Counted from the first letter of the stretch, positions 1 through 64,000 are shown. The stretch is 64,000 nucleotides of DNA from an uncultured delta proteobacterium (GCA_963843145.1 CAWJJC010000020.1:352001-416000); one strand, 5' to 3'. Numbers and translations are program-made. Notes: generated by a model from the sequence alone, not told the origin.

Positions 1-645
1 CAGTTGCGGCTGCGGGATTTGGGCGGATTAATTGTGATCGATTTTATCGATATGAAGGAGTCTAAGCACCGTAATGAAGTTCAGCGGATACTTAAGAACC
101 ACCTAAAAAAGGACAAGGCCCGCACGACCCTCGGACGCATTTCCAAGTTTGGAATCCTGGAATTATCCCGGCAGCGTATCCGACCGCCCATTCAATTCGG
201 GACCTATTATACCTGCCCCACCTGCCAAGGAAAGGGCCAGGTTCGCTCGGTGGAAACCCTCGCCCTTTCCTATCTACGAAAAATCTGGCTGGGGATCTCC
301 AAGGGCACCGTATCCAGCGTCAAAGGGATTTTACCGGTGGAAGTGGCCCATTACCTGTTGAACCGCAAACGGGAGGACCTGCTTCGTCTGGAATCCCGCC
401 ACGAGGTGACCATTCACCTGGAAGGTCAGGCCCATATTTTGCCCGAGGAGGGACGGCTGGAATTCAAAAAGAAAGAATCACCGGAAGCCGTTGACTCCCA
501 GCCGGAGTCCCGGGAAAGCGATCTGGAAAAAATGGAATCCAGCCCGCCTCAGGTTGCCCCGAACTATTGGCAAACCGCCGAAAATTATCTGGTGTCGGAG
601 GCCCAAAAAGTTCCCCATCCCCGGCAATCTAAACCCGAACGATGA
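1..645 (+). CDS. Rne/Rng family ribonuclease, C-terminal part (5' end outside window)
   Basis: LRLRDLGGLIVIDFIDM, ISKFGILELSRQR and the CPTCQGKG zinc-link motif of RNase E/G. Confidence 0.93.
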   Translation, partial: QLRLRDLGGLIVIDFIDMKESKHRNEVQRILKNHLKKDKARTTLGRISKFGILELSRQRIRPPIQFGTYYTCPTCQGKGQVRSVETLALSYLRKIWLGISKGTVSSVKGILPVEVAHYLLNRKREDLLRLESRHEVTIHLEGQAHILPEEGRLEFKKKESPEAVDSQPESRESDLEKMESSPPQVAPNYWQTAENYLVSEAQKVPHPRQSKPER

Positions 646-1493
646 TCATAGATATTCACACGCACATCTTTCCCCCGGAAATCGTCGCTCGTCGGGAACT
701 CTTCTTCCCCGGCGAATCGGCCTTTCAGCTCCTCTATGAAGACCAGAAAAAATCCCCTCTGGCCACGAGCGAAGGCCTCATCGCCGCCCTCGACACCCAT
801 CAGGTCCAGGGGGCCGCAACTTTCGGCTTTCCCTGGAAACAGTCCGCTCTGATTCGCCGGTCCAACGAGTATGTTTTAGAAGCCGTACGCCGTTTTCCTC
901 AACGGCTGGTCGGATTCGTCTGCTTAAACCCCGAACTCCCCGACACCTTGGAAGAAGCCCGGAGGTGCCTCCGAGCCGGGATGAAAGGAATCGGAGAACT
1001 CGCCCTCTATGGTTCTTCCAGCCCACACGCCTGGAAAGAGTTGTTCAGCCCCCTGGCCCGACTGGCGGCGGACTGGGGCGTTCCCTTGCTGCTCCATACC
1101 AACGAGCCGGTGGGCCACCCTTATCCGGGAAAGGAACGTCTGCCGCTCTGGGACCTCTATGAATTGATTCAGTCCTTTCCGGAAACCAAATTCATCCTGG
1201 CCCACTGGGGGGGTGGACTGTGGTGGTATCAACTCCTGAAGCGGGAAGTCCGGGAAGTACTCAAAAATACCTATGTGGATACAGCCGCTTCACCTTATCT
1301 CTACCGCCCGGAAATTTACCGCTTCGCCATCGACATCCTCGGCGTCGATAAAATCTTGTTCGGGAGCGATTATCCCCTTCTGGCGCCGGACCGTTATAAA
1401 AAGGAACTGCGGGAAGCTCAGGTCGAGGGAGAGGACTGCCGGGCCATTTTTGGAGGGAATGCCCAAAAGCTGCTGCAGTGGCCTTCTCCCTGA
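642..1493 (+). CDS. amidohydrolase family protein (Amidohydro_2)
   Basis: IIDIHTH metal motif, ILAHWGG and KILFGSDYP; overlaps the upstream stop (ATGA). Confidence 0.9.
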   Translation: MIIDIHTHIFPPEIVARRELFFPGESAFQLLYEDQKKSPLATSEGLIAALDTHQVQGAATFGFPWKQSALIRRSNEYVLEAVRRFPQRLVGFVCLNPELPDTLEEARRCLRAGMKGIGELALYGSSSPHAWKELFSPLARLAADWGVPLLLHTNEPVGHPYPGKERLPLWDLYELIQSFPETKFILAHWGGGLWWYQLLKREVREVLKNTYVDTAASPYLYRPEIYRFAIDILGVDKILFGSDYPLLAPDRYKKELREAQVEGEDCRAIFGGNAQKLLQWPSP

Positions 1494-1550
1494 CTTAGCT
1501 ACCCGCTCCTTCCGGTCTTTCTGATCAAAAAAAAGGAGTGCTCAAATTTC

Positions 1551-3839
1551 ATGCCGCGCCGCTCTGTGTTAAATAAATCCTCGACAGGTGCCCTTTGCAA
1601 TCAACCTGCCAGTAATTTGGAGTCTCTGGAGCAGGCAGCCGAAGCCCTGAAGGAATCGGATATCCGCTTCAAAACCATCGTCCAAACCTTGCCCAGCATC
1701 CTGCACCTCATGGACCGCCGGAAGCGAACGTATTACATCAGCCCCAACTGTGAAAAGATCGCCGGTTATCCGCCGGAAATCCTGAAAAAGATCGGCAACT
1801 GGATTCATCCCGAGGATATTGCCAAGGTCCAGCGCTTCTTCGATCAAGGTTACCGGGAGAAAAAGGGCGGAAGAAATTTTGAATACCGGGCCGTCAGGAA
1901 GAACGGAGAGATCTGGATCGCCTCGGCCTCCTGGGAGCCGATCATAACAGAGGACGGGTCTTTTCGAGGATTTGTAGTTCAAACCGCTGATGTGACCGGG
2001 CAAAAACAGACGGAAAAAGCACTGCTGGAATCGGAACTCAAATACCGGACCCTGGTTGAAACGCTCCCGGCCGTGACTTATTTGGCCTCCCCTTTCAATC
2101 CGGCGGAGTTGTTTTTTATAGCTCCCCAAATAAAGGATCTGCTCGGATATTCGGTTGAAGAATGGTTGTCCACCCCGAAAAACTGGTCCCGACAGCTCCA
2201 TCCGGAAGATCGCTCTCGCCTGACCAAGGCGGCCCGGCATTCCGGTAAGACCGGGGCCCCTTTTATCCAGGAATACCGGTTGCTGACCCGGGACGGACAC
2301 ACCCTCTGGGTCTTTGACCAGGCCTATTTGTTAAAGGATTTTTCAGGGAACCCTCTCTATTTTCAAGGGATTGTTCAGGATATCACTGTTAGGAAAAAAG
2401 CCGAAGAGCGCTACCGGCAGGTGGTGGAAAACGCCGATGAAGCCATCCTGGTGATTCAGGATAACCAGGTCAAATTCGCCAACCCCAAGTCGGAGGGAAT
2501 TTCAGGTTATTCCATCCAGGAACAGATGACCAGGTCTTTTCTGGATTTTATACATCCCGACGACCGAGCCCTAGTCCAAAACAACCATCTTCGGCGTTTG
2601 AAAGGTCAAAAATCACCCAGCCGCTATAACCTTCGTTTCCTGCATAAAAAAGGAGAGATACGGTTTTTGCGTCTGAACCTCAAATTGATAACCTGGGAGA
2701 ACCGGCCGGCTTCCCTGGTCTTTGCCACGGATATTACCAAGAGCAAAGAAGCCCAGGATCTCCTCCGGGAAAGCCAAGAAAGATACCGGTCTCTGATCGA
2801 AGCCACAGACACCGGCTTTGTTATTTTAAATGAAGAGGGCCAGGTCATGGACGCCAACCTCCAGTATGTCCGGATGACCGGACATCACCGTTTGAAGGAA
2901 ATTATAGGACGGGGAGTCGAGGAGTGGACGGAGGAAAATGAGCGGGATAAAAACCTGGCCGCCGTCAGGGAGTGTTCCCGTCGGGGATTTATTCGTGGCC
3001 TGGAGATTAGTTACCGGAATCCACGAGGTCAGAAGACCTCGGTGGAAATCAATGCCACCGTAGTGAAAGGTGCCGAGGGGCCCCGGATTTTTTCGCTGGT
3101 GCAGGATATTACCCAGCGCAAGGCTACCGAACTGGCCCTGAAAGCCTCCCGGCGGCAACTACGCAATCTTTCGGAACACCTGCAAACCATCTTGGAAAAA
3201 GAGAAAAAAGAAATCTCCCGCCGTATTCACGACGATCTGGGTCAGCAACTGACCGCCATGAAAATGGATCTGTTTTGGCTCAACCAGCGCCTATCTCCCG
3301 ATCAACCGGCTTTGTCCGAAAAAATCAAGTCCCTCACCCGTTTGATCGACGGCTCGATCCAAACCATTCAAACGATTTCCAGAGAACTGCGTCCGCCCCT
3401 GCTGGAACACCTCGGCTTGACCGCCACCCTGGAATGGCAACTTAAAGACTTCCAAAGCCGCACCGGCCTAAAGAGTTCTCTGACCATCTCCCCCCGGCAG
3501 TTGACCCTGGATCCGGAGAATTCCACACTGATTTTTCGTTTAGTTCAGGAGATGTTGACCAATATCATTCGCCATGCGGAGGCCCAAGCGGTAAAAATTA
3601 CTTTGAAAAAATACGAGAATCGGTTAAAATTAATCGTTAGTGATAATGGTCTGGGAATTGCGTCGGACCGGATCAATGACCCCCAATCCTTGGGTTTAAT
3701 CGGAATGCGAGAGCGGGTCTACGCCCGGGGGGGGACAATTCAAATTCGGGGAATCCATCAGGTCGGGACAAAAATTGCCGTCGAAATTCCATTAAACAGA
3801 AAGGAGAAAAGCCATGATAAAAATATTAGTCGCCGATGA
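1551..3839 (+). CDS. multi-PAS sensor histidine kinase (HisKA_3, NarX/UhpB type)
   Basis: Four PAS/PAC repeats, H-box RRIHDDLGQQLT, ATPase motifs EMLTNIIRHA, SDNGLG and GLIGMRER. Confidence 0.92.
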   Translation: MPRRSVLNKSSTGALCNQPASNLESLEQAAEALKESDIRFKTIVQTLPSILHLMDRRKRTYYISPNCEKIAGYPPEILKKIGNWIHPEDIAKVQRFFDQGYREKKGGRNFEYRAVRKNGEIWIASASWEPIITEDGSFRGFVVQTADVTGQKQTEKALLESELKYRTLVETLPAVTYLASPFNPAELFFIAPQIKDLLGYSVEEWLSTPKNWSRQLHPEDRSRLTKAARHSGKTGAPFIQEYRLLTRDGHTLWVFDQAYLLKDFSGNPLYFQGIVQDITVRKKAEERYRQVVENADEAILVIQDNQVKFANPKSEGISGYSIQEQMTRSFLDFIHPDDRALVQNNHLRRLKGQKSPSRYNLRFLHKKGEIRFLRLNLKLITWENRPASLVFATDITKSKEAQDLLRESQERYRSLIEATDTGFVILNEEGQVMDANLQYVRMTGHHRLKEIIGRGVEEWTEENERDKNLAAVRECSRRGFIRGLEISYRNPRGQKTSVEINATVVKGAEGPRIFSLVQDITQRKATELALKASRRQLRNLSEHLQTILEKEKKEISRRIHDDLGQQLTAMKMDLFWLNQRLSPDQPALSEKIKSLTRLIDGSIQTIQTISRELRPPLLEHLGLTATLEWQLKDFQSRTGLKSSLTISPRQLTLDPENSTLIFRLVQEMLTNIIRHAEAQAVKITLKKYENRLKLIVSDNGLGIASDRINDPQSLGLIGMRERVYARGGTIQIRGIHQVGTKIAVEIPLNRKEKSHDKNISRR

Positions 3840-4443
3840 CCACCCCATTGTCCGCCAGGGACTCAAACAAATCCTTTCCGAGTACCCCGACATGACAGTC
3901 GCCGATGAAGCCGGTACCGGCAAGGATGTCCTGGCCAAAGTCGGAAAGAAAGACTTTGATATCGTCCTGTTGGACATTTCCATGCCCGGCCGGAACGGGC
4001 TGGACATCCTTAAGGAATTAAAGACTAAGAAACCAAAGTTGCCGGTCTTAGTGCTGAGCATTTACCCCGAAGATCAATATGCCGTGCGTGTTTTGAAATT
4101 GGGGGCGGCCGGGTACCTGACCAAAGAGAGCGTTCCCGAGGAACTAGTGGCGGCGATTCGCAAGGTGGCCCGGGGCCGTAAATACGTAAGCAGCAGTTTA
4201 GCCGAAAAACTGGCCACCGACCTGGAAATCAATGCGGAGAAATCGCCTCACGAGAACCTTTCCGACCGGGAATATCAGGTCATGTCCATGATTGCCTCCG
4301 GAAAGCGGCTCAAGGAAGTGGCGGAGGAGCTCTCTCTGAGCATCAAGACGATCAGCACCTACCGCTCCCGCATCATGGAAAAGATGAATATGAAAAATAA
4401 TGCCGAGTTGATCCGGTACGCGCTGCAGAATGGCTTGGCTTGA
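3814..4443 (+). CDS. NarL/UvrY-family response regulator (REC + LuxR HTH)
   Basis: ILVADDH, LLDISMPG, and LSDREYQV...KTISTYRSRIMEK. Confidence 0.95.
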   Translation: MIKILVADDHPIVRQGLKQILSEYPDMTVADEAGTGKDVLAKVGKKDFDIVLLDISMPGRNGLDILKELKTKKPKLPVLVLSIYPEDQYAVRVLKLGAAGYLTKESVPEELVAAIRKVARGRKYVSSSLAEKLATDLEINAEKSPHENLSDREYQVMSMIASGKRLKEVAEELSLSIKTISTYRSRIMEKMNMKNNAELIRYALQNGLA

Positions 4444-4452
4444 ACAAAAACC

Positions 4453-4494
4453 TCTACCTCCTCCCTAAGAAGCCCGCTTAGGGATGGAGGTAGA
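4453..4494. terminator. long inverted repeat just after the response regulator (terminator-like or REP-like hairpin)
   Basis: TCTACCTCC-TCCCTAAG ... CTTAGGGA-T-GGAGGTAGA, a 17-bp stem with one bulge. Confidence 0.5.
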
Positions 4495-4765
4495 TCATTT
4501 CCATTGAGGGGAAAAGCGCACCTGTCGTTTACCCTTTCATTCAATAAGCCGGCCGGGAATACGAATTCGCTTTCGAATCTTATTCCGGGACCTATCCCCA
4601 ACAGGTATTTACTTCCTCTCTGGCAGAAGGAGTGCGCCCCGGCCTTACCGGCCACACCGGTCGGAAGAATACATTTAAACTATCTTCGGTCCTATCACTC
4701 CCCAAAAAACATCTGGGCCTTCTTTTCATCAAAATATAACTATACCCCCGAGAAGGAAATTCAAA

Positions 4766-5575
4766 ATGACACGGCAGCCGTATGTAATGGAAAGCGAAGA
4801 CGAATCGATCCGTCTGGACATCAAAACAGATCCCCGAACGGTTCAAAAATTTGCCCGCTGGGCCGGAATCCAAGCGGGAATGAAGGTGGGGGATTTTGGC
4901 TGTGGTCCGGGCAAGACCAGTTATTATTTGAACCGTCTGGTTCAGCCGGGGGGATCCACCTTGGGGATCGACATCTCAGCCCAACGAATTGACTACGCCA
5001 GAATTCATTTTCCTTCCCCAGGGTTGGATTTTGTCACCGCGGATATCCGAGAATCGCTCGATGCGCACGGTCCTTTCGATTTCATTTGGGTCCGTTTTGT
5101 GTTGGAATACTATCGCTCTTCCGGGTTCGAAATCGTCAGAAATATTTCTTCCGCCCTCCAACCGGGAGGGGTTCTTTGTCTGATCGACCTGGACTATAAC
5201 TGTCTGTCTCATTTCGGGTTTTCATCTACCCTGGAAAAGGCGATGAACGGGGTGATTCAACACGTGGAACAGCGGGCCGACTTTGACCCTTACGCAGGAC
5301 GGAAGCTATATTCTTATTTGTTCGACCTGAATTTTTCCGAAATCCGGGTTAAGATGGACTCCCATCATCTGATCTACGGCAAGGTCAAGGAAAAAGACCT
5401 TTTCAACTGGACTCAAAAGGTGGAAATCGCCGCCCGGCAATCAGGATATGGGTTTAAGGAGTATGAAAACGGTTTTCAAGGTTTTCATTCCGAGTTTCAA
5501 GCTTTTTTCCATGATCCTCGGCGTTTCACCTATACGCCGGTTATCTGTTGTCGCGGGAGAAAATCCGGGTCTTAA
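4766..5575 (+). CDS. class I SAM-dependent methyltransferase
   Basis: VGDFGCGPG motif I, GIDIS, FDFIWVRFVLEY and LQPGG. Confidence 0.9.
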   Translation: MTRQPYVMESEDESIRLDIKTDPRTVQKFARWAGIQAGMKVGDFGCGPGKTSYYLNRLVQPGGSTLGIDISAQRIDYARIHFPSPGLDFVTADIRESLDAHGPFDFIWVRFVLEYYRSSGFEIVRNISSALQPGGVLCLIDLDYNCLSHFGFSSTLEKAMNGVIQHVEQRADFDPYAGRKLYSYLFDLNFSEIRVKMDSHHLIYGKVKEKDLFNWTQKVEIAARQSGYGFKEYENGFQGFHSEFQAFFHDPRRFTYTPVICCRGRKSGS

Positions 5576-6039
5576 AATATTTTCAGTTTTATCCCCTCCC
5601 ACTGATTCAACTCCTGGAAAAGGAGCCCCTTCCCCCGGGGGTGGAATTGGTGGACGGCGGAACCTCTACCCTGGACATCCTGCCCCTGTTAAAGGAGGCC
5701 GATAAAATCATTTTGGTCGATGCCCTGCAGGCCCGGGGAGAGCCGGGGAGCATTTACCGCTGCCGCCCCCAGGACCTGATTCCTGCCGAGGACGCGCCCA
5801 TGTCCCTTCACCACATCGATTTTGTCCAGGCCTTAAAAATGGCCAAGCTCCTGGGAGACGACCTGGAATCACGGACCATCATCTTTGGGGTGGAACCCCA
5901 GGAAATCGGCTGGGAAATCGGCCTGACTCCGCCGGTTCAGGAAAAAATGCCCCTCCTCCAAAAGCTGGTTGTCGAGGAGGCCTTAAAGGACGACCGGGTA
6001 TCGGCCCTTTCCGGCCCCCTGGATCGGGGCTTAACTTAA
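5548..6039 (+). pseudogene. hydrogenase maturation protease (HyaD/HybD family), N-terminally truncated
   Basis: VELVDGGT, IILVDA, SLHH and GVEP motifs present; the N-terminal G-I-G-N...D-E-G motif is missing. Confidence 0.7.
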
Positions 6040-6470
6040 CCTTTTAATTCCGATGTACACTGGGGACAACGGGTCGCCTTGATCGGGATGGCCGAAAAGC
6101 AGAACGAGCATTCCTTGGTATTGGGCGGCGCCGGTGGCGGCGCCTTTTTAAGCCGGTTGATCTGCTGGATCACCAGAAAAATCGCCAAGGCAATAATCAC
6201 AAAATCGATGATGGTATTGAAAAATAGCCCGTATTTGATGACCGGTACACCGGCGGCCTTGGCCTCCGCCAGGGTGGCCACCGATTTGCCGGAGAGGTTG
6301 ATAAAAAGCTCACTGAAATCCATTTTCCCCAGCAACAGTCCGATGGGGGGCATAATTACATCGGCCACGAAAGAACTGACGATCTTCCCGAAAGCGACCC
6401 CGATGATGATGCCCACGGCCATGTCCAGCACATTCCCCTTCATGGCAAATTCCTTGAACTCTTTCAACAT
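6036..6470 (-). CDS. mscL: large-conductance mechanosensitive channel with C-terminal zinc-ribbon
   Basis: [24 protein letters not shown]; C-terminal CxxC...CxxC. Confidence 0.95.
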
Positions 6471-6615
6471 GACAAATATCTCCTTTCGGTGATGGGTTGA
6501 ACTGAGAAGGTTATAAAACGATAACCCGCTGAACGCTGATTTCGTCCTCCCCCCCTTTAATTTCGGTCAGGAAAGGCTTGCTTTTAACGCAAAAAATTGA
6601 CAAGATGATAAAGAG

Positions 6616-6731
6616 GACGCTTCGCCCTTTTGGGTAAGTACCTCTTCATAGCTGGTATGACCGCTGGGACCCGGCGGCCACAAAGGACTGATTTCAGACC
6701 AAGCTGCCAAATAAAATTAGGGCGAACAACC
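6616..6731. mobile_element. short MITE-like element, internally deleted copy of the 34970-35287 element
   Basis: Shares GACGCTTCGCCCTTTTGGGT exactly, plus CTGGTATG, CGGCCAC..GATTTCAGA and the GGGC.A.CAACC end. Confidence 0.6.
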
Positions 6732-6760
6732 GGACAGAGATTTATTATAATTCCATTATC

Positions 6761-7595
6761 ATGAGCAGACCCTGAAAAAATAAGGCAGCGGATTGAGGAA
6801 GACAAGAAAAGACATCCTCAGTACGAGCCCTTTTTGGACTTTTGGGAACAGTTGCTGTCCATCCAGTCGGCGTTTATGGCCCAAGACCCCGGGGAAGCGC
6901 TTCCCAACACTGAACCGCTTAAACGCCTTAAATTCAATGAGGGATTTCCTTTTTTTTCTTTCAAGAATTTTCCGGTCGACGCCGTTCGTTTCCGAAACCT
7001 TTTTCAGGAAATCCTCAAAGGGACCCGCGCGGCCAATCCCAAAATGACCGAACAAATCCCTTTGATTGAAAAATGGTTAGCCGGTGAAGGCCGAAACCTG
7101 GAACCCTGGCTGACCCTTTTGTTTCAGGAGGACGGTCAACCCTTTATTCAGGCGGCGGCCTCCTGCGGTCTGGACCCCGAGATTTTATTGTTTCTTTTCT
7201 TAGCCTCCTGGAAGCCTTTCCTCAAATTTCAGGCTCAGGCCCTGGCCCGGGATCCCGAGTTGGACTGGGCCACCTGGTCCAAGGGTTATTGCCCGGTCTG
7301 CGGCGGCAGGCCTCTGTTGGCCTATCTGGAGGAAGGGGGAAAACGCTTCGGGACCTGTTCCGTCTGCGAATTTACCTGGGCTCTCCCCCGGTTTGTCTGC
7401 CCCTATTGCGACAACAAGGAGCAAAAGAATTTTCGCTATTTTTTCTCGGAAAAAGAGAAGGGCCTTCGCCTGGAGGTTTGCGAGGCCTGCAAGCATTATT
7501 TGAAAATCATCGACCTGAGGGAACGGAGGGTGGATCCTCTCCCCGCTGCTGGACGACTTGGTGACGACGCATCTGGATCTCTGGGCCAGAAATAA
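6761..7595 (+). CDS. fdhE: formate dehydrogenase accessory protein FdhE (probable indels at both ends; ORF track 6834-7595)
   Basis: CPVCG, CSVCE, CPYC and LEVCEACKHYLK motifs; ATG at 6761 is out of frame and the C-terminal LDDLVTTHLD motif lies in another frame. Confidence 0.8.
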
Positions 7596-7648
7596 GGGCT
7601 ATCAAAGGATACCCCTTTCCGACCACTTGTTCTAATCGCGGATAGCCT

Positions 7649-7978
7649 GTGAAAATTTCTTTTAAGATCTGGCTGGAAGAGGAAGATCATCGGGTCCGCT
7701 TCGGGGATGGACGCCGCCAACTCCTCCAGGCCATTGCCGATCACGGATCCCTAGCCCAGGCGGCCAAAAAAATGAATATGTCTTATCGGGCGGCCTGGGG
7801 CCGCCTTAAGGCCTCGGAGGATCGTTTGGGGTATTCTTTGGCGGAAAAAGATACCACCTTGGGAAAACGAGGCGGATTACGTTTAACGCGGGAAGGCAAA
7901 GCGTTGCTGGAAAAATTCACCGCCATCCACCAAACCCTGGCGCAACGGGTGACCGAACTGGAAAAAGAATATTTTTGA
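7649..7978 (+). CDS. ModE-like winged-helix regulator (N-terminal domain only)
   Basis: FGDGRRQLLQAIADHGSLAQAAKKMNMSYRAAW...GGLRLT. Confidence 0.85.
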   Translation: MKISFKIWLEEEDHRVRFGDGRRQLLQAIADHGSLAQAAKKMNMSYRAAWGRLKASEDRLGYSLAEKDTTLGKRGGLRLTREGKALLEKFTAIHQTLAQRVTELEKEYF

Positions 7979-8469
7979 AAACCACCACTCCTCACCCTTG
8001 GACGGAACTGGAAAAAACCCTCATCGGGGAATTGACCGGCGATCTGGAGATCATCCCTCAGCCTTTTTTGCCGTTGGCCGAACGCCTGGGTCTTTCCCAT
8101 CGCCGGCTGCTGCTGATGATTCGCCGCTTGCAGCGGGACGACGTTATCCGTCGTTTCGGGGCCACCCTGCGCCATCGCAATTCGGGTTTTAAAGCCAATG
8201 CCATGGCGGTCTGGCAGGTCCCCGAGGACCGGATCGAGCCCATCGGACGAGCTATAGCCGCTTTCCGGGAGGTCACCCACTGCTACCATAGAAAACCCCA
8301 TGCCGATTGGCCCTACAACCTGTATACCATGATCCACGCCGCCACCGAGGCCCGCTGCCGGGAGGTGGCCCAAACCATATCTCAATCTGTCGGCCTGGAG
8401 GCGTACCGGCTGCTGTTCAGTCACCGTGAATTAAAGAAAACCACCATGAGGTATTTTCATCATGAATAA
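7975..8469 (+). CDS. ahbB: siroheme decarboxylase beta subunit (AhbB/NirH, Lrp/AsnC-like fold)
   Basis: IRRFGATLRHR..GFKANAMAVW, VTHCY, WPYNLYTMIH and ELKKTTMRYF; adjacent to hemL. Confidence 0.85.
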   Translation: MKTTTPHPWTELEKTLIGELTGDLEIIPQPFLPLAERLGLSHRRLLLMIRRLQRDDVIRRFGATLRHRNSGFKANAMAVWQVPEDRIEPIGRAIAAFREVTHCYHRKPHADWPYNLYTMIHAATEARCREVAQTISQSVGLEAYRLLFSHRELKKTTMRYFHHE

Positions 8470-9757
8470 GACCTATACCCGCTCCGAATCGCTTTTTGAA
8501 CGCAGTCAACGGGTGATTCCCGGGGGAGTTAACAGCCCAGTCAGGGCCGCCCGGTCGGTCGGGGCCTGCCCTTTATTCATTGCCCGGGCGGCGGGTTCCA
8601 GGATTGTCGATGTGGACAACCAGGTTTATATCGATTACGTCGGATCCTGGGGCCCTATGATTCTGGGGCACGCCCACCCCCAGGTCCTCGAGGCCCTCAA
8701 CCAGGCTGCCTCTCTGGGAACCAGTTATGGTGCCCCAACGGAGGCCGAAGTGCTGCTGGCTGAAAAAATCGTGGCCTCCGTGCCTTCGGTGGAGAAAGTC
8801 CGCTTGGTGAGCTCCGGAACGGAGGCTACCATGAGCGCCGTTCGTCTGGCCAGGGCCTACACCCAACGCCCGGTAATCGTCAAGTTTGACGGCTGCTACC
8901 ACGGGCATGGAGACAGTTTCCTGATCAAAGCCGGTTCCGGCGTGGCCACCCTGGGCATCCCCGGCAGCCCCGGGGTTCCTCAGGAAATTGCCGCCCTGAC
9001 CGTTTCGCTGCCCTACAATGACCTAAATTCCGTGCAGCAACTTTTTCATGAAAAAGGCGGGCAAATAGCGGCCTTGATCGTCGAACCGGTGGCGGGCAAC
9101 ATGGGGGTCGTGCCGCCCCGACCGGGATTTCTGGAAGGACTCCGCGAGGTAACTTCCCAATCCGGTTCTTTGTTGATTTTTGACGAGGTCATTACCGGCT
9201 TTCGGGTAGCCTTGGGGGGAGCGCAGGAACTTTTCAACATCCGGCCCGATCTGACTTGTCTGGGAAAAATCATTGGGGGCGGGTTGCCGGTGGGGGCTTA
9301 CGGTGGGCGGGAGGAAATCATGTCCTGGATCGCCCCGGTCGGCCCGGTGTACCAGGCGGGGACCCTCTCCGGAAACCCCCTGGCCACTGCCGCCGGCCTG
9401 GCTACCTTGAATCTTTTATCGGAAAAGGATGTCTACCCGCAACTGGAAGAAAAGTCGGCCTTTTTCTTCGGTAAGCTGGGGGCCATCGCCCAAAGCCAGG
9501 GGCTCCCCTTCCAGGTTGCCCGCGTCGGATCTCTGGGCAGCTTTTTTTTCTCCCGGGAACCGGTGACGGATTTCACTACCGTACAGCAGGCCTCGGCCGA
9601 GGCCTACGGTCAATTCTTCCGGGCCATGCGGGAACGCGGCGTTTACCTGGCTCCCTCGGCCTTTGAAGCCCTGTTCATCTCCCTGGCCCATTCCCGGGAA
9701 GATCTGGAAATAACCTTGGCCGCCGCGGAAGAATCCTTTCGGGAAATAGAATTTTAG
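8462..9757 (+). CDS. hemL: glutamate-1-semialdehyde 2,1-aminomutase
   Basis: IPGGVNSPVRA, SSGTEATMSAVRLARA, FDEVITGFR and LGKIIGGGLPVG. Confidence 0.97.
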   Translation: MNKTYTRSESLFERSQRVIPGGVNSPVRAARSVGACPLFIARAAGSRIVDVDNQVYIDYVGSWGPMILGHAHPQVLEALNQAASLGTSYGAPTEAEVLLAEKIVASVPSVEKVRLVSSGTEATMSAVRLARAYTQRPVIVKFDGCYHGHGDSFLIKAGSGVATLGIPGSPGVPQEIAALTVSLPYNDLNSVQQLFHEKGGQIAALIVEPVAGNMGVVPPRPGFLEGLREVTSQSGSLLIFDEVITGFRVALGGAQELFNIRPDLTCLGKIIGGGLPVGAYGGREEIMSWIAPVGPVYQAGTLSGNPLATAAGLATLNLLSEKDVYPQLEEKSAFFFGKLGAIAQSQGLPFQVARVGSLGSFFFSREPVTDFTTVQQASAEAYGQFFRAMRERGVYLAPSAFEALFISLAHSREDLEITLAAAEESFREIEF

Positions 9758-9779
9758 CCAAAAATATTTTTACTGTTGG

Positions 9780-10415
9780 CTAAAATTTTATATAGGGGTT
9801 CTCCTTTTTCTCCTTCCCGATAGTGGAAGTCGGCCGATCGCCGTAATCATGGCCCGGACGGACCACGGTCTCATCCGGCAGCGTAAGGATTTTATCCTTA
9901 AGGGATTGAAGCAAAGTCTCCGGCGACCCGCCCGGAAGATCCGTCCGGCCCACGGCCCCAACAAAAAGCGTATCCCCGGTGAAGAGGTTATTTCGTCCGT
10001 ACAGGCAGATCCCGCCGGGGGTATGTCCCGGGGTATGAATCACTTTCAACGTCTCCTGCCCAAAGGCAATCACGTCCCCGTCCCGCACCCTCCAATCCAC
10101 CGGGGGCGAAGGCCGAAAGCCCATCTGCTGGGCCAGGATACGGCTGGAAGGGCTGTCGGACCACCGGGCATCCGCCTCATGCATGACGATCCGGGCACCG
10201 GTTTTATCTTTCAGCAACTGGTTGCCGCAAGTATGGTCCGGATGTCCGTGGGTATTGATGAGATACACGGCTTCCAGTTTTTTTTGTTGCAGGACCCGGT
10301 AAATATGTTCCTCACTACCGGCCGGGTCGATCAGCACGCATTTCAGGCTCTGTTCACAACCCACGATGTAGCAGAAGACCGCCATTTGCCCCACCATCAT
10401 TTGTTTAAGGATCAT
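9780..10415 (-). CDS. MBL-fold metallo-hydrolase (glyoxalase II-like)
   Basis: THGHPDH, HTPGHTPG, FTGDTLF and PGH; likely start ATG 10415. Confidence 0.9.
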   Translation of the reverse strand: MILKQMMVGQMAVFCYIVGCEQSLKCVLIDPAGSEEHIYRVLQQKKLEAVYLINTHGHPDHTCGNQLLKDKTGARIVMHEADARWSDSPSSRILAQQMGFRPSPPVDWRVRDGDVIAFGQETLKVIHTPGHTPGGICLYGRNNLFTGDTLFVGAVGRTDLPGGSPETLLQSLKDKILTLPDETVVRPGHDYGDRPTSTIGKEKKENPYIKF

Positions 10416-10512
10416 AACCTGGGTTCTCCCGAGGGATTCGCTTTTTCTTGCTTTCATTCTTCCATATTTATTATAGTAATTCAATTAATCCGTTCAGCAG
10501 AAGGAGGACCCC

Positions 10513-12189
10513 ATGCGTAGCGACGCCATGAAAAAAGGACTGGAGAAATCACCCCATCGCTCCCTTTTTAAAGCCATGGGCTACACCGATGAAGAAATCG
10601 CCCGGCCGCTGGTCGGTATAGCCAATTCGGCCAATGAAATCATTCCCGGACACATCCACCTGGACCGAATCTGCCAGGCCGTGAAAGACGGGGTGCGCAT
10701 GGCCGGTGGGACGCCTATATCCTTTTCCACCATCGGCGTCTGTGACGGGATTGCCATGAACCACGAAGGCATGAAATATTCCCTGGCCAGCCGGGAGCTG
10801 ATCGCCGACTCGGTGGAGGTTATGGCCCGGGCCCACCCTTTTGACGCCCTGGTTTTGATCCCCAATTGCGACAAGATCATCCCGGGAATGCTGATGGCCA
10901 TGCTGCGCCTGAATATCCCGGCCATTATGGTCAGCGGGGGCCCCATGCTCACCGGCCGCTGGCGCGGGAAAAACGTTCACCTGGTCAGCGTCTTCGAAGG
11001 GGTGGGGCAAGTCAAGGCCGGAAAATTAAAGGCCGCGGAGCTGCGGGAACTGGAGGACGCGGCCTGCCCCGGCTGCGGTTCCTGTGCCGGAATGTTCACC
11101 GCCAACTCGATGAATTGCCTGACCGAGGCCATCGGTTTAGGACTCCCCGGAAACGGCACCATCCCCGCCGTCTCGGCGGCCCGCCTTCGCCTGGCCAAGC
11201 AGGCCGGGAACAAGATTATGGAATTATTAAAAAAGAAAATTCTCCCCCGGGACATCGCCACCCTGCCGGCCTTTCGAAACGCCATCGCGGTCGATATGGC
11301 CCTGGGCTGCTCCACTAACACGGTGCTCCATGTCCCGGCCATAGCCTCCGAAGCGGGGATCAACCTGCCCCTGACTCTTTTTAACCAAATCAGCCAAAAG
11401 ACCCCCCATCTCTGCAATTTAATACCCGCCGGTCCCCATAGCCTGCAGGAACTGCATGAGGCCGGCGGCATCCCGGCGCTTATGGCGGAACTCACCAAAA
11501 GGAAGGGGCTGGATACCCGGGTCTTGACGGCGACCGCCTCGACCTTGGCGGTAAATTTAAAAGGCCAGACTGTCATGGACCCGGAGGTTATTCGCCCGAT
11601 TAGCCGCCCGTATCATGCTGAAGGGGGCATCGCCGTCCTTTTCGGCAACCTGGCCCCCGAGGGCGCGGTGGTCAAACAATCCGCGGTGGCGCCGGAAATG
11701 CTGAAACACCAGGGCCCGGCCCGGGTCTTTGATTCCGAGCCGGCCGCTCAACAGGCTATCCTGGGCAAGAAGATCCACAAAGGGGATGTGGTAATTATAC
11801 GCTATGAAGGCCCCAAGGGGGGACCGGGGATGCAGGAAATGCTTTCCCCCACCGCCGCCATCATCGGGATGGGGTTGGGCAAGGAGGTCGCCTTGATTAC
11901 CGATGGACGGTTCAGCGGGGGGACCCAAGGCGCGGCCATCGGCCATGTTTCACCCGAAGCGGCGTCGGGAGGACCTCTGGCCTTGGTCCGGGAGGGAGAT
12001 CGTATCGCCATCGATATCCCCAATAAAAAAATAAGCCTGCAGGTTTCCCCCGAGGAGTTGGAACGGCGAAGGAAAAAATGGAAACCCCAACCGCCGAAAA
12101 TTAAAAGCGGCTACCTCTATCGTTATTCCCAGTTGGTGACTTCCGGCAGTACCGGCGCCGTGTTTAAAGAGGATTGTTCTTCAACCTAA
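10513..12189 (+). CDS. ilvD: dihydroxy-acid dehydratase
   Basis: [31 protein letters not shown] and TDGRFSGG; AGGAGG RBS. Confidence 0.97.
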
Positions 12190-12202
12190 GAGGGGGTGCA
12201 GT

Positions 12203-13219
12203 ATGATGGAGGCTCGGTTTTATGAAAAAAAGAAAGAACAACAAGCCCACTGCTTCTTGTGCAACCATCACTGTCTGATTAAGGAGGGGGAAAGAGGGCT
12301 CTGCGGGGTCCGGGAGAATCGGAAGGGGAGCCTCTATTCACTGGTTTACGCCCGGCCCATCGCTACCCACGTGGACCCCATTGAGAAAAAGCCGCTCTTT
12401 CATTTCTTGCCGGGATCCCGGTCCTTTTCCCTGGCCACCGCCGGCTGTAACTTTCGCTGCCTTTTCTGTCAGAACGCCGACATCTCCCAGTTGCCCCAGG
12501 ATCAGGGGAAAATACCCGGCGAGGAGGTCTCCCCGGAGGATATCGTGGCCGCCGCCCGGCAGGCCGGTTGTCAATCCATCGCTTACACTTATACGGAGCC
12601 GACCATTTTTTTTGAATACGCCCAGGACATCGCCATACTGGCCGCAGCGCAGGGGTTAAAGAACGTCTTCGTCACCAACGGGTATATGTCCGCGGAGGCC
12701 CTGCAATCTATTCATCCCCTGCTCCACGGGGCCAATGTGGATTTGAAGTCCTTTCGGGAAGCCTTTTATCAAAAGCAATGCGGGGCCAAACTGTCTCCGG
12801 TCCTGAAGACCTTGAAGTCCATGAAGGGAATGGGGGTGTGGCTGGAAATCACCACCTTAATCATTCCCACCCTGAACGATTCGAAGGAAGAATTGCGGGA
12901 ATTGGCCACCTTCATCCTCCAGGAACTGGGCCCGGAGACCCCCTGGCACATCAGCCGCTTTCACCCGACGTTTCGTCTAACCGACCTGCCGGTTACACCG
13001 GTCAAGACCCTGCAGCAGGCTTGGGAAATCGGCCGGGAAGTGGGACTCCATTATGTTTACACCGGGAATGTGCCCGGCGATCAAGGGGAGAAAACCTATT
13101 GCCATCACTGCGGCCGTCTACTTCTGGACCGATTTGGATTTACCATTTTGAAAAATGAATTGAATCAAGGCCGCTGCCCTCAATGCCTGGAAGCGCTGGC
13201 GGGGGTCGGCCTGTCCTGA
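12203..13219 (+). CDS. amrS: AmmeMemoRadiSam system radical SAM enzyme
   Basis: DPIEKKPLFHF, CNFRCLFCQN, AYTYTEP and YVYTGNVPG. Confidence 0.9.
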   Translation: MMEARFYEKKKEQQAHCFLCNHHCLIKEGERGLCGVRENRKGSLYSLVYARPIATHVDPIEKKPLFHFLPGSRSFSLATAGCNFRCLFCQNADISQLPQDQGKIPGEEVSPEDIVAAARQAGCQSIAYTYTEPTIFFEYAQDIAILAAAQGLKNVFVTNGYMSAEALQSIHPLLHGANVDLKSFREAFYQKQCGAKLSPVLKTLKSMKGMGVWLEITTLIIPTLNDSKEELRELATFILQELGPETPWHISRFHPTFRLTDLPVTPVKTLQQAWEIGREVGLHYVYTGNVPGDQGEKTYCHHCGRLLLDRFGFTILKNELNQGRCPQCLEALAGVGLS

Positions 13220-13271
13220 TAAATTATTTTGAAAAAAAATAAATTATTCTTGTCAAAATTGTATTTTTTTC

Positions 13272-13300
13272 TTGACATACTATATATGGTATTCTAAAAT
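13272..13300 (+). promoter_or_regulatory. sigma-70 promoter for the histone-H1-like gene
   Basis: TTGACA-N17-TAAAAT preceded by an AT-rich tract. Confidence 0.75.
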
Positions 13301-13337
13301 CGCAACAAATACCATATATCCGAAAGGAGGAGACACC

Positions 13338-13535
13338 ATGGCAGCAACCAAAAAAGCAAAGGCTCCGGCGAAGAAAGCAACCGCAAAGGCCGCTCCCAAG
13401 AAAGCAGCCACGACCGCCAAGAGCCCAAGCAAGAAAGCGACGGCCAAAAAGGCGCCGGCCAAAAAGGCCGCTCCGGCCAAGAAAGCCGCCGCTTCCAAGG
13501 CCCCGGCCAAAAAGGCCCCGGCTAAAAAGAAATAG
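13338..13535 (+). CDS. small Lys/Ala-rich histone-H1-like DNA-binding protein (65 aa)
   Basis: AAAGGAGG RBS, ATG at 13338, repeated (A)PAKK/ATAKK motifs. Confidence 0.8.
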   Translation: MAATKKAKAPAKKATAKAAPKKAATTAKSPSKKATAKKAPAKKAAPAKKAAASKAPAKKAPAKKK

Positions 13536-13616
13536 CCGGGTGGTTGTTGTTCGCTAGGTAAGTTTTAATAATTTAGCCTCACCTTTAAAAGGGAAGGAGG
13601 GTCGATTCTTCAAAAG

Positions 13617-13647
13617 AGGAAAGGCCCGCAGTGCCTTCCTTTTTTTT
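13617..13647 (+). terminator. rho-independent terminator
   Basis: AGGAAAGGC-ccgcagt-GCCTTCCT followed by a T run. Confidence 0.7.
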
Positions 13648-13809
13648 GTCCTTTTTTTGGCCCTTCCCGATGCAGCCGGTTCGCAGGTTTCCCCCTAAAA
13701 TCTTCAGTCCTCGATGGTTGTTTTTTATCAAGAGGATATGGTATACACTACCCGACACGCTGACAACGGGAGCAGACTCCCCTATTCCTTAAAAAGGAAA
13801 TGAACGCCC

Positions 13810-14466
13810 ATGGAATGGTTCAATCAACTGTTGGAATTGTTTCTTCATTTAGATAAACACCTCAATGCCGTCATCCAGGCTTACGGGCTTTGGACGTACC
13901 TCATTCTGTTTATTGTTATTTTTTGTGAAACCGGACTGGTGGTCACCCCGATCCTGCCCGGCGATTCCCTCCTGTTTGCATCCGGCGCCTTCGCCGCCCT
14001 CGGGTCGCTGGATCCTTGGTGGCTGCTGGTCCTGTTAGGTATCGCCGCCGTGGCCGGGGATACGGTCAACTACTGGATCGGGCATTATGTTGGACCCAAA
14101 GTCTTTCAGCGGGCAGACTCCCGGTTTTTTAAAAAGGAATACCTGCAACGAACCCATGCTTTTTACGAACGGCATGGGGGGAAGACAATTATCATCGCTC
14201 GATTTGTACCGATCATCCGGACCTTTGCCCCTTTTGTGGCCGGCATCGGACGGATGTCTTATTCCTGGTTCCTGGCTTATAATGTGGTCGGGGGAGTCGC
14301 CTGGATCGCCCTTTTTGTTCTGGGTGGATACTATTTTGGGAATATGGCGGTGGTGAAGAAAAATTTTACCCTGGTTATTTTGGTCATTATCCTCATCTCC
14401 GTAATGCCGGGCGTCATTGAGTACCTGAGACAACGCCGACTTACCTCCCGGTTAGCGGATAAATAG
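13810..14466 (+). CDS. DedA family membrane protein
   Basis: [26 protein letters not shown] and [16 protein letters not shown]. Confidence 0.95.
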
Positions 14467-14482
14467 TAAGGGGTTCATATTT

Positions 14483-14716
14483 ATGCAATGCCGTTTTCAT
14501 CCCGATCGGGAAGCCGCGGTTAAATGCAGTAAGCTGGAAATCGGCTACTGCCTGGAGTGCCTGGAGGATTGTATGGCCTGCACCGACCCCTGCGGCTATT
14601 GTAAGTTTAGGAAGGCCTGCATCATTTGGGAGAATTGCCGAAAAAGCCCCAGACGCTATCAACTCGAGGAGGAAGCCAAAGGCAGCCTTTCCTCCGAAAA
14701 TAAAAAATCCGATTAG
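14483..14716 (+). CDS. small Cys-rich protein with B-box-like zinc finger
   Basis: CxxHPDREA..CxxxxxxxCxxC plus further CxxC-type Cys pairs; RBS-like AAGGGG. Confidence 0.65.
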   Translation: MQCRFHPDREAAVKCSKLEIGYCLECLEDCMACTDPCGYCKFRKACIIWENCRKSPRRYQLEEEAKGSLSSENKKSD

Positions 14717-14727
14717 GAATTTCACTC

Positions 14728-16038
14728 GTGGCGAAGAACGCAGCAGAGAAATTAAAGGTGGCCTCCGGGGTCGATCAACTGGACTTTATTCTGGAAGGAC
14801 TGTTCATCGGAGATAACGTGGTTTGGTATGATGATGCGGGCAGTCTGGCCTCGGTTTTCTGTTTGAATTTCATTCGGATTTCTCTATTCCAGAAAAAGCC
14901 GCTCATTTATGTGACCTTTGACCGTTCCCCTAAAAATTTGTTGGAAAAACTGGGACCCCTGGCTCAAAACCCCGCTCTGCTTATCCTGGATTGTTTCACC
15001 TTCGGCAAAGGGGCCGGTTCCTCGATCTTTTTGAAATTTTATGAACAAATAGAATCCCAAGGCCCTTTTAAACTGGTTCAGGTGGAGAATCCCCGGGACA
15101 TGCGTCAGGTAACCGAGGCCCTCTATACGCTACATGGCACGCAAAAGGGAGAGGTCCGTTTTGTCTTTGAAAGTTTAACCGGCATGCAGGAACTCTGGGG
15201 GGGTGAAGACCAGGTGCTTAATTTTTATTCCCATTCCTGCCCCCGCCTCTATGAGTTGAAGACCATCGCCTATTGGATCATGGAAAAAAAGGCCCACTCT
15301 CCCCGGTTTCGAGCCCAGATCAGCCAAATCGCCCAAGTGGCCATTGATCTGGCCATCAAAAGGGGGACCACGTCCCTGACCGTCTTGAAGGCCGAGAAAC
15401 GTAAGTTGGACAACCTCCATCAACCTCATAAATACTGGGCCAAAGATCTAAATATTACTTTTAGTGACGAACGCCGGCTATCCGGCCTCCTGGACCTGGG
15501 CCAGCGTATCAAAGCGCTTCGCCTCAAGCGAGGTCTCTCCCAAACGGAACTCGCCCAATCGGTCGGGGTCACCCCCAGCACCATTTCTCAGGTCGAGAGC
15601 AATCTGATTTATCCCTCCTTGCCGGCCCTGTTTAAAATGGCCGAGATCCTGGCGGTGGAAGGCAGTTCTTTTTTCCTCGAACCAGGGAAGGAAAAAAGCC
15701 GGATCATCTTTCCTTTGCGGGAGGCCACGGACCTGAGGATGACCGGCAGGCCCGAGTTCGGTATTCAAGCGAAGCGCTTGATCCCGGTGGACCTGGAGAC
15801 CAAGGCCGAACCCTTTCTGATCGAGATCCCTCCGCGGCAAAGCCTGTCCAGCCATTTTTTCCTCCACAAGGGCGAAGAAATGGGTTACCTCCTTTCCGGA
15901 AAATTATTGGTTAAGATGGGATCCGGAGAGCATGAACTCCTTCCCGGAGATCTCATCCGGTTGACCTCCGAGATCCCCAACGCCTGGTCCACCCTAGGAC
16001 CGGACCCCGCCAAGCTGCTCTGGTTGCTCATTAAATAA
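14728..16038 (+). CDS. KaiC/RecA-like domain + XRE HTH + cupin transcriptional regulator
   Basis: N-terminal SGVDQLDFILEGL; GLSQTELAQSVGVTPSTISQVE (XRE); HKGEEMGYLLSG (cupin). Confidence 0.8.
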   Translation: MAKNAAEKLKVASGVDQLDFILEGLFIGDNVVWYDDAGSLASVFCLNFIRISLFQKKPLIYVTFDRSPKNLLEKLGPLAQNPALLILDCFTFGKGAGSSIFLKFYEQIESQGPFKLVQVENPRDMRQVTEALYTLHGTQKGEVRFVFESLTGMQELWGGEDQVLNFYSHSCPRLYELKTIAYWIMEKKAHSPRFRAQISQIAQVAIDLAIKRGTTSLTVLKAEKRKLDNLHQPHKYWAKDLNITFSDERRLSGLLDLGQRIKALRLKRGLSQTELAQSVGVTPSTISQVESNLIYPSLPALFKMAEILAVEGSSFFLEPGKEKSRIIFPLREATDLRMTGRPEFGIQAKRLIPVDLETKAEPFLIEIPPRQSLSSHFFLHKGEEMGYLLSGKLLVKMGSGEHELLPGDLIRLTSEIPNAWSTLGPDPAKLLWLLIK

Positions 16039-16159
16039 AAACAAAGGAATTAACATTATAATTTTCCGACTTCCGGTTCAAAGGGGATGAACTGGGCACT
16101 GGCACAACTGACTGCCAAGATAGCCGGGAAAGGGACAGACTGGCAATAAGATTTAGGAG

Positions 16160-17836
16160 TTAGGGCGTTTCCCAATCGCGAAAAGCTGTTAACACCTCTT
16201 CTGGGGTTTGGGCTGATTTGAGACCTTGCAGAAGCTGTCTGTTTTGGGCCGCTCGGCTGGTCAGACCTAACACCTTGACCTGAATATCGGGGGTTTGGGC
16301 CGGAGATAGGATCAAAAAAACTATCTCAACGGGTTTTTCAGTAAGGACATCGGAAACCCCTTTTCTGGTTAACCCCAGGGCTACTACCGGGGTCGTCAGG
16401 CCGTTGATCCGGGTGTGGGGGAAGGCCACCCCCTCATTAAAAAAGGTCGATCCCTGTTCTTCCCGCTTAAGGACCTCCTTCAATAAAATCTCCGGATCAC
16501 CGAGGCCATTCTGCTTGGCCAGAGCTTCCGTCAATTCGTGGAGAATAACCTCTTTTCCCACCGGCATATCCCAAATGATGATCTGGTGCGCTGATAGAAG
16601 TTGGGACAACCTCAACTGCTCCGGGGACGGGGGTTTGGTTTCGGAAGGGATCGAAACGGTCGTAGTCACTTCCGGGATCACCCCAGGGGGCTGAGCCTTG
16701 GGAGGGCCTTCTTCACTGGTGTCCAGAATGATAACTGTGATCCCCAAGGCTTTTTTGATCAGTTCGCCGACAATATCTTTATTCTTTCCGAATTTTTTAA
16801 AGAAAGGTTTGGCCCCCGGCCTTCCGATAATGATATGACCCACCCGGTATTCCTTGGCAAAACGGAGGATGGTATCGACGATCTCCTCTCCCTTATAGGT
16901 AAACACCAAGGCACCTAATTGCTTGGCCAAGGTCAAGGTGTCTGAGAGGTGACGCTGGGTTCGGACGTCGATGACCGTGGCTTCTTCGGAAGGGGTCTGA
17001 ACATAAACGGCATACCAGTTTCGATTCAGTTTCCCGGCTAAGCGCGAGGCATACCGGAGTAGTTTATCGCTATTGGGTCCACGCGAGCTCAAGCAGACCA
17101 TGATCTGGTCCGGCGTGATATCGCTTTCTTTTTCCTCCGTCTCCCGCCTCCTTGAATCAATCTGGGAGGCGAGTTCCCGAAGGGTGAGTTCCCGAAGCTT
17201 TTCCAGATTGGAAGTCCTGAAAAAATTACTGAGCGCGGTCTGGATACGCTCCCGGGGATAGATCTTTCCTTCTTCCAATCGTTTTTGTAAGTCTTCGGTG
17301 GACAAATCCACGTCAACGATCTGGTCGGCTTCCGCCAGGACCGAATCGGGAAGGCGCTCCCGGACTTTGACCCCTACGGCCTTTTCGACCATATCATAGA
17401 GACTTTCCAAATGTTGGACATTCAAAGTGGTGATGACATGGATCCCGACGGCCAGGATGTCCTGAACGTCCTGATAGCGTTTTTGGTTCAGGCTGCCGGG
17501 AACATTGGTATGAGCCAGTTCGTCGATAAGGGCCACCTGGGGTTTGCGGGCCAGAATGGCCTCCACATCCATTTCTTCTACCGGAACGCCGCGGTATTCC
17601 TGCCGGCGCCGGGGGATGACCTCCAGCCCTTCAATCAGTTTGGCGATATCGGCCCGGCCGTGGGTTTCCACGAGCCCGACGATCACATCGATCCCATCGT
17701 TTTTAAGCCGATGACCTTCCTGGAGCATCTGATAGGTCTTGCCCACCCCCGGGCAATAGCCCAGATAGACCTTCAACCGGCCACGCTGGGAGTGGCGGAT
17801 CATTCTCAAGAAGGCGTTGGCTCTATCGTCGCTCAT
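16160..17836 (-). CDS. KdpD N-terminal sensor + USP + PTS EIIA (type 2) domain fusion, no kinase domain
   Basis: GRLKVYLGYCPGVGKTY, IDELAHTN and LRELTLR; USP domain IMVCLSS; EEQGSTFFNEGVAFPH. Confidence 0.88.
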   Translation of the reverse strand: MSDDRANAFLRMIRHSQRGRLKVYLGYCPGVGKTYQMLQEGHRLKNDGIDVIVGLVETHGRADIAKLIEGLEVIPRRRQEYRGVPVEEMDVEAILARKPQVALIDELAHTNVPGSLNQKRYQDVQDILAVGIHVITTLNVQHLESLYDMVEKAVGVKVRERLPDSVLAEADQIVDVDLSTEDLQKRLEEGKIYPRERIQTALSNFFRTSNLEKLRELTLRELASQIDSRRRETEEKESDITPDQIMVCLSSRGPNSDKLLRYASRLAGKLNRNWYAVYVQTPSEEATVIDVRTQRHLSDTLTLAKQLGALVFTYKGEEIVDTILRFAKEYRVGHIIIGRPGAKPFFKKFGKNKDIVGELIKKALGITVIILDTSEEGPPKAQPPGVIPEVTTTVSIPSETKPPSPEQLRLSQLLSAHQIIIWDMPVGKEVILHELTEALAKQNGLGDPEILLKEVLKREEQGSTFFNEGVAFPHTRINGLTTPVVALGLTRKGVSDVLTEKPVEIVFLILSPAQTPDIQVKVLGLTSRAAQNRQLLQGLKSAQTPEEVLTAFRDWETP

Positions 17837-17846
17837 AAAGGACTTT

Positions 17847-19113
17847 TTATTTCAGTTCAACTGTCTTGGTTTTTTCGCATCCGGCCAGGCGTTCAACCTC
17901 CAATGACAAGGCCACTTGCTTGATCAATGATTCCAAAAGATTCAATTGCTCCGGGTGCCGGAAACGGTCACGATCTGCGGGCCGCAGGACCAAAACGCCC
18001 AAGGTGGAATCGACCGCTCGAATCGGCACATAGAGGTTCTCGGATGTTGGCGAGTGTTGAGTCCCCAACCCCGTTATCTGACCGGTGGTCATAGGCCAAA
18101 TGGGCTATCTTGAATTTCTTTGACAATATCCTGATGGAGCACGGAAGAGGGATCACCGGCAATCACCTTAAGCCTACCCTTGGCCGTTCGACACCAGGGC
18201 CACGGCACGGGCACTCGAAAATCTCCGAGAGATAGTGCACGGTCACTTGGAAGATTTTTTCTATTCCTCTGGTGCCGGCGAGGTGGCGGCTGAGACCATG
18301 CATGGCGGTGGCCTGCCGCTCCTGGTAATTGGGCAACTTGGGCCTGTTGCCGCAATCGGTTAGTCAGGTGACTGATGACCAAGGCCACCAGGAACATGAC
18401 GATGAAGGTAACGATATACTGGGCCTCTTCCACGGTGAATGAAAACCGCGGAGGGACAAAAAAGAAATCAAAACCCAGAACGCTTAAGAGGGAACTAAGG
18501 ATACCCGGACCTCTGTCCGCAGGAAGCGGCCGTTATCATCACGCCCAGCAAATAGATCATTATTAAGATTACTGAGGTGAAAGTAGGGGAACATTAAAAA
18601 ACAGAGCAAGGAAGCCAAGATAAAAATAAGAGGGCTGCTCCATAGTCGGCCAAAGGGATCTTTGGGGTCGAATCGTGTAGGTTTTCTCTCTCTGTTTCCC
18701 GGATTCACCGCTAAGAAGGTAAACATCCGTCTCTTCGCTCAATCGAATCAGTCTATCCACCGGACTCTTCAGGAGAGATCTTTTCCAAAGGCGCCACTCG
18801 GTTTTCCAGCGACAATCCTGGTGATCTTCCGTTGTTTAGCAAAGGCGATAATTTCTTCGGCAATATGGCGACCGGTCACTGTAACGGTCTCGGCCCCCCA
18901 TTGCTCGGCCAAACGCAGATTATCGGAGATACGGTTGCGCGCTTTTTCCAGAAGGGGCAGCGTCTTGGCCTCCTCGACAACTATTACAAACCATTGGGCC
19001 TTTAGATCAGCGGCCATTTTTCGGGCGGCATTTAGGAGTCCGGCGGAAGAAGGGCCCGATCCCAGGCACACCAAAATCCTTTCGGTCTGGGGTGTTACAG
19101 TGTCGTTCGCCAT
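17847..19113 (-). CDS. second KdpD-like protein (USP + DUF4118 membrane domain + GAF), split by several frameshifts, no kinase domain
   Basis: Fragments 18769-19113 (ERILVCLG, LRLAEQWGAE), about 18300-18720 (hydrophobic; FFFVPPRFSFTVEEAQY) and 17847-18092 (GAF tail TGLGT..YVPI). Confidence 0.7.
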
Positions 19114-19166
19114 TTGCCTTGTCCTATCCTGGTTTGAGGATTTTGCAACAACTCGTCACAATTTCA

Positions 19167-19751
19167 TCATTGGGTCAGGCGATCCAGAGCCAGATTCAAC
19201 ATCAGAACATTGACCCGGGGTTCACCGAAGATTCCCAGGTCCCGGCCTTCGGTGGCGTGTTCAATCTGCTTCAAAACGGTTTGATCTCCCACCCCCCGGG
19301 CTGCGGCTACACGGGATGCCTGCAGGATGGCGTTTTTCAAACCGATGTGCGGGTCCAGGCCGCTGGCCGAGGCGGTTACGGCATCGGCCGGGACCAAAAC
19401 ATCCGCAGAAAGTTTATTTTCAGCCCGGTATTGGCCCAGGCGTTCTTTAAGGCTATCGTTCAGCTTCTTGGAAAGGGGGCCGAGATTGCTGCCGCCGGAA
19501 CTGAGTCCATCATAGCCTTGCCCGGCGGCTGATGGACGGGGATGAAAGTATTTCGGATCGCTAAACCCCTGGGCGATCAGGCGCGACCCCCTGATCGTCT
19601 GTTTTTCCATGACCAAAGAACCATTGGCCTTATCCGGGAATAATCCCTGGGACAGAGCCCAGACCGCCAGGGGATAAAGACCGCAAACAATCACCGCCAG
19701 GGATAAGGTGGCCAGCAAGGCGATGCGAAGTTCGGCAATAATGTTTTTCAT
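19167..19751 (-). CDS. kdpC: K+-transporting ATPase subunit C
   Basis: YFHPRPSA, SNLGP, VTASASGLDPHI and GEPRVNVLMLNLALD. Confidence 0.96.
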   Translation of the reverse strand: MKNIIAELRIALLATLSLAVIVCGLYPLAVWALSQGLFPDKANGSLVMEKQTIRGSRLIAQGFSDPKYFHPRPSAAGQGYDGLSSGGSNLGPLSKKLNDSLKERLGQYRAENKLSADVLVPADAVTASASGLDPHIGLKNAILQASRVAAARGVGDQTVLKQIEHATEGRDLGIFGEPRVNVLMLNLALDRLTQ

Positions 19752-19781
19752 GGTTTCAAGCCTCTTAGAGTTTCAAATTTC

Positions 19782-19880
19782 ATGGCTCAAGGCGCAAGGC
19801 AAAGAGCATAGAGCGTAGAGCCATGAGCTTATGGGTTTAAAGGTTTTCCTTTGAGCTTTCAGCTTTAGAGCTTTGAGCTA
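19782..19880. repeat. short imperfect ~7-nt tandem repeats between kdpB and kdpC
   Basis: CAAGGCGCAAGGCAAAGAGCATAGAGCGTAGAGC ... TTTGAGCTTTCAGCTTTAGAGCTTTGAGCT. Confidence 0.55.
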
Positions 19881-21899
19881 CACTATGTGCAAGGCATTGA
19901 CAATCATATCGATCAGTTTAATACCCGGGAACGGTGCGATCAGACCGCCAAGGCCATAGATCAAAAGGTTACGCTTGAGAAGCACGGCGGCTCCTAAGGG
20001 TCGAAAACGTACCCCCCGCAAAGCCAAAGGGATGAGAGCGACAATGATCAAGGCATTGAAAATGACCGCGCTCAGAATCGCGCTTTGGGGGGACTGAAGG
20101 CCCATAACGTTAAGGGGAGAGATAACCGGAAAGACACTCATCAGCATGGCCGGGATGATGGCAAAGTATTTGGCCACATCATTGGCGATACTGAAGGTGG
20201 TTAAGGCCCCCCGGGTGATCAGCATCTGTTTGCCTATTTCAACCACCTCGATCAATTTGGTCGGGTTGGAATCCAGGTCCACCATATTGCCGGCCTCCTT
20301 GGCCGCCTGGGTCCCGGTGTTCATGGCCACCCCGACATCGGCCTGGGCCAGGGCCGGGGCGTCATTGGTGCCGTCGCCGGTCATGGCTACCAAATGACCG
20401 GCGGCCTGTTCCTTACGAATCAGGGCCAGCTTATCCTCCGGCTTGGCCTCGGCAATGAAATCATCCACCCCGGCCTCCCGGGCAATGGCCTCGGCCGTCA
20501 GCCGGTTGTCTCCGGTGACCATTACGGTTTTGATGCCCATGGCCCTGAATCGTTCGAAACGATCCTTCAGCCCGCCTTTGACAATATCCTTCAAGTGGAT
20601 GGCCCCGAGCACCTTCTCCCTATCGACGACCAGCAGGGGGGTCCCGCCGGAAAGGGAAATAGATTCCACGGCCTTTTGGATCTCCAAAGGAAGATCCGTC
20701 CCGGTAAAGGACTTCACGGCGTCTATGGCCCCTTTGCGGATCTGCCGTTCGTCCACATCCACTCCGCTCATTCTGGTCTGCGCCGAAAAGGTGATAAATT
20801 GGGCATGGGACATTTCAGAGATGGAACGTCCCCTTAAGCCATATTGTTTAGCCAGGACGACGATGCTCCGGCCTTCGGGCGTTTCGTCGGCTAATGAGGC
20901 TAATTGGGCCGCATCGGCCAATTCCTCGACCGTAATCCCCGGGGCCGGGAGAAAGGCAGTGGCCTGGCGGTCTCCCAAGGTAATGGTCCCTGTTTTATCT
21001 AAGAGCAGCACGTCGATATCTCCGGCGGCCTCGACGGCCCGGCCGCTCATGGCCAGGACATTTTTTTGGACCATCCGATCGATCCCGGCGATCCCGATAG
21101 CGCTGAGCAAACCTCCGATCGTGGTGGGGATCAGACAAACCAGCAAGGCCACCAGGACGGTTATGGAGAAGGCCACGCCCGAATAAAGACCGAAGGGCTT
21201 CAAGGTGATGCAGACTATCAAGAAAATGATGGTCAGGGCCGAGAGAAGAATCGTCAGGGCGATCTCGTTGGGGGTTTTCTGACGCTGGGCCCCCTCAACG
21301 AGCTGGATCATACGATCCAAAAAACTTTCCCCCGGGTTGGCGGTTACCAGAACCTTGATCTGGTCCGATAGAACCCGGGTGCCGCCGGTGACGGCGCTTC
21401 GATCGCCGCCGGCTTCGCGGATGACCGGAGCCGACTCCCCGGTGATGGCCGATTCGTCCACCGTAGCCACCCCGGCTATGATTTCGCCGTCAGAGGGGAT
21501 GATTTCCCCAGCCGACACCAGAACGAGGTCGCCCTTTCGCAGGCGGTCGGCTTCAATCTTCTCCGTCGAGTCATCGGATTTCAATCGATTGGCTAAGGTC
21601 TGGGTTCGTGTCTTGCGGAGGGCATTGGCCTGGGCCTTGCCCCGGCCTTCGGCCATGGCCTCGGCAAAATTGGCGAAAAGAACGGTAAACCAGAGCCAAA
21701 GGGTGACTTGCAGGATAAACCCGAAGGGGTCCTTCCCGGATCGCCAAAAGAGACCGATCGTGGTCAGGGCCGCCCCGACTTCGGTCACAAATATAACCGG
21801 ATTTTTCAACATTGAAACCGGATTGAGTTTTTTAAATGAATCGATTATCGCTTGTCCGATAATGGCCCGTTCAAAAAGGGAATGGGTTTTAGCCGCCAT
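19878..21899 (-). CDS. kdpB: K+-transporting ATPase subunit B
   Basis: [24 protein letters not shown] and [12 protein letters not shown]. Confidence 0.98.
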
Positions 21900-21913
21900 G
21901 ATTCTATGACCCC

Positions 21914-23717
21914 TTAAAAGAGAATTTTTGATCCCGTCATCAAAAAGTGTTCGACGACAGGACCCAAGGCCAGGGCCGGAAGAAAGGTCAAGGCCCCGAC
22001 GATTACGACCGTACCCACTAAGACGAGGGTAAAGGTCAAACCCCAGACGGGGAAGCTCCCTCCGGATGAGGGAACGAGTTTTTTCCCGGCCAGACTCCCG
22101 GCCAGGGCCATGACCGGCACCAGCATGATAAACCGTCCGAAAAGCATGCCCAAGCCCAGGGTGGTGTTGTACCAGGGGGTATTACCGCTCAGTCCGGCAA
22201 AGGCACTGCCGTTATTGCCGGTGGCCGAAGAGTAGGCATAGAGTATCTCACTCAACCCATGGGGGCCGCCGTTATTCAAGCCGGCCAATCCCCATTTACT
22301 GACCAGGGCCCAGGCCGAGAAGCCGAGGATGCTGAAGATCAAGATCATCAGGGCCAGAACGCTCACCTTCACGTCGTAGGGCTCTATCTTTTTACCGAGA
22401 TACTCGGGGGTTCGGCCAACCATCAGGCCGGTCAAGAATACGGCGAGGATGACAAAAATCAGCATCCCATACAGTCCCGCACCCACTCCCCCGAAAACGA
22501 CCTCGCCCAACTGGATATTAAAAAGGGGAATCAGTCCTCCGAGGGGGGTAAAGGAATCATGCATGGCATTGACGGCACCACAGGAGGCGCCCGTGGTGAT
22601 AGTGGCAAAAAGGGCCGAGTTGAAGATCCCGAAACGGACCTCTTTCCCTTCCATATTCCCGCTCACCGGGTCCAGGCCAAGGGCCTGCAGGCGCGGATTA
22701 CCGGCCGATTCCGCCCACCAGCAGACCAGGACGGCACTGAGGAAGAGGATGGTCATGGCGCTCCAGACGGCCCAACCATGCTTTTGATTTTTGACCATGC
22801 GGCCCAGATAATAGGTCAGGCCGCTGGGGATGAGAAAGATGGCCAGCATCTGAAAAAAATTGGATAAAGGGGTCGGGTTCTCATAAGGATGGGCGGCGTT
22901 GGCGTTGAAAAAACCGCCGCCGTTGGTCCCCAGCATCTTGATGGCCACCTGGGAGGCAACCGGACCCTGGGGAAGGGTCTGTTGTGTCCACCTTCTGATC
23001 GATCAGCACCGGGTTGCCCCGGGCATCCTTGATCTCCTGACCGCGGGCGTCCTTTTTAGGTACCTGGATGGTCATGGGTTCGATGAGCCTGGCCGAATCA
23101 TAGGCCTTAAAGTTCTGGATCATGCCCTGTGAGACTAAGAAGACGGCCAGTACCAGGCTGATCGGCAGCAGCAGATAAAGGTTCCCCCGTATTAAATCAA
23201 CCCAGAAGTTGCCGATTGTTTTGGCCGAATGTCGGGCAATGCCGCGTACCAGGGCCGCGGCTGCGGCCAGGCCCACGGCGGCTGAGGCGAAGTTATGAAA
23301 AACAAGACCCACCATCTGGGAGAAATAGGAGAGGGTTGATTCACCACCGTAATTTTGCCAATTGGTATTGGTGGTGAAACTGACCGCGGTATTGAAGGCC
23401 AGGTCGGCGGGAACCGGCCCGAAGCCTTGGGGGTTGAGGGGCAGTAGATGCTGGAGTCGAAGGATTACATAGGTAAACAATAGCCCGATCAGACTGAACA
23501 GGAGCAAAGAGAAGGTATAGCCTTTCCAGTCCTGCTCCTTTTTTGGGTCCAAACCCAAGAACCGGTACAATACCCGTTCTAAGGGTCTTAGAACCGGGTC
23601 CAGAAAGGTCTTGCCTTCGGCATCCATGACCTGAACCAGATATAGTCCTATGGGTTTAGTCAGTGCCAAAAGAATCAGCATAAAAAGGGTCAGTTGAATC
23701 CATCCGTAAAGATCCAT
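21914..23717 (-). CDS. kdpA: K+-transporting ATPase subunit A (single frameshift near 22983)
   Basis: [11 protein letters not shown] in the 5' ORF; removing one base joins it to [25 protein letters not shown]...NNGSAF. Confidence 0.93.
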
Positions 23718-23733
23718 CGATGTTATCCCTTCA

Positions 23734-23817
23734 TCAAAACTTTTCAGGCCGAAGAACGGTTATAAAGAGATAAACGATCAGGATCAGCCCGATAATCAAT
23801 CCAATAATATCCGACAT
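23734..23817 (-). CDS. kdpF: K+-transporting ATPase subunit F (27 aa, absent from ORF track)
   Basis: MSDIIGLIIGLILIVYLFITVLRPEKF* directly upstream of kdpA, matching the YL...L.PEKF signature. Confidence 0.9.
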   Translation of the reverse strand: MSDIIGLIIGLILIVYLFITVLRPEKF

Positions 23818-23898
23818 GTTAAAGCCTTTCACAGGCCCGCAGGTACAGGACACACAAGCCGAAAAAACCGATTGAAATTAAAATATAGATCATATCAC

Positions 23899-25743
23899 TC
23901 ATGAATGATCCTCCTCCTTCGATAGATGATCCACCCTTTTCAGGGTAAAGATAAAGGTGCTCCCTTTCCCTTCCTGACTTTCTACATCCACGGTCCCCCC
24001 GTGGGCTTCGATAATCTCTTTGACAATAGACAAACCCAGTCCGGCCCCCGACTCTTTTTCCTGATCAGGAACACGAAAGAATTGTTCGAAGATCCTGGGG
24101 AGATATTGACTGGGAATTCCCTTCCCCGTATCGGTAACGGAAAAACGGACCTCCTTTTCTTCCGCTCTGGCTGAGAAGGTAATCATGCCGCCGGGCGGGG
24201 TGTATCTAAGGGCATTGGAAAGAAGATTGCCAAAGACATAATAGATCCTGGTCGGATCGGCCCAGACGTCGGGTAAGTCCCCGGGAATATCGACTTGTAA
24301 GGTCACCCCCTGGTCGTGGGATGCCCTCCAAAAAGGTTCCAGGGCTTCCATTTGCAGAGAATTCGGGGAAACCGCCTTAAATTCCATCCTGGTCTTGCCC
24401 GATTCAATACGGCTGATATCCAGGAGGCTATGGAGGATATTATGCAGCCGGTCGCTGTCTTCCCGGGCGGCCAAAAGTAGTTCGACCTGTTTTTCGGTAA
24501 GGTGTCCAACTTTTTCTTCCAGCAGGAGGTGGATGGCCATACGTATGGAGGTCAGAGGTGTTTTCAGTTGATGGGATACGGTCGAAATCATCCCTCTTTT
24601 TATCTCATCCTGCTGCCGGAGTTGGGTGACGTCCTGAAGGACCATCACCACCCCGGTGGGCTGTCTCTCCCGGTCGAGGATAGGAACCGCCTCCGGATGA
24701 AAATATCGTTCTTCCCCCTGGATGAAATGCTGAAAGACCCCTTGGCTGTTTTTTAGATTAACCGTACGGCCCTGCTTGATGGCCTCCTGATACAATTCCG
24801 CCATCCATCCAAAGGGCAAGGAGCTAAGGGAGATGTTCGGATGGAGTCCAAAGGAATTCCTGGCTGTTTCGGTGGCCACCTCTACCTTGCCCTCCAGGTC
24901 GATAACCGCTATCGCCTCCGGAAGGCTGTTGAAGGCCTGTTGTGTGGCCTGCTGGACCCGAATGAGGTGGGCCTGATCCGAGCGGCGAAACTCCCTGAGG
25001 CTGGTGGCCATGTCATTAAAGGCCTGGGAAAGATGACCGATTTCGTCCCGGGAAGAGCTTTGGACAACCAGATCCAGGTTTCCTTTTCGGATTTCATCGG
25101 TAGATTGGATCAGGCGGTTAATAGGGCGCAAGACCCATTTCCCGAAAAAAAATAAAAATCCTACGGCGATGATCATTCCCGCCAATAAAAGAAAAACCAT
25201 CTCCCTTTTAGCCGTAGCGGCACTCCGGCGGGCCCGATCATTGGCTTCGTGCATATTTTGCTGGTTCATTTGAAGGATTTCGTTGGCGATCCCTTTAATA
25301 TGGTCGAACAAAGGAAGGAGTTCGTTAAAATAAGTCTGACGACGATGATCGATTGAAAGGGGACTACCCACTACATCCTTAAGGGAGCTTTTGTATTGAT
25401 TGTAATTCTTTTGCAGCAGCGCAGCCTTTTCACCTTCACCGGGAAGGGTGATATTGTTCAATTCCACCTGAAGGGCCTTTTCAAAGGCCTTTTCATTGAT
25501 ACGAATCTGTTCGTCGCCTTTTTGGGTGTATCCTTGAAGCGAAAAAAGGATTCCGCTGTCAATACGTTCCAGGGCTTCTTTGATCTCCTGACAGGCGATG
25601 ACACTCCGGTAATTCTCACGGAGGATGACATCGATGGAATCTCCCAATCGGCTAAGTTGAATGATACTCTGGATTCCGATTAATAAAATGATAATCAGCA
25701 ACCCGCCGAAGCCGAGAGATATTTTTTGGCGAAGACCTAACAC
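23899..25743 (-). CDS. HAMP-PAS sensor histidine kinase (KinB-like)
   Basis: Two TM helices, ILRENYRS periplasmic domain, SHQLKTPLTSI, NALRYT and GAGLGL; likely GTG start 25743 after AAGGAAGGA. Confidence 0.9.
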   Translation of the reverse strand: MLGLRQKISLGFGGLLIIILLIGIQSIIQLSRLGDSIDVILRENYRSVIACQEIKEALERIDSGILFSLQGYTQKGDEQIRINEKAFEKALQVELNNITLPGEGEKAALLQKNYNQYKSSLKDVVGSPLSIDHRRQTYFNELLPLFDHIKGIANEILQMNQQNMHEANDRARRSAATAKREMVFLLLAGMIIAVGFLFFFGKWVLRPINRLIQSTDEIRKGNLDLVVQSSSRDEIGHLSQAFNDMATSLREFRRSDQAHLIRVQQATQQAFNSLPEAIAVIDLEGKVEVATETARNSFGLHPNISLSSLPFGWMAELYQEAIKQGRTVNLKNSQGVFQHFIQGEERYFHPEAVPILDRERQPTGVVMVLQDVTQLRQQDEIKRGMISTVSHQLKTPLTSIRMAIHLLLEEKVGHLTEKQVELLLAAREDSDRLHNILHSLLDISRIESGKTRMEFKAVSPNSLQMEALEPFWRASHDQGVTLQVDIPGDLPDVWADPTRIYYVFGNLLSNALRYTPPGGMITFSARAEEKEVRFSVTDTGKGIPSQYLPRIFEQFFRVPDQEKESGAGLGLSIVKEIIEAHGGTVDVESQEGKGSTFIFTLKRVDHLSKEEDHS

Positions 25744-25778
25744 GGCAATCCTTCCTTGGTTAATGTTCTTTTCAACAT

Positions 25779-25794
25779 AGCAAATGCCAGGCCA
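25779..25794 (-). promoter_or_regulatory. sigma-54 (-24/-12) promoter for the kinase-kdp operon
   Basis: Minus strand TGGCCTGGCATTTGCT has GG-N10-GC spacing; adjacent to a sigma-54 activator gene. Confidence 0.75.
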
Positions 25795-25983
25795 AGTCAT
25801 TCTCGATCTAACTTATTGTAAGAAATAGATTTTTATTTGCAAGAACGAATTGCGACCTTGCATTTCCCAAGAAAACAGGTGAAAAGCTTATTGAAATTTG
25901 CAAGACGGATGCGGAGAAGGTCAGCGTGAACCGTCAGGCAGTCCGGTCGTTGTGCGGGTGGGCAAAAATCAGGGCGAGTGTTC

Positions 25984-27324
25984 TTAGATCCCGTACTTCT
26001 TGCGGCGGCGCCAGAGGGTGGCCTGATCGATGCCCAGAATGTCGGCCGCTTCTTGCAGTGATCGGGGGGTGGCCAGGATTCTGCGGATGTGCAGTTCTTC
26101 GATTTTTTCCAGGGTAAGGGAGTCACCTATTTTGGGCGGGGATTCATGGGGATTGAGATTTTGGGGGAAACACTCGACGCCGACGTGACCGGTTTGACAA
26201 AGGATGGCCGTCCGCTCGATGAGATTGCTTAACTCCCTGACGTTTCCCGGCCAGGAGTATTGTTTAAGTCCCTTCAAGGCTTCCTCGGTAAAGCCGGCAA
26301 AGACCCGGTGATTGTTCCGGCCATAAAAAGCCAATAATTTTTCGGCGAGTATGGTGATATCATCCGGTCGTTCCCGCAAGGGGGGGATTTCGATCGGAAT
26401 CACGTTAAGCCGGAAAAAGAGATCTTCCCGGAACCGCCCCTCTTGCACCGCCTTTTCCAAATCCACGTGGGTAGCCGTTATCAGACGCACATCGCCCTTT
26501 CGGGTGACGGTATCTCCGACCCGTTCATATTCCCTTCCCTGGACGAAGCGCAACAGCTTGGGTTGTACGGCCAGGGGCAAATCACCGATCTCGTCGAGAA
26601 AGAGGGTTCCGCCCTCGCAAGCGGCCACCCGGCCCGGGTTGTCCCGAACGGCCCCGGTAAAAGCCCCCTTGACATGCCCGAAGAGTTCGCTCTCCAGCAA
26701 TTCCGCAGAAAAAGTGGGACAGGAAATAATGCCCAGCGGTTTGGCCGCCCGCCTGCTCCAGGAGTGAATCATTCGGGCCAGAACGGTCTTGCCGGTTCCG
26801 CTTTCTCCGCGTATAAGGATGGTGGCTTCGGACGGGGCCGCCTGGCGGGCCAGATTGATGGCCCGTTGCATAACCGGGGAAGTGCTGGAAAATTCCGTCT
26901 CCGGATGGGATCTGCCCAGGTCTTCCTGCAAAGCGGCGACCCTTTGCTCCAAGGCCCGCAGCTCAATCATTTTTTGAACGGCCAGTTTTACTTGGGCCGG
27001 GGTGAACGGTTTAGGAAGGTAATCGGTGGCCCCCCGCCGCATGGCCTCGACGGCCGTATCGATGGAGGCGTAGGCCGTAATGACGACAATCTTGAGCCAG
27101 GGCGTTTGCGCCAGTAAGGCCGGAATCAGATCCAAACCGTTTTCCGTGCCGAGGCGCAGGTCTACCAGGGCCAGTTCAAAAGACCTCCGTGCGGTCTCCG
27201 TTAAGGCATCCTGAAAATTGCTGACGGCCAAAACCTTGTGCCCTTCGGTCTCGAGGCAGACCGCTAGGGTCTTGCGAATGGTGACTTCATCATCCACTAT
27301 CAGGATATTCAAGGCCGGCTTCAT
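25984..27324 (-). CDS. sigma-54-dependent response regulator (NtrC/AlgB-like)
   Basis: REC domain, GESGTGKT, ESELFGHVKGAFTGA, WPGNVREL and Fis HTH. Confidence 0.95.
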   Translation of the reverse strand: MKPALNILIVDDEVTIRKTLAVCLETEGHKVLAVSNFQDALTETARRSFELALVDLRLGTENGLDLIPALLAQTPWLKIVVITAYASIDTAVEAMRRGATDYLPKPFTPAQVKLAVQKMIELRALEQRVAALQEDLGRSHPETEFSSTSPVMQRAINLARQAAPSEATILIRGESGTGKTVLARMIHSWSRRAAKPLGIISCPTFSAELLESELFGHVKGAFTGAVRDNPGRVAACEGGTLFLDEIGDLPLAVQPKLLRFVQGREYERVGDTVTRKGDVRLITATHVDLEKAVQEGRFREDLFFRLNVIPIEIPPLRERPDDITILAEKLLAFYGRNNHRVFAGFTEEALKGLKQYSWPGNVRELSNLIERTAILCQTGHVGVECFPQNLNPHESPPKIGDSLTLEKIEELHIRRILATPRSLQEAADILGIDQATLWRRRKKYGI

Positions 27325-27390
27325 GGAGTCTTTTCCCTTTTACGAAAAATAATCTTTGCAATAAAAAGCAAATTATTATCAGGTAGTTAA

Positions 27391-28318
27391 TTAACGGGTG
27401 GCTTTGAATTCCCGGGCCTTTACGGCTTCCTCCAGGCTGACTAAGATCTCACCGCACTGGGCGCTTATTTTTCTTTTCCTTCCGAGGGATAGTTCGAAGG
27501 ATTTGATATTGGTATTCTGGCGGGATAGATCGATCACTTGGGTGGTTACTTTCTCCAACGCATTGAAGGCGGTCTTGGCTTCCTGGTAGGCCTCCTGCTT
27601 CCCCGGACCAACCAGGCCCTTCAAGGTTTTCAGAGACTCGTTAATCTCCTGCTCGTGCTGTTTGATGGACGCTTCGATTTTATCCATCCGCTGATCATCG
27701 GTTGCGGCGATATGCGGGGCCTGGAGATAATGAATTTTTAACCCGGCGGTCAAGGCCCGGCAAGCCAGGTTAGGGATACGGGCGTCCGCCTGGCTGTCCG
27801 GTTGGATCGAAATCAAGCTGTTTAGTGCTTTTTCAAAACGGTTCACCGCCTCCTCGGCCGGTCCGAAAGATAGACGAGCGGCCTTGAGATTTGTGTTTTT
27901 AACGGCAAAATCGAGAAGTTCCCGATCCGATTTTTCGAAACTCCGCCCAGCAGCCGTCGAACTCCTGCAACAGCTTCAATTCCTGATTGGAATGATCCTT
28001 ATCCATCAGCAGGCCGATTGCTCGACGGTCCCGCTCCACCAAATCCGCAGCCTTCAGGGATTGGTCGGCGAAGGTTTTCGATTCTTCGTCGGTATCCGCC
28101 ATAACGGCACTCTTTTCGGCCTCAACGGATCGGAGGAGGTTGATCTGCATCCGCGACAAGATGTCCAGTTTTTTGGACAGGATGCCGACCACGTCTTTCA
28201 AATCCAGATCAGATCCCTGACAGCTCAAAATCAGCAGCAAGACCGGCATTAAAAGGATCAACCGATGAAATCCAAACCTTTTAAAACGACTGGACAATAA
28301 AAAAGAAATTATTCTCAT
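27391..28318 (-). CDS. putative lipoprotein with four-helix-bundle (MCP ligand-binding-like) repeats, frameshift near 27920
   Basis: Lipobox-like LILSC; two consecutive helical ORFs 27899-28318 and 27391-27846. Confidence 0.55.
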
Positions 28319-30219
28319 ATTGGACCCCTCTTTACGGAATTTCCTCTGTTCTCTACGGCCTCGGGTTCCTGACGGGCCGCAACGGATTTCTGGCTATAGG
28401 TGATATCAAACGCAAATTGGGGAAAGAGCCGCGGCAGCCGCATCAGGTTAAAGACCATCACTCCGATCGAAAAACGGTCCAGCCAGGAGGAGAGTGGCCA
28501 GCCGAAGTGGACGTAAACTCGCCGGTGGGGAAATTCATATTCCACCACTTTTAAGATACTCACCATGCGGTGATAAAGGCTGATCCGGGTCAGCGGGAAA
28601 AGAAAGTGATTTTCCGCCTCCTTGGGAGGGGCCCCGGCCCGGGGGGAATAGAAGGTCAGGTAGGCCGCGTTTTTTCGGACCGGCCCCCCTTCTTTTTCCG
28701 TACGCCTGAAAAACAAATGGATCTCCGGGTCGTCCTCCTGGGAAAGGAAAAGAATCATGGCCATTTCATTGTCGGCCTTGGCGATTTCCTTCAGTTCCGG
28801 CGCCCGGCGCCGGGCCACCAGAAACCCGGCCAGGAGCACTCCGCCGGTGACCGAAGCCCAGAGGGTGGTGCCGTGGGGTTTGTCAATGGCCAGAAAGATG
28901 AAGCAACTGACCATGATCACCCAGATGATCAGGGTGCCCAGCCGGCTGGTATTATAAGAAATAACCTCTTTAGTCCCCTTCAGGTAACGGTAAATGATCA
29001 AGGCCCCCATGTTGATGCAGAAACTGGCCACCAGGCCGATGGCGTACATGTCGGCCAGGATCATCTGGCTGCCGGAAGTAATGAAGATGATCGTGGAAAA
29101 CAGGGAGGCGTTGATCAAGTGGATCCGATACAGGGAACTGCGACGGTTGGTCTTAATCAGCCAGAGAAAGCCGTACCGGTGGGCGATGCGCTCGATGAGT
29201 TCGCTCGAGGCCACAAAGGCGGTGTTGACGGCCATGATCAGGGTGAAGCTGGCCAGAGAGGCCACGGCAACCCCAAAGGGTACCCCGTTGATCAAAGTGG
29301 CGTAATGGGTAATTAAATCCCCCTCGTGGGCCTTAAAATCGATAGGGGCCGATAGGGCCAGGGCCGCTACCAGGGGGGTGACGATGCCCACGGTCAAGGC
29401 CAGAAAGATATAAGAACGGCGAATCTCCCGCCAATTCTTGACCAGCCCGGCGGTTTGCAGGACGGATTCCACACCCGAATAGGCCAGGATACAGAAGGCC
29501 ACGCTGGAGATGAAATGGTCATAGCTGGTAACGACGGAACCTCGGTACAAGGTAGAAAACCCGTCACCCAGGGAGGTCTGCATTCGATTAAATGAGGGGA
29601 GATCCAGCGATAGTATCCCCGAGGTTATTAAATTCAGGAAGACGAAGGCGGCCAACACGAAAATCATGAAGGTAAAACGGGCATTCTCCTTGATCCCCAG
29701 GATGTTCAACCCGGCCATGGCCCAGAGGATGGCCAGCACCAGCATGATCCGCAGGGGCTCGGACTGGGCCAGGGCCGGGAAGAAAGAAACACTGTTCAAA
29801 ACCGCACTGACCGAGGAGATGCAGGCGGTCAGGATATAATCGACCATGATGGAGGCCACGGCCACAAAGGAGATCGAGGGGCCAAGAACGAGGTAAGAAA
29901 ATGAATAGACGCCGCCGCCTATCAGGCCGTGATGTTCGAGGATTTCAGCGATTTCGACCAGACGGGTGGAGAGAAACCGGATCAACAGGGAGGTGACGGC
30001 AATGAAGAAAATGGCGCTCAAACCGATAAAGCGATAGGCCTCGGCAGGAGCATAAAAAACCGAGGTGAGTTCGTCCATCAGGGTGATGACCCCGACCGCC
30101 AGAAAGGTCAGCCAGACCCGGCCCCCTTGGTTGAAGGAAAGGAGGTTCCGCTGCCGAAATAGTTTGATAAATATGAGCAGCAGGCCGATATTCAAAAAAG
30201 CGAGAAAAAGAGTCTTCAA
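28315..30219 (-). CDS. APC-superfamily permease, probably KimA-like K+ transporter
   Basis: About 12 TM helices; DELTSVFYA, GGGVY, DYILTACISS and AYSGVES motifs; potassium-gene context. Confidence 0.75.
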   Translation of the reverse strand: MKTLFLAFLNIGLLLIFIKLFRQRNLLSFNQGGRVWLTFLAVGVITLMDELTSVFYAPAEAYRFIGLSAIFFIAVTSLLIRFLSTRLVEIAEILEHHGLIGGGVYSFSYLVLGPSISFVAVASIMVDYILTACISSVSAVLNSVSFFPALAQSEPLRIMLVLAILWAMAGLNILGIKENARFTFMIFVLAAFVFLNLITSGILSLDLPSFNRMQTSLGDGFSTLYRGSVVTSYDHFISSVAFCILAYSGVESVLQTAGLVKNWREIRRSYIFLALTVGIVTPLVAALALSAPIDFKAHEGDLITHYATLINGVPFGVAVASLASFTLIMAVNTAFVASSELIERIAHRYGFLWLIKTNRRSSLYRIHLINASLFSTIIFITSGSQMILADMYAIGLVASFCINMGALIIYRYLKGTKEVISYNTSRLGTLIIWVIMVSCFIFLAIDKPHGTTLWASVTGGVLLAGFLVARRRAPELKEIAKADNEMAMILFLSQEDDPEIHLFFRRTEKEGGPVRKNAAYLTFYSPRAGAPPKEAENHFLFPLTRISLYHRMVSILKVVEYEFPHRRVYVHFGWPLSSWLDRFSIGVMVFNLMRLPRLFPQFAFDITYSQKSVAARQEPEAVENRGNSVKRGPI

Positions 30220-30298
30220 AACAAACTTCCTTCGGATACCCTAAGGATTATTTTACCCAGGTATTGTTTCAAGGTTCGGATTTCAGGGTTCGAACTAG

Positions 30299-30982
30299 TT
30301 ACGGCTTTTCTCCGCCTTCCCCCAGGTCGATCGGGCCCAGTTGGCGGCGGGCGGTGATCCTTTCCAAATTGCCCCCGGCCGGCTGGTAGGTGGGATCGAT
30401 CTCCAGGGCCGCCCGGTAAAACCGCTGGGCCTCCAACCGGTCATGCCGAATCTCCAATAGCGCCCCGAACAGGTTATAGGCCTCGGGCCGGGCCGGATCG
30501 GCAGCGACGGCCCGGCGGGCGATTTCACCGGCGGTTTCAAAATCCCCCTCCCGGATATAGTGGCGGATTCGTTCGATCAAGGCCCAATAGTCGGCCGGCT
30601 TACTCCCTTCCATGTCCCGGCGTTCCAAGACCTTGGCCACCAGTCCCCGGATTTCGCCCGGACTGAAGGGTTTACGGATAAAATCCACGGCCCCTAGTTT
30701 CATGGCCTCGACGGCGTATTCAATGCTCCCATGGGCCGTGATCATAATCACCTGTATTTCAGGCCGGGATTCCCGGATGCGGCGCAGGACTTCCAGCCCA
30801 TCCATTCCCGGCAGCTTCAGATCAAGGAGTACCAGACTGAAATCGGACTCCTGAAGCTTTTGCAGGGCTTCTTCTCCATCGCCGGCAGTCTGGACCGGCA
30901 TCCCCAGGGTATCCAGGGTTTGAGACAAGGTCAGACGAATATTCTTTTCGTCATCCACCACCAGAATTTTTTTCATTTTCAT
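30299..30982 (-). CDS. response regulator with C-terminal TPR
   Basis: KILVVDDE...LDLKLPGMDG; PEAYNLFGALLE...YRAALEIDPTY; likely ATG at 30982 or 30976. Confidence 0.85.
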   Translation of the reverse strand: MKMKKILVVDDEKNIRLTLSQTLDTLGMPVQTAGDGEEALQKLQESDFSLVLLDLKLPGMDGLEVLRRIRESRPEIQVIMITAHGSIEYAVEAMKLGAVDFIRKPFSPGEIRGLVAKVLERRDMEGSKPADYWALIERIRHYIREGDFETAGEIARRAVAADPARPEAYNLFGALLEIRHDRLEAQRFYRAALEIDPTYQPAGGNLERITARRQLGPIDLGEGGEKP

Positions 30983-32831
30983 CCCCCTTTTCCTCCGTGG
31001 CCGCCGGCAGGGTAAAAGAAAAGGTGCTCCCCTGGCCGGGGGCGGATTCCACCCAGATGGATCCCCCATGGGCCCGAACGATTTCCTTGCAGATAGCCAG
31101 CCCCAAACCGGTGCCGCCGGCTTCCCGTCCCTTAAGCTGCACGAATTTCTTAAAAATCCGGGCTTGGTCTTCCCAGGGAATCCCCGGGCCATCATCTTGG
31201 ACGGACATTTGTACCTGGGCGCCAAGCCGTTTGGCCCTTAGGTGAATATGGCCGTTCTCGCCGACATAGCGCAGGGCATTGGAAACCAAGTTCGTCAGGA
31301 CCCAAGTGATTTTGTTGGCGTCGGCCCTGATTCGCGGCGCGTCTTCCAACAGGTCCATGGTTAGGGAGACCGGCTTCATTTCCAATTGCCCTTTGAAAAT
31401 GGTCTGAATTTGACTAAAAATATCCGCCAGCGCCACGTTTTCAAATTCCAGAGTAATCTTCCCGGCCTCGATCTTGGATAAATCCAGCAGGTCCTGCACC
31501 AGGGCTTTCAGGCGTTGGACCTCCTCGTGGGCCACCTGGAGCAGTTCCTGATCCCGGGGGGGGAGGTCTCCGGAGGTCTGTTCCAAGAGGAGGTCGATGC
31601 TCATGCTCAGGCTAGTGAGCGGGGTATACAGTTCATGGGAGGCCGCCATGACGAATTCGCTTTTGAGCCGTTCCACTTCCTTAAGACGGGTGACGTCCCG
31701 GAGCAGTAGGACGATCCCGGAGAGGCCTCGCTCCCGTCCCCCGATGGTTGTTACGGAGAAAAGCACATGACGCGGTCCCTGGTTTTGAGGAAGGGAAACG
31801 ATCCGTTCTTCCTCGGGCCCAGGCGGCGGAACTCCGGATTCGATCGTCTGGCGGACCAAGTCGCAGATCGGGGTCTGGGGGAAGACTTCAGAGCAATTCT
31901 TTCCCAAAACCTCGACAGCTTCCAGATCCAGCATCCGGCGGGCGGCCGGGTTGATGCCCGTCACCCGGAGTGCGGTATCAAAAACCACCAGGCCGTCCTC
32001 AATGCTGGCCAGGATGGCCTCGCCTTTCTGCTTTTCGGCGATGATCTGTTCGATGTTCAGGGCGCGATAACGCTCCAACTGGGTCGTCATCCGATTGAAT
32101 TCTTCCGCCAGCAGCCCGAGTTCATCCCGAGTTTCGACCGGAACCCGGACGGCGTAATCTCCCGAAGTGATCTTTCTGGCGGCTTCCATAAAAAGGAGAA
32201 GCGGGCGGACGATCCGCCCGGATAGAAACAGGCTGAAGGAGAGGGCTATAATTAAGGCCGAGCCCGCAAAGATAACGGTAGACCAGATGGCCCGGTTGGA
32301 CACGGACCCGGCCCTTTCGCTGGCTTTATACATCGCGGCTTCGTTAAGATGGCGGAGTTGCCGGCAGTCTTGGCGGACGCGGACAAAAGGGAGATAGACC
32401 GTTTCCAAATAATAGCGGTGAAGTGTCCGATCCGGAGGCTTATGGTTTGTCCCCGCGGCGGTCCACGCGGAAAACTGCCGTCGATAATGGGCATACTCGG
32501 CTTCGATGTCCTGAATCAGTTTTCCTTCACCCGGGACCGTGACATTGTCCTTGGCCCGGGCCAGCCATTCCAGAAAACGGGCCTCATTTTCGCGGAACTG
32601 GCCTGCGCCCGTCTCGGGATCTCCCAGGAACAAAAGCAGCACAGCGCTGTCTTGCCGCTCCAGGGCGTCTATCATATTTTCAGCGGCCAGAATGCTTCGA
32701 TAGTTCTCCCGAAGAATGGCGTCACTCGCCCGACCCAAAGACACCAGGTTTAAAACCGCCCAGGCGACCACCAGCCCCATCACGATAAAGGCGATACCGT
32801 AGCCGATCAAAATTTTCTTCTTGAGGGTCAT
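30951..32831 (-). CDS. HAMP-PAS sensor histidine kinase (paralog of 23899-25743)
   Basis: ILRENYRS, SHELYTPLTS, NALRY and GGTGLGL. Confidence 0.92.
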   Translation of the reverse strand: MTLKKKILIGYGIAFIVMGLVVAWAVLNLVSLGRASDAILRENYRSILAAENMIDALERQDSAVLLLFLGDPETGAGQFRENEARFLEWLARAKDNVTVPGEGKLIQDIEAEYAHYRRQFSAWTAAGTNHKPPDRTLHRYYLETVYLPFVRVRQDCRQLRHLNEAAMYKASERAGSVSNRAIWSTVIFAGSALIIALSFSLFLSGRIVRPLLLFMEAARKITSGDYAVRVPVETRDELGLLAEEFNRMTTQLERYRALNIEQIIAEKQKGEAILASIEDGLVVFDTALRVTGINPAARRMLDLEAVEVLGKNCSEVFPQTPICDLVRQTIESGVPPPGPEEERIVSLPQNQGPRHVLFSVTTIGGRERGLSGIVLLLRDVTRLKEVERLKSEFVMAASHELYTPLTSLSMSIDLLLEQTSGDLPPRDQELLQVAHEEVQRLKALVQDLLDLSKIEAGKITLEFENVALADIFSQIQTIFKGQLEMKPVSLTMDLLEDAPRIRADANKITWVLTNLVSNALRYVGENGHIHLRAKRLGAQVQMSVQDDGPGIPWEDQARIFKKFVQLKGREAGGTGLGLAICKEIVRAHGGSIWVESAPGQGSTFSFTLPAATEEKGDENEKNSGGG

Positions 32832-32916
32832 TGGATAACTCCTGAAGATTTGACATAATTCCTTTGATCAGAGTTGCAAATTCGTCCTTTTTGCGAAACC
32901 ATCAAGTTAAGGACAA

Positions 32917-32933
32917 AGCAATTCCTATGCCGA
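32917..32933 (-). promoter_or_regulatory. sigma-54 (-24/-12) promoter
   Basis: Minus strand TCGGCATAGGAATTGCT has GG-N10-GC spacing; lies between the activator and kinase genes. Confidence 0.75.
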
Positions 32934-33053
32934 TAATCAGTCCTTGAAAATTCAACTGGTTATAGCTTCAACGGAATATTTGAGTTTGAAATTTGAAAAG
33001 AGGGGGTTGGATCAACCTTGCAAAAAGCAAGGTCCGGGAATGATTGGATTGGT

Positions 33054-34412
33054 TTAGATACCGTAGGCCTTTCGCCTGCGCCACAGGGTGGCCTGGTCGA
33101 TGCCCAGGATATCCGAGGCTTCCTGTAGCGATCCGGCCTCGGCCAAGACGCTCCGGATGTGGAGTTCTTCAATCGTGGACAGGGGCACCCGGTCCCCCAG
33201 GATGGGTGTTCTGGGCCTGGGCATGATCGTTTCCGGGAAGTCTCTCCGGTCGATGGTTGATCCGCTTCCCAGGATAACGGCCCGCTCAATACTGTTACGG
33301 AGTTCGCGGACGTTTCCGGGCCAGGGATACCCTTGAAGGGCTTCCAAAGCCTCGGAGGTAAAACCTTGGAGGTTTTTGTGGTTGACCCGGCAAAAATGCG
33401 AAAGAAAATCCTCGGCCAAGGGCAGAATGTCTTCCGGACGCTCCCGCAGCGGGGGCACCAGCAAACTGATGACATTGAGCCGATAATACAGATCTTCCCG
33501 GAACCGGCCTTCGGCCACCCGCTTTTCCAAATCGGCGTTGGTGGCGACAATGATCCGCACTTCGGCCTGGCGGGTAATCGCCTCCCCCAGCCGTTCATAC
33601 TCTTTGTCCTGGATCAACCGAAGCAGCTTTCCCTGTACGGAAGGCGCCAGGTCGCCAATTTCATCCAAGAAAAGAGTTCCTCCGGCGCAAAGGGCCACCC
33701 TGCCCGCGTAGTCCTTTACCGCCCCGGTGAAAGCCCCCTTGGCATGGCCGAAAAATTCGCTTTCGAGAAGGTCCGGGGGCACGGCCGGGCAGGAGATCAC
33801 GGCCATGGGCTTGGCCGCCCTGGGACTCCCCTGGTGTATGGCCCGGGCCAAAATGGACTTGCCGGTCCCGCTTTCCCCCCTGAGCAGGATCGTCGCCTCG
33901 GAAGCCGCTGCTTTCTGAGCGGATTCGATCAGACGTTTCATGCCCGGATTCCTGCTCTGGGGAAGGGCCTCCGGGCCCAGACGTTTTACATCTTCCCGGA
34001 GAGCGGCGACTTCCGCCTCCAGTTCCCTGATGCGGCCAAAGCGTCGGGCTAACATCCTGATCTGGTCAGCGGAGAAAGGCTTCGGCAGATAATCAGCGGC
34101 CCCTCGCCGCATGGCCTCCACGGCAGTTTCGATGGAAGCGTAGGCCGTGATGACCACCACTTTCGTCCAAGGGGAGTCGGACCGAATAGCAGGGATCAGT
34201 TCCATCCCGTCGGTTGGGCCCAATCGGAGGTCAACAAAGGCCAAGTCAAAAAACCGTCTTCGAACCTCGGCCAAAGCATCGGCCGCGTTACTGACCGCAA
34301 CCACCCGGTGGCCCTCAGGCTCCAGGCAATAGGCCAGGGTCTTGCGGATATTGTCCTCGTCATCGACAATCAGAATGGTAAGAGAAGAGACCGCGGTCGG
34401 TACTTGACTCAT
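33054..34412 (-). CDS. sigma-54-dependent response regulator (paralog of 25984-27324)
   Basis: GESGTGKS, ESEFFGHAKGAFTGA, WPGNVREL and LGIDQATLWRRRK. Confidence 0.95.
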   Translation of the reverse strand: MSQVPTAVSSLTILIVDDEDNIRKTLAYCLEPEGHRVVAVSNAADALAEVRRRFFDLAFVDLRLGPTDGMELIPAIRSDSPWTKVVVITAYASIETAVEAMRRGAADYLPKPFSADQIRMLARRFGRIRELEAEVAALREDVKRLGPEALPQSRNPGMKRLIESAQKAAASEATILLRGESGTGKSILARAIHQGSPRAAKPMAVISCPAVPPDLLESEFFGHAKGAFTGAVKDYAGRVALCAGGTLFLDEIGDLAPSVQGKLLRLIQDKEYERLGEAITRQAEVRIIVATNADLEKRVAEGRFREDLYYRLNVISLLVPPLRERPEDILPLAEDFLSHFCRVNHKNLQGFTSEALEALQGYPWPGNVRELRNSIERAVILGSGSTIDRRDFPETIMPRPRTPILGDRVPLSTIEELHIRSVLAEAGSLQEASDILGIDQATLWRRRKAYGI

Positions 34413-34464
34413 TAGACTATCCCCTTGGGGGGCCTTTTTACGGTCGGGGCTTGATTTTCCCGGA

Positions 34465-34920
34465 TTAAAGGCACATGTCTACGAACTGGGCAAACGCCGT
34501 TTCCATTCTCTTGTTCAGGATATTGGCCGCCCGCTTCATGACCAGAAACCCCATCTCATAGTCCTGAACAAGGAGCTTCTCCAGGTCTCCCCCCCTCCAG
34601 GCGAAAACTCGGGTGGGCACTAGGGCCTTGGCATAGCCGATATACTTCCTGTTTTCCGAATCCACCAGGGAAGACAGACCAAAAGTCATTCCCTTGGTGA
34701 TCTCCAGGAAAGCGATACGCCGGGAGGAAGTCTTGGCCAACTCGCGGCTAACCCGGCCTTCGATCACCGCAAACAGATGCTCGGCGTATTCCCCTTCCTG
34801 GAAGATATACTCCTTTTCCCCGTACTTCTTTATCAGGGTGACTTCTTCCAGCTTCTTCAGCATCGGGTCCGTCAGATAGCTCAGCATAATAATGGCTCTT
34901 AAATTAGTTATGTCAATCAT
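34465..34920 (-). CDS. stand-alone cyclic-nucleotide-binding domain protein
   Basis: IFQEGEYAEHLFAVIEGRV...GMTFG; GGAGGAGGG RBS. Confidence 0.8.
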   Translation of the reverse strand: MIDITNLRAIIMLSYLTDPMLKKLEEVTLIKKYGEKEYIFQEGEYAEHLFAVIEGRVSRELAKTSSRRIAFLEITKGMTFGLSSLVDSENRKYIGYAKALVPTRVFAWRGGDLEKLLVQDYEMGFLVMKRAANILNKRMETAFAQFVDMCL

Positions 34921-34969
34921 GGTTCCCTCCTCCTCACTGGAATTTAAGGATAAATAGGTTCTATTTTTA

Positions 34970-35287
34970 GACGCTTCGCCCTTTTGGGTGGGTACCCCCA
35001 GATCTGGTATGGCCGTGGGGTCTTGGCGAAAGGGTTTTCCAAAGGTACTCCGGACTTCGAATCCGGGCCTAACTTGCTAATTTTATTTAAAGCAGGCCCA
35101 TACTCAGAGTATTTTGATGTCTTCTTGGCTGGCCCTGTCTCCTGGAAACTTTGAGTGTCTGGGGGCCGGGTTAGAACCTAAAAAGCAATATGGAAAACCC
35201 TTTCGCCAAGACCCCACGGCCACGAAGACCCGATTTCAGATTAATCTACTATATATTGTAGCCACCTACCCAAAAGGGCAACCAACC
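34970..35287. mobile_element. MITE-like non-coding element with terminal and internal inverted repeats
   Basis: Ends GCCCTTTTGGGTGGGT / ACCTACCCAAAAGGGC; perfect 32-bp internal inverted repeat 35010-35041 vs 35191-35222; related copy at 6616-6731. Confidence 0.7.
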
Positions 35288-35361
35288 TCTTTCTTTAGGA
35301 ACTCTTGAACAGTTCATCCGACGCAAGAATAATTTAATGCTTATGCGCCGCCCCCCCGGTC

Positions 35362-38300
35362 TCAGAGGGCCGATTCGATCATAGCCATGACCTGGTCGGT
35401 CTCAAACCCTTTAAGGGTAATCGCCCCCGATCGGCAGGATGCGGTACAAAGGCCGCAACCCTTGCAGAGGGTGGCTTGAATTTGGGCTTTTCCGGTTTTT
35501 TCATTGATCTGCGGGGCGGAATAGGGACAGATGGAAACACAGACTCCGCAGGAGCTGCAGGCCGCCGGGATGACCGAGGCCACCGTGCCCGTCACGCTGA
35601 TCGTCCCGGCCGAGAGCAGGGCTATTGCCCGGGCCGCGGCACCCTGGGCCTCGGTGATGGATTCGTCAATTGATTTGGGGGCCTGGGCCAGCCCGCAGAG
35701 AAAAACCCCGTCGGTGGCAAAGTCCACCGGCCTCAGTTTTACATGGGCCTCGACGAAAAACCCATCGGCGTTTTGCGGTACCTTATAAAACTGGGCCAGG
35801 GGATTCTTCTTTTCGGGAACGATGGCCGAGGCCAGCACCAGGAGATCGGGGCGGACCTCCATAACCCGTTTGAGCGCCGTGTCCGTAAAAGACAGGGTCA
35901 AAGCGCCGTTATCCTGGCCGGCCGTCAAGCCCTGATCAAAATTATAACGTATAAAGGAAATCCCTTTCTGACGGGCTTCCCGGTAAAGGTCCTCTCGCAG
36001 CCCGTAGGTCCGCATATCCCGATAGACGATGAATATTCGCGCTTCGGGGTTGATCTCCTTCAAAGTCAGGGCGCCCTTCACGCTGCGGGTGCAGCAGACC
36101 CGGGAGCAGTAGGGCCGCTCGGGGATCCTTGAGCCGACACACTGAATAAAAACCGCCGTCTTGATCTGCTTCAGGGCCGGATCGCCGTCAATAAACCGTC
36201 GTTGTAATTCCAGCCCCGTTAATACCCGGGCATCCTGACCGTAATAATATTGATCGGGTTTCAGTTCGGAGGCGCCGGTAGCGATGATGGTCACGCCGTG
36301 GGACAAGACTCGGGTCTCCCGTTCCGACTCGATGGTGGTCTTGAAATTCCCCACAAACCCGTCCACCCCCGTTATCTGGGAATTCAGGAACACCTTGATC
36401 CGTTCATCCCGAGTGATGGACTCGATCAACCCGTCCAGAGAAGGCTGCACCTCCTCGCCCTTCCAGGTTTGAAAAACCCGCCGGGCCTGACCTCCGAGAG
36501 CCGCGCTTTTTTCCAGCAGGTAGGTCTTGAACCCCTGATCGGCCAGGGTCCTGGCGGCGGACAGGCCGGCCAGACCGCCGCCGATCACCAGCGCCTTCTG
36601 ATTGATATCGAGCGTCGGCTCCGGCAGGGGCTGCAATAGCACCGCTTTGGCGGCGGCCATCCGGACCAGATCTTTGGCCTTCTCCGTGGCCTGTTCAGGC
36701 TGGTGTTGGTGCACCCAGGAGCACTGGTTGCGGATATTGGCCATCTCAAAGAGGTATTTATTGAGTCCGGCATTGGTTAAGGTTTCCTGGAAAAGCGGTT
36801 CGTGGGTCCGGGGGGTGCAGGCCGCCACCACCACCTTGTTCAGGTGCTGATCCCGGATGATCTGGGCCAGCTTTTCCTGGCTGTCCTGAGCGCAACTGAA
36901 AAGGTTCTGCTCGGCATAGACTACGCCGGGCAGCGTCTTGGCGAAGTCAACCACCGCCGGGACATCGACCACGCCGGCGATGTTGGTTCCGCAGCAACAA
37001 ACAAAAACACCAACCCGGGGAGCTTCTCCGCGGACGTCGATTTCCAAGGGGATTTCCCGGGTCCGCGTTCGAGACCCGCGGGCCTCCGAGAGCAGCCCGC
37101 CGGCACCCGCGGCAGCGGCGCTGGAGTCCACGACGCAGGAGGGAATATCCTTGGGAGCCTGACAGGCACCGCAGACAAAAATGCCGGGCCTCCCGCTTTC
37201 CACCGGATGGAAACTGCTTACTCGGGCATACTGATGGCGGTTGAGTTCCACCCCCAGCTTCCCGGCCAGTTCCACGCCGGACGAAGTCTGGCCCAGACCG
37301 ACGGAGAGCACGACCAGATCGAATTCTTCCTCCATCCGCCGGCCGCTTTCATCGACGTAGCGGACGAGGAGTCGGCCGGTGTCGCCGACCGGCTCCAGGT
37401 GGCTGACCCGGGATTTGATGAACCGGACGCCTAGTTCATCTCGAGCGCGATTATAGTAGCGTTCATAGTCCTTGCCATAGGTCCTCAAATCAATATAAAA
37501 GATGGCCGTGTCCAGGTCACCCTGGACGTGTTCCTTAGCCAGCATAGCCTCCTTGATGGCAAAAGTGCAGCAGACAGCGGAACAATAGCTTCGGGCACCG
37601 GGATGCTCGTCCCGGGAACCGATGCACTGGAACCAGGCGATTTTGCGCGGTTCCCGGCCGTCTGATGGGCGGACCAGATGGCCGCCATAGGGACCGGAGG
37701 AGGAGAGGATGCGCTCAAATTCCAGGGTGGTGACGATGTTGGGAGAGCTCTTATAACCGAAGGTATCGTAAACGGCCGGATCAAAGGTCCGGCTTCCCTG
37801 GGCCAGAACGACGGCGCCTACCTTCAGGGTCCGCTCGCTTTCCCGATCGTCGAAGCGGATGGCGCCGGTGGGGCAAAACTTTTCACAGGCCCGGCATTTC
37901 CCCTTGGTCAGATAGATACATTCCCGGGGATCGATGACGTATTTCAGCGGGACTGCCTGGGCATACTGAACATAGATCGCCTTGCGCTGGCCCAAACCGC
38001 TGTCCTGTTCATTGGCTACCTTACGGGGACATTTTTCGGCGCAAAGGCCGCAGGCGATGCATTTTTCCAGATCGACATACCGGGGATACCGGGTTACCTG
38101 GACTTCAAAGTTCCCTGCCTCTCCCGAAATCCGGTTCACCTCGGACAGGGTAAGCAGCTCGATGTTGATATGCCGGCCGACCTCGACCAGCTTAGGGGAG
38201 ATAATTCAAAGGGCACAATCGTTGGTCGGGAAGGTCTTGTCCAACCGGCTCATCATCCCGCCGATGGAAGGGGACCTTTCCAGCAGATAGACGTAATAGC

Positions 38301-38385
38301 CGGAATTGGCCAGATCCAGCGCGGCCTGCATCCCGGTAATACCGCCCCCGATCACCAGGACCGCCCCGATGGTCTCCTTAGGCAT
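35362..38385 (-). CDS. hdrA: heterodisulfide reductase subunit A-like flavoprotein, selenocysteine-containing (UGA at 38206-38208)
   Basis: [15 protein letters not shown]...[21 protein letters not shown] stays in frame with the 925-aa ORF; [18 protein letters not shown] and ferredoxin motifs. Confidence 0.92.
38172..38205 (-). promoter_or_regulatory. bacterial SECIS hairpin after the hdrA UGA
   Basis: GCUGGUCG-AGGU-CGGCCGGC stem-loop starting about 15 nt 3' of the UGA. Confidence 0.65.
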
Positions 38386-39265
38386 GGTTTGATTCCTCAC
38401 TTGAAAAACGAATAAGCCCGCTGAACTCCGGGGAATCCCCCTGGGGCCAGAGGTACTTCCGGTCGAGGCCCAGCGCAATTCCCAGCAGTTGCGTATACAA
38501 AATGGGAGCTGGTGGTTCTTCAGCTCCCTCGAAGGAGAGCGGCCCCTTTTGGACCGTCTCAAACTGCAACTGACAGAAGGGACAGGCCGTACAAAGGTAA
38601 TCGGCCCCGGCCTCCCGGCTCTTTCTTATCTTGTCTCTCGTCCGCTGTAGAGAGACCCCGTCGTTTACCCCCAGCAGGGGGGCTCCGCAGCAATCCAGCC
38701 GGCTGTCCCAGTCCAGGCTCTCGGCGCCGGTCGCCCGGACCAGGGCGTCGAAGATAACCGGATGGAGGGGATCATCGAACTGGGTTATCCGGCTCGGCCG
38801 GAGGGCATGGCATCCGACCTGGGGGGCGATCTTCAGTCCCTTATAGGGCTTGATGATTTTTCCCTGAAGGGCCTCCAGACCCACATCCTGGTAGAGGACC
38901 GAAAGAAGATGTTTCACCCGACCCCCGCCTTGGTACTTCAGTCCTTCCCGGCCCAGAAACCGGTTCACTTCTTCCCCCAGCAAAGGGTTTTCCTCCAGGA
39001 CCTGGGCGGCCCTTTTCAGGCTTCCAAAACAACATTTGCAGAGGGCCAGAATATCCAACCCGGCCTTTTCGGCGATGGCCAGATTCCTGGCCGAGGACAA
39101 GAGATAGCCTTTCTGGTCTAATGCCCGCAGAGGGTATCCGCAGCACCCGAAACCTCGGAAATCCACCAAGGTGACCCCCAGCCGGTCCAGGACCGCCCGA
39201 GCCGAAGTCAGGTACTGGGCGACTCGAGCCGGGATATTACAGCCGATAAAGAGCGCAAATTTCAA
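38378..39265 (-). CDS. hdrB: heterodisulfide reductase subunit B
   Basis: Two CCG domains (GCCG, DCCG), GCHALRP and TACPFC. Confidence 0.93.
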
Positions 39266-41046
39266 GATTCTGCTCCACCTTCTCTGGATAGGCCGGTCGA
39301 TCCCCTCTGATTCCCGGCCGCCAGGTTTTTCAACTCATAGAGGAGATCGGTCACCATAACCCCCTGAGGGCAGTGCTCCTGGCATTGATAACAGGTCAGG
39401 CAGTCCCAGATCATCCGGTTGCCTCGAGCCGGATCGATCAACCCCAGACCCAGGCTGGTCATAATCTGGTGGGGGAGGAGCCCCAGGACCTCCTCCGGAT
39501 TCTCAAAGGCGGCTACCACCGGACAGATATTGGTACAGTTTTGACAGACAAAACAGTTGGCGAAATTGCGGGCGTCCGGCAGGAACACCGGAAGGACCGG
39601 GACCTCAGGGCTCAGGGCCAAGGGATGCTCCGCCGTTTTCCCCTCCTCAAAAGGCAAGGCCACGGCTTGCCTGGCCAGTTGGACGGGTGCCTCATATTCT
39701 TTCCGGGGGTGGATGGCCTGGTTCAGTCCGCGAGCGAATGAATAGGGAGAAAGGATCAGTCGTTCCGGGATACCCCTTTGCACCAGGTCCTCTTTCAAAT
39801 CGACCCAGAGTTCTTTCAGGTTGATTCCCGAGGGGCAGACCACCGTACACCGGTCGCAACTGGTGCAACAATAGACCCCTTCCAAGAGGGACCGGAGCTG
39901 CCGGGGTTCCAGGGACTTTCCGCGAACCAGGGCCTTGAGCGCGTGCAGCTTCTCCGAAGGCAATATATTTTCATTGCCCCAGAGTTCGTAGGCCGCCCCC
40001 ACCGAACAGCGGATACTGCAGGTCCCGCAATGGGTGCAGGCGTCCAGTTCGATCATCTGCCGGGTGGCGACGTTGGCCGGGTGGGACCGCTCCCGGTCCA
40101 TGACCGCATTCATCAACAGGGATAGGGGGGTATAAAGGATATGACCCATCTTGCTGAAGGGCAGGTAGGCCAGGCCGATAAGGCACAACAGGACGTGCAC
40201 CACCCAAAGAATCGCGGGCAGTCCCCTCCGGTCCAGGAAGAGGGCCAGTGGGCTCAGCAGTTTGGCCGTGGGATAACCTAAAAGGGCCCAGGAGGCTGCG
40301 GAATGACATTCCAGGCAAGTCGTTTCGTGGATTTCCTTTCCCTTGGCCAGTACCCGGGGGTCTCCGGGACCCTTGACGTTAGGGGAAACCAGCCCGTATT
40401 GCCGCACCCATAAGGTTTCCAGGGCCTGCAGCTCCTGGTTCCCTTCCCATTGGGAATCGATGGCTCCATAGTCCTCAGCCATCTGCAGAAATTCGGAATA
40501 AGAGGTGATCTTGACCCCTTCCAAAAGGATCCCCGAGCCCAGGATCAGAAGCAGGATGGCCAGGGCATAATAGTCCATACCATGGGTTTTCAGGCGGGGG
40601 ACTTTTTGGATAAAGCGCCGCCAGACCGCCAGGCCCATTCCGGCCAGGACCAGCAAACCGGAGAGGTCGCGCAGAAAAAAGAAAGGGTTGACCGTCGAAT
40701 GATATGAAGGGAAAAGAGGGGCCGTGACCAGGCTCCCCAGGGCATGCATCAGGAGCAGGACCATAAACCCCCAGTAAATGGAGAGATGCATGGCCCAGCG
40801 CAGGCGATCTTCCTTAAAGGTCCTCCTTTGAAGAAACACATCCAGGACCAGGGCCTTGACCAGAGCGCCCGCTTGAAGGCTGAAGATTGTTGTCAAGACC
40901 CCCTGAAAAGCGGCTTTGACCCTTTGCGGGGTGGTAAATCCCCTTGAAGTCTGAACCAGGCCCCGGGAGAACCAGAAGTAGATTTTGTAAATCAGTCCCA
41001 GCCCAAAAATGATCAGCGCTAAGGGCAGGAAAAACTTAAAGACCAT
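39262..41046 (-). CDS. membrane-bound HdrC-like protein: NarI/DsrM-like membrane domain + CxxCH + two 4Fe-4S dicluster domains
   Basis: About 5 TM helices with RWAMH and PFSKMGH; CLECH; four CxxCxxCxxxC motifs including WDCLTCYQCQEHCPQGV. Confidence 0.8.
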   Translation of the reverse strand: MVFKFFLPLALIIFGLGLIYKIYFWFSRGLVQTSRGFTTPQRVKAAFQGVLTTIFSLQAGALVKALVLDVFLQRRTFKEDRLRWAMHLSIYWGFMVLLLMHALGSLVTAPLFPSYHSTVNPFFFLRDLSGLLVLAGMGLAVWRRFIQKVPRLKTHGMDYYALAILLLILGSGILLEGVKITSYSEFLQMAEDYGAIDSQWEGNQELQALETLWVRQYGLVSPNVKGPGDPRVLAKGKEIHETTCLECHSAASWALLGYPTAKLLSPLALFLDRRGLPAILWVVHVLLCLIGLAYLPFSKMGHILYTPLSLLMNAVMDRERSHPANVATRQMIELDACTHCGTCSIRCSVGAAYELWGNENILPSEKLHALKALVRGKSLEPRQLRSLLEGVYCCTSCDRCTVVCPSGINLKELWVDLKEDLVQRGIPERLILSPYSFARGLNQAIHPRKEYEAPVQLARQAVALPFEEGKTAEHPLALSPEVPVLPVFLPDARNFANCFVCQNCTNICPVVAAFENPEEVLGLLPHQIMTSLGLGLIDPARGNRMIWDCLTCYQCQEHCPQGVMVTDLLYELKNLAAGNQRGSTGLSREGGAES

Positions 41047-41364
41047 AGAAAAAACAAACCCTTCTTTAACCTGGGAGGAAAGCGATCAAACGAAGTACGT
41101 TTCACCCAAAGCCGGGCTGGACCACACCCCTTCCCCTGAGTTGGTAATAGCCCGATCAGGGTGGACATCGCGCTAAAGGATACAGGCAGATAGTTACATG
41201 TTAAGGGAACATTAAAAAAAGGTCAACCGGATAACGATCCTTAACAGGTAACGCGAGACGGTCGGCAAACCCGGGTAGCCGCCAATTTTTCGGATAATAT
41301 CTTTGACCTTTTGAAATCACTTCATCATAATTGAATCTCTGCCGTTTAAAAAAAGGAGGAAACG

Positions 41365-42188
41365 ATGGACCTGATCACCATTGACCGCGAGAAATGCAAT
41401 CAGGACGGTATTTGTATCAGCGAGTGTCCAGCCCGCATCATTCGGATGGATGAAAAGGAGGGCTATCCCCTTCCCACTTCTGATTTTGAGGAGTATTGCA
41501 TCAGATGCGGACACTGTGTGGCCGTTTGCCCCGTGGGGGCGCTGCGCCTTGACTGGCTGGATCCGGAGAATTGCCGTGAACTGGAGAAGGACCTGGCCTT
41601 GACCCCCGAACAGGCCGAGCAGTTTCTCCAGGCCCGGCGCTCGATCCGGAGCTTTAAGGAAAAGACGGTCCCTCGGGAGACCCTGGAAAAACTATTGGAG
41701 GTCGCCTGTTCCGCTCCTTCAGCCAAGAACCAGCAGCCCTGGCACTGGATCGTTGTCCAGGAGCCCCAGGAAGTCCGGCGAATGGCCGGCCTGGTCGTGA
41801 AGGCCATGCGGGCGGTCCTGGAATCAAATCCGGAAGCCGGGAAAACGCGGGGCTACACCGGGTGGTCGCCGCCTGGGACACGGGATTGGATCGGGTTTGC
41901 CGGGAGGCGCCCCATCTCATCATCGGTCATGCCGACCGAAACTGGCTTTTCGGTCCCGAGGACACCGCTCTGGCGTTGAGCCTGCTCGACCTGTACGCCA
42001 CGAGCCTCGGGTTAGGGGTCTGCTGGGGCGGCTACTTGTACAAAACGGTAAATGCCTACCCCCCCCTGTTTGAGGCTCTGGGCCTGCCCAAGGATCATCT
42101 TGCCTTTGGGGCCGTGATGGTCGGCTATCCGAAATTCAAGTACCCGCGTATCCCGGTCCGCAATCCGCCTCGGGTGACCTGGAAATAA
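41365..42188 (+). CDS. ferredoxin-nitroreductase fusion (frameshift near 41860)
   Basis: CNQDGICISECP, CIRCGHCVAVCP, RRSIRSF and APSAKNQQPW; second ORF supplies SLGLGVCW...VGYP. Confidence 0.88.
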
Positions 42189-42262
42189 ATTTTTGCCTGA
42201 TTCCCATTCCTGGAGTTGTTAGAATTCTTGGAAGTAAAGAAATAAAGCCTGGGAGAAGAAGC

Positions 42263-42544
42263 CTGCAACTTACCCGAATCAGCCCCAAACATCAAATCAC
42301 CATTCCCAAAGAGGTTTTCGAAAAGCTTCAATTGGAGGTGGGAGATTTTTTGGAGGTGGAAGCAACGGAGCCCGGGGTGCTTCTCGTCCCTAAAAAACTT
42401 ATTTCCAAGGATCAGGCCTGGTTCTGGTCCAAGGATTGGCAACAGAAAGAAATGGAGGCGGATCAGGCGATCGAGCGAGGAGATTTGTCAAAACCATTTC
42501 AAAAGGCAGAGGAATTACTAACGCATTTAAAAAAACGCCTATGA
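42263..42544 (+). CDS. AbrB/MazE-type antitoxin
   Basis: Frame upstream of the track start reads TRISPKHQITIPKEVFEKLQLEVGD, then DQAWFWSKDWQ; start uncertain (CTG 42263). Confidence 0.75.
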   Translation: MQLTRISPKHQITIPKEVFEKLQLEVGDFLEVEATEPGVLLVPKKLISKDQAWFWSKDWQQKEMEADQAIERGDLSKPFQKAEELLTHLKKRL

Positions 42545-42774
42545 ACATCAAAACCACCAGGCCTATTGACAAAGATTACCAAGATCTGCCCAATTCCGTC
42601 AAAGAACAAGCCGACAAACAGCTCGCTCTTTTTTTAAACAACTCACATCATCCATCTTTAAAAATCAAAAAGGTAAAGGGGCATCCCAGAATTTGGGAAG
42701 GAGGGATTACCAAAAACTACCGTTTCACCCTAAATATCTCGAGTAGATCCGATGGTCGCCCTTTCCTTCTCTGA
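42541..42774 (+). pseudogene. RelE/ParE-like toxin, C-terminally truncated
   Basis: ATG overlaps the antitoxin stop; HPSLKIKKVKG..IWEG.IT..YRFT then similarity is lost at about 42740. Confidence 0.65.
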
Positions 42775-42846
42775 GAAAAGAACATCCCCCCAATTCCAAA
42801 AGTCTGATCAACTCTTTGGTTTTAATGAGGGAATATTTTTAGGCAT
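42737..42846 (-). pseudogene. HicA-like toxin fragment
   Basis: MPKNIPSLKP / ELIRLLELGGCSFLREGKGDHRIY with one frameshift; ATG overlaps the hicB stop. Confidence 0.65.
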
Positions 42847-43105
42847 AAACCGCTCTTAGTTCAAAGGATTCGGACCTGGGCTCCCTTGCTTCCACTGTTA
42901 AAAATTCGTGAAGTTCTTTAATGGAAAGAGGGGCGTTATAGACATCTTCGTCTGTCCGAGCGACTTCTTCAAAGGATTCGATCGCCTCTTTTAGTTTGGA
43001 GACGGCCTTTTTCTTGCTTTTGCCTTGCCCTACCAACCCGTTTTCAAGGCATAAGGCTACCCAATAGTCCCCACTTTTTCTTAAAACAGTTGTATAAAAT
43101 TCCAT
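42839..43105 (-). CDS. HicB-family antitoxin
   Basis: YTTVLRKSGDYWVALCLE.GLVGQGKSKKKAVSKLKEAI. Confidence 0.8.
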   Translation of the reverse strand: MEFYTTVLRKSGDYWVALCLENGLVGQGKSKKKAVSKLKEAIESFEEVARTDEDVYNAPLSIKELHEFLTVEAREPRSESFELRAVYA

Positions 43106-43134
43106 AATTTTCCCCTTTTCCCTTACCTTTTTCC

Positions 43135-43680
43135 TTACCTTGGTACTGCCAAAAGCATGGCATCTAAGAGTCTTTTTTCATCACTCCCCTCAGGATACAG
43201 GGCCGAAAGGGAGTTGGCAAGGCGTAAAAAATCAGGCCCCCGGTCCTGTTTGGCCTTCAAAAGTGCGCAGGGCATTGGTTTGCGCGCTGGATTGTAACCA
43301 CATGGCGGCATGGACCCGGTCAAGGGTGGTGGCGCCTTTATCTTTAATCACCCCTTCAGAAACATCCAAATTGGTTTGCTTCGCTCCCCTTCTGCCTCGT
43401 CCTTTTATTTGGGGTGGGAGGGCTTCTTCCTTCTGCTGAAAAAGAGAAAGTTGGATGTTTCCTTGTGGAGATTGTTCAAACCGTTCGGCAAAGGCATGGG
43501 CGGTTTCTTCCCCAAAAAGCTGTTTGGCCCTTTCCATGACGGATAGAAGCCGATCGACCCCTTTCTCAGTTTCGATAATCCGTCCTTTCCATTCGGGCAA
43601 TCGAATGCCAAGGGGCTGGGCAAACCGGCGTACCACATCAAAATTGACCGCCTTAAGAGGTTCAAGCCTATACTGCATTC
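43135..43680 (-). pseudogene. C-terminal remnant of a DUF1156-type DNA methyltransferase
   Basis: FDVVRRFAQPLGI, TTLDRVHAAM.LQ and LANSLSALYP.GS.EKRLLDAMLLAVPR recognised as the tail of that family; rest of the gene absent. Confidence 0.6.
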
Positions 43681-43784
43681 GCTCATGGTCGGTTGGATCC
43701 GACCGGCCGACGGGAATGAGGACCATGGGAATCTGAGAAACATGGGGGACAAACCCCCAAATCATTCGTCATCCTTCTATCCCC

Positions 43785-44335
43785 GGCGTTACGATCCACT
43801 CGCAACAGAATTCGGTAATGGGTCCATGAGAGATTCGGATGCAAATTTCCCGGCTGCCAGGGTTTTCCAAACAGTATTGGAAGAGTTGAAGCTGGTATTG
43901 GGGAATCTCCCTGTGGATCGTTCAAAACCTTTTTCCCGGGAGCCTTTGCTTCGAATTTCGAACTCGTTGCGTTCGAATTGAAATAGTCAGAAAAGTTCGA
44001 AGAAATCGAACGCAGTGCGTTCGATTTTTGTCCACCCAGTAAAGCATCTTACTCCAGGTAAAACTTGCGGCAATATTCGAGGTTTCTTACTGACCAACCT
44101 TTTCCAAATTCTTTTCCTAACCGTTCAGCCAAATCTATTAGAAGATTTTCCCCGTAACCCGCTCTTCGTTTGCCCTGCTGCTCTTCCTCAACGATCTCCC
44201 GGCCGATTAGCCAGTTGGACACCACCTGGGTGGTGTTGACCGTGCGGGACACATTCGTCCGGGCCGACTCCAGAATCTGTCGGATGCGTTCATATAGCGG
44301 TGCCTTTTTGTTTTCAGGCAGCTTTGTCGGCGATT
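43785..44335 (-). pseudogene. YhcG/DUF1016 family nuclease, N-terminal fragment
   Basis: NWLIGREIVEEEQQGKRRAGYG, GWSVRNLEYCRKFY, then after an in-frame stop LSWTHYRILLRV; PD-(D/E)xK domain missing. Confidence 0.8.
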
Positions 44336-44338
44336 CTT

Positions 44339-44727
44339 TCACGGCTCTATCTCCTCGCCCAAAAAGGGGCAACTGCCCCGGTTTGGGCGGGCCTTGGGCA
44401 GATTTTCCACCCGGAGGCTGTAATCGTCATGTCCCCATTCGCAGCGTTTTAAGACGGCATTGGGAATCATTTTGATCGTCAGATTGGGGAAACGGTCGGA
44501 CTTCCCCCGAAAGGCCGAACAAAAAACCAGCAGGGATCGGCTTTGGCCCACTTCATCGTTTAAGCCCTGAAGCTGGTCATGGCTCAGGTTCTGGGTGGTT
44601 ACGTAAATATAATCTCCCTTTCCGTGGAATGGCCGTGCTGCCAATAGATAGCTTCGCTCCGGGCATAGACAAACCCCTCCAGTTTACAGAGGGCCTCGGC
44701 CAACATGGCGGCATTGTATTGCTTAGT
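44339..44727 (-). pseudogene. C-terminal remnant of a type III restriction-modification methyltransferase (Mod)
   Basis: YNAAMLAEALCKLEGF..YWQHGHSTE / YIYVTTQ...LLVFCSAF...CEWGHDDYSL; ends at the IS left end. Confidence 0.7.
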
Positions 44728-46072
44728 TGTTAAGTGCCATGACATCGTAGACACAATAGTGTGCCAGCACATCGTAGACAAAGTTCTCTGACAATCGAAT
44801 AGCCACTCGGTCATAATCATGAACACCGAAACCAAAATGGAGGTGTTCATGAAGGATGAAGTGGAGTTAACAACGGACCTGGGCGGTACGACGTTTTCTC
44901 TATGGTGAGAAGCCCGAATCAATCTGTGTTTCGCTTCGGTAGATCGAAAGCATGGCTGTATAAGTGGGTCAAGCGGTATCTTGAAGACGATCCTTTCTGG
45001 GTCGAAAACCGGTCTCGACGTCCCCTCAACAATCCGACACACACCGCCAGAAATTGAGGAGATCGTCAAGCTGGTGCGTTTCAATCTTTACAACCAAGAT
45101 TTATTTTGCGGTGCGCAGGCCATCCTGTGGGAAATGGAAGATCTTGGTGTTAAGCCGCTTCCCTCGCTCCGCACCATAAACCGCATTCTCAATGCAGGGG
45201 CTGACTCATCGACGTACAGGGCAATATGAAGCCAAAGGAACACCATATCCCAAGCTGCCGTCGCTGTTGCCGAACCAGACCCATCAGGCTGATCTGGTCG
45301 GCCCGTGTTATCTGAAAGGGCCCGTTCGCTTCTACAGCCTCAATATCGTCGATACGGCCACGGTCCGTTGCGGACTACACCCGTCGCTCTCCAAGGCCGG
45401 CCAGCAGATCATAGACGGTATCTGGGCGATCTGGAAGCGTCTGGGAATACCGGACAACCTCCAGATCGACAACGCAATGTCCTTCTTTGGCAGTCCGACC
45501 CATCCCCGTGGCATGGGGCCGCTTATCCGGCTGTGCCTGCACAACGGAGTCGAGCCATGGTTTATCCCCATGGCCGAACCATGGCGAAACGGGATCATCG
45601 AAAAGTTCAACGACCGTTACCAACAAAGTTTCCTCCAAGGTCACCATGGCAAATCCGGAGATGCTCTCCGGATCGCTGGCCTTTGAGCAGCGGCACAACA
45701 GCAGCTACCGATATAGCAAACTCGGCGGGAAAACGCCCTTGAAAGCGTTGGAGGCGGCTAATCGCGTTTGAGGTTTCCAAACAGGAACAACCTCCTCGGC
45801 ACCGGCTTAAAAAGCCAGAAAACGGACGATACCATGTGGTCCGCCTGATCCGCAGAGATCTGAAGTTAAACATCTTTGGTGAACTCTTCCCGTTCCCCCC
45901 GAGCTGGAGCATGAATACGTGGTGGCTACGATCGATGTCAAAGAACAGAAATTGAAAGCTCTACCTGGACAAAACAGAATCGAGGTAATGTTCGATTACT
46001 AATTACGCTAATAACTGAGTGTCCACGATGTCGTGGCACGAAAATCCGTCCACGATGTCGTGGCACTCAACA
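44728..46072 (+). mobile_element. IS481-family insertion sequence with frameshifted DDE transposase (about 44829-46010)
   Basis: TGT...ACA ends; left TGTTAAGTGCCATGACATCGTAGAC vs reverse complement of right end TGTTGAGTGCCACGACATCGTGGAC; rve-type motifs HQADL, LQIDN and NGIIEKFN; flanks CTTAGT / CGTAGT. Confidence 0.88.
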
Positions 46073-47720
46073 CGTAGTAATTTATGCACCGCCGGAACAA
46101 CGTCACCCTTTCACGTTTAGTATAATCAAATGGCAAATTGATCGAATGAAACGCCCGGCCTAATTTGGGGACATATATTGCAAAAACTTCTTTAAAGACA
46201 CGTTCTACTCTTACCCGAACTTGCTTTTCTTTCTGCATGGGGACCTCTAACAAAATTGCATCATGCATAGGTATCAAGAAGCCGACATCATTCATCGATT
46301 CGCTCAGAGTGAGAAGTGATATCTTGAAAATATAAGACGCTGTTCCCTGTATTATCTGATTTGGCACCCATCGCTTTTCTTTTTCTGTTATTTCTCCCTT
46401 TTCTCTTAAGTACCTTCTATTCCCCGAGATTGTAGCGGTATAGCCCTTCTCTTTAGCCTCATTGCAAACCTGGTCTTTCCAAGCAGCAAGCGATTTAAAT
46501 TCGCTAAAGAATTTAAGACCTTGGGCCTTGATTTCGTCCTGGCCGGTGAGATTGACAATAAGTTTCCCAAGTCTTTCCTTTGAAATACCATATAAGAAGG
46601 CCAAAAAAATAGTTTTCGCTATTTTGCGTTTATTCTTCGTTCCAAACAGAAGGATACTCAATTCACTATACACATCACCCTTATTGTACAAATTTATTAG
46701 TTTCGGGTCCTTGGAAAATGATGCAATTATCCCAGGCTCAAACTGGTCAAAATCGGCATATATATAAATCTTACCTTCTCTAGGAGTGAATATGGCGCGA
46801 CAGGTTTTTTTTAGATACTGAATGCCCGGCTTCGTGACCAAGATTCTGCCTGTCACCGTTCCTAAAACATCAAACTCGGGATAAATGTACTTATAGGCGC
46901 TAACGGAGTATTTTAATAGTGTCGAGTAATCCATGGACGCATTTTTTGCCACAAGTAAACATTTCAAAAAATCATCGTATTCAGAGTAGATTTCAGTGAA
47001 TTCCCAAAAATCATAATCCATCTCGGTACTAATATCAGTAAGAGAAGTGTAATCCCTAACGTCTTCCCATTTCATATTGGAAATTATCTTCTGACTTACA
47101 AAATTGTAGTCGAGTTCAAGTCTCTTGATTGATGAAAAACGTGTCGTTTTCAGATCCAAAAGTTTGTCAATGAGTCTATCCTGGGAAAGAACCAGTCCGT
47201 CAAGTTGCGTACGCAAGAATAGATTGTAAATCGGGACCTCCACCTGAGTAAATCTTCCTTTTTCATCTTTTAAATTCAAGTCTTTTTCAATTGCTGCCCA
47301 GGCACTATTAAACCCATTAAGCAGATCAGCAATATTTTTAAGAAAATTCTCATCCGTATCCAATGAAACGACCTCTAACTGGTTAATTTTGTGTAACCAC
47401 ATTAGCGTTTCCCTAGAAACAAATTCCCGAATGATCCCCTTAAGAATCCACGGTTCATTGCCCACCTTATAATCGGATTTAGGACGCCCAGTCAGAAGTT
47501 TTTTTGCCGTCACTATATCAACGACCTTAGGTAACCGGCTTGGTTTTAAGTCTCTTAATTGATCTATACATTCTTCAAAATTATATGCTACTATTTCTGA
47601 GTACCTTAGGATACTTCTGACATATCTGCTATAGAAGACTCGATTTCCTACCTTCATTAGTACATATGGTTTTTCTTCAAGCGGATGTCTCAAGCAAATC
47701 ATGAACAAGGATTCAGACAT
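46008..47720 (-). CDS. compact family-A DNA polymerase (PolA-like), partner of the upstream RT; true stop probably 46126
   Basis: GTVTGRI...PGIQYL, motif A ADFDQFE, motif B RKIAKTIFLAFLYG, GNRRYL, NQIIQGTA and motif C MHDAILLE. Confidence 0.88.
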   Translation of the reverse strand: MSESLFMICLRHPLEEKPYVLMKVGNRVFYSRYVRSILRYSEIVAYNFEECIDQLRDLKPSRLPKVVDIVTAKKLLTGRPKSDYKVGNEPWILKGIIREFVSRETLMWLHKINQLEVVSLDTDENFLKNIADLLNGFNSAWAAIEKDLNLKDEKGRFTQVEVPIYNLFLRTQLDGLVLSQDRLIDKLLDLKTTRFSSIKRLELDYNFVSQKIISNMKWEDVRDYTSLTDISTEMDYDFWEFTEIYSEYDDFLKCLLVAKNASMDYSTLLKYSVSAYKYIYPEFDVLGTVTGRILVTKPGIQYLKKTCRAIFTPREGKIYIYADFDQFEPGIIASFSKDPKLINLYNKGDVYSELSILLFGTKNKRKIAKTIFLAFLYGISKERLGKLIVNLTGQDEIKAQGLKFFSEFKSLAAWKDQVCNEAKEKGYTATISGNRRYLREKGEITEKEKRWVPNQIIQGTASYIFKISLLTLSESMNDVGFLIPMHDAILLEVPMQKEKQVRVRVERVFKEVFAIYVPKLGRAFHSINLPFDYTKRERVTLFRRCINYYVLSATTSWTDFRATTSWTLSY

Positions 47721-49341
47721 AAAATGACACCTCTCTAATCAGATCATAATATCTGATTTCTCTCGGAGGTTCGATGTATTTTGGGGTTGCAAACTTGCTG
47801 AGAGTCCTAAACATACCCACTGACTCTGCTTTTATATGCGCTTGAACTTTCTCCTTAACCGTTTGATATTCTACTTCCTGGATAGCAATTAGAGCATGCC
47901 TCTGTAAGAAGAAATTGTCAAAATTCGGAAATTTTTCAACAATCCAATCTCTGGAAGTTTTGTCACCGCAGCAACCTAAATACAAGATTGCGCCGGCCTT
48001 ATCAGCATGACTGGAAGTCGTATTAACAACATTCTTGGCGTGCTGAATTAATTCTGAATCACAAAATCGATAATAAGCAAATACCTTCCACAACAAATAG
48101 TTTTGCCAACCATAAATTGCTTTCTTAGTGTCCAATTGAAAATTCCGCAGTAGCTTCAACTCACTGTTCTCCAAGTTGACAGCGACCAGATAAGAATAGA
48201 ATTGGTCGGAAATATGGGGCCACTCTGGTATACAATCAAGGATAGCCCCTGTAATATCTTTGAAGAAATTCGCTGGCTTTGCTATGTCTTTACATAATGC
48301 CAATCGTCCAATTCTATTGACAAAGAAGCGAAATTCTCTATCTGACACTCTCTCTTCTCTAATTGCACTAAGTAGCCCGTCACGAACTTCCTTGAAGGCC
48401 ATCGCAACCAACGGTTTCTTCTTACTATTTAGCAATGAGTCGATTCTTTCGAGGTCAAATTGATTGGAGGTGGTTGCGGGATGACCCGGTTGGCCAGGTT
48501 CAATAATTTTTGTCTTAGAACCATTAACATTTAGACCAATCTTCCTCAGTTCATTTATAAGCTGTTTCAATATATTTCTGGCATCGTATTTGTCTTCACA
48601 AATCACTCTGATATCGTCAACGTATCTATAATAATCGAATTTTCCCCTTAACATAAACAGGTCTAGGGGGCGAAGATATATGCTAGCCAAAAAGGATGAA
48701 ATATCTCTATTTTGAGGGAGTCCATTCACTCCATTGTACGACCAAACCTCTACACAGCGGCATATCGATTCTATGCAGAACCTTAATTTGGCTTTTCCTT
48801 TAGCGGACCCGTCCACCTCACTTAGGCACTGAAATAATGTCGCTTTCAAATCGGCAATTCGGATACTTTCGAAATAATTCTGTATATCGGTTTCAAGGAC
48901 CGTCTTGTTAGCTGAATCTACCCGTACAAATTCTCGGAATTTGGTCCATTGTTCTATTGGGGGTAGGAACAAACTTTTGGGCTTGCCTTTTCGGTAGGAG
49001 ATCTCATCCAAGCGATGGCTCAAGACACGCCGAGGAATTACCGCGTCAAAGTGTTCGATGAGGATCTCACCAAAGGCATGATAAGCAACTCTGTCGTAGA
49101 AACAGGTTTCGAGGGAATATCTTAGCGTGGCCCCTTTTTTGGGAACATTTGCCACTAACTTTTTGATAGGCTGATATACACCATTGTTCGTTTCTATGTT
49201 GCTATGAAAATACCAAACAATATCACTTGTGTTTAACCGATCCTCGAATAGCAAGGGGTCAAGGAACCAATCATCTTTCAAGTCCTGTCTTACGAAACGA
49301 ACTGTTCTATCCAGATCTATAACGCAGTATCCAAGATCCAA
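47713..49341 (-). CDS. reverse transcriptase, UG/Abi (DRT)-like, with C-terminal alpha-helical domain; probable true start ATG 49361
   Basis: DDWFLDP, DRVAY, TDIQNYFESI, GLPQNRDISSFLASIYL, YRYVDDI and GLNVNGSKT; no maturase/HNH tail and no retron VTG motif. Confidence 0.92.
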   Translation of the reverse strand: MDLGYCVIDLDRTVRFVRQDLKDDWFLDPLLFEDRLNTSDIVWYFHSNIETNNGVYQPIKKLVANVPKKGATLRYSLETCFYDRVAYHAFGEILIEHFDAVIPRRVLSHRLDEISYRKGKPKSLFLPPIEQWTKFREFVRVDSANKTVLETDIQNYFESIRIADLKATLFQCLSEVDGSAKGKAKLRFCIESICRCVEVWSYNGVNGLPQNRDISSFLASIYLRPLDLFMLRGKFDYYRYVDDIRVICEDKYDARNILKQLINELRKIGLNVNGSKTKIIEPGQPGHPATTSNQFDLERIDSLLNSKKKPLVAMAFKEVRDGLLSAIREERVSDREFRFFVNRIGRLALCKDIAKPANFFKDITGAILDCIPEWPHISDQFYSYLVAVNLENSELKLLRNFQLDTKKAIYGWQNYLLWKVFAYYRFCDSELIQHAKNVVNTTSSHADKAGAILYLGCCGDKTSRDWIVEKFPNFDNFFLQRHALIAIQEVEYQTVKEKVQAHIKAESVGMFRTLSKFATPKYIEPPREIRYYDLIREVSFYV

Positions 49342-49579
49342 AAAGGCTTTTTTTTTCCCATATGTTTACCAAAGGTATTCCGTGGGACTCTTCTTTATTT
49401 CAATGGAGCTTCTCTGTTTATAGTTATCCTGGCTCTTTCATGGGATTAAAAGTTCTTTTTTTGCCAAGGTGGAATATTAATCGTCACATTCCTTCTTCTT
49501 ATACACTCCGAATAGACCAAAATCGGAATGCTTCATGGATTGACCTTTCGATTAAGATTGTTGGCCAAGGAAGACAGTA

Positions 49580-50393
49580 TTATATCTCGCTTAATCTCTT
49601 TGCCTCGGAAAAGAAGATGGCCGATCCAACCGGTTTATCCTGCCAGACCTTCTCTCGGTGAGCCGCTTTATAAACCTGGCGTTCATCGGGGAAGGTCTTG
49701 ACGATCTTCTCGATAATCAACAGTTCTTTCTGGGCAAGGGGTTCGGCCTCGGAATCATCCGCTTTTTTAATCTCTTCCACCAAGTCCCGGTAGTTGTTGA
49801 GCTGTGGCCCCAAAGGCAGAGCGGCATAACCGGCCCCGGTCATGCTGGTCCCCAGATCGCGGAAGGCCAGCATATCCGCATACCAGAGGTATTTGGCTGC
49901 ATAAAGCATTCGGTCTGTTTTTCTGAGAAGCGGCCTTCCTAATTTGTTTTCAAAAGTGGTTAAAACTAATTTGGTCCGCGGGATAGAAAAAGGTTCGGTT
50001 TCCCGAAAAATCGTCTCTCAAACGGTGTCCTATCAGGTGAAGGCGAAGGGCGTGGTCCAGGGACTTGCTCTGGATCAGCCCGGTTTCCCATCGTTTAATA
50101 CTGGCCACTCCGATCTTTAGGATGTCTGCCAAGGCCTGTTGGGTCAACCCTCTTTTTTTGCGTAACGTTTTAATCTCGTCGCCGGTAAGAAGTCCGGTCC
50201 GCTTTCGGAAGGCATCGGCCAAATCCTGTTGAATGGGTCCGGCGGTTTTAGCCGTTCCGGCCTCCATTCCGCATTCCGGGCAGACATAGGCCTCAACCTG
50301 GGAGGGAATCTCCATTCCCCGAAAGCTGACGGTCTTGGTAATTTTCAGGAGTTTCATCCGGTCATGCCCTCGGGGGCAATTTAAAGCCTTCAT
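49580..50393 (-). CDS. MqsA-like zinc-finger + XRE HTH + Panacea (DUF4065/SocA) antitoxin, frameshift near 49990
   Basis: CPRGH...CPECG, GLTQQALADIL..GVASIKRWETG; second ORF KYLWYAD...MTGAGYAALPLGP. Confidence 0.75.
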
Positions 50394-50402
50394 GATGATT
50401 TC

Positions 50403-51524
50403 CTAGTTCTTTACTGCTTTGAATTTGGAAAATCGAATCCGATTCTTGAGTTTATTGCCTTGTGAAAAGGAAATAATATTTTCATGTTGAAGCCGTCCTA
50501 CAATAATTCCGGGGGCAATGTCTATCTGTTCTGCAAATCGTAAAATCGTATCCGGGCTGAAGTCGTTGCCGGTTATGAAATTTTTATAGGCTTCCTTGGG
50601 AATTAACATTTCCTGGGAAAAAAGATCGGCCTCTTTTTCCTTGGAAATCCTTTCAGGTTCTCGGTGACCATCCCCTGAGGCCTCGATATAGACTTCTTTT
50701 TTCCCATGAAGCAGAATATGACCGGCTTCATGAAAAAAGGTGAACCAGAGATGATCGTCACTTTTTCCGCGCAAACTGAGCTGGATGAGGGCCTTCGAAG
50801 GTTTCAGCCAGCGAGTGGCTCCATAAAGGCGTGTTCCCGGGAGTTCCGGGATGAAGACCACGGCCACGCCGCTTCCCGCGCAAAGTTCCTTCATGGCCGG
50901 TTCAAACACCTCGGGACCCTTTTGAGTCAAGGTCCGTATTTTTTGTAAAGCCTTCAGGAAAGAACGCGGTTGAAAAGATTGGCAGTCAACCTTTTGCCCT
51001 TCAATCTCTCCCCGGCGCAACCAGGCGGCCACGGCGGCCGGATTACTTTGAAAGGCCTTTGAATTGCGGTAGGCCGCTTGAGGGTTTTCCCATATTGCCT
51101 TCCATTCGTTAACGCCGGCTACTCCAAAAAAAGTCAAAAGGTCCCGTACTCTCTTAATCGGGTTATCCTCCTTTGACAACCAGCCCATTTTTACCATGGC
51201 CGCCAGAGGAAACCCCTTTAGCCAATTAGCCTGTTTTTCCAGATAATGGTCTTCTCTAAGCCGGGCCTGCCTTTCTTGATAGTTGCGCTCCAGGTTGTTC
51301 CAGAAAGAAGCCGGGACACCCAGCACCCTTTCCAATTGGAGGGCCGTTTCCGAGGTTATAGCTGCTTTCCCCATGATGATCTCATTAACGGTCTTTTTGG
51401 GGCGGCCTGTCCTCTCCGCCAACTCCGCCTGGCTCATGCCGATCGTTTCCAGCGTTTCTTTCAGAGTTTCACCGGGAGGAACGGCATAGTCCGGTTGAAA
51501 TGATTGGTCGGCATTCCTATTCAT
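50403..51524 (-). CDS. higA: HigA-type antitoxin with ImmA/IrrE metallopeptidase domain
   Basis: PPGETLKETL..GMSQAELAERTG, ASFWNNLE and FFHEAGH (HExxH). Confidence 0.88.
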   Translation of the reverse strand: MNRNADQSFQPDYAVPPGETLKETLETIGMSQAELAERTGRPKKTVNEIIMGKAAITSETALQLERVLGVPASFWNNLERNYQERQARLREDHYLEKQANWLKGFPLAAMVKMGWLSKEDNPIKRVRDLLTFFGVAGVNEWKAIWENPQAAYRNSKAFQSNPAAVAAWLRRGEIEGQKVDCQSFQPRSFLKALQKIRTLTQKGPEVFEPAMKELCAGSGVAVVFIPELPGTRLYGATRWLKPSKALIQLSLRGKSDDHLWFTFFHEAGHILLHGKKEVYIEASGDGHREPERISKEKEADLFSQEMLIPKEAYKNFITGNDFSPDTILRFAEQIDIAPGIIVGRLQHENIISFSQGNKLKNRIRFSKFKAVKN

Positions 51525-51855
51525 GCGTATCCTCAATTCCTAATATCTTGACTTTGGTGATTTTTTTCCAGTTTAGGCCACCGTCCTCTTTCCGAGGACA
51601 ATCTTCATAATCTGGAAGAATGATCAGCCGGTATGGCTGCTTTACATCGAGAGAAATCTGGCCCTTACGGTTTCCGGTTAACTCATGGGCTCGGGCTTGC
51701 GGGAGGGTGCGTAGTATTTCAAGGTTATCGGCGGCCTGAATTTCAGACAGACGCCGGGTAATTTTCCTGGCCTGTTCTTGGCCAAAGACCTTAATCAAAG
51801 CTTTTTCACTCGAAAAGGTTTTTTGATCTTGTTTCCTTCTAAAAGAAATTAACAT
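51517..51855 (-). CDS. higB: HigB/RelE-family toxin
   Basis: HELTGNRKGQISLDVKQPYRLI and ILGIEDTH; overlaps the higA start. Confidence 0.85.
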   Translation of the reverse strand: MLISFRRKQDQKTFSSEKALIKVFGQEQARKITRRLSEIQAADNLEILRTLPQARAHELTGNRKGQISLDVKQPYRLIILPDYEDCPRKEDGGLNWKKITKVKILGIEDTHE

Positions 51856-51882
51856 CGCGCCCGTCTAATGTCAATAAAAAAA

Positions 51883-51897
51883 TAACCCTTAGGGTTA
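51883..51897. promoter_or_regulatory. palindromic operator upstream of higB
   Basis: TAACCCT-T-AGGGTTA about 30 bp before the higB start. Confidence 0.55.
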
Positions 51898-52239
51898 ATA
51901 ATAAATTTTAAATCGGGCTCCGTTAAGATTGAATCGCTATCGCTGCCAAAGCCCCAGCATTCGAATCGTCCGAGGCATCGCGCCCTGAGTTGGATGATAC
52001 TCAAGTATCCTTTTCGCCCAATAAATGATACTTATCAATCAAAAAGATCATTAAACCTTCTGGCTTGACGGACCCGAGTTTCGCGTCCACCTCACCAGTC
52101 CGTCGTTGAAAATAAAAAAGCCCTGCTCCTTGATTACGAAGCAGAACCTTTGAGTTTCATTCATCCTCCCCAAGTTAAGGTTAGGCGGAAAAATAATCGG
52201 CCTGGATTTCGCCGGCACTGGTGAAAAAAGCTGCCCTTT

Positions 52240-53118
52240 TCAACCCCATTTCTCGCGGAAACGGCTTAAGCGGTAGGAGAGCAGGACCCTGTAAACTTGC
52301 TTGGGCAAAACCCCGGTTCGTTCAGCAATCAGCGGGTGAAGAGCAGAAGATGGGGGACCGGAGGCCGACAGGTATTTCCGGTACTCATTCAGGACGGCGG
52401 TTTCCTGTTCCGAAGTTACATGGGAGACGTTTCGCACTTCTTCTCCCCGTCATGAAGAAGGTCCAGATAGCGGGAGACCACCCAGGGGTTCAAGCCGGTC
52501 TCTTGAGACGATCTGGTCTTGGATTTCCGAGAAGGAATTTTTTCCTTCCAGACGAGAAAAATAGGCCTTTTCGATGGTGAAACGCTCTTCCCGGGTCAAA
52601 TCCTCTACTTGGGCCTGCTGTTGATTCCACTGCCTCAGGGCCAGGACAACGCTCCGGGATGGAATTCCCATATCGGCGGCGATGGTCTTTCGCCTTCCGT
52701 GCGCTGGCCTCTCCAGACCCTGAACATAGATTTGATATCGGTCCACGATTTCCTGAATCTGCGCCGGGGTCAGCTCGATTTCTTCCCTCTTCCGATCGGG
52801 GGTTGGAGGTTCTCCCTGTTTGCCGGTTTTTTCTTTGGGCGCCGGCTGTACCTTCTCCTCGCTTCCCTGGCTTTCGATCTCCCTTGAAACCTCGGACCTT
52901 GGAATATCAATCGGCCCGGAGGCTGGACTTTTTACGATGGATTGTTTTGTTTTCCCCGCTGCTTTTGGCGAGGGCTCTTTTTGGGGGACCGTTTCCGATT
53001 GGGGCCTTGGTTGGCCCTTGCCGGCACATCGTTGGCATATTTTTGCCTTCTTATCCGGGGTTAAAAAACTCCGCCCACACTCCTCGCAATCCTTTCTGAA
53101 GGCCATTCCTCCGGACAT
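52240..53118 (-). CDS. hypothetical protein with N-terminal zinc ribbon and repeated helical domains (frameshift near 52500)
   Basis: CEECG...CQRC; continues in ORF 52240-52437. Confidence 0.55.
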
Positions 53119-53155
53119 AAATTCTCCCCTCCTGCTTTTCTTTTCTTGCTGGATT

Positions 53156-53533
53156 TTAGTGCTTCAACCGGCAGGCTAGCGAACACTTTTTCGGCCAGAG
53201 GGCCCAATCTTCGGGAGGTTTACAGATCTTCTCTTCTATCCGGCGTTCCAGGTCCTCCCGGACCTCCGGATCCAACCGGAGATCGTCCAGATGGCCGCTG
53301 ACCTCTTTCCAGAAAAGACCGAATTGAAAAGACTGGAGGTCGAATTCCCGGACGGAGAGGAAGCGTTCATCCAGGGTCCCGAGCAGGAAACAATCTTCTT
53401 CCGCGGCGGTCTTGGCCCCCGGACGGCAACCGATCAGGACAGCCTCCAGCCGAACCTGCATCCTTCCGGCGCCTTCGGACATCGATCTGTTCCGCCATTC
53501 GAACCGCATAGCCGCCTCACTAAAAAACCGCAA
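53156..53533 (-). CDS. hypothetical protein
   Basis: ORF fills the gap in a co-oriented operon; no recognised motif. Confidence 0.45.
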   Translation of the reverse strand: MRFFSEAAMRFEWRNRSMSEGAGRMQVRLEAVLIGCRPGAKTAAEEDCFLLGTLDERFLSVREFDLQSFQFGLFWKEVSGHLDDLRLDPEVREDLERRIEEKICKPPEDWALWPKKCSLACRLKH

Positions 53534-53550
53534 ACTCAGGGCGCGGTTTT

Positions 53551-55689
53551 TTAGATTACAAAGGTCTTCGAATCCACCGGGAAGGTGAACCGATCGTAAA
53601 TCCGCTGGATCCCCTTGGCTCGGCGGACCGGGCTGATCCCCAACTGGCGGATCCTCTCCTCCACCGTCTGGCAGGTTTTGAGCAGTTGGGCCAGCATGCC
53701 CGGGCCGACGGTTTCGAACTGGATCCGTTCCGGCTCCAGACCCAGCTCGGACAGGACCTCCCGAAGATACTCCACCCGTTCCAGGGCCTTTTTGTTTCCT
53801 TCAAAGGATTTGCAGCCCTCGATCGGACAGGCCAGGACCACTACTCCGTCGGCCCCTTCCCGAAAAGCGTGCAGCACGTGATCCGGATCGATCTTCCCGG
53901 CGCAGGGGACCTTGATGAACTCAAACCCGATGGGCAGCGGTTCCCGGAACAACAGGGCCTGCTGCAGGGTCTTATCCGCTGAATTCTGGCAACAGAAGGC
54001 CACCACCTGCGGCACGATCGTGTCGAATTTCCGGTCCGTAAAATTCCCGGAGATCTCCCGGAGTACGACGGAATCATGGAAATCCTTGATCTGGATGGCA
54101 TCCATGGGACATTCGGCCGCGCAGACCCCGCAGACCTGGCAGGCCAAGGGATGGGCCTGAGGCCGGCGAAGGACGAAATGCATGGCCTGATGGGGACAGG
54201 ATCGGACGCACGTCAGACAAATGGTGCACTTCTTGCGGTCGACTCGAACCCGCGACTCCACCTCTTGAATCCCCCGGCCGATCAATGCCGCGGCGGACAG
54301 GACCGCTTCCTCCACTTCGGCCCGTATTTCCTCCGGGTCGGCGAAAGGCCGACGGCTGCCGCCCACTACATAAATTCCCGGGCGGGGGGCCCGGACCGGC
54401 AGGGCGTAAACCTGATCCGGAGCCATAAATCCCTTTTGATCCAGCGGCGTCTCCAGGATAGGGGAGAGTTCCTTCAGCCAGGGGTGGGGAAGCAGGTCTT
54501 CCTCCACCACGATGACCTGCGGTTTTAAGATCAGCGTGCGGTCGATGATCTCATCGAAAAACTCCACCTGGAGATCGGCCTCCGTCGCTTTCACGACCGG
54601 AAGATGACCGGTGAAGCGGAAGAAAATGACCCCTTCCTCACGGGCCCGGGTTGACTCCCGCTCCAAACCCTCAGCGGCCACCTTCAGGTTTCCCGACAGG
54701 AAATAGACCTGGGTATTTTCCAGCCCCTGGACTTTTCGGGCGTTACTCAGGGCCCTGGCCAGCACCGGAGGACCGGACTCGGACGCCAGACCCGACAGGA
54801 AAACGATCTCGGTCTGCTCTCCCTGGGGAATCAATTTTTCCCGGTACTCCGGTGAACGTAACAGGGTTTCCAGTTGGTCCAAGGAAAGGACCCGGCGGGA
54901 GGGTTTCAGGCCGAAGGCTTCAAAATTGGGCTTCACTTCCGGCGCCAGGGCGACCAGGACAGCCCCCACCGCTTCTTCCTGAATCCGGTCTTCCCCATCC
55001 AGGTAGCGAACCGTAAAACGCCCGACCTGACCTTCCAGGCTGAGGAGTTTGACCTCGCTCACCAGGCGAAACCCCGGCAGGGCGGTCAATTCGGAGAGGG
55101 ATCCGTCCTCCCCCTCCACCCCGGAGACCTGATCATAATACCCGTCCCGGTCGGATTCCTTGCCGTCCACCAGGACCAGCGCCTCATATCCGAGCCGGAC
55201 GGTTTCCCTGGCGGCCAGCCGTCCCATCGGCCCGCTTCCTAAAATCAACAGGCGGGGAATGGTTTCCACCTGTTCCCGGATCGGGGTCTCGGCGGATGGC
55301 AACCGCAGGAGGGCCTGTTTCAGTAAAAGGATGGATCGTTCCCGGACCAGTTCCGGTTCCGCTGCGGTCCCCCTGAAAACCGGTCGCACATTCACCATGA
55401 ACACTTGATCGGGATGAAGGCCCAGGCGGGTCGCCTCCTTTTGGAAAAAGCCGGATCGGTTCGACCCCCGGTCGGAGACAAAGACCAGCCGGGACAGATC
55501 ATGGGTTCGGATCTCCTGCTCCAGCCGTCCGGCGCTGGCCTCCCAGTGGTCTTCGAACAGGTCCTCCACGACCTTCACCCCGGGGAAGGAACCGGCCAGC
55601 ATTTTTAAATCCTCGCTGCCCGGTGTATCCGGCATTCTCTTTTCTTTATGGTAAAGAAAGACGCCGATCTTCGGTTCTACATCTAGCAT
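53551..55689 (-). CDS. QmoB-like protein (degenerate HdrA domain + 4Fe-4S + MvhD/FlpD domain)
   Basis: KIGVFL, CTICLTCVRSCP, CQVCGVCAAECP, VVAFCC and VPCAGKID...GADGV; likely ATG 55689. Confidence 0.82.
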   Translation of the reverse strand: MLDVEPKIGVFLYHKEKRMPDTPGSEDLKMLAGSFPGVKVVEDLFEDHWEASAGRLEQEIRTHDLSRLVFVSDRGSNRSGFFQKEATRLGLHPDQVFMVNVRPVFRGTAAEPELVRERSILLLKQALLRLPSAETPIREQVETIPRLLILGSGPMGRLAARETVRLGYEALVLVDGKESDRDGYYDQVSGVEGEDGSLSELTALPGFRLVSEVKLLSLEGQVGRFTVRYLDGEDRIQEEAVGAVLVALAPEVKPNFEAFGLKPSRRVLSLDQLETLLRSPEYREKLIPQGEQTEIVFLSGLASESGPPVLARALSNARKVQGLENTQVYFLSGNLKVAAEGLERESTRAREEGVIFFRFTGHLPVVKATEADLQVEFFDEIIDRTLILKPQVIVVEEDLLPHPWLKELSPILETPLDQKGFMAPDQVYALPVRAPRPGIYVVGGSRRPFADPEEIRAEVEEAVLSAAALIGRGIQEVESRVRVDRKKCTICLTCVRSCPHQAMHFVLRRPQAHPLACQVCGVCAAECPMDAIQIKDFHDSVVLREISGNFTDRKFDTIVPQVVAFCCQNSADKTLQQALLFREPLPIGFEFIKVPCAGKIDPDHVLHAFREGADGVVVLACPIEGCKSFEGNKKALERVEYLREVLSELGLEPERIQFETVGPGMLAQLLKTCQTVEERIRQLGISPVRRAKGIQRIYDRFTFPVDSKTFVI

Positions 55690-56951
55690 GGAAACACTCC
55701 TAAATAATCGGCCACCATACGGGCCGCTCGGCCACCGTCGGCAGCGGATTGAGCGATATCCATGGGACCGGTCACCGTGCCCACCGTAAAAATCCCCTCT
55801 TCGGGATGATCCTTTAAGAATCCGTCCACTGTTCGGGGAAGCTGGAACCATTTGGCCCACTGTTCATTTTCCGCTGAAGGCATGAGGCCGACGGAGAGGA
55901 CCAACAGGTCAAAAACCTCTTCCCGGGGCGGCCCCCCGCCTTCCGGCTGATAGCCCAGGGCGATCCGGTCATCCGCGGCGGGATTGATGCTGCCCGGTAT
56001 GCCCCGAATCAGGGTCAGGCTGTCTTTGGCCTCCTCGTAAGCGGGGATAAAATCCTTTCCGAAGTTCTGGAGGTCCATGTAGAAGACATAGGGGTCCATT
56101 TCCGGCCAGCGATGCTTCAGGGCCTTGCCCATGCGCAGGGCGTAACCGCAGCAGACCCGGGAACAGAAGGGATGATCCAGGGTCAAATCCCTGGAGCCCA
56201 CACACTGGATGAAGGCCAGACGCTCCGGTCTCCGTCCGTCCGATGGGCGGCGGACATCCCCTTCCAGCCGGATCATCCGTTCCAATTCCAGGGCGGTAAT
56301 CACATTGGGGAGGATTCCGTACCCCAACCGAGGTTTATCCCGGGGATCAAAAGGGGTATAGCCGGTCGCCACTACCAGAGACTGGACCGGAAACCGATGG
56401 GCCACGGGCGGACGATCCAGGTCAATCGCCTGCTCCGGACAATTCTCCTGACAAAGCCGGGCGTGAGGGTCTTTAAAATAAAGGCAGTGGGCCCGTTGAA
56501 TGGAATACAAGGGATGGGTTACCGAGGAAGGAAGGCCTTTGACGATAGCCCCATCGTCCACCGCCGGGCAGACCTCGTAGCAATGGCCGCAATTGTTGCA
56601 ACGCTCGGGATCGATAAAGGCGGCCTCCTGATCGATGGTTACCATGAACCCCCCGGCGCTCAAGGGTTCGGCTTGCTGCAGCCTGGCCCGAGTCAGGATT
56701 TCGATCCCGGGTTGCCGGACCACCTCGGTCAACCGCTCTTCCACCAGGCAGTAGTTGCATTTTTCACAGGTCTCGGTGGCCTTGCAGAAAAAATTCAGGG
56801 CCTGGCCCCCGATGGAGGGATTTTTTTCCACTACCGTTACGGAAAGTCCCATCCTGCTCAAATGGTCGGCGCAGGAAAGGCCGGCGATCCCGCCGCCAAT
56901 GATCAACACTCTTTTTAAGTCTTTATGATCGGGTTGCGATGGTGCCGTCAA
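55683..56951 (-). CDS. QmoA/HdrA-like FAD-dependent oxidoreductase
   Basis: VLIIGGGIAG, IQCVGSRD and FCSRVCC. Confidence 0.85.
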   Translation of the reverse strand: MTAPSQPDHKDLKRVLIIGGGIAGLSCADHLSRMGLSVTVVEKNPSIGGQALNFFCKATETCEKCNYCLVEERLTEVVRQPGIEILTRARLQQAEPLSAGGFMVTIDQEAAFIDPERCNNCGHCYEVCPAVDDGAIVKGLPSSVTHPLYSIQRAHCLYFKDPHARLCQENCPEQAIDLDRPPVAHRFPVQSLVVATGYTPFDPRDKPRLGYGILPNVITALELERMIRLEGDVRRPSDGRRPERLAFIQCVGSRDLTLDHPFCSRVCCGYALRMGKALKHRWPEMDPYVFYMDLQNFGKDFIPAYEEAKDSLTLIRGIPGSINPAADDRIALGYQPEGGGPPREEVFDLLVLSVGLMPSAENEQWAKWFQLPRTVDGFLKDHPEEGIFTVGTVTGPMDIAQSAADGGRAARMVADYLGVFPC

Positions 56952-56966
56952 AAGAATCCTCCGTTC

Positions 56967-57854
56967 TTACGAAATCCCTGCTTTCGTCATGATCTCTGGT
57001 AGTCGATGTTCCTGCCCCATGGCCATCAGGTGGACGCCGTCCCCCAGGTTCTGCGCCTTGATTTCTTTGATTAGATTGACCGTCAACTCCAGGGCCCTTT
57101 GGGGGCCTTCGCTTTCGCCGGCCTGGCGAAGCGGGTCAATCAAGGACGCCGGCACCAGCACACCAGGCAAAGAGCCGTCCCGGTAGCCGGTTATTTCCTC
57201 CCAGGTGAGCAGACGAACACCGATGATCACTTTGGCCTCAAACTTTCGGGCATAGTGAATGAACTCCTTAAGCCGGTCGAGTTCAAAGACGGCCTGGCTT
57301 TGAAAAAAATCCAGCCCGATTTCCGCCTTTTTAGTAAACTTCAACAATTGCGGTTCCGGCGGGTCAGCCTCGGGCGTAACCACGCCGCCCAGGCAATACG
57401 TCGGGGCGCCGATCAGGGCGTTGTCGTTCAGGTCTTTCCCGCCCATCATTCCTTTGAGCATTTTCAGGGCCTGGACCGAATCCAGATCATACACCGGCTT
57501 GCTTTCCTTATGATCGCCATGGGTGGTATGGTCCCCGGTCATACAGAGGATGTTGAAGATCCCCAGGCCGGCCGCCCCCAGAGCCTCGGAGGCCAGGGCG
57601 ATCCGGTTTTTATCGCGACAGGCCAGATTGAGTATCGGTTCCCCGCCGGCCTGTTTGGTCAGAAGGCAGGCGGCCAGGGCGCTCATCCGCATGACGCCCC
57701 CGCGATTGTCCGAGAGGTTAATGCCGTCCACCCGGTCTTTGAGGGTTTGCACCTGCCGGACCAACTCCCCGGACTCCACCCCCTTGGGGGGATCGAGCTC
57801 CACCGTCACCAAAAATTTTCCGGACTTCAGGGCTTCCTGGAATGACTTAGGCAT
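56967..57854 (-). CDS. metF: methylenetetrahydrofolate reductase
   Basis: VTVELDPPKG, CRDKNRIAL, ILCMTGD, QSQAVF and GVHLM; likely ATG 57854. Confidence 0.9.
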   Translation of the reverse strand: MPKSFQEALKSGKFLVTVELDPPKGVESGELVRQVQTLKDRVDGINLSDNRGGVMRMSALAACLLTKQAGGEPILNLACRDKNRIALASEALGAAGLGIFNILCMTGDHTTHGDHKESKPVYDLDSVQALKMLKGMMGGKDLNDNALIGAPTYCLGGVVTPEADPPEPQLLKFTKKAEIGLDFFQSQAVFELDRLKEFIHYARKFEAKVIIGVRLLTWEEITGYRDGSLPGVLVPASLIDPLRQAGESEGPQRALELTVNLIKEIKAQNLGDGVHLMAMGQEHRLPEIMTKAGIS

Positions 57855-58527
57855 GGGATTCAAATCTCCTCTTGTAGGCGGCGTGGGTTTGATAGGCCGG
57901 AGTCGTCCGGCGATCATAACGGCCGGGCTCCAGGGTCCGACGGATTTGGTCCAGGCGGCCGGTTTTTTCCAAACGCTGGTAGATCAAGGTCCAGGCGCAG
58001 GGCTTCTCCGTATCCACTTCGCATTTCCCCCGAACGGTTCCTCCGCAGGGACCGTTGAGCAATCCCTTGGCGCAGATGGTCTTGGGGCAAATCCCCCCGG
58101 TCACATCCAGGACGCACTCGTGGCAGGCCCGGCAGCGTTCGGTCCAGAATCCGACCTCCTCATTCACCCCAATGAAGGTGGTATCCACCCCCGGAAATAC
58201 CGGTTTCTGGTCGTACATTTCAGCCAAAAATTGAATGCCCGCCCCGCAGGCCAGAGAAAGAACGGCCTCGCAGTCCTCGATCGGATCTTTCAGTTCGCTT
58301 AGAAATTCCCGGTCACACTGTCGCTCGACGGTGGCCTCGCCGATCATCAGGGATCGTCCTTTGATCTGGGAGGCAATGGACAACTCGGCGGCCAGCAAAC
58401 CGACTTCCTTTTCCCCGCCGGTCAGGCAAACGGCCACACAGGTGCCGCAGCCGGCGATCAGCACTTTCTTATAAGGGGCCAGCATGGCCTCAATCTCAGC
58501 AAATGGTTTTCTCTCGGCAACGATCAT
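57847..58527 (-). CDS. metV: methylenetetrahydrofolate reductase small Fe-S/Zn subunit
   Basis: GCGTCVAVC, CRACHEC, GICP...CAKGLLNGPCGG and CAWTLIYQRL; overlaps metF. Confidence 0.88.
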   Translation of the reverse strand: MIVAERKPFAEIEAMLAPYKKVLIAGCGTCVAVCLTGGEKEVGLLAAELSIASQIKGRSLMIGEATVERQCDREFLSELKDPIEDCEAVLSLACGAGIQFLAEMYDQKPVFPGVDTTFIGVNEEVGFWTERCRACHECVLDVTGGICPKTICAKGLLNGPCGGTVRGKCEVDTEKPCAWTLIYQRLEKTGRLDQIRRTLEPGRYDRRTTPAYQTHAAYKRRFESHA

Positions 58528-58542
58528 AGTGCACTCCTTCAG

Positions 58543-59043
58543 TTAGTCCTTGGCCTGTTGGGCCTCAACGACCGTCAGGGGTCGGGGCATCGATCCACAT
58601 TCCATCATCCTTTTCCGAATCGGATTCGGCCCCAGCGACAGGGCCCGTTCGGTCATTTCTCGGACGGCCCTGGCCCAGTTGGGGGCATCGGAGGCCCCGA
58701 TGTGATACATCTCCAGCCGACGGCCATCCAGACCGATTTCATCCAGCAGTTGTTGGGTATAGGCCACTCTTTCTTTCGCTCTGAGATTTCCTTCCAGGAA
58801 ATGGCAGTCGCCGATTTCTCAGCCTCCGACCAGGATGGCGTCCGCGCCGGCTTCAAAGGTTTTCAGCAGATGAATGACGTCTACCTTGCCGGTACAGAGC
58901 AACTTGACAATCCGGACATTGTGCGGATACTGGAGGCGCATGGATCCGGCCATGTCGGCGGCGGTATAGGTACAGTAAGTACAGACCATGGCGATGATCT
59001 TTGGTTCATAGCCGGGCCTGGGATTAAGAGCGCCGTTTTGCAT
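58543..59043 (-). CDS. mvhD: MvhD/FlpD-type 2Fe-2S subunit, selenocysteine-containing (UGA at 58819-58821)
   Basis: CTYCTY.AAD.AG, LCTGKVD, ILVGG-U-EIGDCHFLEGN in frame; hairpin AUUUCCU-GGA-AGGAAAU at 58786-58802. Confidence 0.92.
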
Positions 59044-59092
59044 AAAAGTTTTTCCTCCCCTTTGGGGTTCAAGTGGCTATCAAAGGCCTTTT

Positions 59093-62000
59093 TCAGGCTT
59101 CCGGGAAAACGCTGCCCCAGCTCCTGGCCGTTCCTCCCCATTCGAACAAGGCCGTTTCTTTGGCCATGATCTGGTCATCCCGCTGGTTTTGAACCTGAAT
59201 CAGCTTGCGGGGACAGGCGCTGGCGCAGTTTCCGCAGCCCTGACAGGCGGCCGGATTGATCTCGATCATCCCCTCTTCATTCACCTGGGGTACGCCGAAG
59301 GGACAGGTGCGCACGCAGGTCAGGCAGACGATACAGCGCTCCTGGTCTACTACGGCCACCTGGCCCCCGACGCTGATTTGTTCCTGGGCCAGGACCGTGG
59401 CGGCCCGGGCCGCGGCCCCCTTGGCCTGGGAGATACTCTCTTCCAGGGACTTGGGGCCATGCCCTAAACCGCAAAGAAACATACCGGCATTGGCAAAATC
59501 CAGAGGCCTCAGTTTGATGTGGGCCTCCAGGAAAAAACCGTCGGCATCCAGCGGCAGTTTCAAAAGGGAAGCGAAGCCTTTGGCTTCCGGGGCCGGTCGG
59601 ACAGCGGCCGAAAGGACCAGGCGGTCCGGACGAAAAACAATTCCGATCTTCAGGTTTTGATCCAGGACCTTGACCTCCAGCTTCCCCTCTTCAACCGTTA
59701 CCTCCGGTTTGGCCTCCGGTTCAAAGCGAACAAAGCGCACCCCGGCCTCTCGGGCCTTTTTGTAAAACAGTTCCTTCTGTCCATAGGTGCGCATATCCCG
59801 ATAGAGGACGATCACCTCGGTCCGGGGGCTGAGCTCTTTTATTTTCAGGGCATTGGCCACGGCCGTGGAACAGCAGACCCGGCTGCAATAGGGATGCGCT
59901 TCCTCCCGGGAACCCACGCACTGGATCATGACCACTTGTTTGACCTGGGAAACCATTTCCGGTTCTCGGCTTAACCACTGGTGAAGTTCCAACTGCGTCT
60001 GCACCCGAGGATCCTGACCATAGGCGTATTCCTCCGGTGTATACTCGCTGCCGCCGGTAGCGACCACTACCGCACCGTATTCCAAAACATCTTTTTGGCC
60101 CTGGTGTTCTATATTACTTTTGAACTTCCCGATGTGTCCTTGGACGTCCAGCAGCTTCGTTTGGGTCAGGAGGCGTACCTTGGGGTGGTCTTGTATCTGG
60201 CCGATCAGTCGTTGCAGGTATTCGTTGACATCAAACCCCTCCAGCGTGAAGGCCAGACGAAGGGCATTGCCTCCCAGCCGATCACTTTTTTCGACCAAAT
60301 AGGTTTCAAATCCCTGATCGGCCAGATTGAGGGCCGCGGTCATCCCGGCCACCCCGCCTCCGACCACCAAGGCTTTCTGATTCACCTGAAAAGGGATCTC
60401 GTACAACGGTTCGAGGAGCTGGGCCCGGGCCACGGACATGCGCACCAGGTCCTGGGCTTTTTCCGTGGCTATCTCCGGATCGGCCTGGTGGACCCAGGAA
60501 CACTGGTCCCGGATGTTGGCCATCTCAAAGAGGTACTTGTTCAAGCCGGCCTTGCGCAGGGTCTCCTGGAAAAGGCCTTCATGGGTCCGGGGGGAACAGG
60601 AGGCGACGATTACCCGATTCAGACCCTCTTCCTGAATGACCTGCTGCATCCTATCCTGACTGTCCGTGGAACAGGTAAAGAGAAAGTGGTCGGCGTAAAC
60701 CACCCCCGGCAGCGTTTTAGCATATTCGGTGACCTTCTCCACGTCCACGATCCCGGCGATGTTGATCCCGCAGTGGCAGATCAGGACCCCGATCCGGGGT
60801 TCTTCCCCCTGGACGCCCCGTTCCTCCGGAAAAACCATCTCTGAAATTTGAGTCCCCCGCGCCTCGGAGAGCAGGGCCGCCGCTTCGGCGGCCGCTCCGC
60901 TGGCCTGGGTAACGGTCTCGGGGATATCCTTGGGATTTTGAAAGACCCCGCTGACAAAGATCCCCGGTTGGGAGGTACCGACAATATTAAATTCCGGGGT
61001 CTGACAAAAACCAAACCGGTCGATTTGCACACCCAGGGTCTTGGCCAGGGCCAAGGCCTCGGAGTGCGGCTTCAGGCCCACCGAAAGAATCACCAGATCA
61101 AAGGTCTCGGTCTGGAAGGCATCCTGCTCGTCGATATACGCTATCTGTAAATCATGAGTCCGGGGGTTTTCCGTAACCCGGGAAATATGACTTCGGACAT
61201 AGCGAACGCCTTGATCCTGTTTCGCCCGTTCATAATAGCGGTCAAAACCCTTCCCTTGGGCCCGGATATCAATAAAAAAGATGGTGGGTTCCACGGCGGG
61301 AATATGTTCTTTGGATATGACCGCCTGTTTGGTGGCATACATGCAGCAGACATAAGAACAATAATCGTTCCCGATGGAGGCGTCGCGGGACCCGACGCAT
61401 TGGATCCAGGCGATTTTTAGCGGTTCCTTTTGATCCGAGGGCCGAGCGATATGTCCTTGAAAGGGACCGCCGGCGGATAGGAGGCGTTCATATTCCAGAC
61501 TGGTCAGGACATTCGGATACCGACCATGACCGAATTCCGGCTTCAGGTCGGCGTTGAAGGTCTCAAAACCCGGAGACAGAATGATCGCGCCGACTTCCAA
61601 TTCGACGATCTCATCTTTCTGGGAATGATTAATCGCCTGGCTTTCACAAAATTCCGTACAGACTTGGCAGCCGCCGGTCTTAAAGTGCAGACAGGTCTGG
61701 GGATCAATGGTCGGTGTATTGGGAACGGCCTGGGGAAAGGGAATATAAATAGGCTTTCGACTGCCTAATCCCATATTGAATTCCGAAGGGATCAGGGCGG
61801 TTTCGAGTTTGGTTACCTGCTGCCGAATTTTTTCGATGGAAATATGGCCAGTAGGGCAAACCGAAGCACAGGCGCCACAGGCCAGGCACATATCGGTCTG
61901 AAGATGAAAGGGGGTATCCACTTTCATGCCCAGACCCCGCCCGGTCAGGCTGATGGCGCTATTCCCAATTTTTTCGCACATCCGAACGCACAGTCCGCAG

Positions 62001-62377
62001 AGAATACAGGTGTCCGTCTCTTCTTTAAATCGCGAGGCCTCCAGGCCGTATTCTTTGGCCAGTTTCTGAAGCAGCGGCACCTCGGAACACCGGGCCAGGA
62101 GCAATTCCACGATAAGCTGGCGGCCCTGCCGAACGGCTGGGGTCTCGGTCTGGACCTCCAACCCTTTCCAAATAGGGTAGTTACAGGCGGTGACAAACCG
62201 TGTTTTTCGGCCGTCGAAAATTTCTACCGTACAGAGACGGCACATTCCGGCAGGTTCCAGGGCCTTATGAAAACAGAGCGTCGGAATTCTAACCCCGTAT
62301 TTTTCAGCAACCTGAAGGATCGTCTGTCCTGCTTCTCCCTGAACCGGCTTATCGTTGAGCTTGAAGGCTATCATCAT
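59093..62377 (-). CDS. NuoG/HydA-like N-terminal Fe-S module fused to an HdrA-like flavoprotein
   Basis: IPTLC..GMCRLC..TAC, CILCGLCVRMC; then QCVGSRD, ANIRDQCSWVH, VVGGGVAG and C-terminal ferredoxin; the extreme C-terminus may be frameshifted. Confidence 0.88.
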   Translation of the reverse strand: MMIAFKLNDKPVQGEAGQTILQVAEKYGVRIPTLCFHKALEPAGMCRLCTVEIFDGRKTRFVTACNYPIWKGLEVQTETPAVRQGRQLIVELLLARCSEVPLLQKLAKEYGLEASRFKEETDTCILCGLCVRMCEKIGNSAISLTGRGLGMKVDTPFHLQTDMCLACGACASVCPTGHISIEKIRQQVTKLETALIPSEFNMGLGSRKPIYIPFPQAVPNTPTIDPQTCLHFKTGGCQVCTEFCESQAINHSQKDEIVELEVGAIILSPGFETFNADLKPEFGHGRYPNVLTSLEYERLLSAGGPFQGHIARPSDQKEPLKIAWIQCVGSRDASIGNDYCSYVCCMYATKQAVISKEHIPAVEPTIFFIDIRAQGKGFDRYYERAKQDQGVRYVRSHISRVTENPRTHDLQIAYIDEQDAFQTETFDLVILSVGLKPHSEALALAKTLGVQIDRFGFCQTPEFNIVGTSQPGIFVSGVFQNPKDIPETVTQASGAAAEAAALLSEARGTQISEMVFPEERGVQGEEPRIGVLICHCGINIAGIVDVEKVTEYAKTLPGVVYADHFLFTCSTDSQDRMQQVIQEEGLNRVIVASCSPRTHEGLFQETLRKAGLNKYLFEMANIRDQCSWVHQADPEIATEKAQDLVRMSVARAQLLEPLYEIPFQVNQKALVVGGGVAGMTAALNLADQGFETYLVEKSDRLGGNALRLAFTLEGFDVNEYLQRLIGQIQDHPKVRLLTQTKLLDVQGHIGKFKSNIEHQGQKDVLEYGAVVVATGGSEYTPEEYAYGQDPRVQTQLELHQWLSREPEMVSQVKQVVMIQCVGSREEAHPYCSRVCCSTAVANALKIKELSPRTEVIVLYRDMRTYGQKELFYKKAREAGVRFVRFEPEAKPEVTVEEGKLEVKVLDQNLKIGIVFRPDRLVLSAAVRPAPEAKGFASLLKLPLDADGFFLEAHIKLRPLDFANAGMFLCGLGHGPKSLEESISQAKGAAARAATVLAQEQISVGGQVAVVDQERCIVCLTCVRTCPFGVPQVNEEGMIEINPAACQGCGNCASACPRKLIQVQNQRDDQIMAKETALFEWGGTARSWGSVFPEA

Positions 62378-62391
62378 GGGATTCCCTGTAT

Positions 62392-64000
62392 TTATCGAAT
62401 AACCACTGCCCCGAACTTGCAGGCTTCATAGCAGATCCCGCATTTTATGCAGAGGCCCTGGTCCAGAAGATGCGGTCCTTTTTTTTCTCCGGCAATGGCT
62501 TCCTTCGGACATTTACGCGCACAGACCTGGCAGCCGGTACAGGCCCGTTCGTCGATCTCGTAATGGAAAAGCGGTTTGCAGACCCCGGCCGGACACTTCT
62601 TGTCCCGAATGTGGGCCTCGTACTCTTCCCGAAAATATAAAATGGTGGTCAACACCGGATTGGGGGCCGAGGTCCCCAAGCCGCATAAAGAAAACCGCTG
62701 AATCGTCTCTCCTAACTCCTGAAGGAGTTCGATATCACCCTCCTGTCCGTGCCCCGCACAGATCCCCGTCAAAATTTCCAGAATCTGTTTGATCCCTTCC
62801 CGACAGGGAATGCACTGACCGCAGGATTCCTCCTTGAGAAAATCCATAAAATAGCGGGCCACATCCACCATGCAGGTGTCTTGATCCATGACGATCATCC
62901 CGCCGGAACCCATCATCGATCCCACTTTGGTCAGTTCATCAAAATCAACGCTCAGATCAAGAAACCGTTCAGGGATGCATCCTCCCGAAGGGCCGCCGGT
63001 TTGAACCGCTTTAAACTTTTTCTTTTTCGGAATGCCGCCCCCGATGTCATAAATAATTTTTCTCAGGGTGGTACCCATGGGGACCTCGACCAGTCCGGTG
63101 TTGACTACTTTCCCCACCAAGGAAAAAATCTTGGTCCCTTTGCTGTGGGGGGTGCCGATGGAAGCATACCAGTCCGGACCGTTATTCAAGATCACCGGGA
63201 CATTGGCCCAGGTTTCCACATTGTTGAGCAGGGAGGGATTTTGACGAAAACCCTTTTCCACCGTATGAATGTATTTGGCCCGGGGCCGCCCGGCTTTCCC
63301 TTCCAGTGAAGTCATTAAAGCGGTGGATTCTCCGCAGACAAAAGCCCCCCCGCCACGGCTGATATGAAGATCAAAATCAAAACCGGAGCCCAGGATGTCG
63401 CTGCCCAACAACCCGTATTCTCGCGCTTTTTCCAGGGCCAGCGTCAAATTTTTCACCGCCAGCGGATATTCGTGGCGCACATAAACATAGCCCTTCCGGG
63501 ATCCAACGGCCAGGGCGCCGATGATCATTCCTTCGAGGACACTGTGGGGGTTCCCTTCCAACAGGCTCCTGTCCATATACGCTCCGGGATCTCCCTCGTC
63601 GGCGTTGCAAATGACGTAGCGATCGCCGTCAAACTTCCGGCACGATTGCCACTTTATGCCCGTCGGAAATCCACCGCCGCCCCGTCCCCGCAACCCGGAG
63701 CTTTTGATGATCTCAATAATTTTTTCGGGGGTCTCGTCAAACAAGGCCTTTTCCAAGGCGGCATAGCCGCCTAAACCGATATAATCCTCAATACTGGTGG
63801 GATCCAGGAGGCCGTTGTTTCCGAAAATGATTCTCTTTTGAAGCCGGTAGAACGGGATGTCCTCTTCTCGGACAATCTTCTTTTTACTGGTCGGGTCTCT
63901 AAAAACAAGCGACTCGACCAGCGCTCCGGTCTTAATGGTCTTCTCTAAAATTTCGGGAACATTTTCCGCCTTAACCTGGGGGTAGAAAATGCCCTCCGGG
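62392..64000 (-). CDS. NuoF/HydB-like NADH-binding flavoprotein with C-terminal 2x[4Fe-4S] (5' end outside window)
   Basis: [45 protein letters not shown] and ESCGQC.PCR.G. Confidence 0.93.

Follow-up and report, generated by a model that had tools for sequence, protein, structure and literature searches.

The pairing of a reverse transcriptase (RT) with a PolA-type DNA polymerase was described in 2008 as "group D" by Kojima and Kanehisa (cited in PMC2602772 and PMC9226505), and it was catalogued as UG9 by Mestre et al. in 2022 (PMC9226505), where the small variant accounts for 60 of the 79 members. The latter work reports that UG9 is enriched in defence islands and predicts a defence role from this enrichment. 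The large variant is defined by an N-terminal trypsin-like protease on the RT and by an upstream MBL-fold hydrolase. PADLOC holds models for both partners (RT_UG9_small and RTasPolA), and no experimental report on the UG9 RT-PolA pair was found in the literature searched.

For the class 1 enzymes AbiK, Abi-P2, DRT4 and DRT6, protein-primed synthesis has been reported, and template-independent synthesis has been shown for the first three (PMC9508834, PMC12783706); the class 1 RTs studied to date are reported to be template-independent (PMC13174585). In DRT7, the RT product is described as being passed to a second polymerase as both primer and template, giving duplex-like DNA (bioRxiv 2026.04.18.719102). 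In DRT3 (UG3 and UG8), two polymerases are encoded side by side, as in UG9, and their reported joint product is double-stranded DNA (PMC13174585). Both systems offer a precedent in which a second polymerase works on what a class 1 RT has made.

The locus analyzed here lies in a window of 64,000 nucleotides from an uncultured delta proteobacterium (GCA_963843145.1, CAWJJC010000020.1:352001-416000), and its UG9 RT and PolA pair is a further example of this already catalogued kind. The initial annotation, made from the sequence alone, had set its novelty too high, the pairing having been in print since 2008 and modelled in PADLOC; it had also mentioned the pairing as one noted computationally and with no known worked-out mechanism, which agrees with the literature. 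The features of the locus are the following:

47713 to 49341, minus strand: RT gene, an open reading frame (ORF) of 542 aa from the TTG at 49341, supported by PADLOC, Pfam and the AF2 fold.
46126 to 47720, minus strand: PolA gene, in the extent backed by homology (RTasPolA and DNA_pol_A profiles, homologue C-termini).
46008 to 47720, minus strand: PolA ORF as read, 570 aa.
47713 to 47720, minus strand: 8-nt overlap of RT and PolA, ATGTCTGA, from the ORFs and the junction alignment.
46168 to 46185, minus strand: frame break near the PolA 3' end, from three-frame translation against 12 homologues.
46008 to 46125, minus strand: spurious PolA 3' extension, with no homologue support, reaching the terminal repeats of the adjacent insertion sequence (IS).
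49342 to 49579, minus strand: leader of 238 nt between an upstream Panacea-domain ORF and the RT.
49342 to 49361, minus strand: possible 5' extension of the RT gene to the ATG at 49361, from three-frame translation and homologue N-termini.

The composition of the window sets the two genes apart as a block of about 39% GC (0.38-0.42 over 46000-49499), which bears out the earlier statement that they are more AT-rich than their flanks (0.53-0.55 at 45000-45999 and 0.48-0.49 at 49500-50999); core genes farther away have a GC content of 0.57-0.62. A UG9 RT occurs in 0 of the 40 relatives searched. This distribution, together with a GC content of 0.38-0.42 against about 0.6 in the core genes, shows that the cassette was gained horizontally, and it now sits among toxin-antitoxin and restriction-modification debris in a small island of low GC. 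The kinds of neighbour named initially were all identified: toxin-antitoxin-type genes (HigB-like, MqsA-like, Panacea and ParE-like), the C-terminal remnant of a Type III methyltransferase (positions 485-559 of 575) and an IS481-family element, whose end lies 60 nt past the true PolA stop. The same island holds a PD-Lambda-2_B-like gene and a DUF1016/PDC-S02 gene of which the N-terminus alone is present. The adjacent IS481-family element has its terminal repeats, 19 nt each, at 46021-46066. A diversity-generating retroelement was rejected, as it had been initially: no template/variable repeat pair was found in 45700-50000, where the longest direct repeats measure 14-22 nt and the sole exact pair is the IS end.

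The RT matches RT_UG9_small with 511.4 bits (E 8.3e-154) over profile positions 7-540 of 541, well ahead of the other PADLOC profiles (UG9_large 310 bits, UG21 173, UG32 156). Its identification as a UG9-small class 1 UG/Abi reverse transcriptase is confirmed, the placement resting on profile scores, and chance is ruled out for both proteins because of their profile E-values (8.3e-154 for the RT and 6.5e-111 for PolA). The closest RT protein found is 63% identical. The translation contains LETDIQNYFESI, NGLPQNRD, YYRYVDDIRVI and IGLNVNGSKTKI, and RVT_1 is the sole domain found by Pfam, with no maturase or HNH domain. In the AF2 model (mean pLDDT 90.5), the RT palm and fingers are followed, in place of a thumb, by a helical alpha-repeat domain at about residues 290-537 and a short, acidic and disordered tail (...EVSFYV, pLDDT below 50); the model shows nothing but helices over residues 295-515, and the C-terminal part as a whole (about 290-542) is all-helical in type. 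The complete RT core, the helical C-terminus of about 250 aa and the lack of a maturase/HNH tail that had been read from the sequence are thus all recovered, and the UG/Abi-type, UG9-like character proposed then is confirmed by the PADLOC profiles, the fold and the linkage to PolA. The best full-length PDB folds are UG15/DRT4, AbiK, DRT6, Abi-P2 and AbiA; a G2L4 RT structure is also among the fold matches and is less close than the Abi and DRT class 1 enzymes. When sequence rather than structure is compared, the RT core finds its top PDB matches in group II-like RT domains.

Other RT classes were considered and set aside. A group II intron RT is contradicted by 61 bits against a cut-off of 300 for TIGR04416, by the presence of RVT_1 as the only Pfam domain and by the lack of any group II intron Rfam match in 40000-54000. 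A retron RT is contradicted by 32 bits against a cut-off of 235 for retron_St85_RT, together with an unstructured leader and no Rfam match; by these profile scores, the affiliation with group II or retron RTs that would have spoken against the initial reading is not seen, the UG9 score being 511 bits. RT_UG10_large (DRT7) matches the RT core only, with E 8.6e-17, and the partner here is a separate family-A polymerase. The large UG9 variant does not fit an RT of 542-549 aa with RVT_1 and no protease domain, preceded by a Panacea-domain fragment; in the large-variant loci L078, L080 and L082, the RT frames reach about 820 aa and share a common upstream gene. The score against NCBIfam Drt3b is 30.8 bits (cut-off 350). 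Compared with the small variant, nothing categorical differs: both proteins match the family profiles nearly end to end, the gene order is identical, and the protease and MBL partner are absent, although the copy in the window carries the PolA 3' frame break.

The second gene is confirmed by its profile matches as the UG9-associated family-A DNA polymerase, with 369.5 bits against RTasPolA (E 6.5e-111) and 141 bits against Pfam DNA_pol_A (cut-off 34, E 5e-41). Motifs A (YADFDQFEPG), B (RKIAKTIFLAFLYG) and C (PMHDA), already noticed in the initial annotation, align to Bst Pol I. The closest PolA protein found is 55% identical, and the housekeeping Pol I is a different gene, a 905-aa frame elsewhere in the genome. 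A small vestigial exonuclease-like N-terminal domain (about residues 1-120) is followed by thumb, palm and fingers, and over its whole length the fold resembles those of Pol theta, Bst and Klentaq (TM of about 0.7). As in Klenow, Bst and Klentaq, the steric-gate Glu, the O-helix Arg, Lys and Tyr and both catalytic Asp are present; D323, E328, R365, K369, H486 and D487 are conserved in all 68 sequences aligned. In contrast to bacterial Pol I, the 5' nuclease domain is missing and the exonuclease-like domain is cut to about 120 residues, in which Pfam finds no exonuclease domain and the alignment of 68 homologues no conserved DxE, D68 being the only widely kept residue. Membership of family A does not depend on an active 3'-5' exonuclease with DEDD motifs of the Klenow kind. 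Two further differences concern the active site: Leu stands at the Klenow Phe762 position (65/68), and motif C reads HDA where Pol I has HDE (67/68), with Ala at Klenow Glu883. Since Glu883 is counted among the catalytically active residues in a review (PMC10520511), the chemistry of this PolA may differ from that of Pol I.

The linkage of the two genes across genomes, one of the checks proposed initially, is borne out. In 76 of 80 related loci, the gene immediately downstream of the RT, in the same orientation, is PolA; of the four exceptions, three run to the end of their contig and one (L074) has a truncated RT. No third gene is conserved, every other flanking family being limited to 3 of 69 loci at most. 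Pairwise identities of the RTs correlate with those of the PolA proteins at r 0.955, a value reached by none of 999 permutations. The two genes are a self-contained, co-inherited module. The two minus-strand ORFs share positions 47713-47720, which confirms the 8-nt overlap reported initially, and 46 of 69 intact pairs, among them that of the window, have an 8-nt junction of the form TATGnnTRA. Here the PolA ATG takes its first two bases from the end of the Tyr541 codon and its third from the start of the final RT codon, while the TGA is the RT stop. This overlap suggests translational coupling of RT and PolA; the earlier reading of an RT coupled in translation to a dedicated family-A polymerase agrees with the PADLOC profiles, the fold and the linkage.

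A physical contact is also predicted. The model of the RT-PolA complex, from which RT residues 1-61 were left out, gives an ipSAE of 0.72 (0.71-0.73 in three runs), while the best of three controls gives 0.00; the runs share at least 95% of contacts and the pLDDT of the partners is 79-80. The ipSAE mark applied is reached by 58 of 80 solved complexes and by 2 of 110 mismatched pairs, counts that are only roughly valid because the alignments were our own. The model supports binding of the two proteins to each other. The predicted interface is less conserved than the remaining positions (mean column entropy 2.56 vs 2.09 for the RT and 2.92 vs 2.46 for PolA).

The tail of the RT deserves separate consideration. 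A penultimate Tyr is present in 99 of 107 RT homologues of 500 aa or more and, counted by locus, in 57 of 69; in the model of the window's RT, the tail that carries it has a pLDDT below 50. Because the PolA start overlaps the Tyr541 codon in the window's RT and a Shine-Dalgarno-like GAGGT sits in the EVS codons, the sequence of the tail is also constrained at the nucleotide level. The locus count includes 11 loci without a called 8-nt junction, and in five of these (L068-L071 and L077) the junction is 4 nt long and leaves the Tyr codon clear of the PolA start. The residue is absent in 10 of 69 loci, mostly with Bacteroidota-type and large-variant tails ending in ...DFIS or ...LISL. DRT3b (UG8, class 1, 667 aa), in which an alpha-repeat domain and a C-terminal tail likewise follow the RT core, is reported to prime on its penultimate residue, Tyr666, in that tail (PMC13174585), and the UG9 penultimate Tyr, a candidate priming residue, occupies the same place. 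In AbiK (Tyr44), Abi-P2 (Tyr61) and DRT4 (Tyr125), on the other hand, the reported priming Tyr is N-terminal, whereas the UG9 candidate is C-terminal.

Taken as a whole, the cassette is a horizontally acquired UG9-small system that probably works by protein-primed DNA synthesis by the RT and second-strand synthesis by PolA. The role in defence and the successive steps, from protein priming through untemplated synthesis to the copying of a second strand, are proposed by analogy with the systems compared above. Like its class 1 relatives AbiK, DRT4, DRT6 and DRT3b, the RT would begin DNA synthesis on a tyrosine of its own, the best candidate being the penultimate Tyr541 in its flexible tail at the C-terminus, and would make single-stranded DNA with no nucleic-acid template. 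PolA, devoid of a proofreading domain, would be produced in step with the RT and docked on it, with its thumb-base helix packed against helix 128-142 of the RT fingers and against the first alpha-repeat helices. The free 3' end, once folded back or paired, could then be taken by PolA, so that the RT-made strand is copied; the end product would be duplex or hairpin DNA still attached to the RT. If DRT3, DRT4 and DRT7 are a guide, its accumulation during infection would halt either the phage or the host cell. No effector domain is evident in either protein by profile searches. The part of the initially proposed mechanism that joins a protein-primed RT to a second polymerase fits the class 1 fold, the penultimate Tyr and the predicted contact, whereas its ncRNA-templated option finds no support. 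AbiK, Abi-P2, DRT4 and DRT6, which share the palm and fingers, the helical domain instead of a thumb and the closest structures, are single-protein systems, unlike the paired UG9 RT. The partner in DRT3 is reported to be a second, ncRNA-templated RT and not a Pol I relative. DRT7 shares the coupling of a class 1 UG/Abi RT to a second DNA polymerase, but the partner there is a fused PrimPol, and in UG9 it is a separate family-A polymerase. Family-A enzymes of the Pol I type are not expected to prime de novo.

Whether this particular copy works is a separate matter, and it is possible, though doubtful, that the cassette is a decaying, non-functional relic of a family that may still serve in defence. 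The two probable indels noted initially are both real frame features, a switch of frame at the PolA 3' end and the A9 run at the RT start. Between about 46168 and 46185, the PolA homology passes into the frame that lies one base upstream, as would follow from the loss of a single base; this alternative frame reads ...ICPQIRPGVSFDQFAI and stops at the TGA at 46128-46126, the 46126 boundary given initially. With the 3' end out of frame, translation does not yield the conserved C-terminus (...ICPQIRPGVSFDQFAI): about 15 conserved residues there are substituted in the frame as read, the homologues (528-535 aa) cover only 91% of the 570-aa ORF, and the replaced tail (residues 522-570) models as disordered, with pLDDT below 50. 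The homologue-like ATG at 49361 is out of frame with the RT ORF across the A9 run at 49348-49356, and the in-frame start is the TTG at 49341. One added base in the run would give a 549-aa RT starting MGKKKAF, the length of the nearest homologue; in RT homologues, 2-7 residues precede the aligned DLG/DFG position. The RT start is therefore ambiguous across the A9 run, which may have its real length or reflect an assembly error. Decay would also agree with the IS481-family end so close to the true PolA stop, with the fragmentary Type III methyltransferase and DUF1016/PDC-S02 genes nearby, and with visibly broken family copies elsewhere (L037, L044, L052, L058, L067, L083 and L084). However, apart from these breaks each frame stays open over about 1.6 kb of DNA with 39% GC, all catalytic residues are intact in both proteins, and the RT, even from the TTG, still spans nearly its whole profile (7-540 of 541). 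Furthermore, each break amounts to one missing base, located in the A9 run for the RT and in a short A tract for PolA; since single-base breaks in A runs occur here in a 32-contig assembly with 6.9% contamination, assembly error is possible, and the single public sequencing run located covers neither site. With the PolA 3' end out of frame and the RT start ambiguous, the copy may be impaired, unless these are such errors.

The favoured reading, protein-primed synthesis completed by PolA, was also weighed against other functions of an intact pair. A DNA repair or damage-tolerance module acting on broken or gapped DNA, rather than an immune system, is improbable. The Pol theta polymerase domain is among the top PolA folds and proofreading motifs are absent, a PrimPol-RT protein is reported to serve both in defence and in a response to oxidative DNA damage (PMC12439943), some group II-like RTs are reported in repair, and a G2L4 RT structure is among the RT fold matches; yet the Pol theta match is no better than that of Bst or Klentaq, and the RT fold is nearest to the Abi and DRT class 1 enzymes and not to G2L4. 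The sporadic distribution (0 of 40 relatives), the foreign composition, a context that differs in every locus and the reported enrichment in defence islands (PMC9226505) also speak against it. That the two polymerases replicate a selfish element, either a retroelement or a protein-primed linear replicon, is very improbable: the pair does move as a unit across unrelated contexts and phyla, one viral-labelled contig carries it (L089) and early surveys called such loci retroelements (PMC2602772), but no integrase, terminal repeats or other conserved gene accompanies it, and the repeats at this locus belong to the adjacent IS only. Of the 74 viral-contig matches, moreover, only one is a full-length UG9 relative, and the UG9 profile finds one strong locus in the genome, its two other matches being weak (E 1.5e-11 and 3.4e-5). 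It is likewise unlikely that the RT copies an adjacent ncRNA, as class 2 DRTs and retrons do, with PolA making the second strand of the cDNA. The closeness of the RT core in sequence to templated group II-like domains and the 238-nt leader would suit such a scheme, but the leader folds no better than its shuffles (z-score -0.57; 57 of 200 shuffles fold at least as well) and has no Rfam match, the search of 40000-54000 giving nothing that reaches E 1 save two weak, below-threshold matches to eukaryotic families. The template independence reported for the class 1 RTs studied to date (PMC13174585) points the same way. Promoter-like sites in the leader are not commoner than in shuffles, and the leaders of related loci have no nucleotide similarity, a weak test given that protein identity to the nearest loci is only 42-58%. 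Nothing in the leader points to an ncRNA, either structured or conserved. Where some subclades do share similarity upstream of the RT, it corresponds to a coding N-terminal extension.

[quoted passage not shown] It consists of two open reading frames:

47713..49341, minus strand: RT, 542 aa, TTG start
46008..47720, minus strand: PolA as read, 570 aa

The frames share an 8-nt overlap, ATGTCTGA on the minus strand. The RT contains the motifs TDIQNYF, GLPQ, YVDD and GLNVNGSKT, and Pfam recovers RVT_1 alone in it, in line with the annotated lack of an intron maturase/HNH tail. The second frame matches DNA_pol_A (E 5e-41). The GC content is 0.38-0.42 across 46000-49499, 0.48-0.55 in the immediate flanks and, for core genes lying outside 40500 and 53500, approximately 0.57-0.62. 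The overlap, the RT motifs, the polymerase nature of the second gene and the AT-rich block, all noted earlier from the sequence, are thereby borne out. With the PADLOC profiles, the RT scores best on RT_UG9_small (511 bits, E 8.3e-154), followed by UG9_large (310 bits) and UG21 (173 bits), and its partner is recognized by RTasPolA (369 bits, E 6.5e-111), which upholds the UG9-like identity first proposed. A group II intron or retron RT, which would have contradicted that proposal, is not what is found: the scores on the NCBIfam models for group II, retron and named DRT families all lie far under their cut-offs. The source genome holds one UG9 locus together with a separate housekeeping Pol I (905-aa frame).

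The structural models agree with this assignment. The RT model (pLDDT 90.5) consists of palm and fingers and then an entirely helical domain, and its best PDB folds are UG15/DRT4, AbiK, DRT6, Abi-P2 and AbiA. In sequence comparison alone, which covers only its core, the RT is nearest to group II-like RT domains, as is usual in this lineage. The PolA model (pLDDT 82.7) matches the Pol I large fragment in its entirety, and also the Pol theta polymerase domain, with a TM score of about 0.7.

The RT and PolA pairing is already known and not new; the window holds one more, slightly damaged example of it. UG9 corresponds to group D of Kojima and Kanehisa, as given by Simon and Zimmerly (2008). In Mestre et al. 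(2022; PMC9226505), the small variant accounts for 60 of 79 UG9 members, with a protease and an MBL hydrolase in the other 19, and UG9 is described as enriched in defence islands and is not validated experimentally there. Just one further relevant mention of UG9 was found, in a 2025 preprint that deals with the protease-MBL pair. [quoted passage not shown]

An apparent frame break lies near the end of PolA. Homologues, at 528-535 aa, account for just 91% of the 570-aa frame in the window, which diverges from 12 of 12 aligned homologues past ...RVFKEVFA. Shifted one base upstream, the frame gives ...ICPQIRPGVSFDQFAI, agrees with the family C-terminal consensus and ends at a TGA stop (46128-46126). 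The switch, equivalent to one missing base, lies between approximately 46168 and 46185. This accounts for one of the two probable indels mentioned in the initial annotation, whose end coordinate, 46126, coincides with the alternative stop. The tail as read (residues 522-570) has pLDDT below 50 in the model and enters a 19-nt repeat that occurs twice in tandem at 46021-46066. The second frame feature is at the RT start. The ATG at 49361 initially taken as the start lies out of frame with the RT, with an A9 run (49348-49356) in between, and the in-frame start is the TTG at 49341. RT homologues have 2-7 residues before the aligned DLG position, and translation from the TTG already spans positions 7-540 of the 541 in the RT_UG9_small profile, so the RT is not necessarily broken. 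Both features may be assembly errors: the source assembly comprises 32 contigs, with contamination at 6.9%. In the one public read run, sequence from the locus amounts to a 252-nt contig (48747-48998) and two short pieces near 45910-45951, all of them outside the two sites.

Across genomes, the cassette is a strict two-gene module. A scan of species-representative genomes yielded 290 relatives, and among the best 80 of these PolA lies directly downstream of the RT on the same strand in 76 loci, which confirms the linkage expected of a true pair. The exceptions are three loci that stop at a contig end (L030, L045 and L085; L-numbers denote UG9-related loci in other genomes or contigs) and one with a truncated RT (L074). 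In 69 pairs with each gene in one intact frame, the window included, the 8-nt overlap TATGnnTRA, joining RT stop and PolA start, is common to 46 and spans many phyla; the codon of the last RT residue nearly always starts with G (E, D, A, V or G; L006-L085 junctions). No third conserved gene is present, other flanking families each occurring in at most 3 of the 69 loci. L078, L080 and L082 share an upstream gene, and their RT frames of about 820 aa fit the UG9 large variant. Pairwise identities of RT and PolA correlate with r 0.955 (68 pairs; 0 of 999 permutations as high), a value taken solely as co-inheritance because kinship among the sequences inflates it. The cassette is of horizontal origin, and a search of 40 relatives, 3 from the host genus, 17 from the host family and 20 from the host phylum, recovered no UG9 RT. 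Among 74 matches on viral contigs, the only full-length UG9 relative is L089, where PolA is again downstream; this viral-labelled contig of 6.7 kb is too short to judge whether it is truly viral.

Several copies elsewhere are interrupted. In L083 (4970-9408), approximately 2.6 kb interrupts the RT; in L044, the closest relative in the genome collection (58% identity), the RT is in three frames and PolA is truncated; and L037, L052, L058, L067 and L084 have one frame break each. These broken copies reflect either decay or long-read assembly errors.

The polymerase site of PolA is invariant and at the same time altered. All 68 full sequences retain the motif A Asp, the steric-gate Glu, the O-helix Arg and Lys and the motif C His-Asp. 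Ala occupies the position of Klenow Glu883 (HDA, not HDE) in 67 of the 68 and Leu that of Klenow Phe762 in 65; Glu883 is counted among the catalytically active Klenow residues in a review (PMC10520511). Residues ~1-120 form a small sheet-and-helix domain at the site of the Pol I 3'-5' exonuclease, in which neither a conserved DxE nor a Pfam exonuclease match is found. The catalytic residues are conserved and exonuclease motifs are absent; we conclude that PolA is a non-proofreading DNA polymerase under catalytic constraint.

The acidic tail of the RT ends in Tyr-X. The penultimate Tyr is present in 57 of the 69 loci and in 99 of the 107 RT homologues of at least 500 aa among the 120 matches listed; it is missing in 10 of the 69 loci and is therefore not universal. 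The tail is doubly constrained, since the Tyr codon provides two bases (A and T) of the start codon of PolA and GAGGT sits in the upstream EVS codons. A Tyr arising as a mere by-product of the overlapping PolA start is rejected as the sole cause, because the residue is retained in 11 loci with another called junction (in L063 and L064 an ATG may give the usual one). Nor would the overlap alone force Tyr: any NAT codon suffices, and NAT-G permits His, Asn and Asp as well. In DRT3b, a class 1 RT of 667 residues, DNA synthesis is reported to be primed on Tyr666 of the C-terminal tail (PMC13174585). By analogy with this residue, the penultimate Tyr found in most UG9 RTs is a strong candidate for the priming residue. 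The priming residues DRT4 Tyr125 and AbiK Tyr44 are not mappable onto UG9, as the profile alignments to the DRT4 and AbiK PDB chains reach the palm only (positions 179-285).

A specific RT-PolA interface is predicted by complex modeling with RT 62-542 and PolA 1-516, each with its own alignment. The complex score (ipSAE) is 0.72 (runs 0.71, 0.73 and 0.72) and that of the best of three controls 0.00; contacts agree by at least 95% between runs, and the partner pLDDT is 79-80. Of 80 solved complexes 58 reach the score mark, as do 2 of 110 mismatched pairs, a calibration that is only rough here because the alignments were our own. On the RT side the confident interface comprises residues 104-142, 293-318 and 352-359, and on the PolA side residues 12-15, 114-119, 184-211 and 266-274. 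We are aware of no solved structure of an RT bound to PolA that the model could have memorized to give this score. Conservation, rejected as a line of support, counts against the complex: the interface columns vary more than the remainder of either protein. The acidic RT tail, considered as a docking peptide for PolA, is not within the confident interface of the model.

Searches for an RNA component are negative. The 238-nt RT leader folds no better than its shuffles, Rfam gives no credible match to it, and promoter-like sites occur at chance level. The 14 blastn matches among upstream regions are coding N-terminal extensions or near-identical loci and were rejected as a conserved leader or ncRNA; this conservation test is not strong, since the nearest loci are too diverged.

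It is conceivable, if rather unlikely, that UG9 is an immune DNA-writing pair, in which the RT primes on its penultimate Tyr to give untemplated or protein-templated ssDNA and a docked, proofreading-free HDA PolA turns it into protein-linked hairpin or duplex DNA. If true, a family-A polymerase would here serve immunity for the first time, and UG9 would parallel, with two separate genes, the handoff from RT to PrimPol in DRT7. In the mechanism inferred as most likely, the RT would prime on its own Tyr and make ssDNA without a nucleic-acid template, like AbiK, DRT4 and DRT3b. PolA, co-produced with and bound to the RT, would extend the 3' end upon pairing or fold-back, giving duplex or hairpin DNA. 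By analogy, this DNA would accumulate during infection and signal by toxicity or sequestration; neither RT nor PolA has an evident effector domain. The same logic is described for DRT7, where the PrimPol domain uses the RT product both as primer and as template, and for DRT3, whose two RTs are reported to make complementary strands. Several DRT families have recently been described as making odd DNA, including random ssDNA, homopolymers and protein-templated repeats. UG9, already catalogued as a family, enlists an enzyme of the Pol I type, and the literature searched offered no experiment on it; the two-gene module, the invariant but altered PolA site, the penultimate Tyr and the predicted interface provide testable leads.

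The cassette lies in a low-GC stretch (~41000-53500) that interrupts Fe-S / heterodisulfide-reductase-type genes, with 925-aa and 594-aa proteins on one side and a 769-aa FlpD/MvhD-domain protein on the other. Its neighbours are:

50403-51855, minus strand: HigB-like toxin ORF (112 aa) overlapping an HTH + M78-peptidase protein (377 aa; PADLOC PD-Lambda-2_B, E 3e-35)
49580-50393, minus strand: MqsA-like HTH antitoxin (147 aa), then a Panacea (SocA-like) fragment ORF (109 aa)
44734-46066: IS481-family element, bounded by two tandem pairs of a palindromic 19-nt repeat in inverted orientation (44734-44779 and 46021-46066)
44339-44644, minus strand: Type III methyltransferase remnant, C-terminal 75 residues (PADLOC MTase_III positions 485-559 of 575)
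44049-44372, minus strand: DUF1016 / PDC-S02 protein, N-terminal part only
within ~41000-53500: ParE-like ORF

The toxin-antitoxin-type genes, restriction-modification remnant and insertion sequence anticipated around the cassette are thus all found. The HigB-like and HTH-M78 genes possibly form a toxin-antitoxin or defence pair that is still intact. Between the MqsA-like/Panacea ORFs and the RT leader there is no obvious toxin, the window contains no tRNA gene, and the scanned ORFs include no integrase except the IS transposase. The island is decaying, and the UG9 cassette may be next to decay. The rve transposase of the IS481-family element is split across several frames, and the element sits between the methyltransferase remnant and the PolA 3' end, 60 nt past the true PolA stop. 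Its 19-nt repeat occurs in two copies per end, 27 nt apart, and nowhere else in the 5.3-Mb genome.
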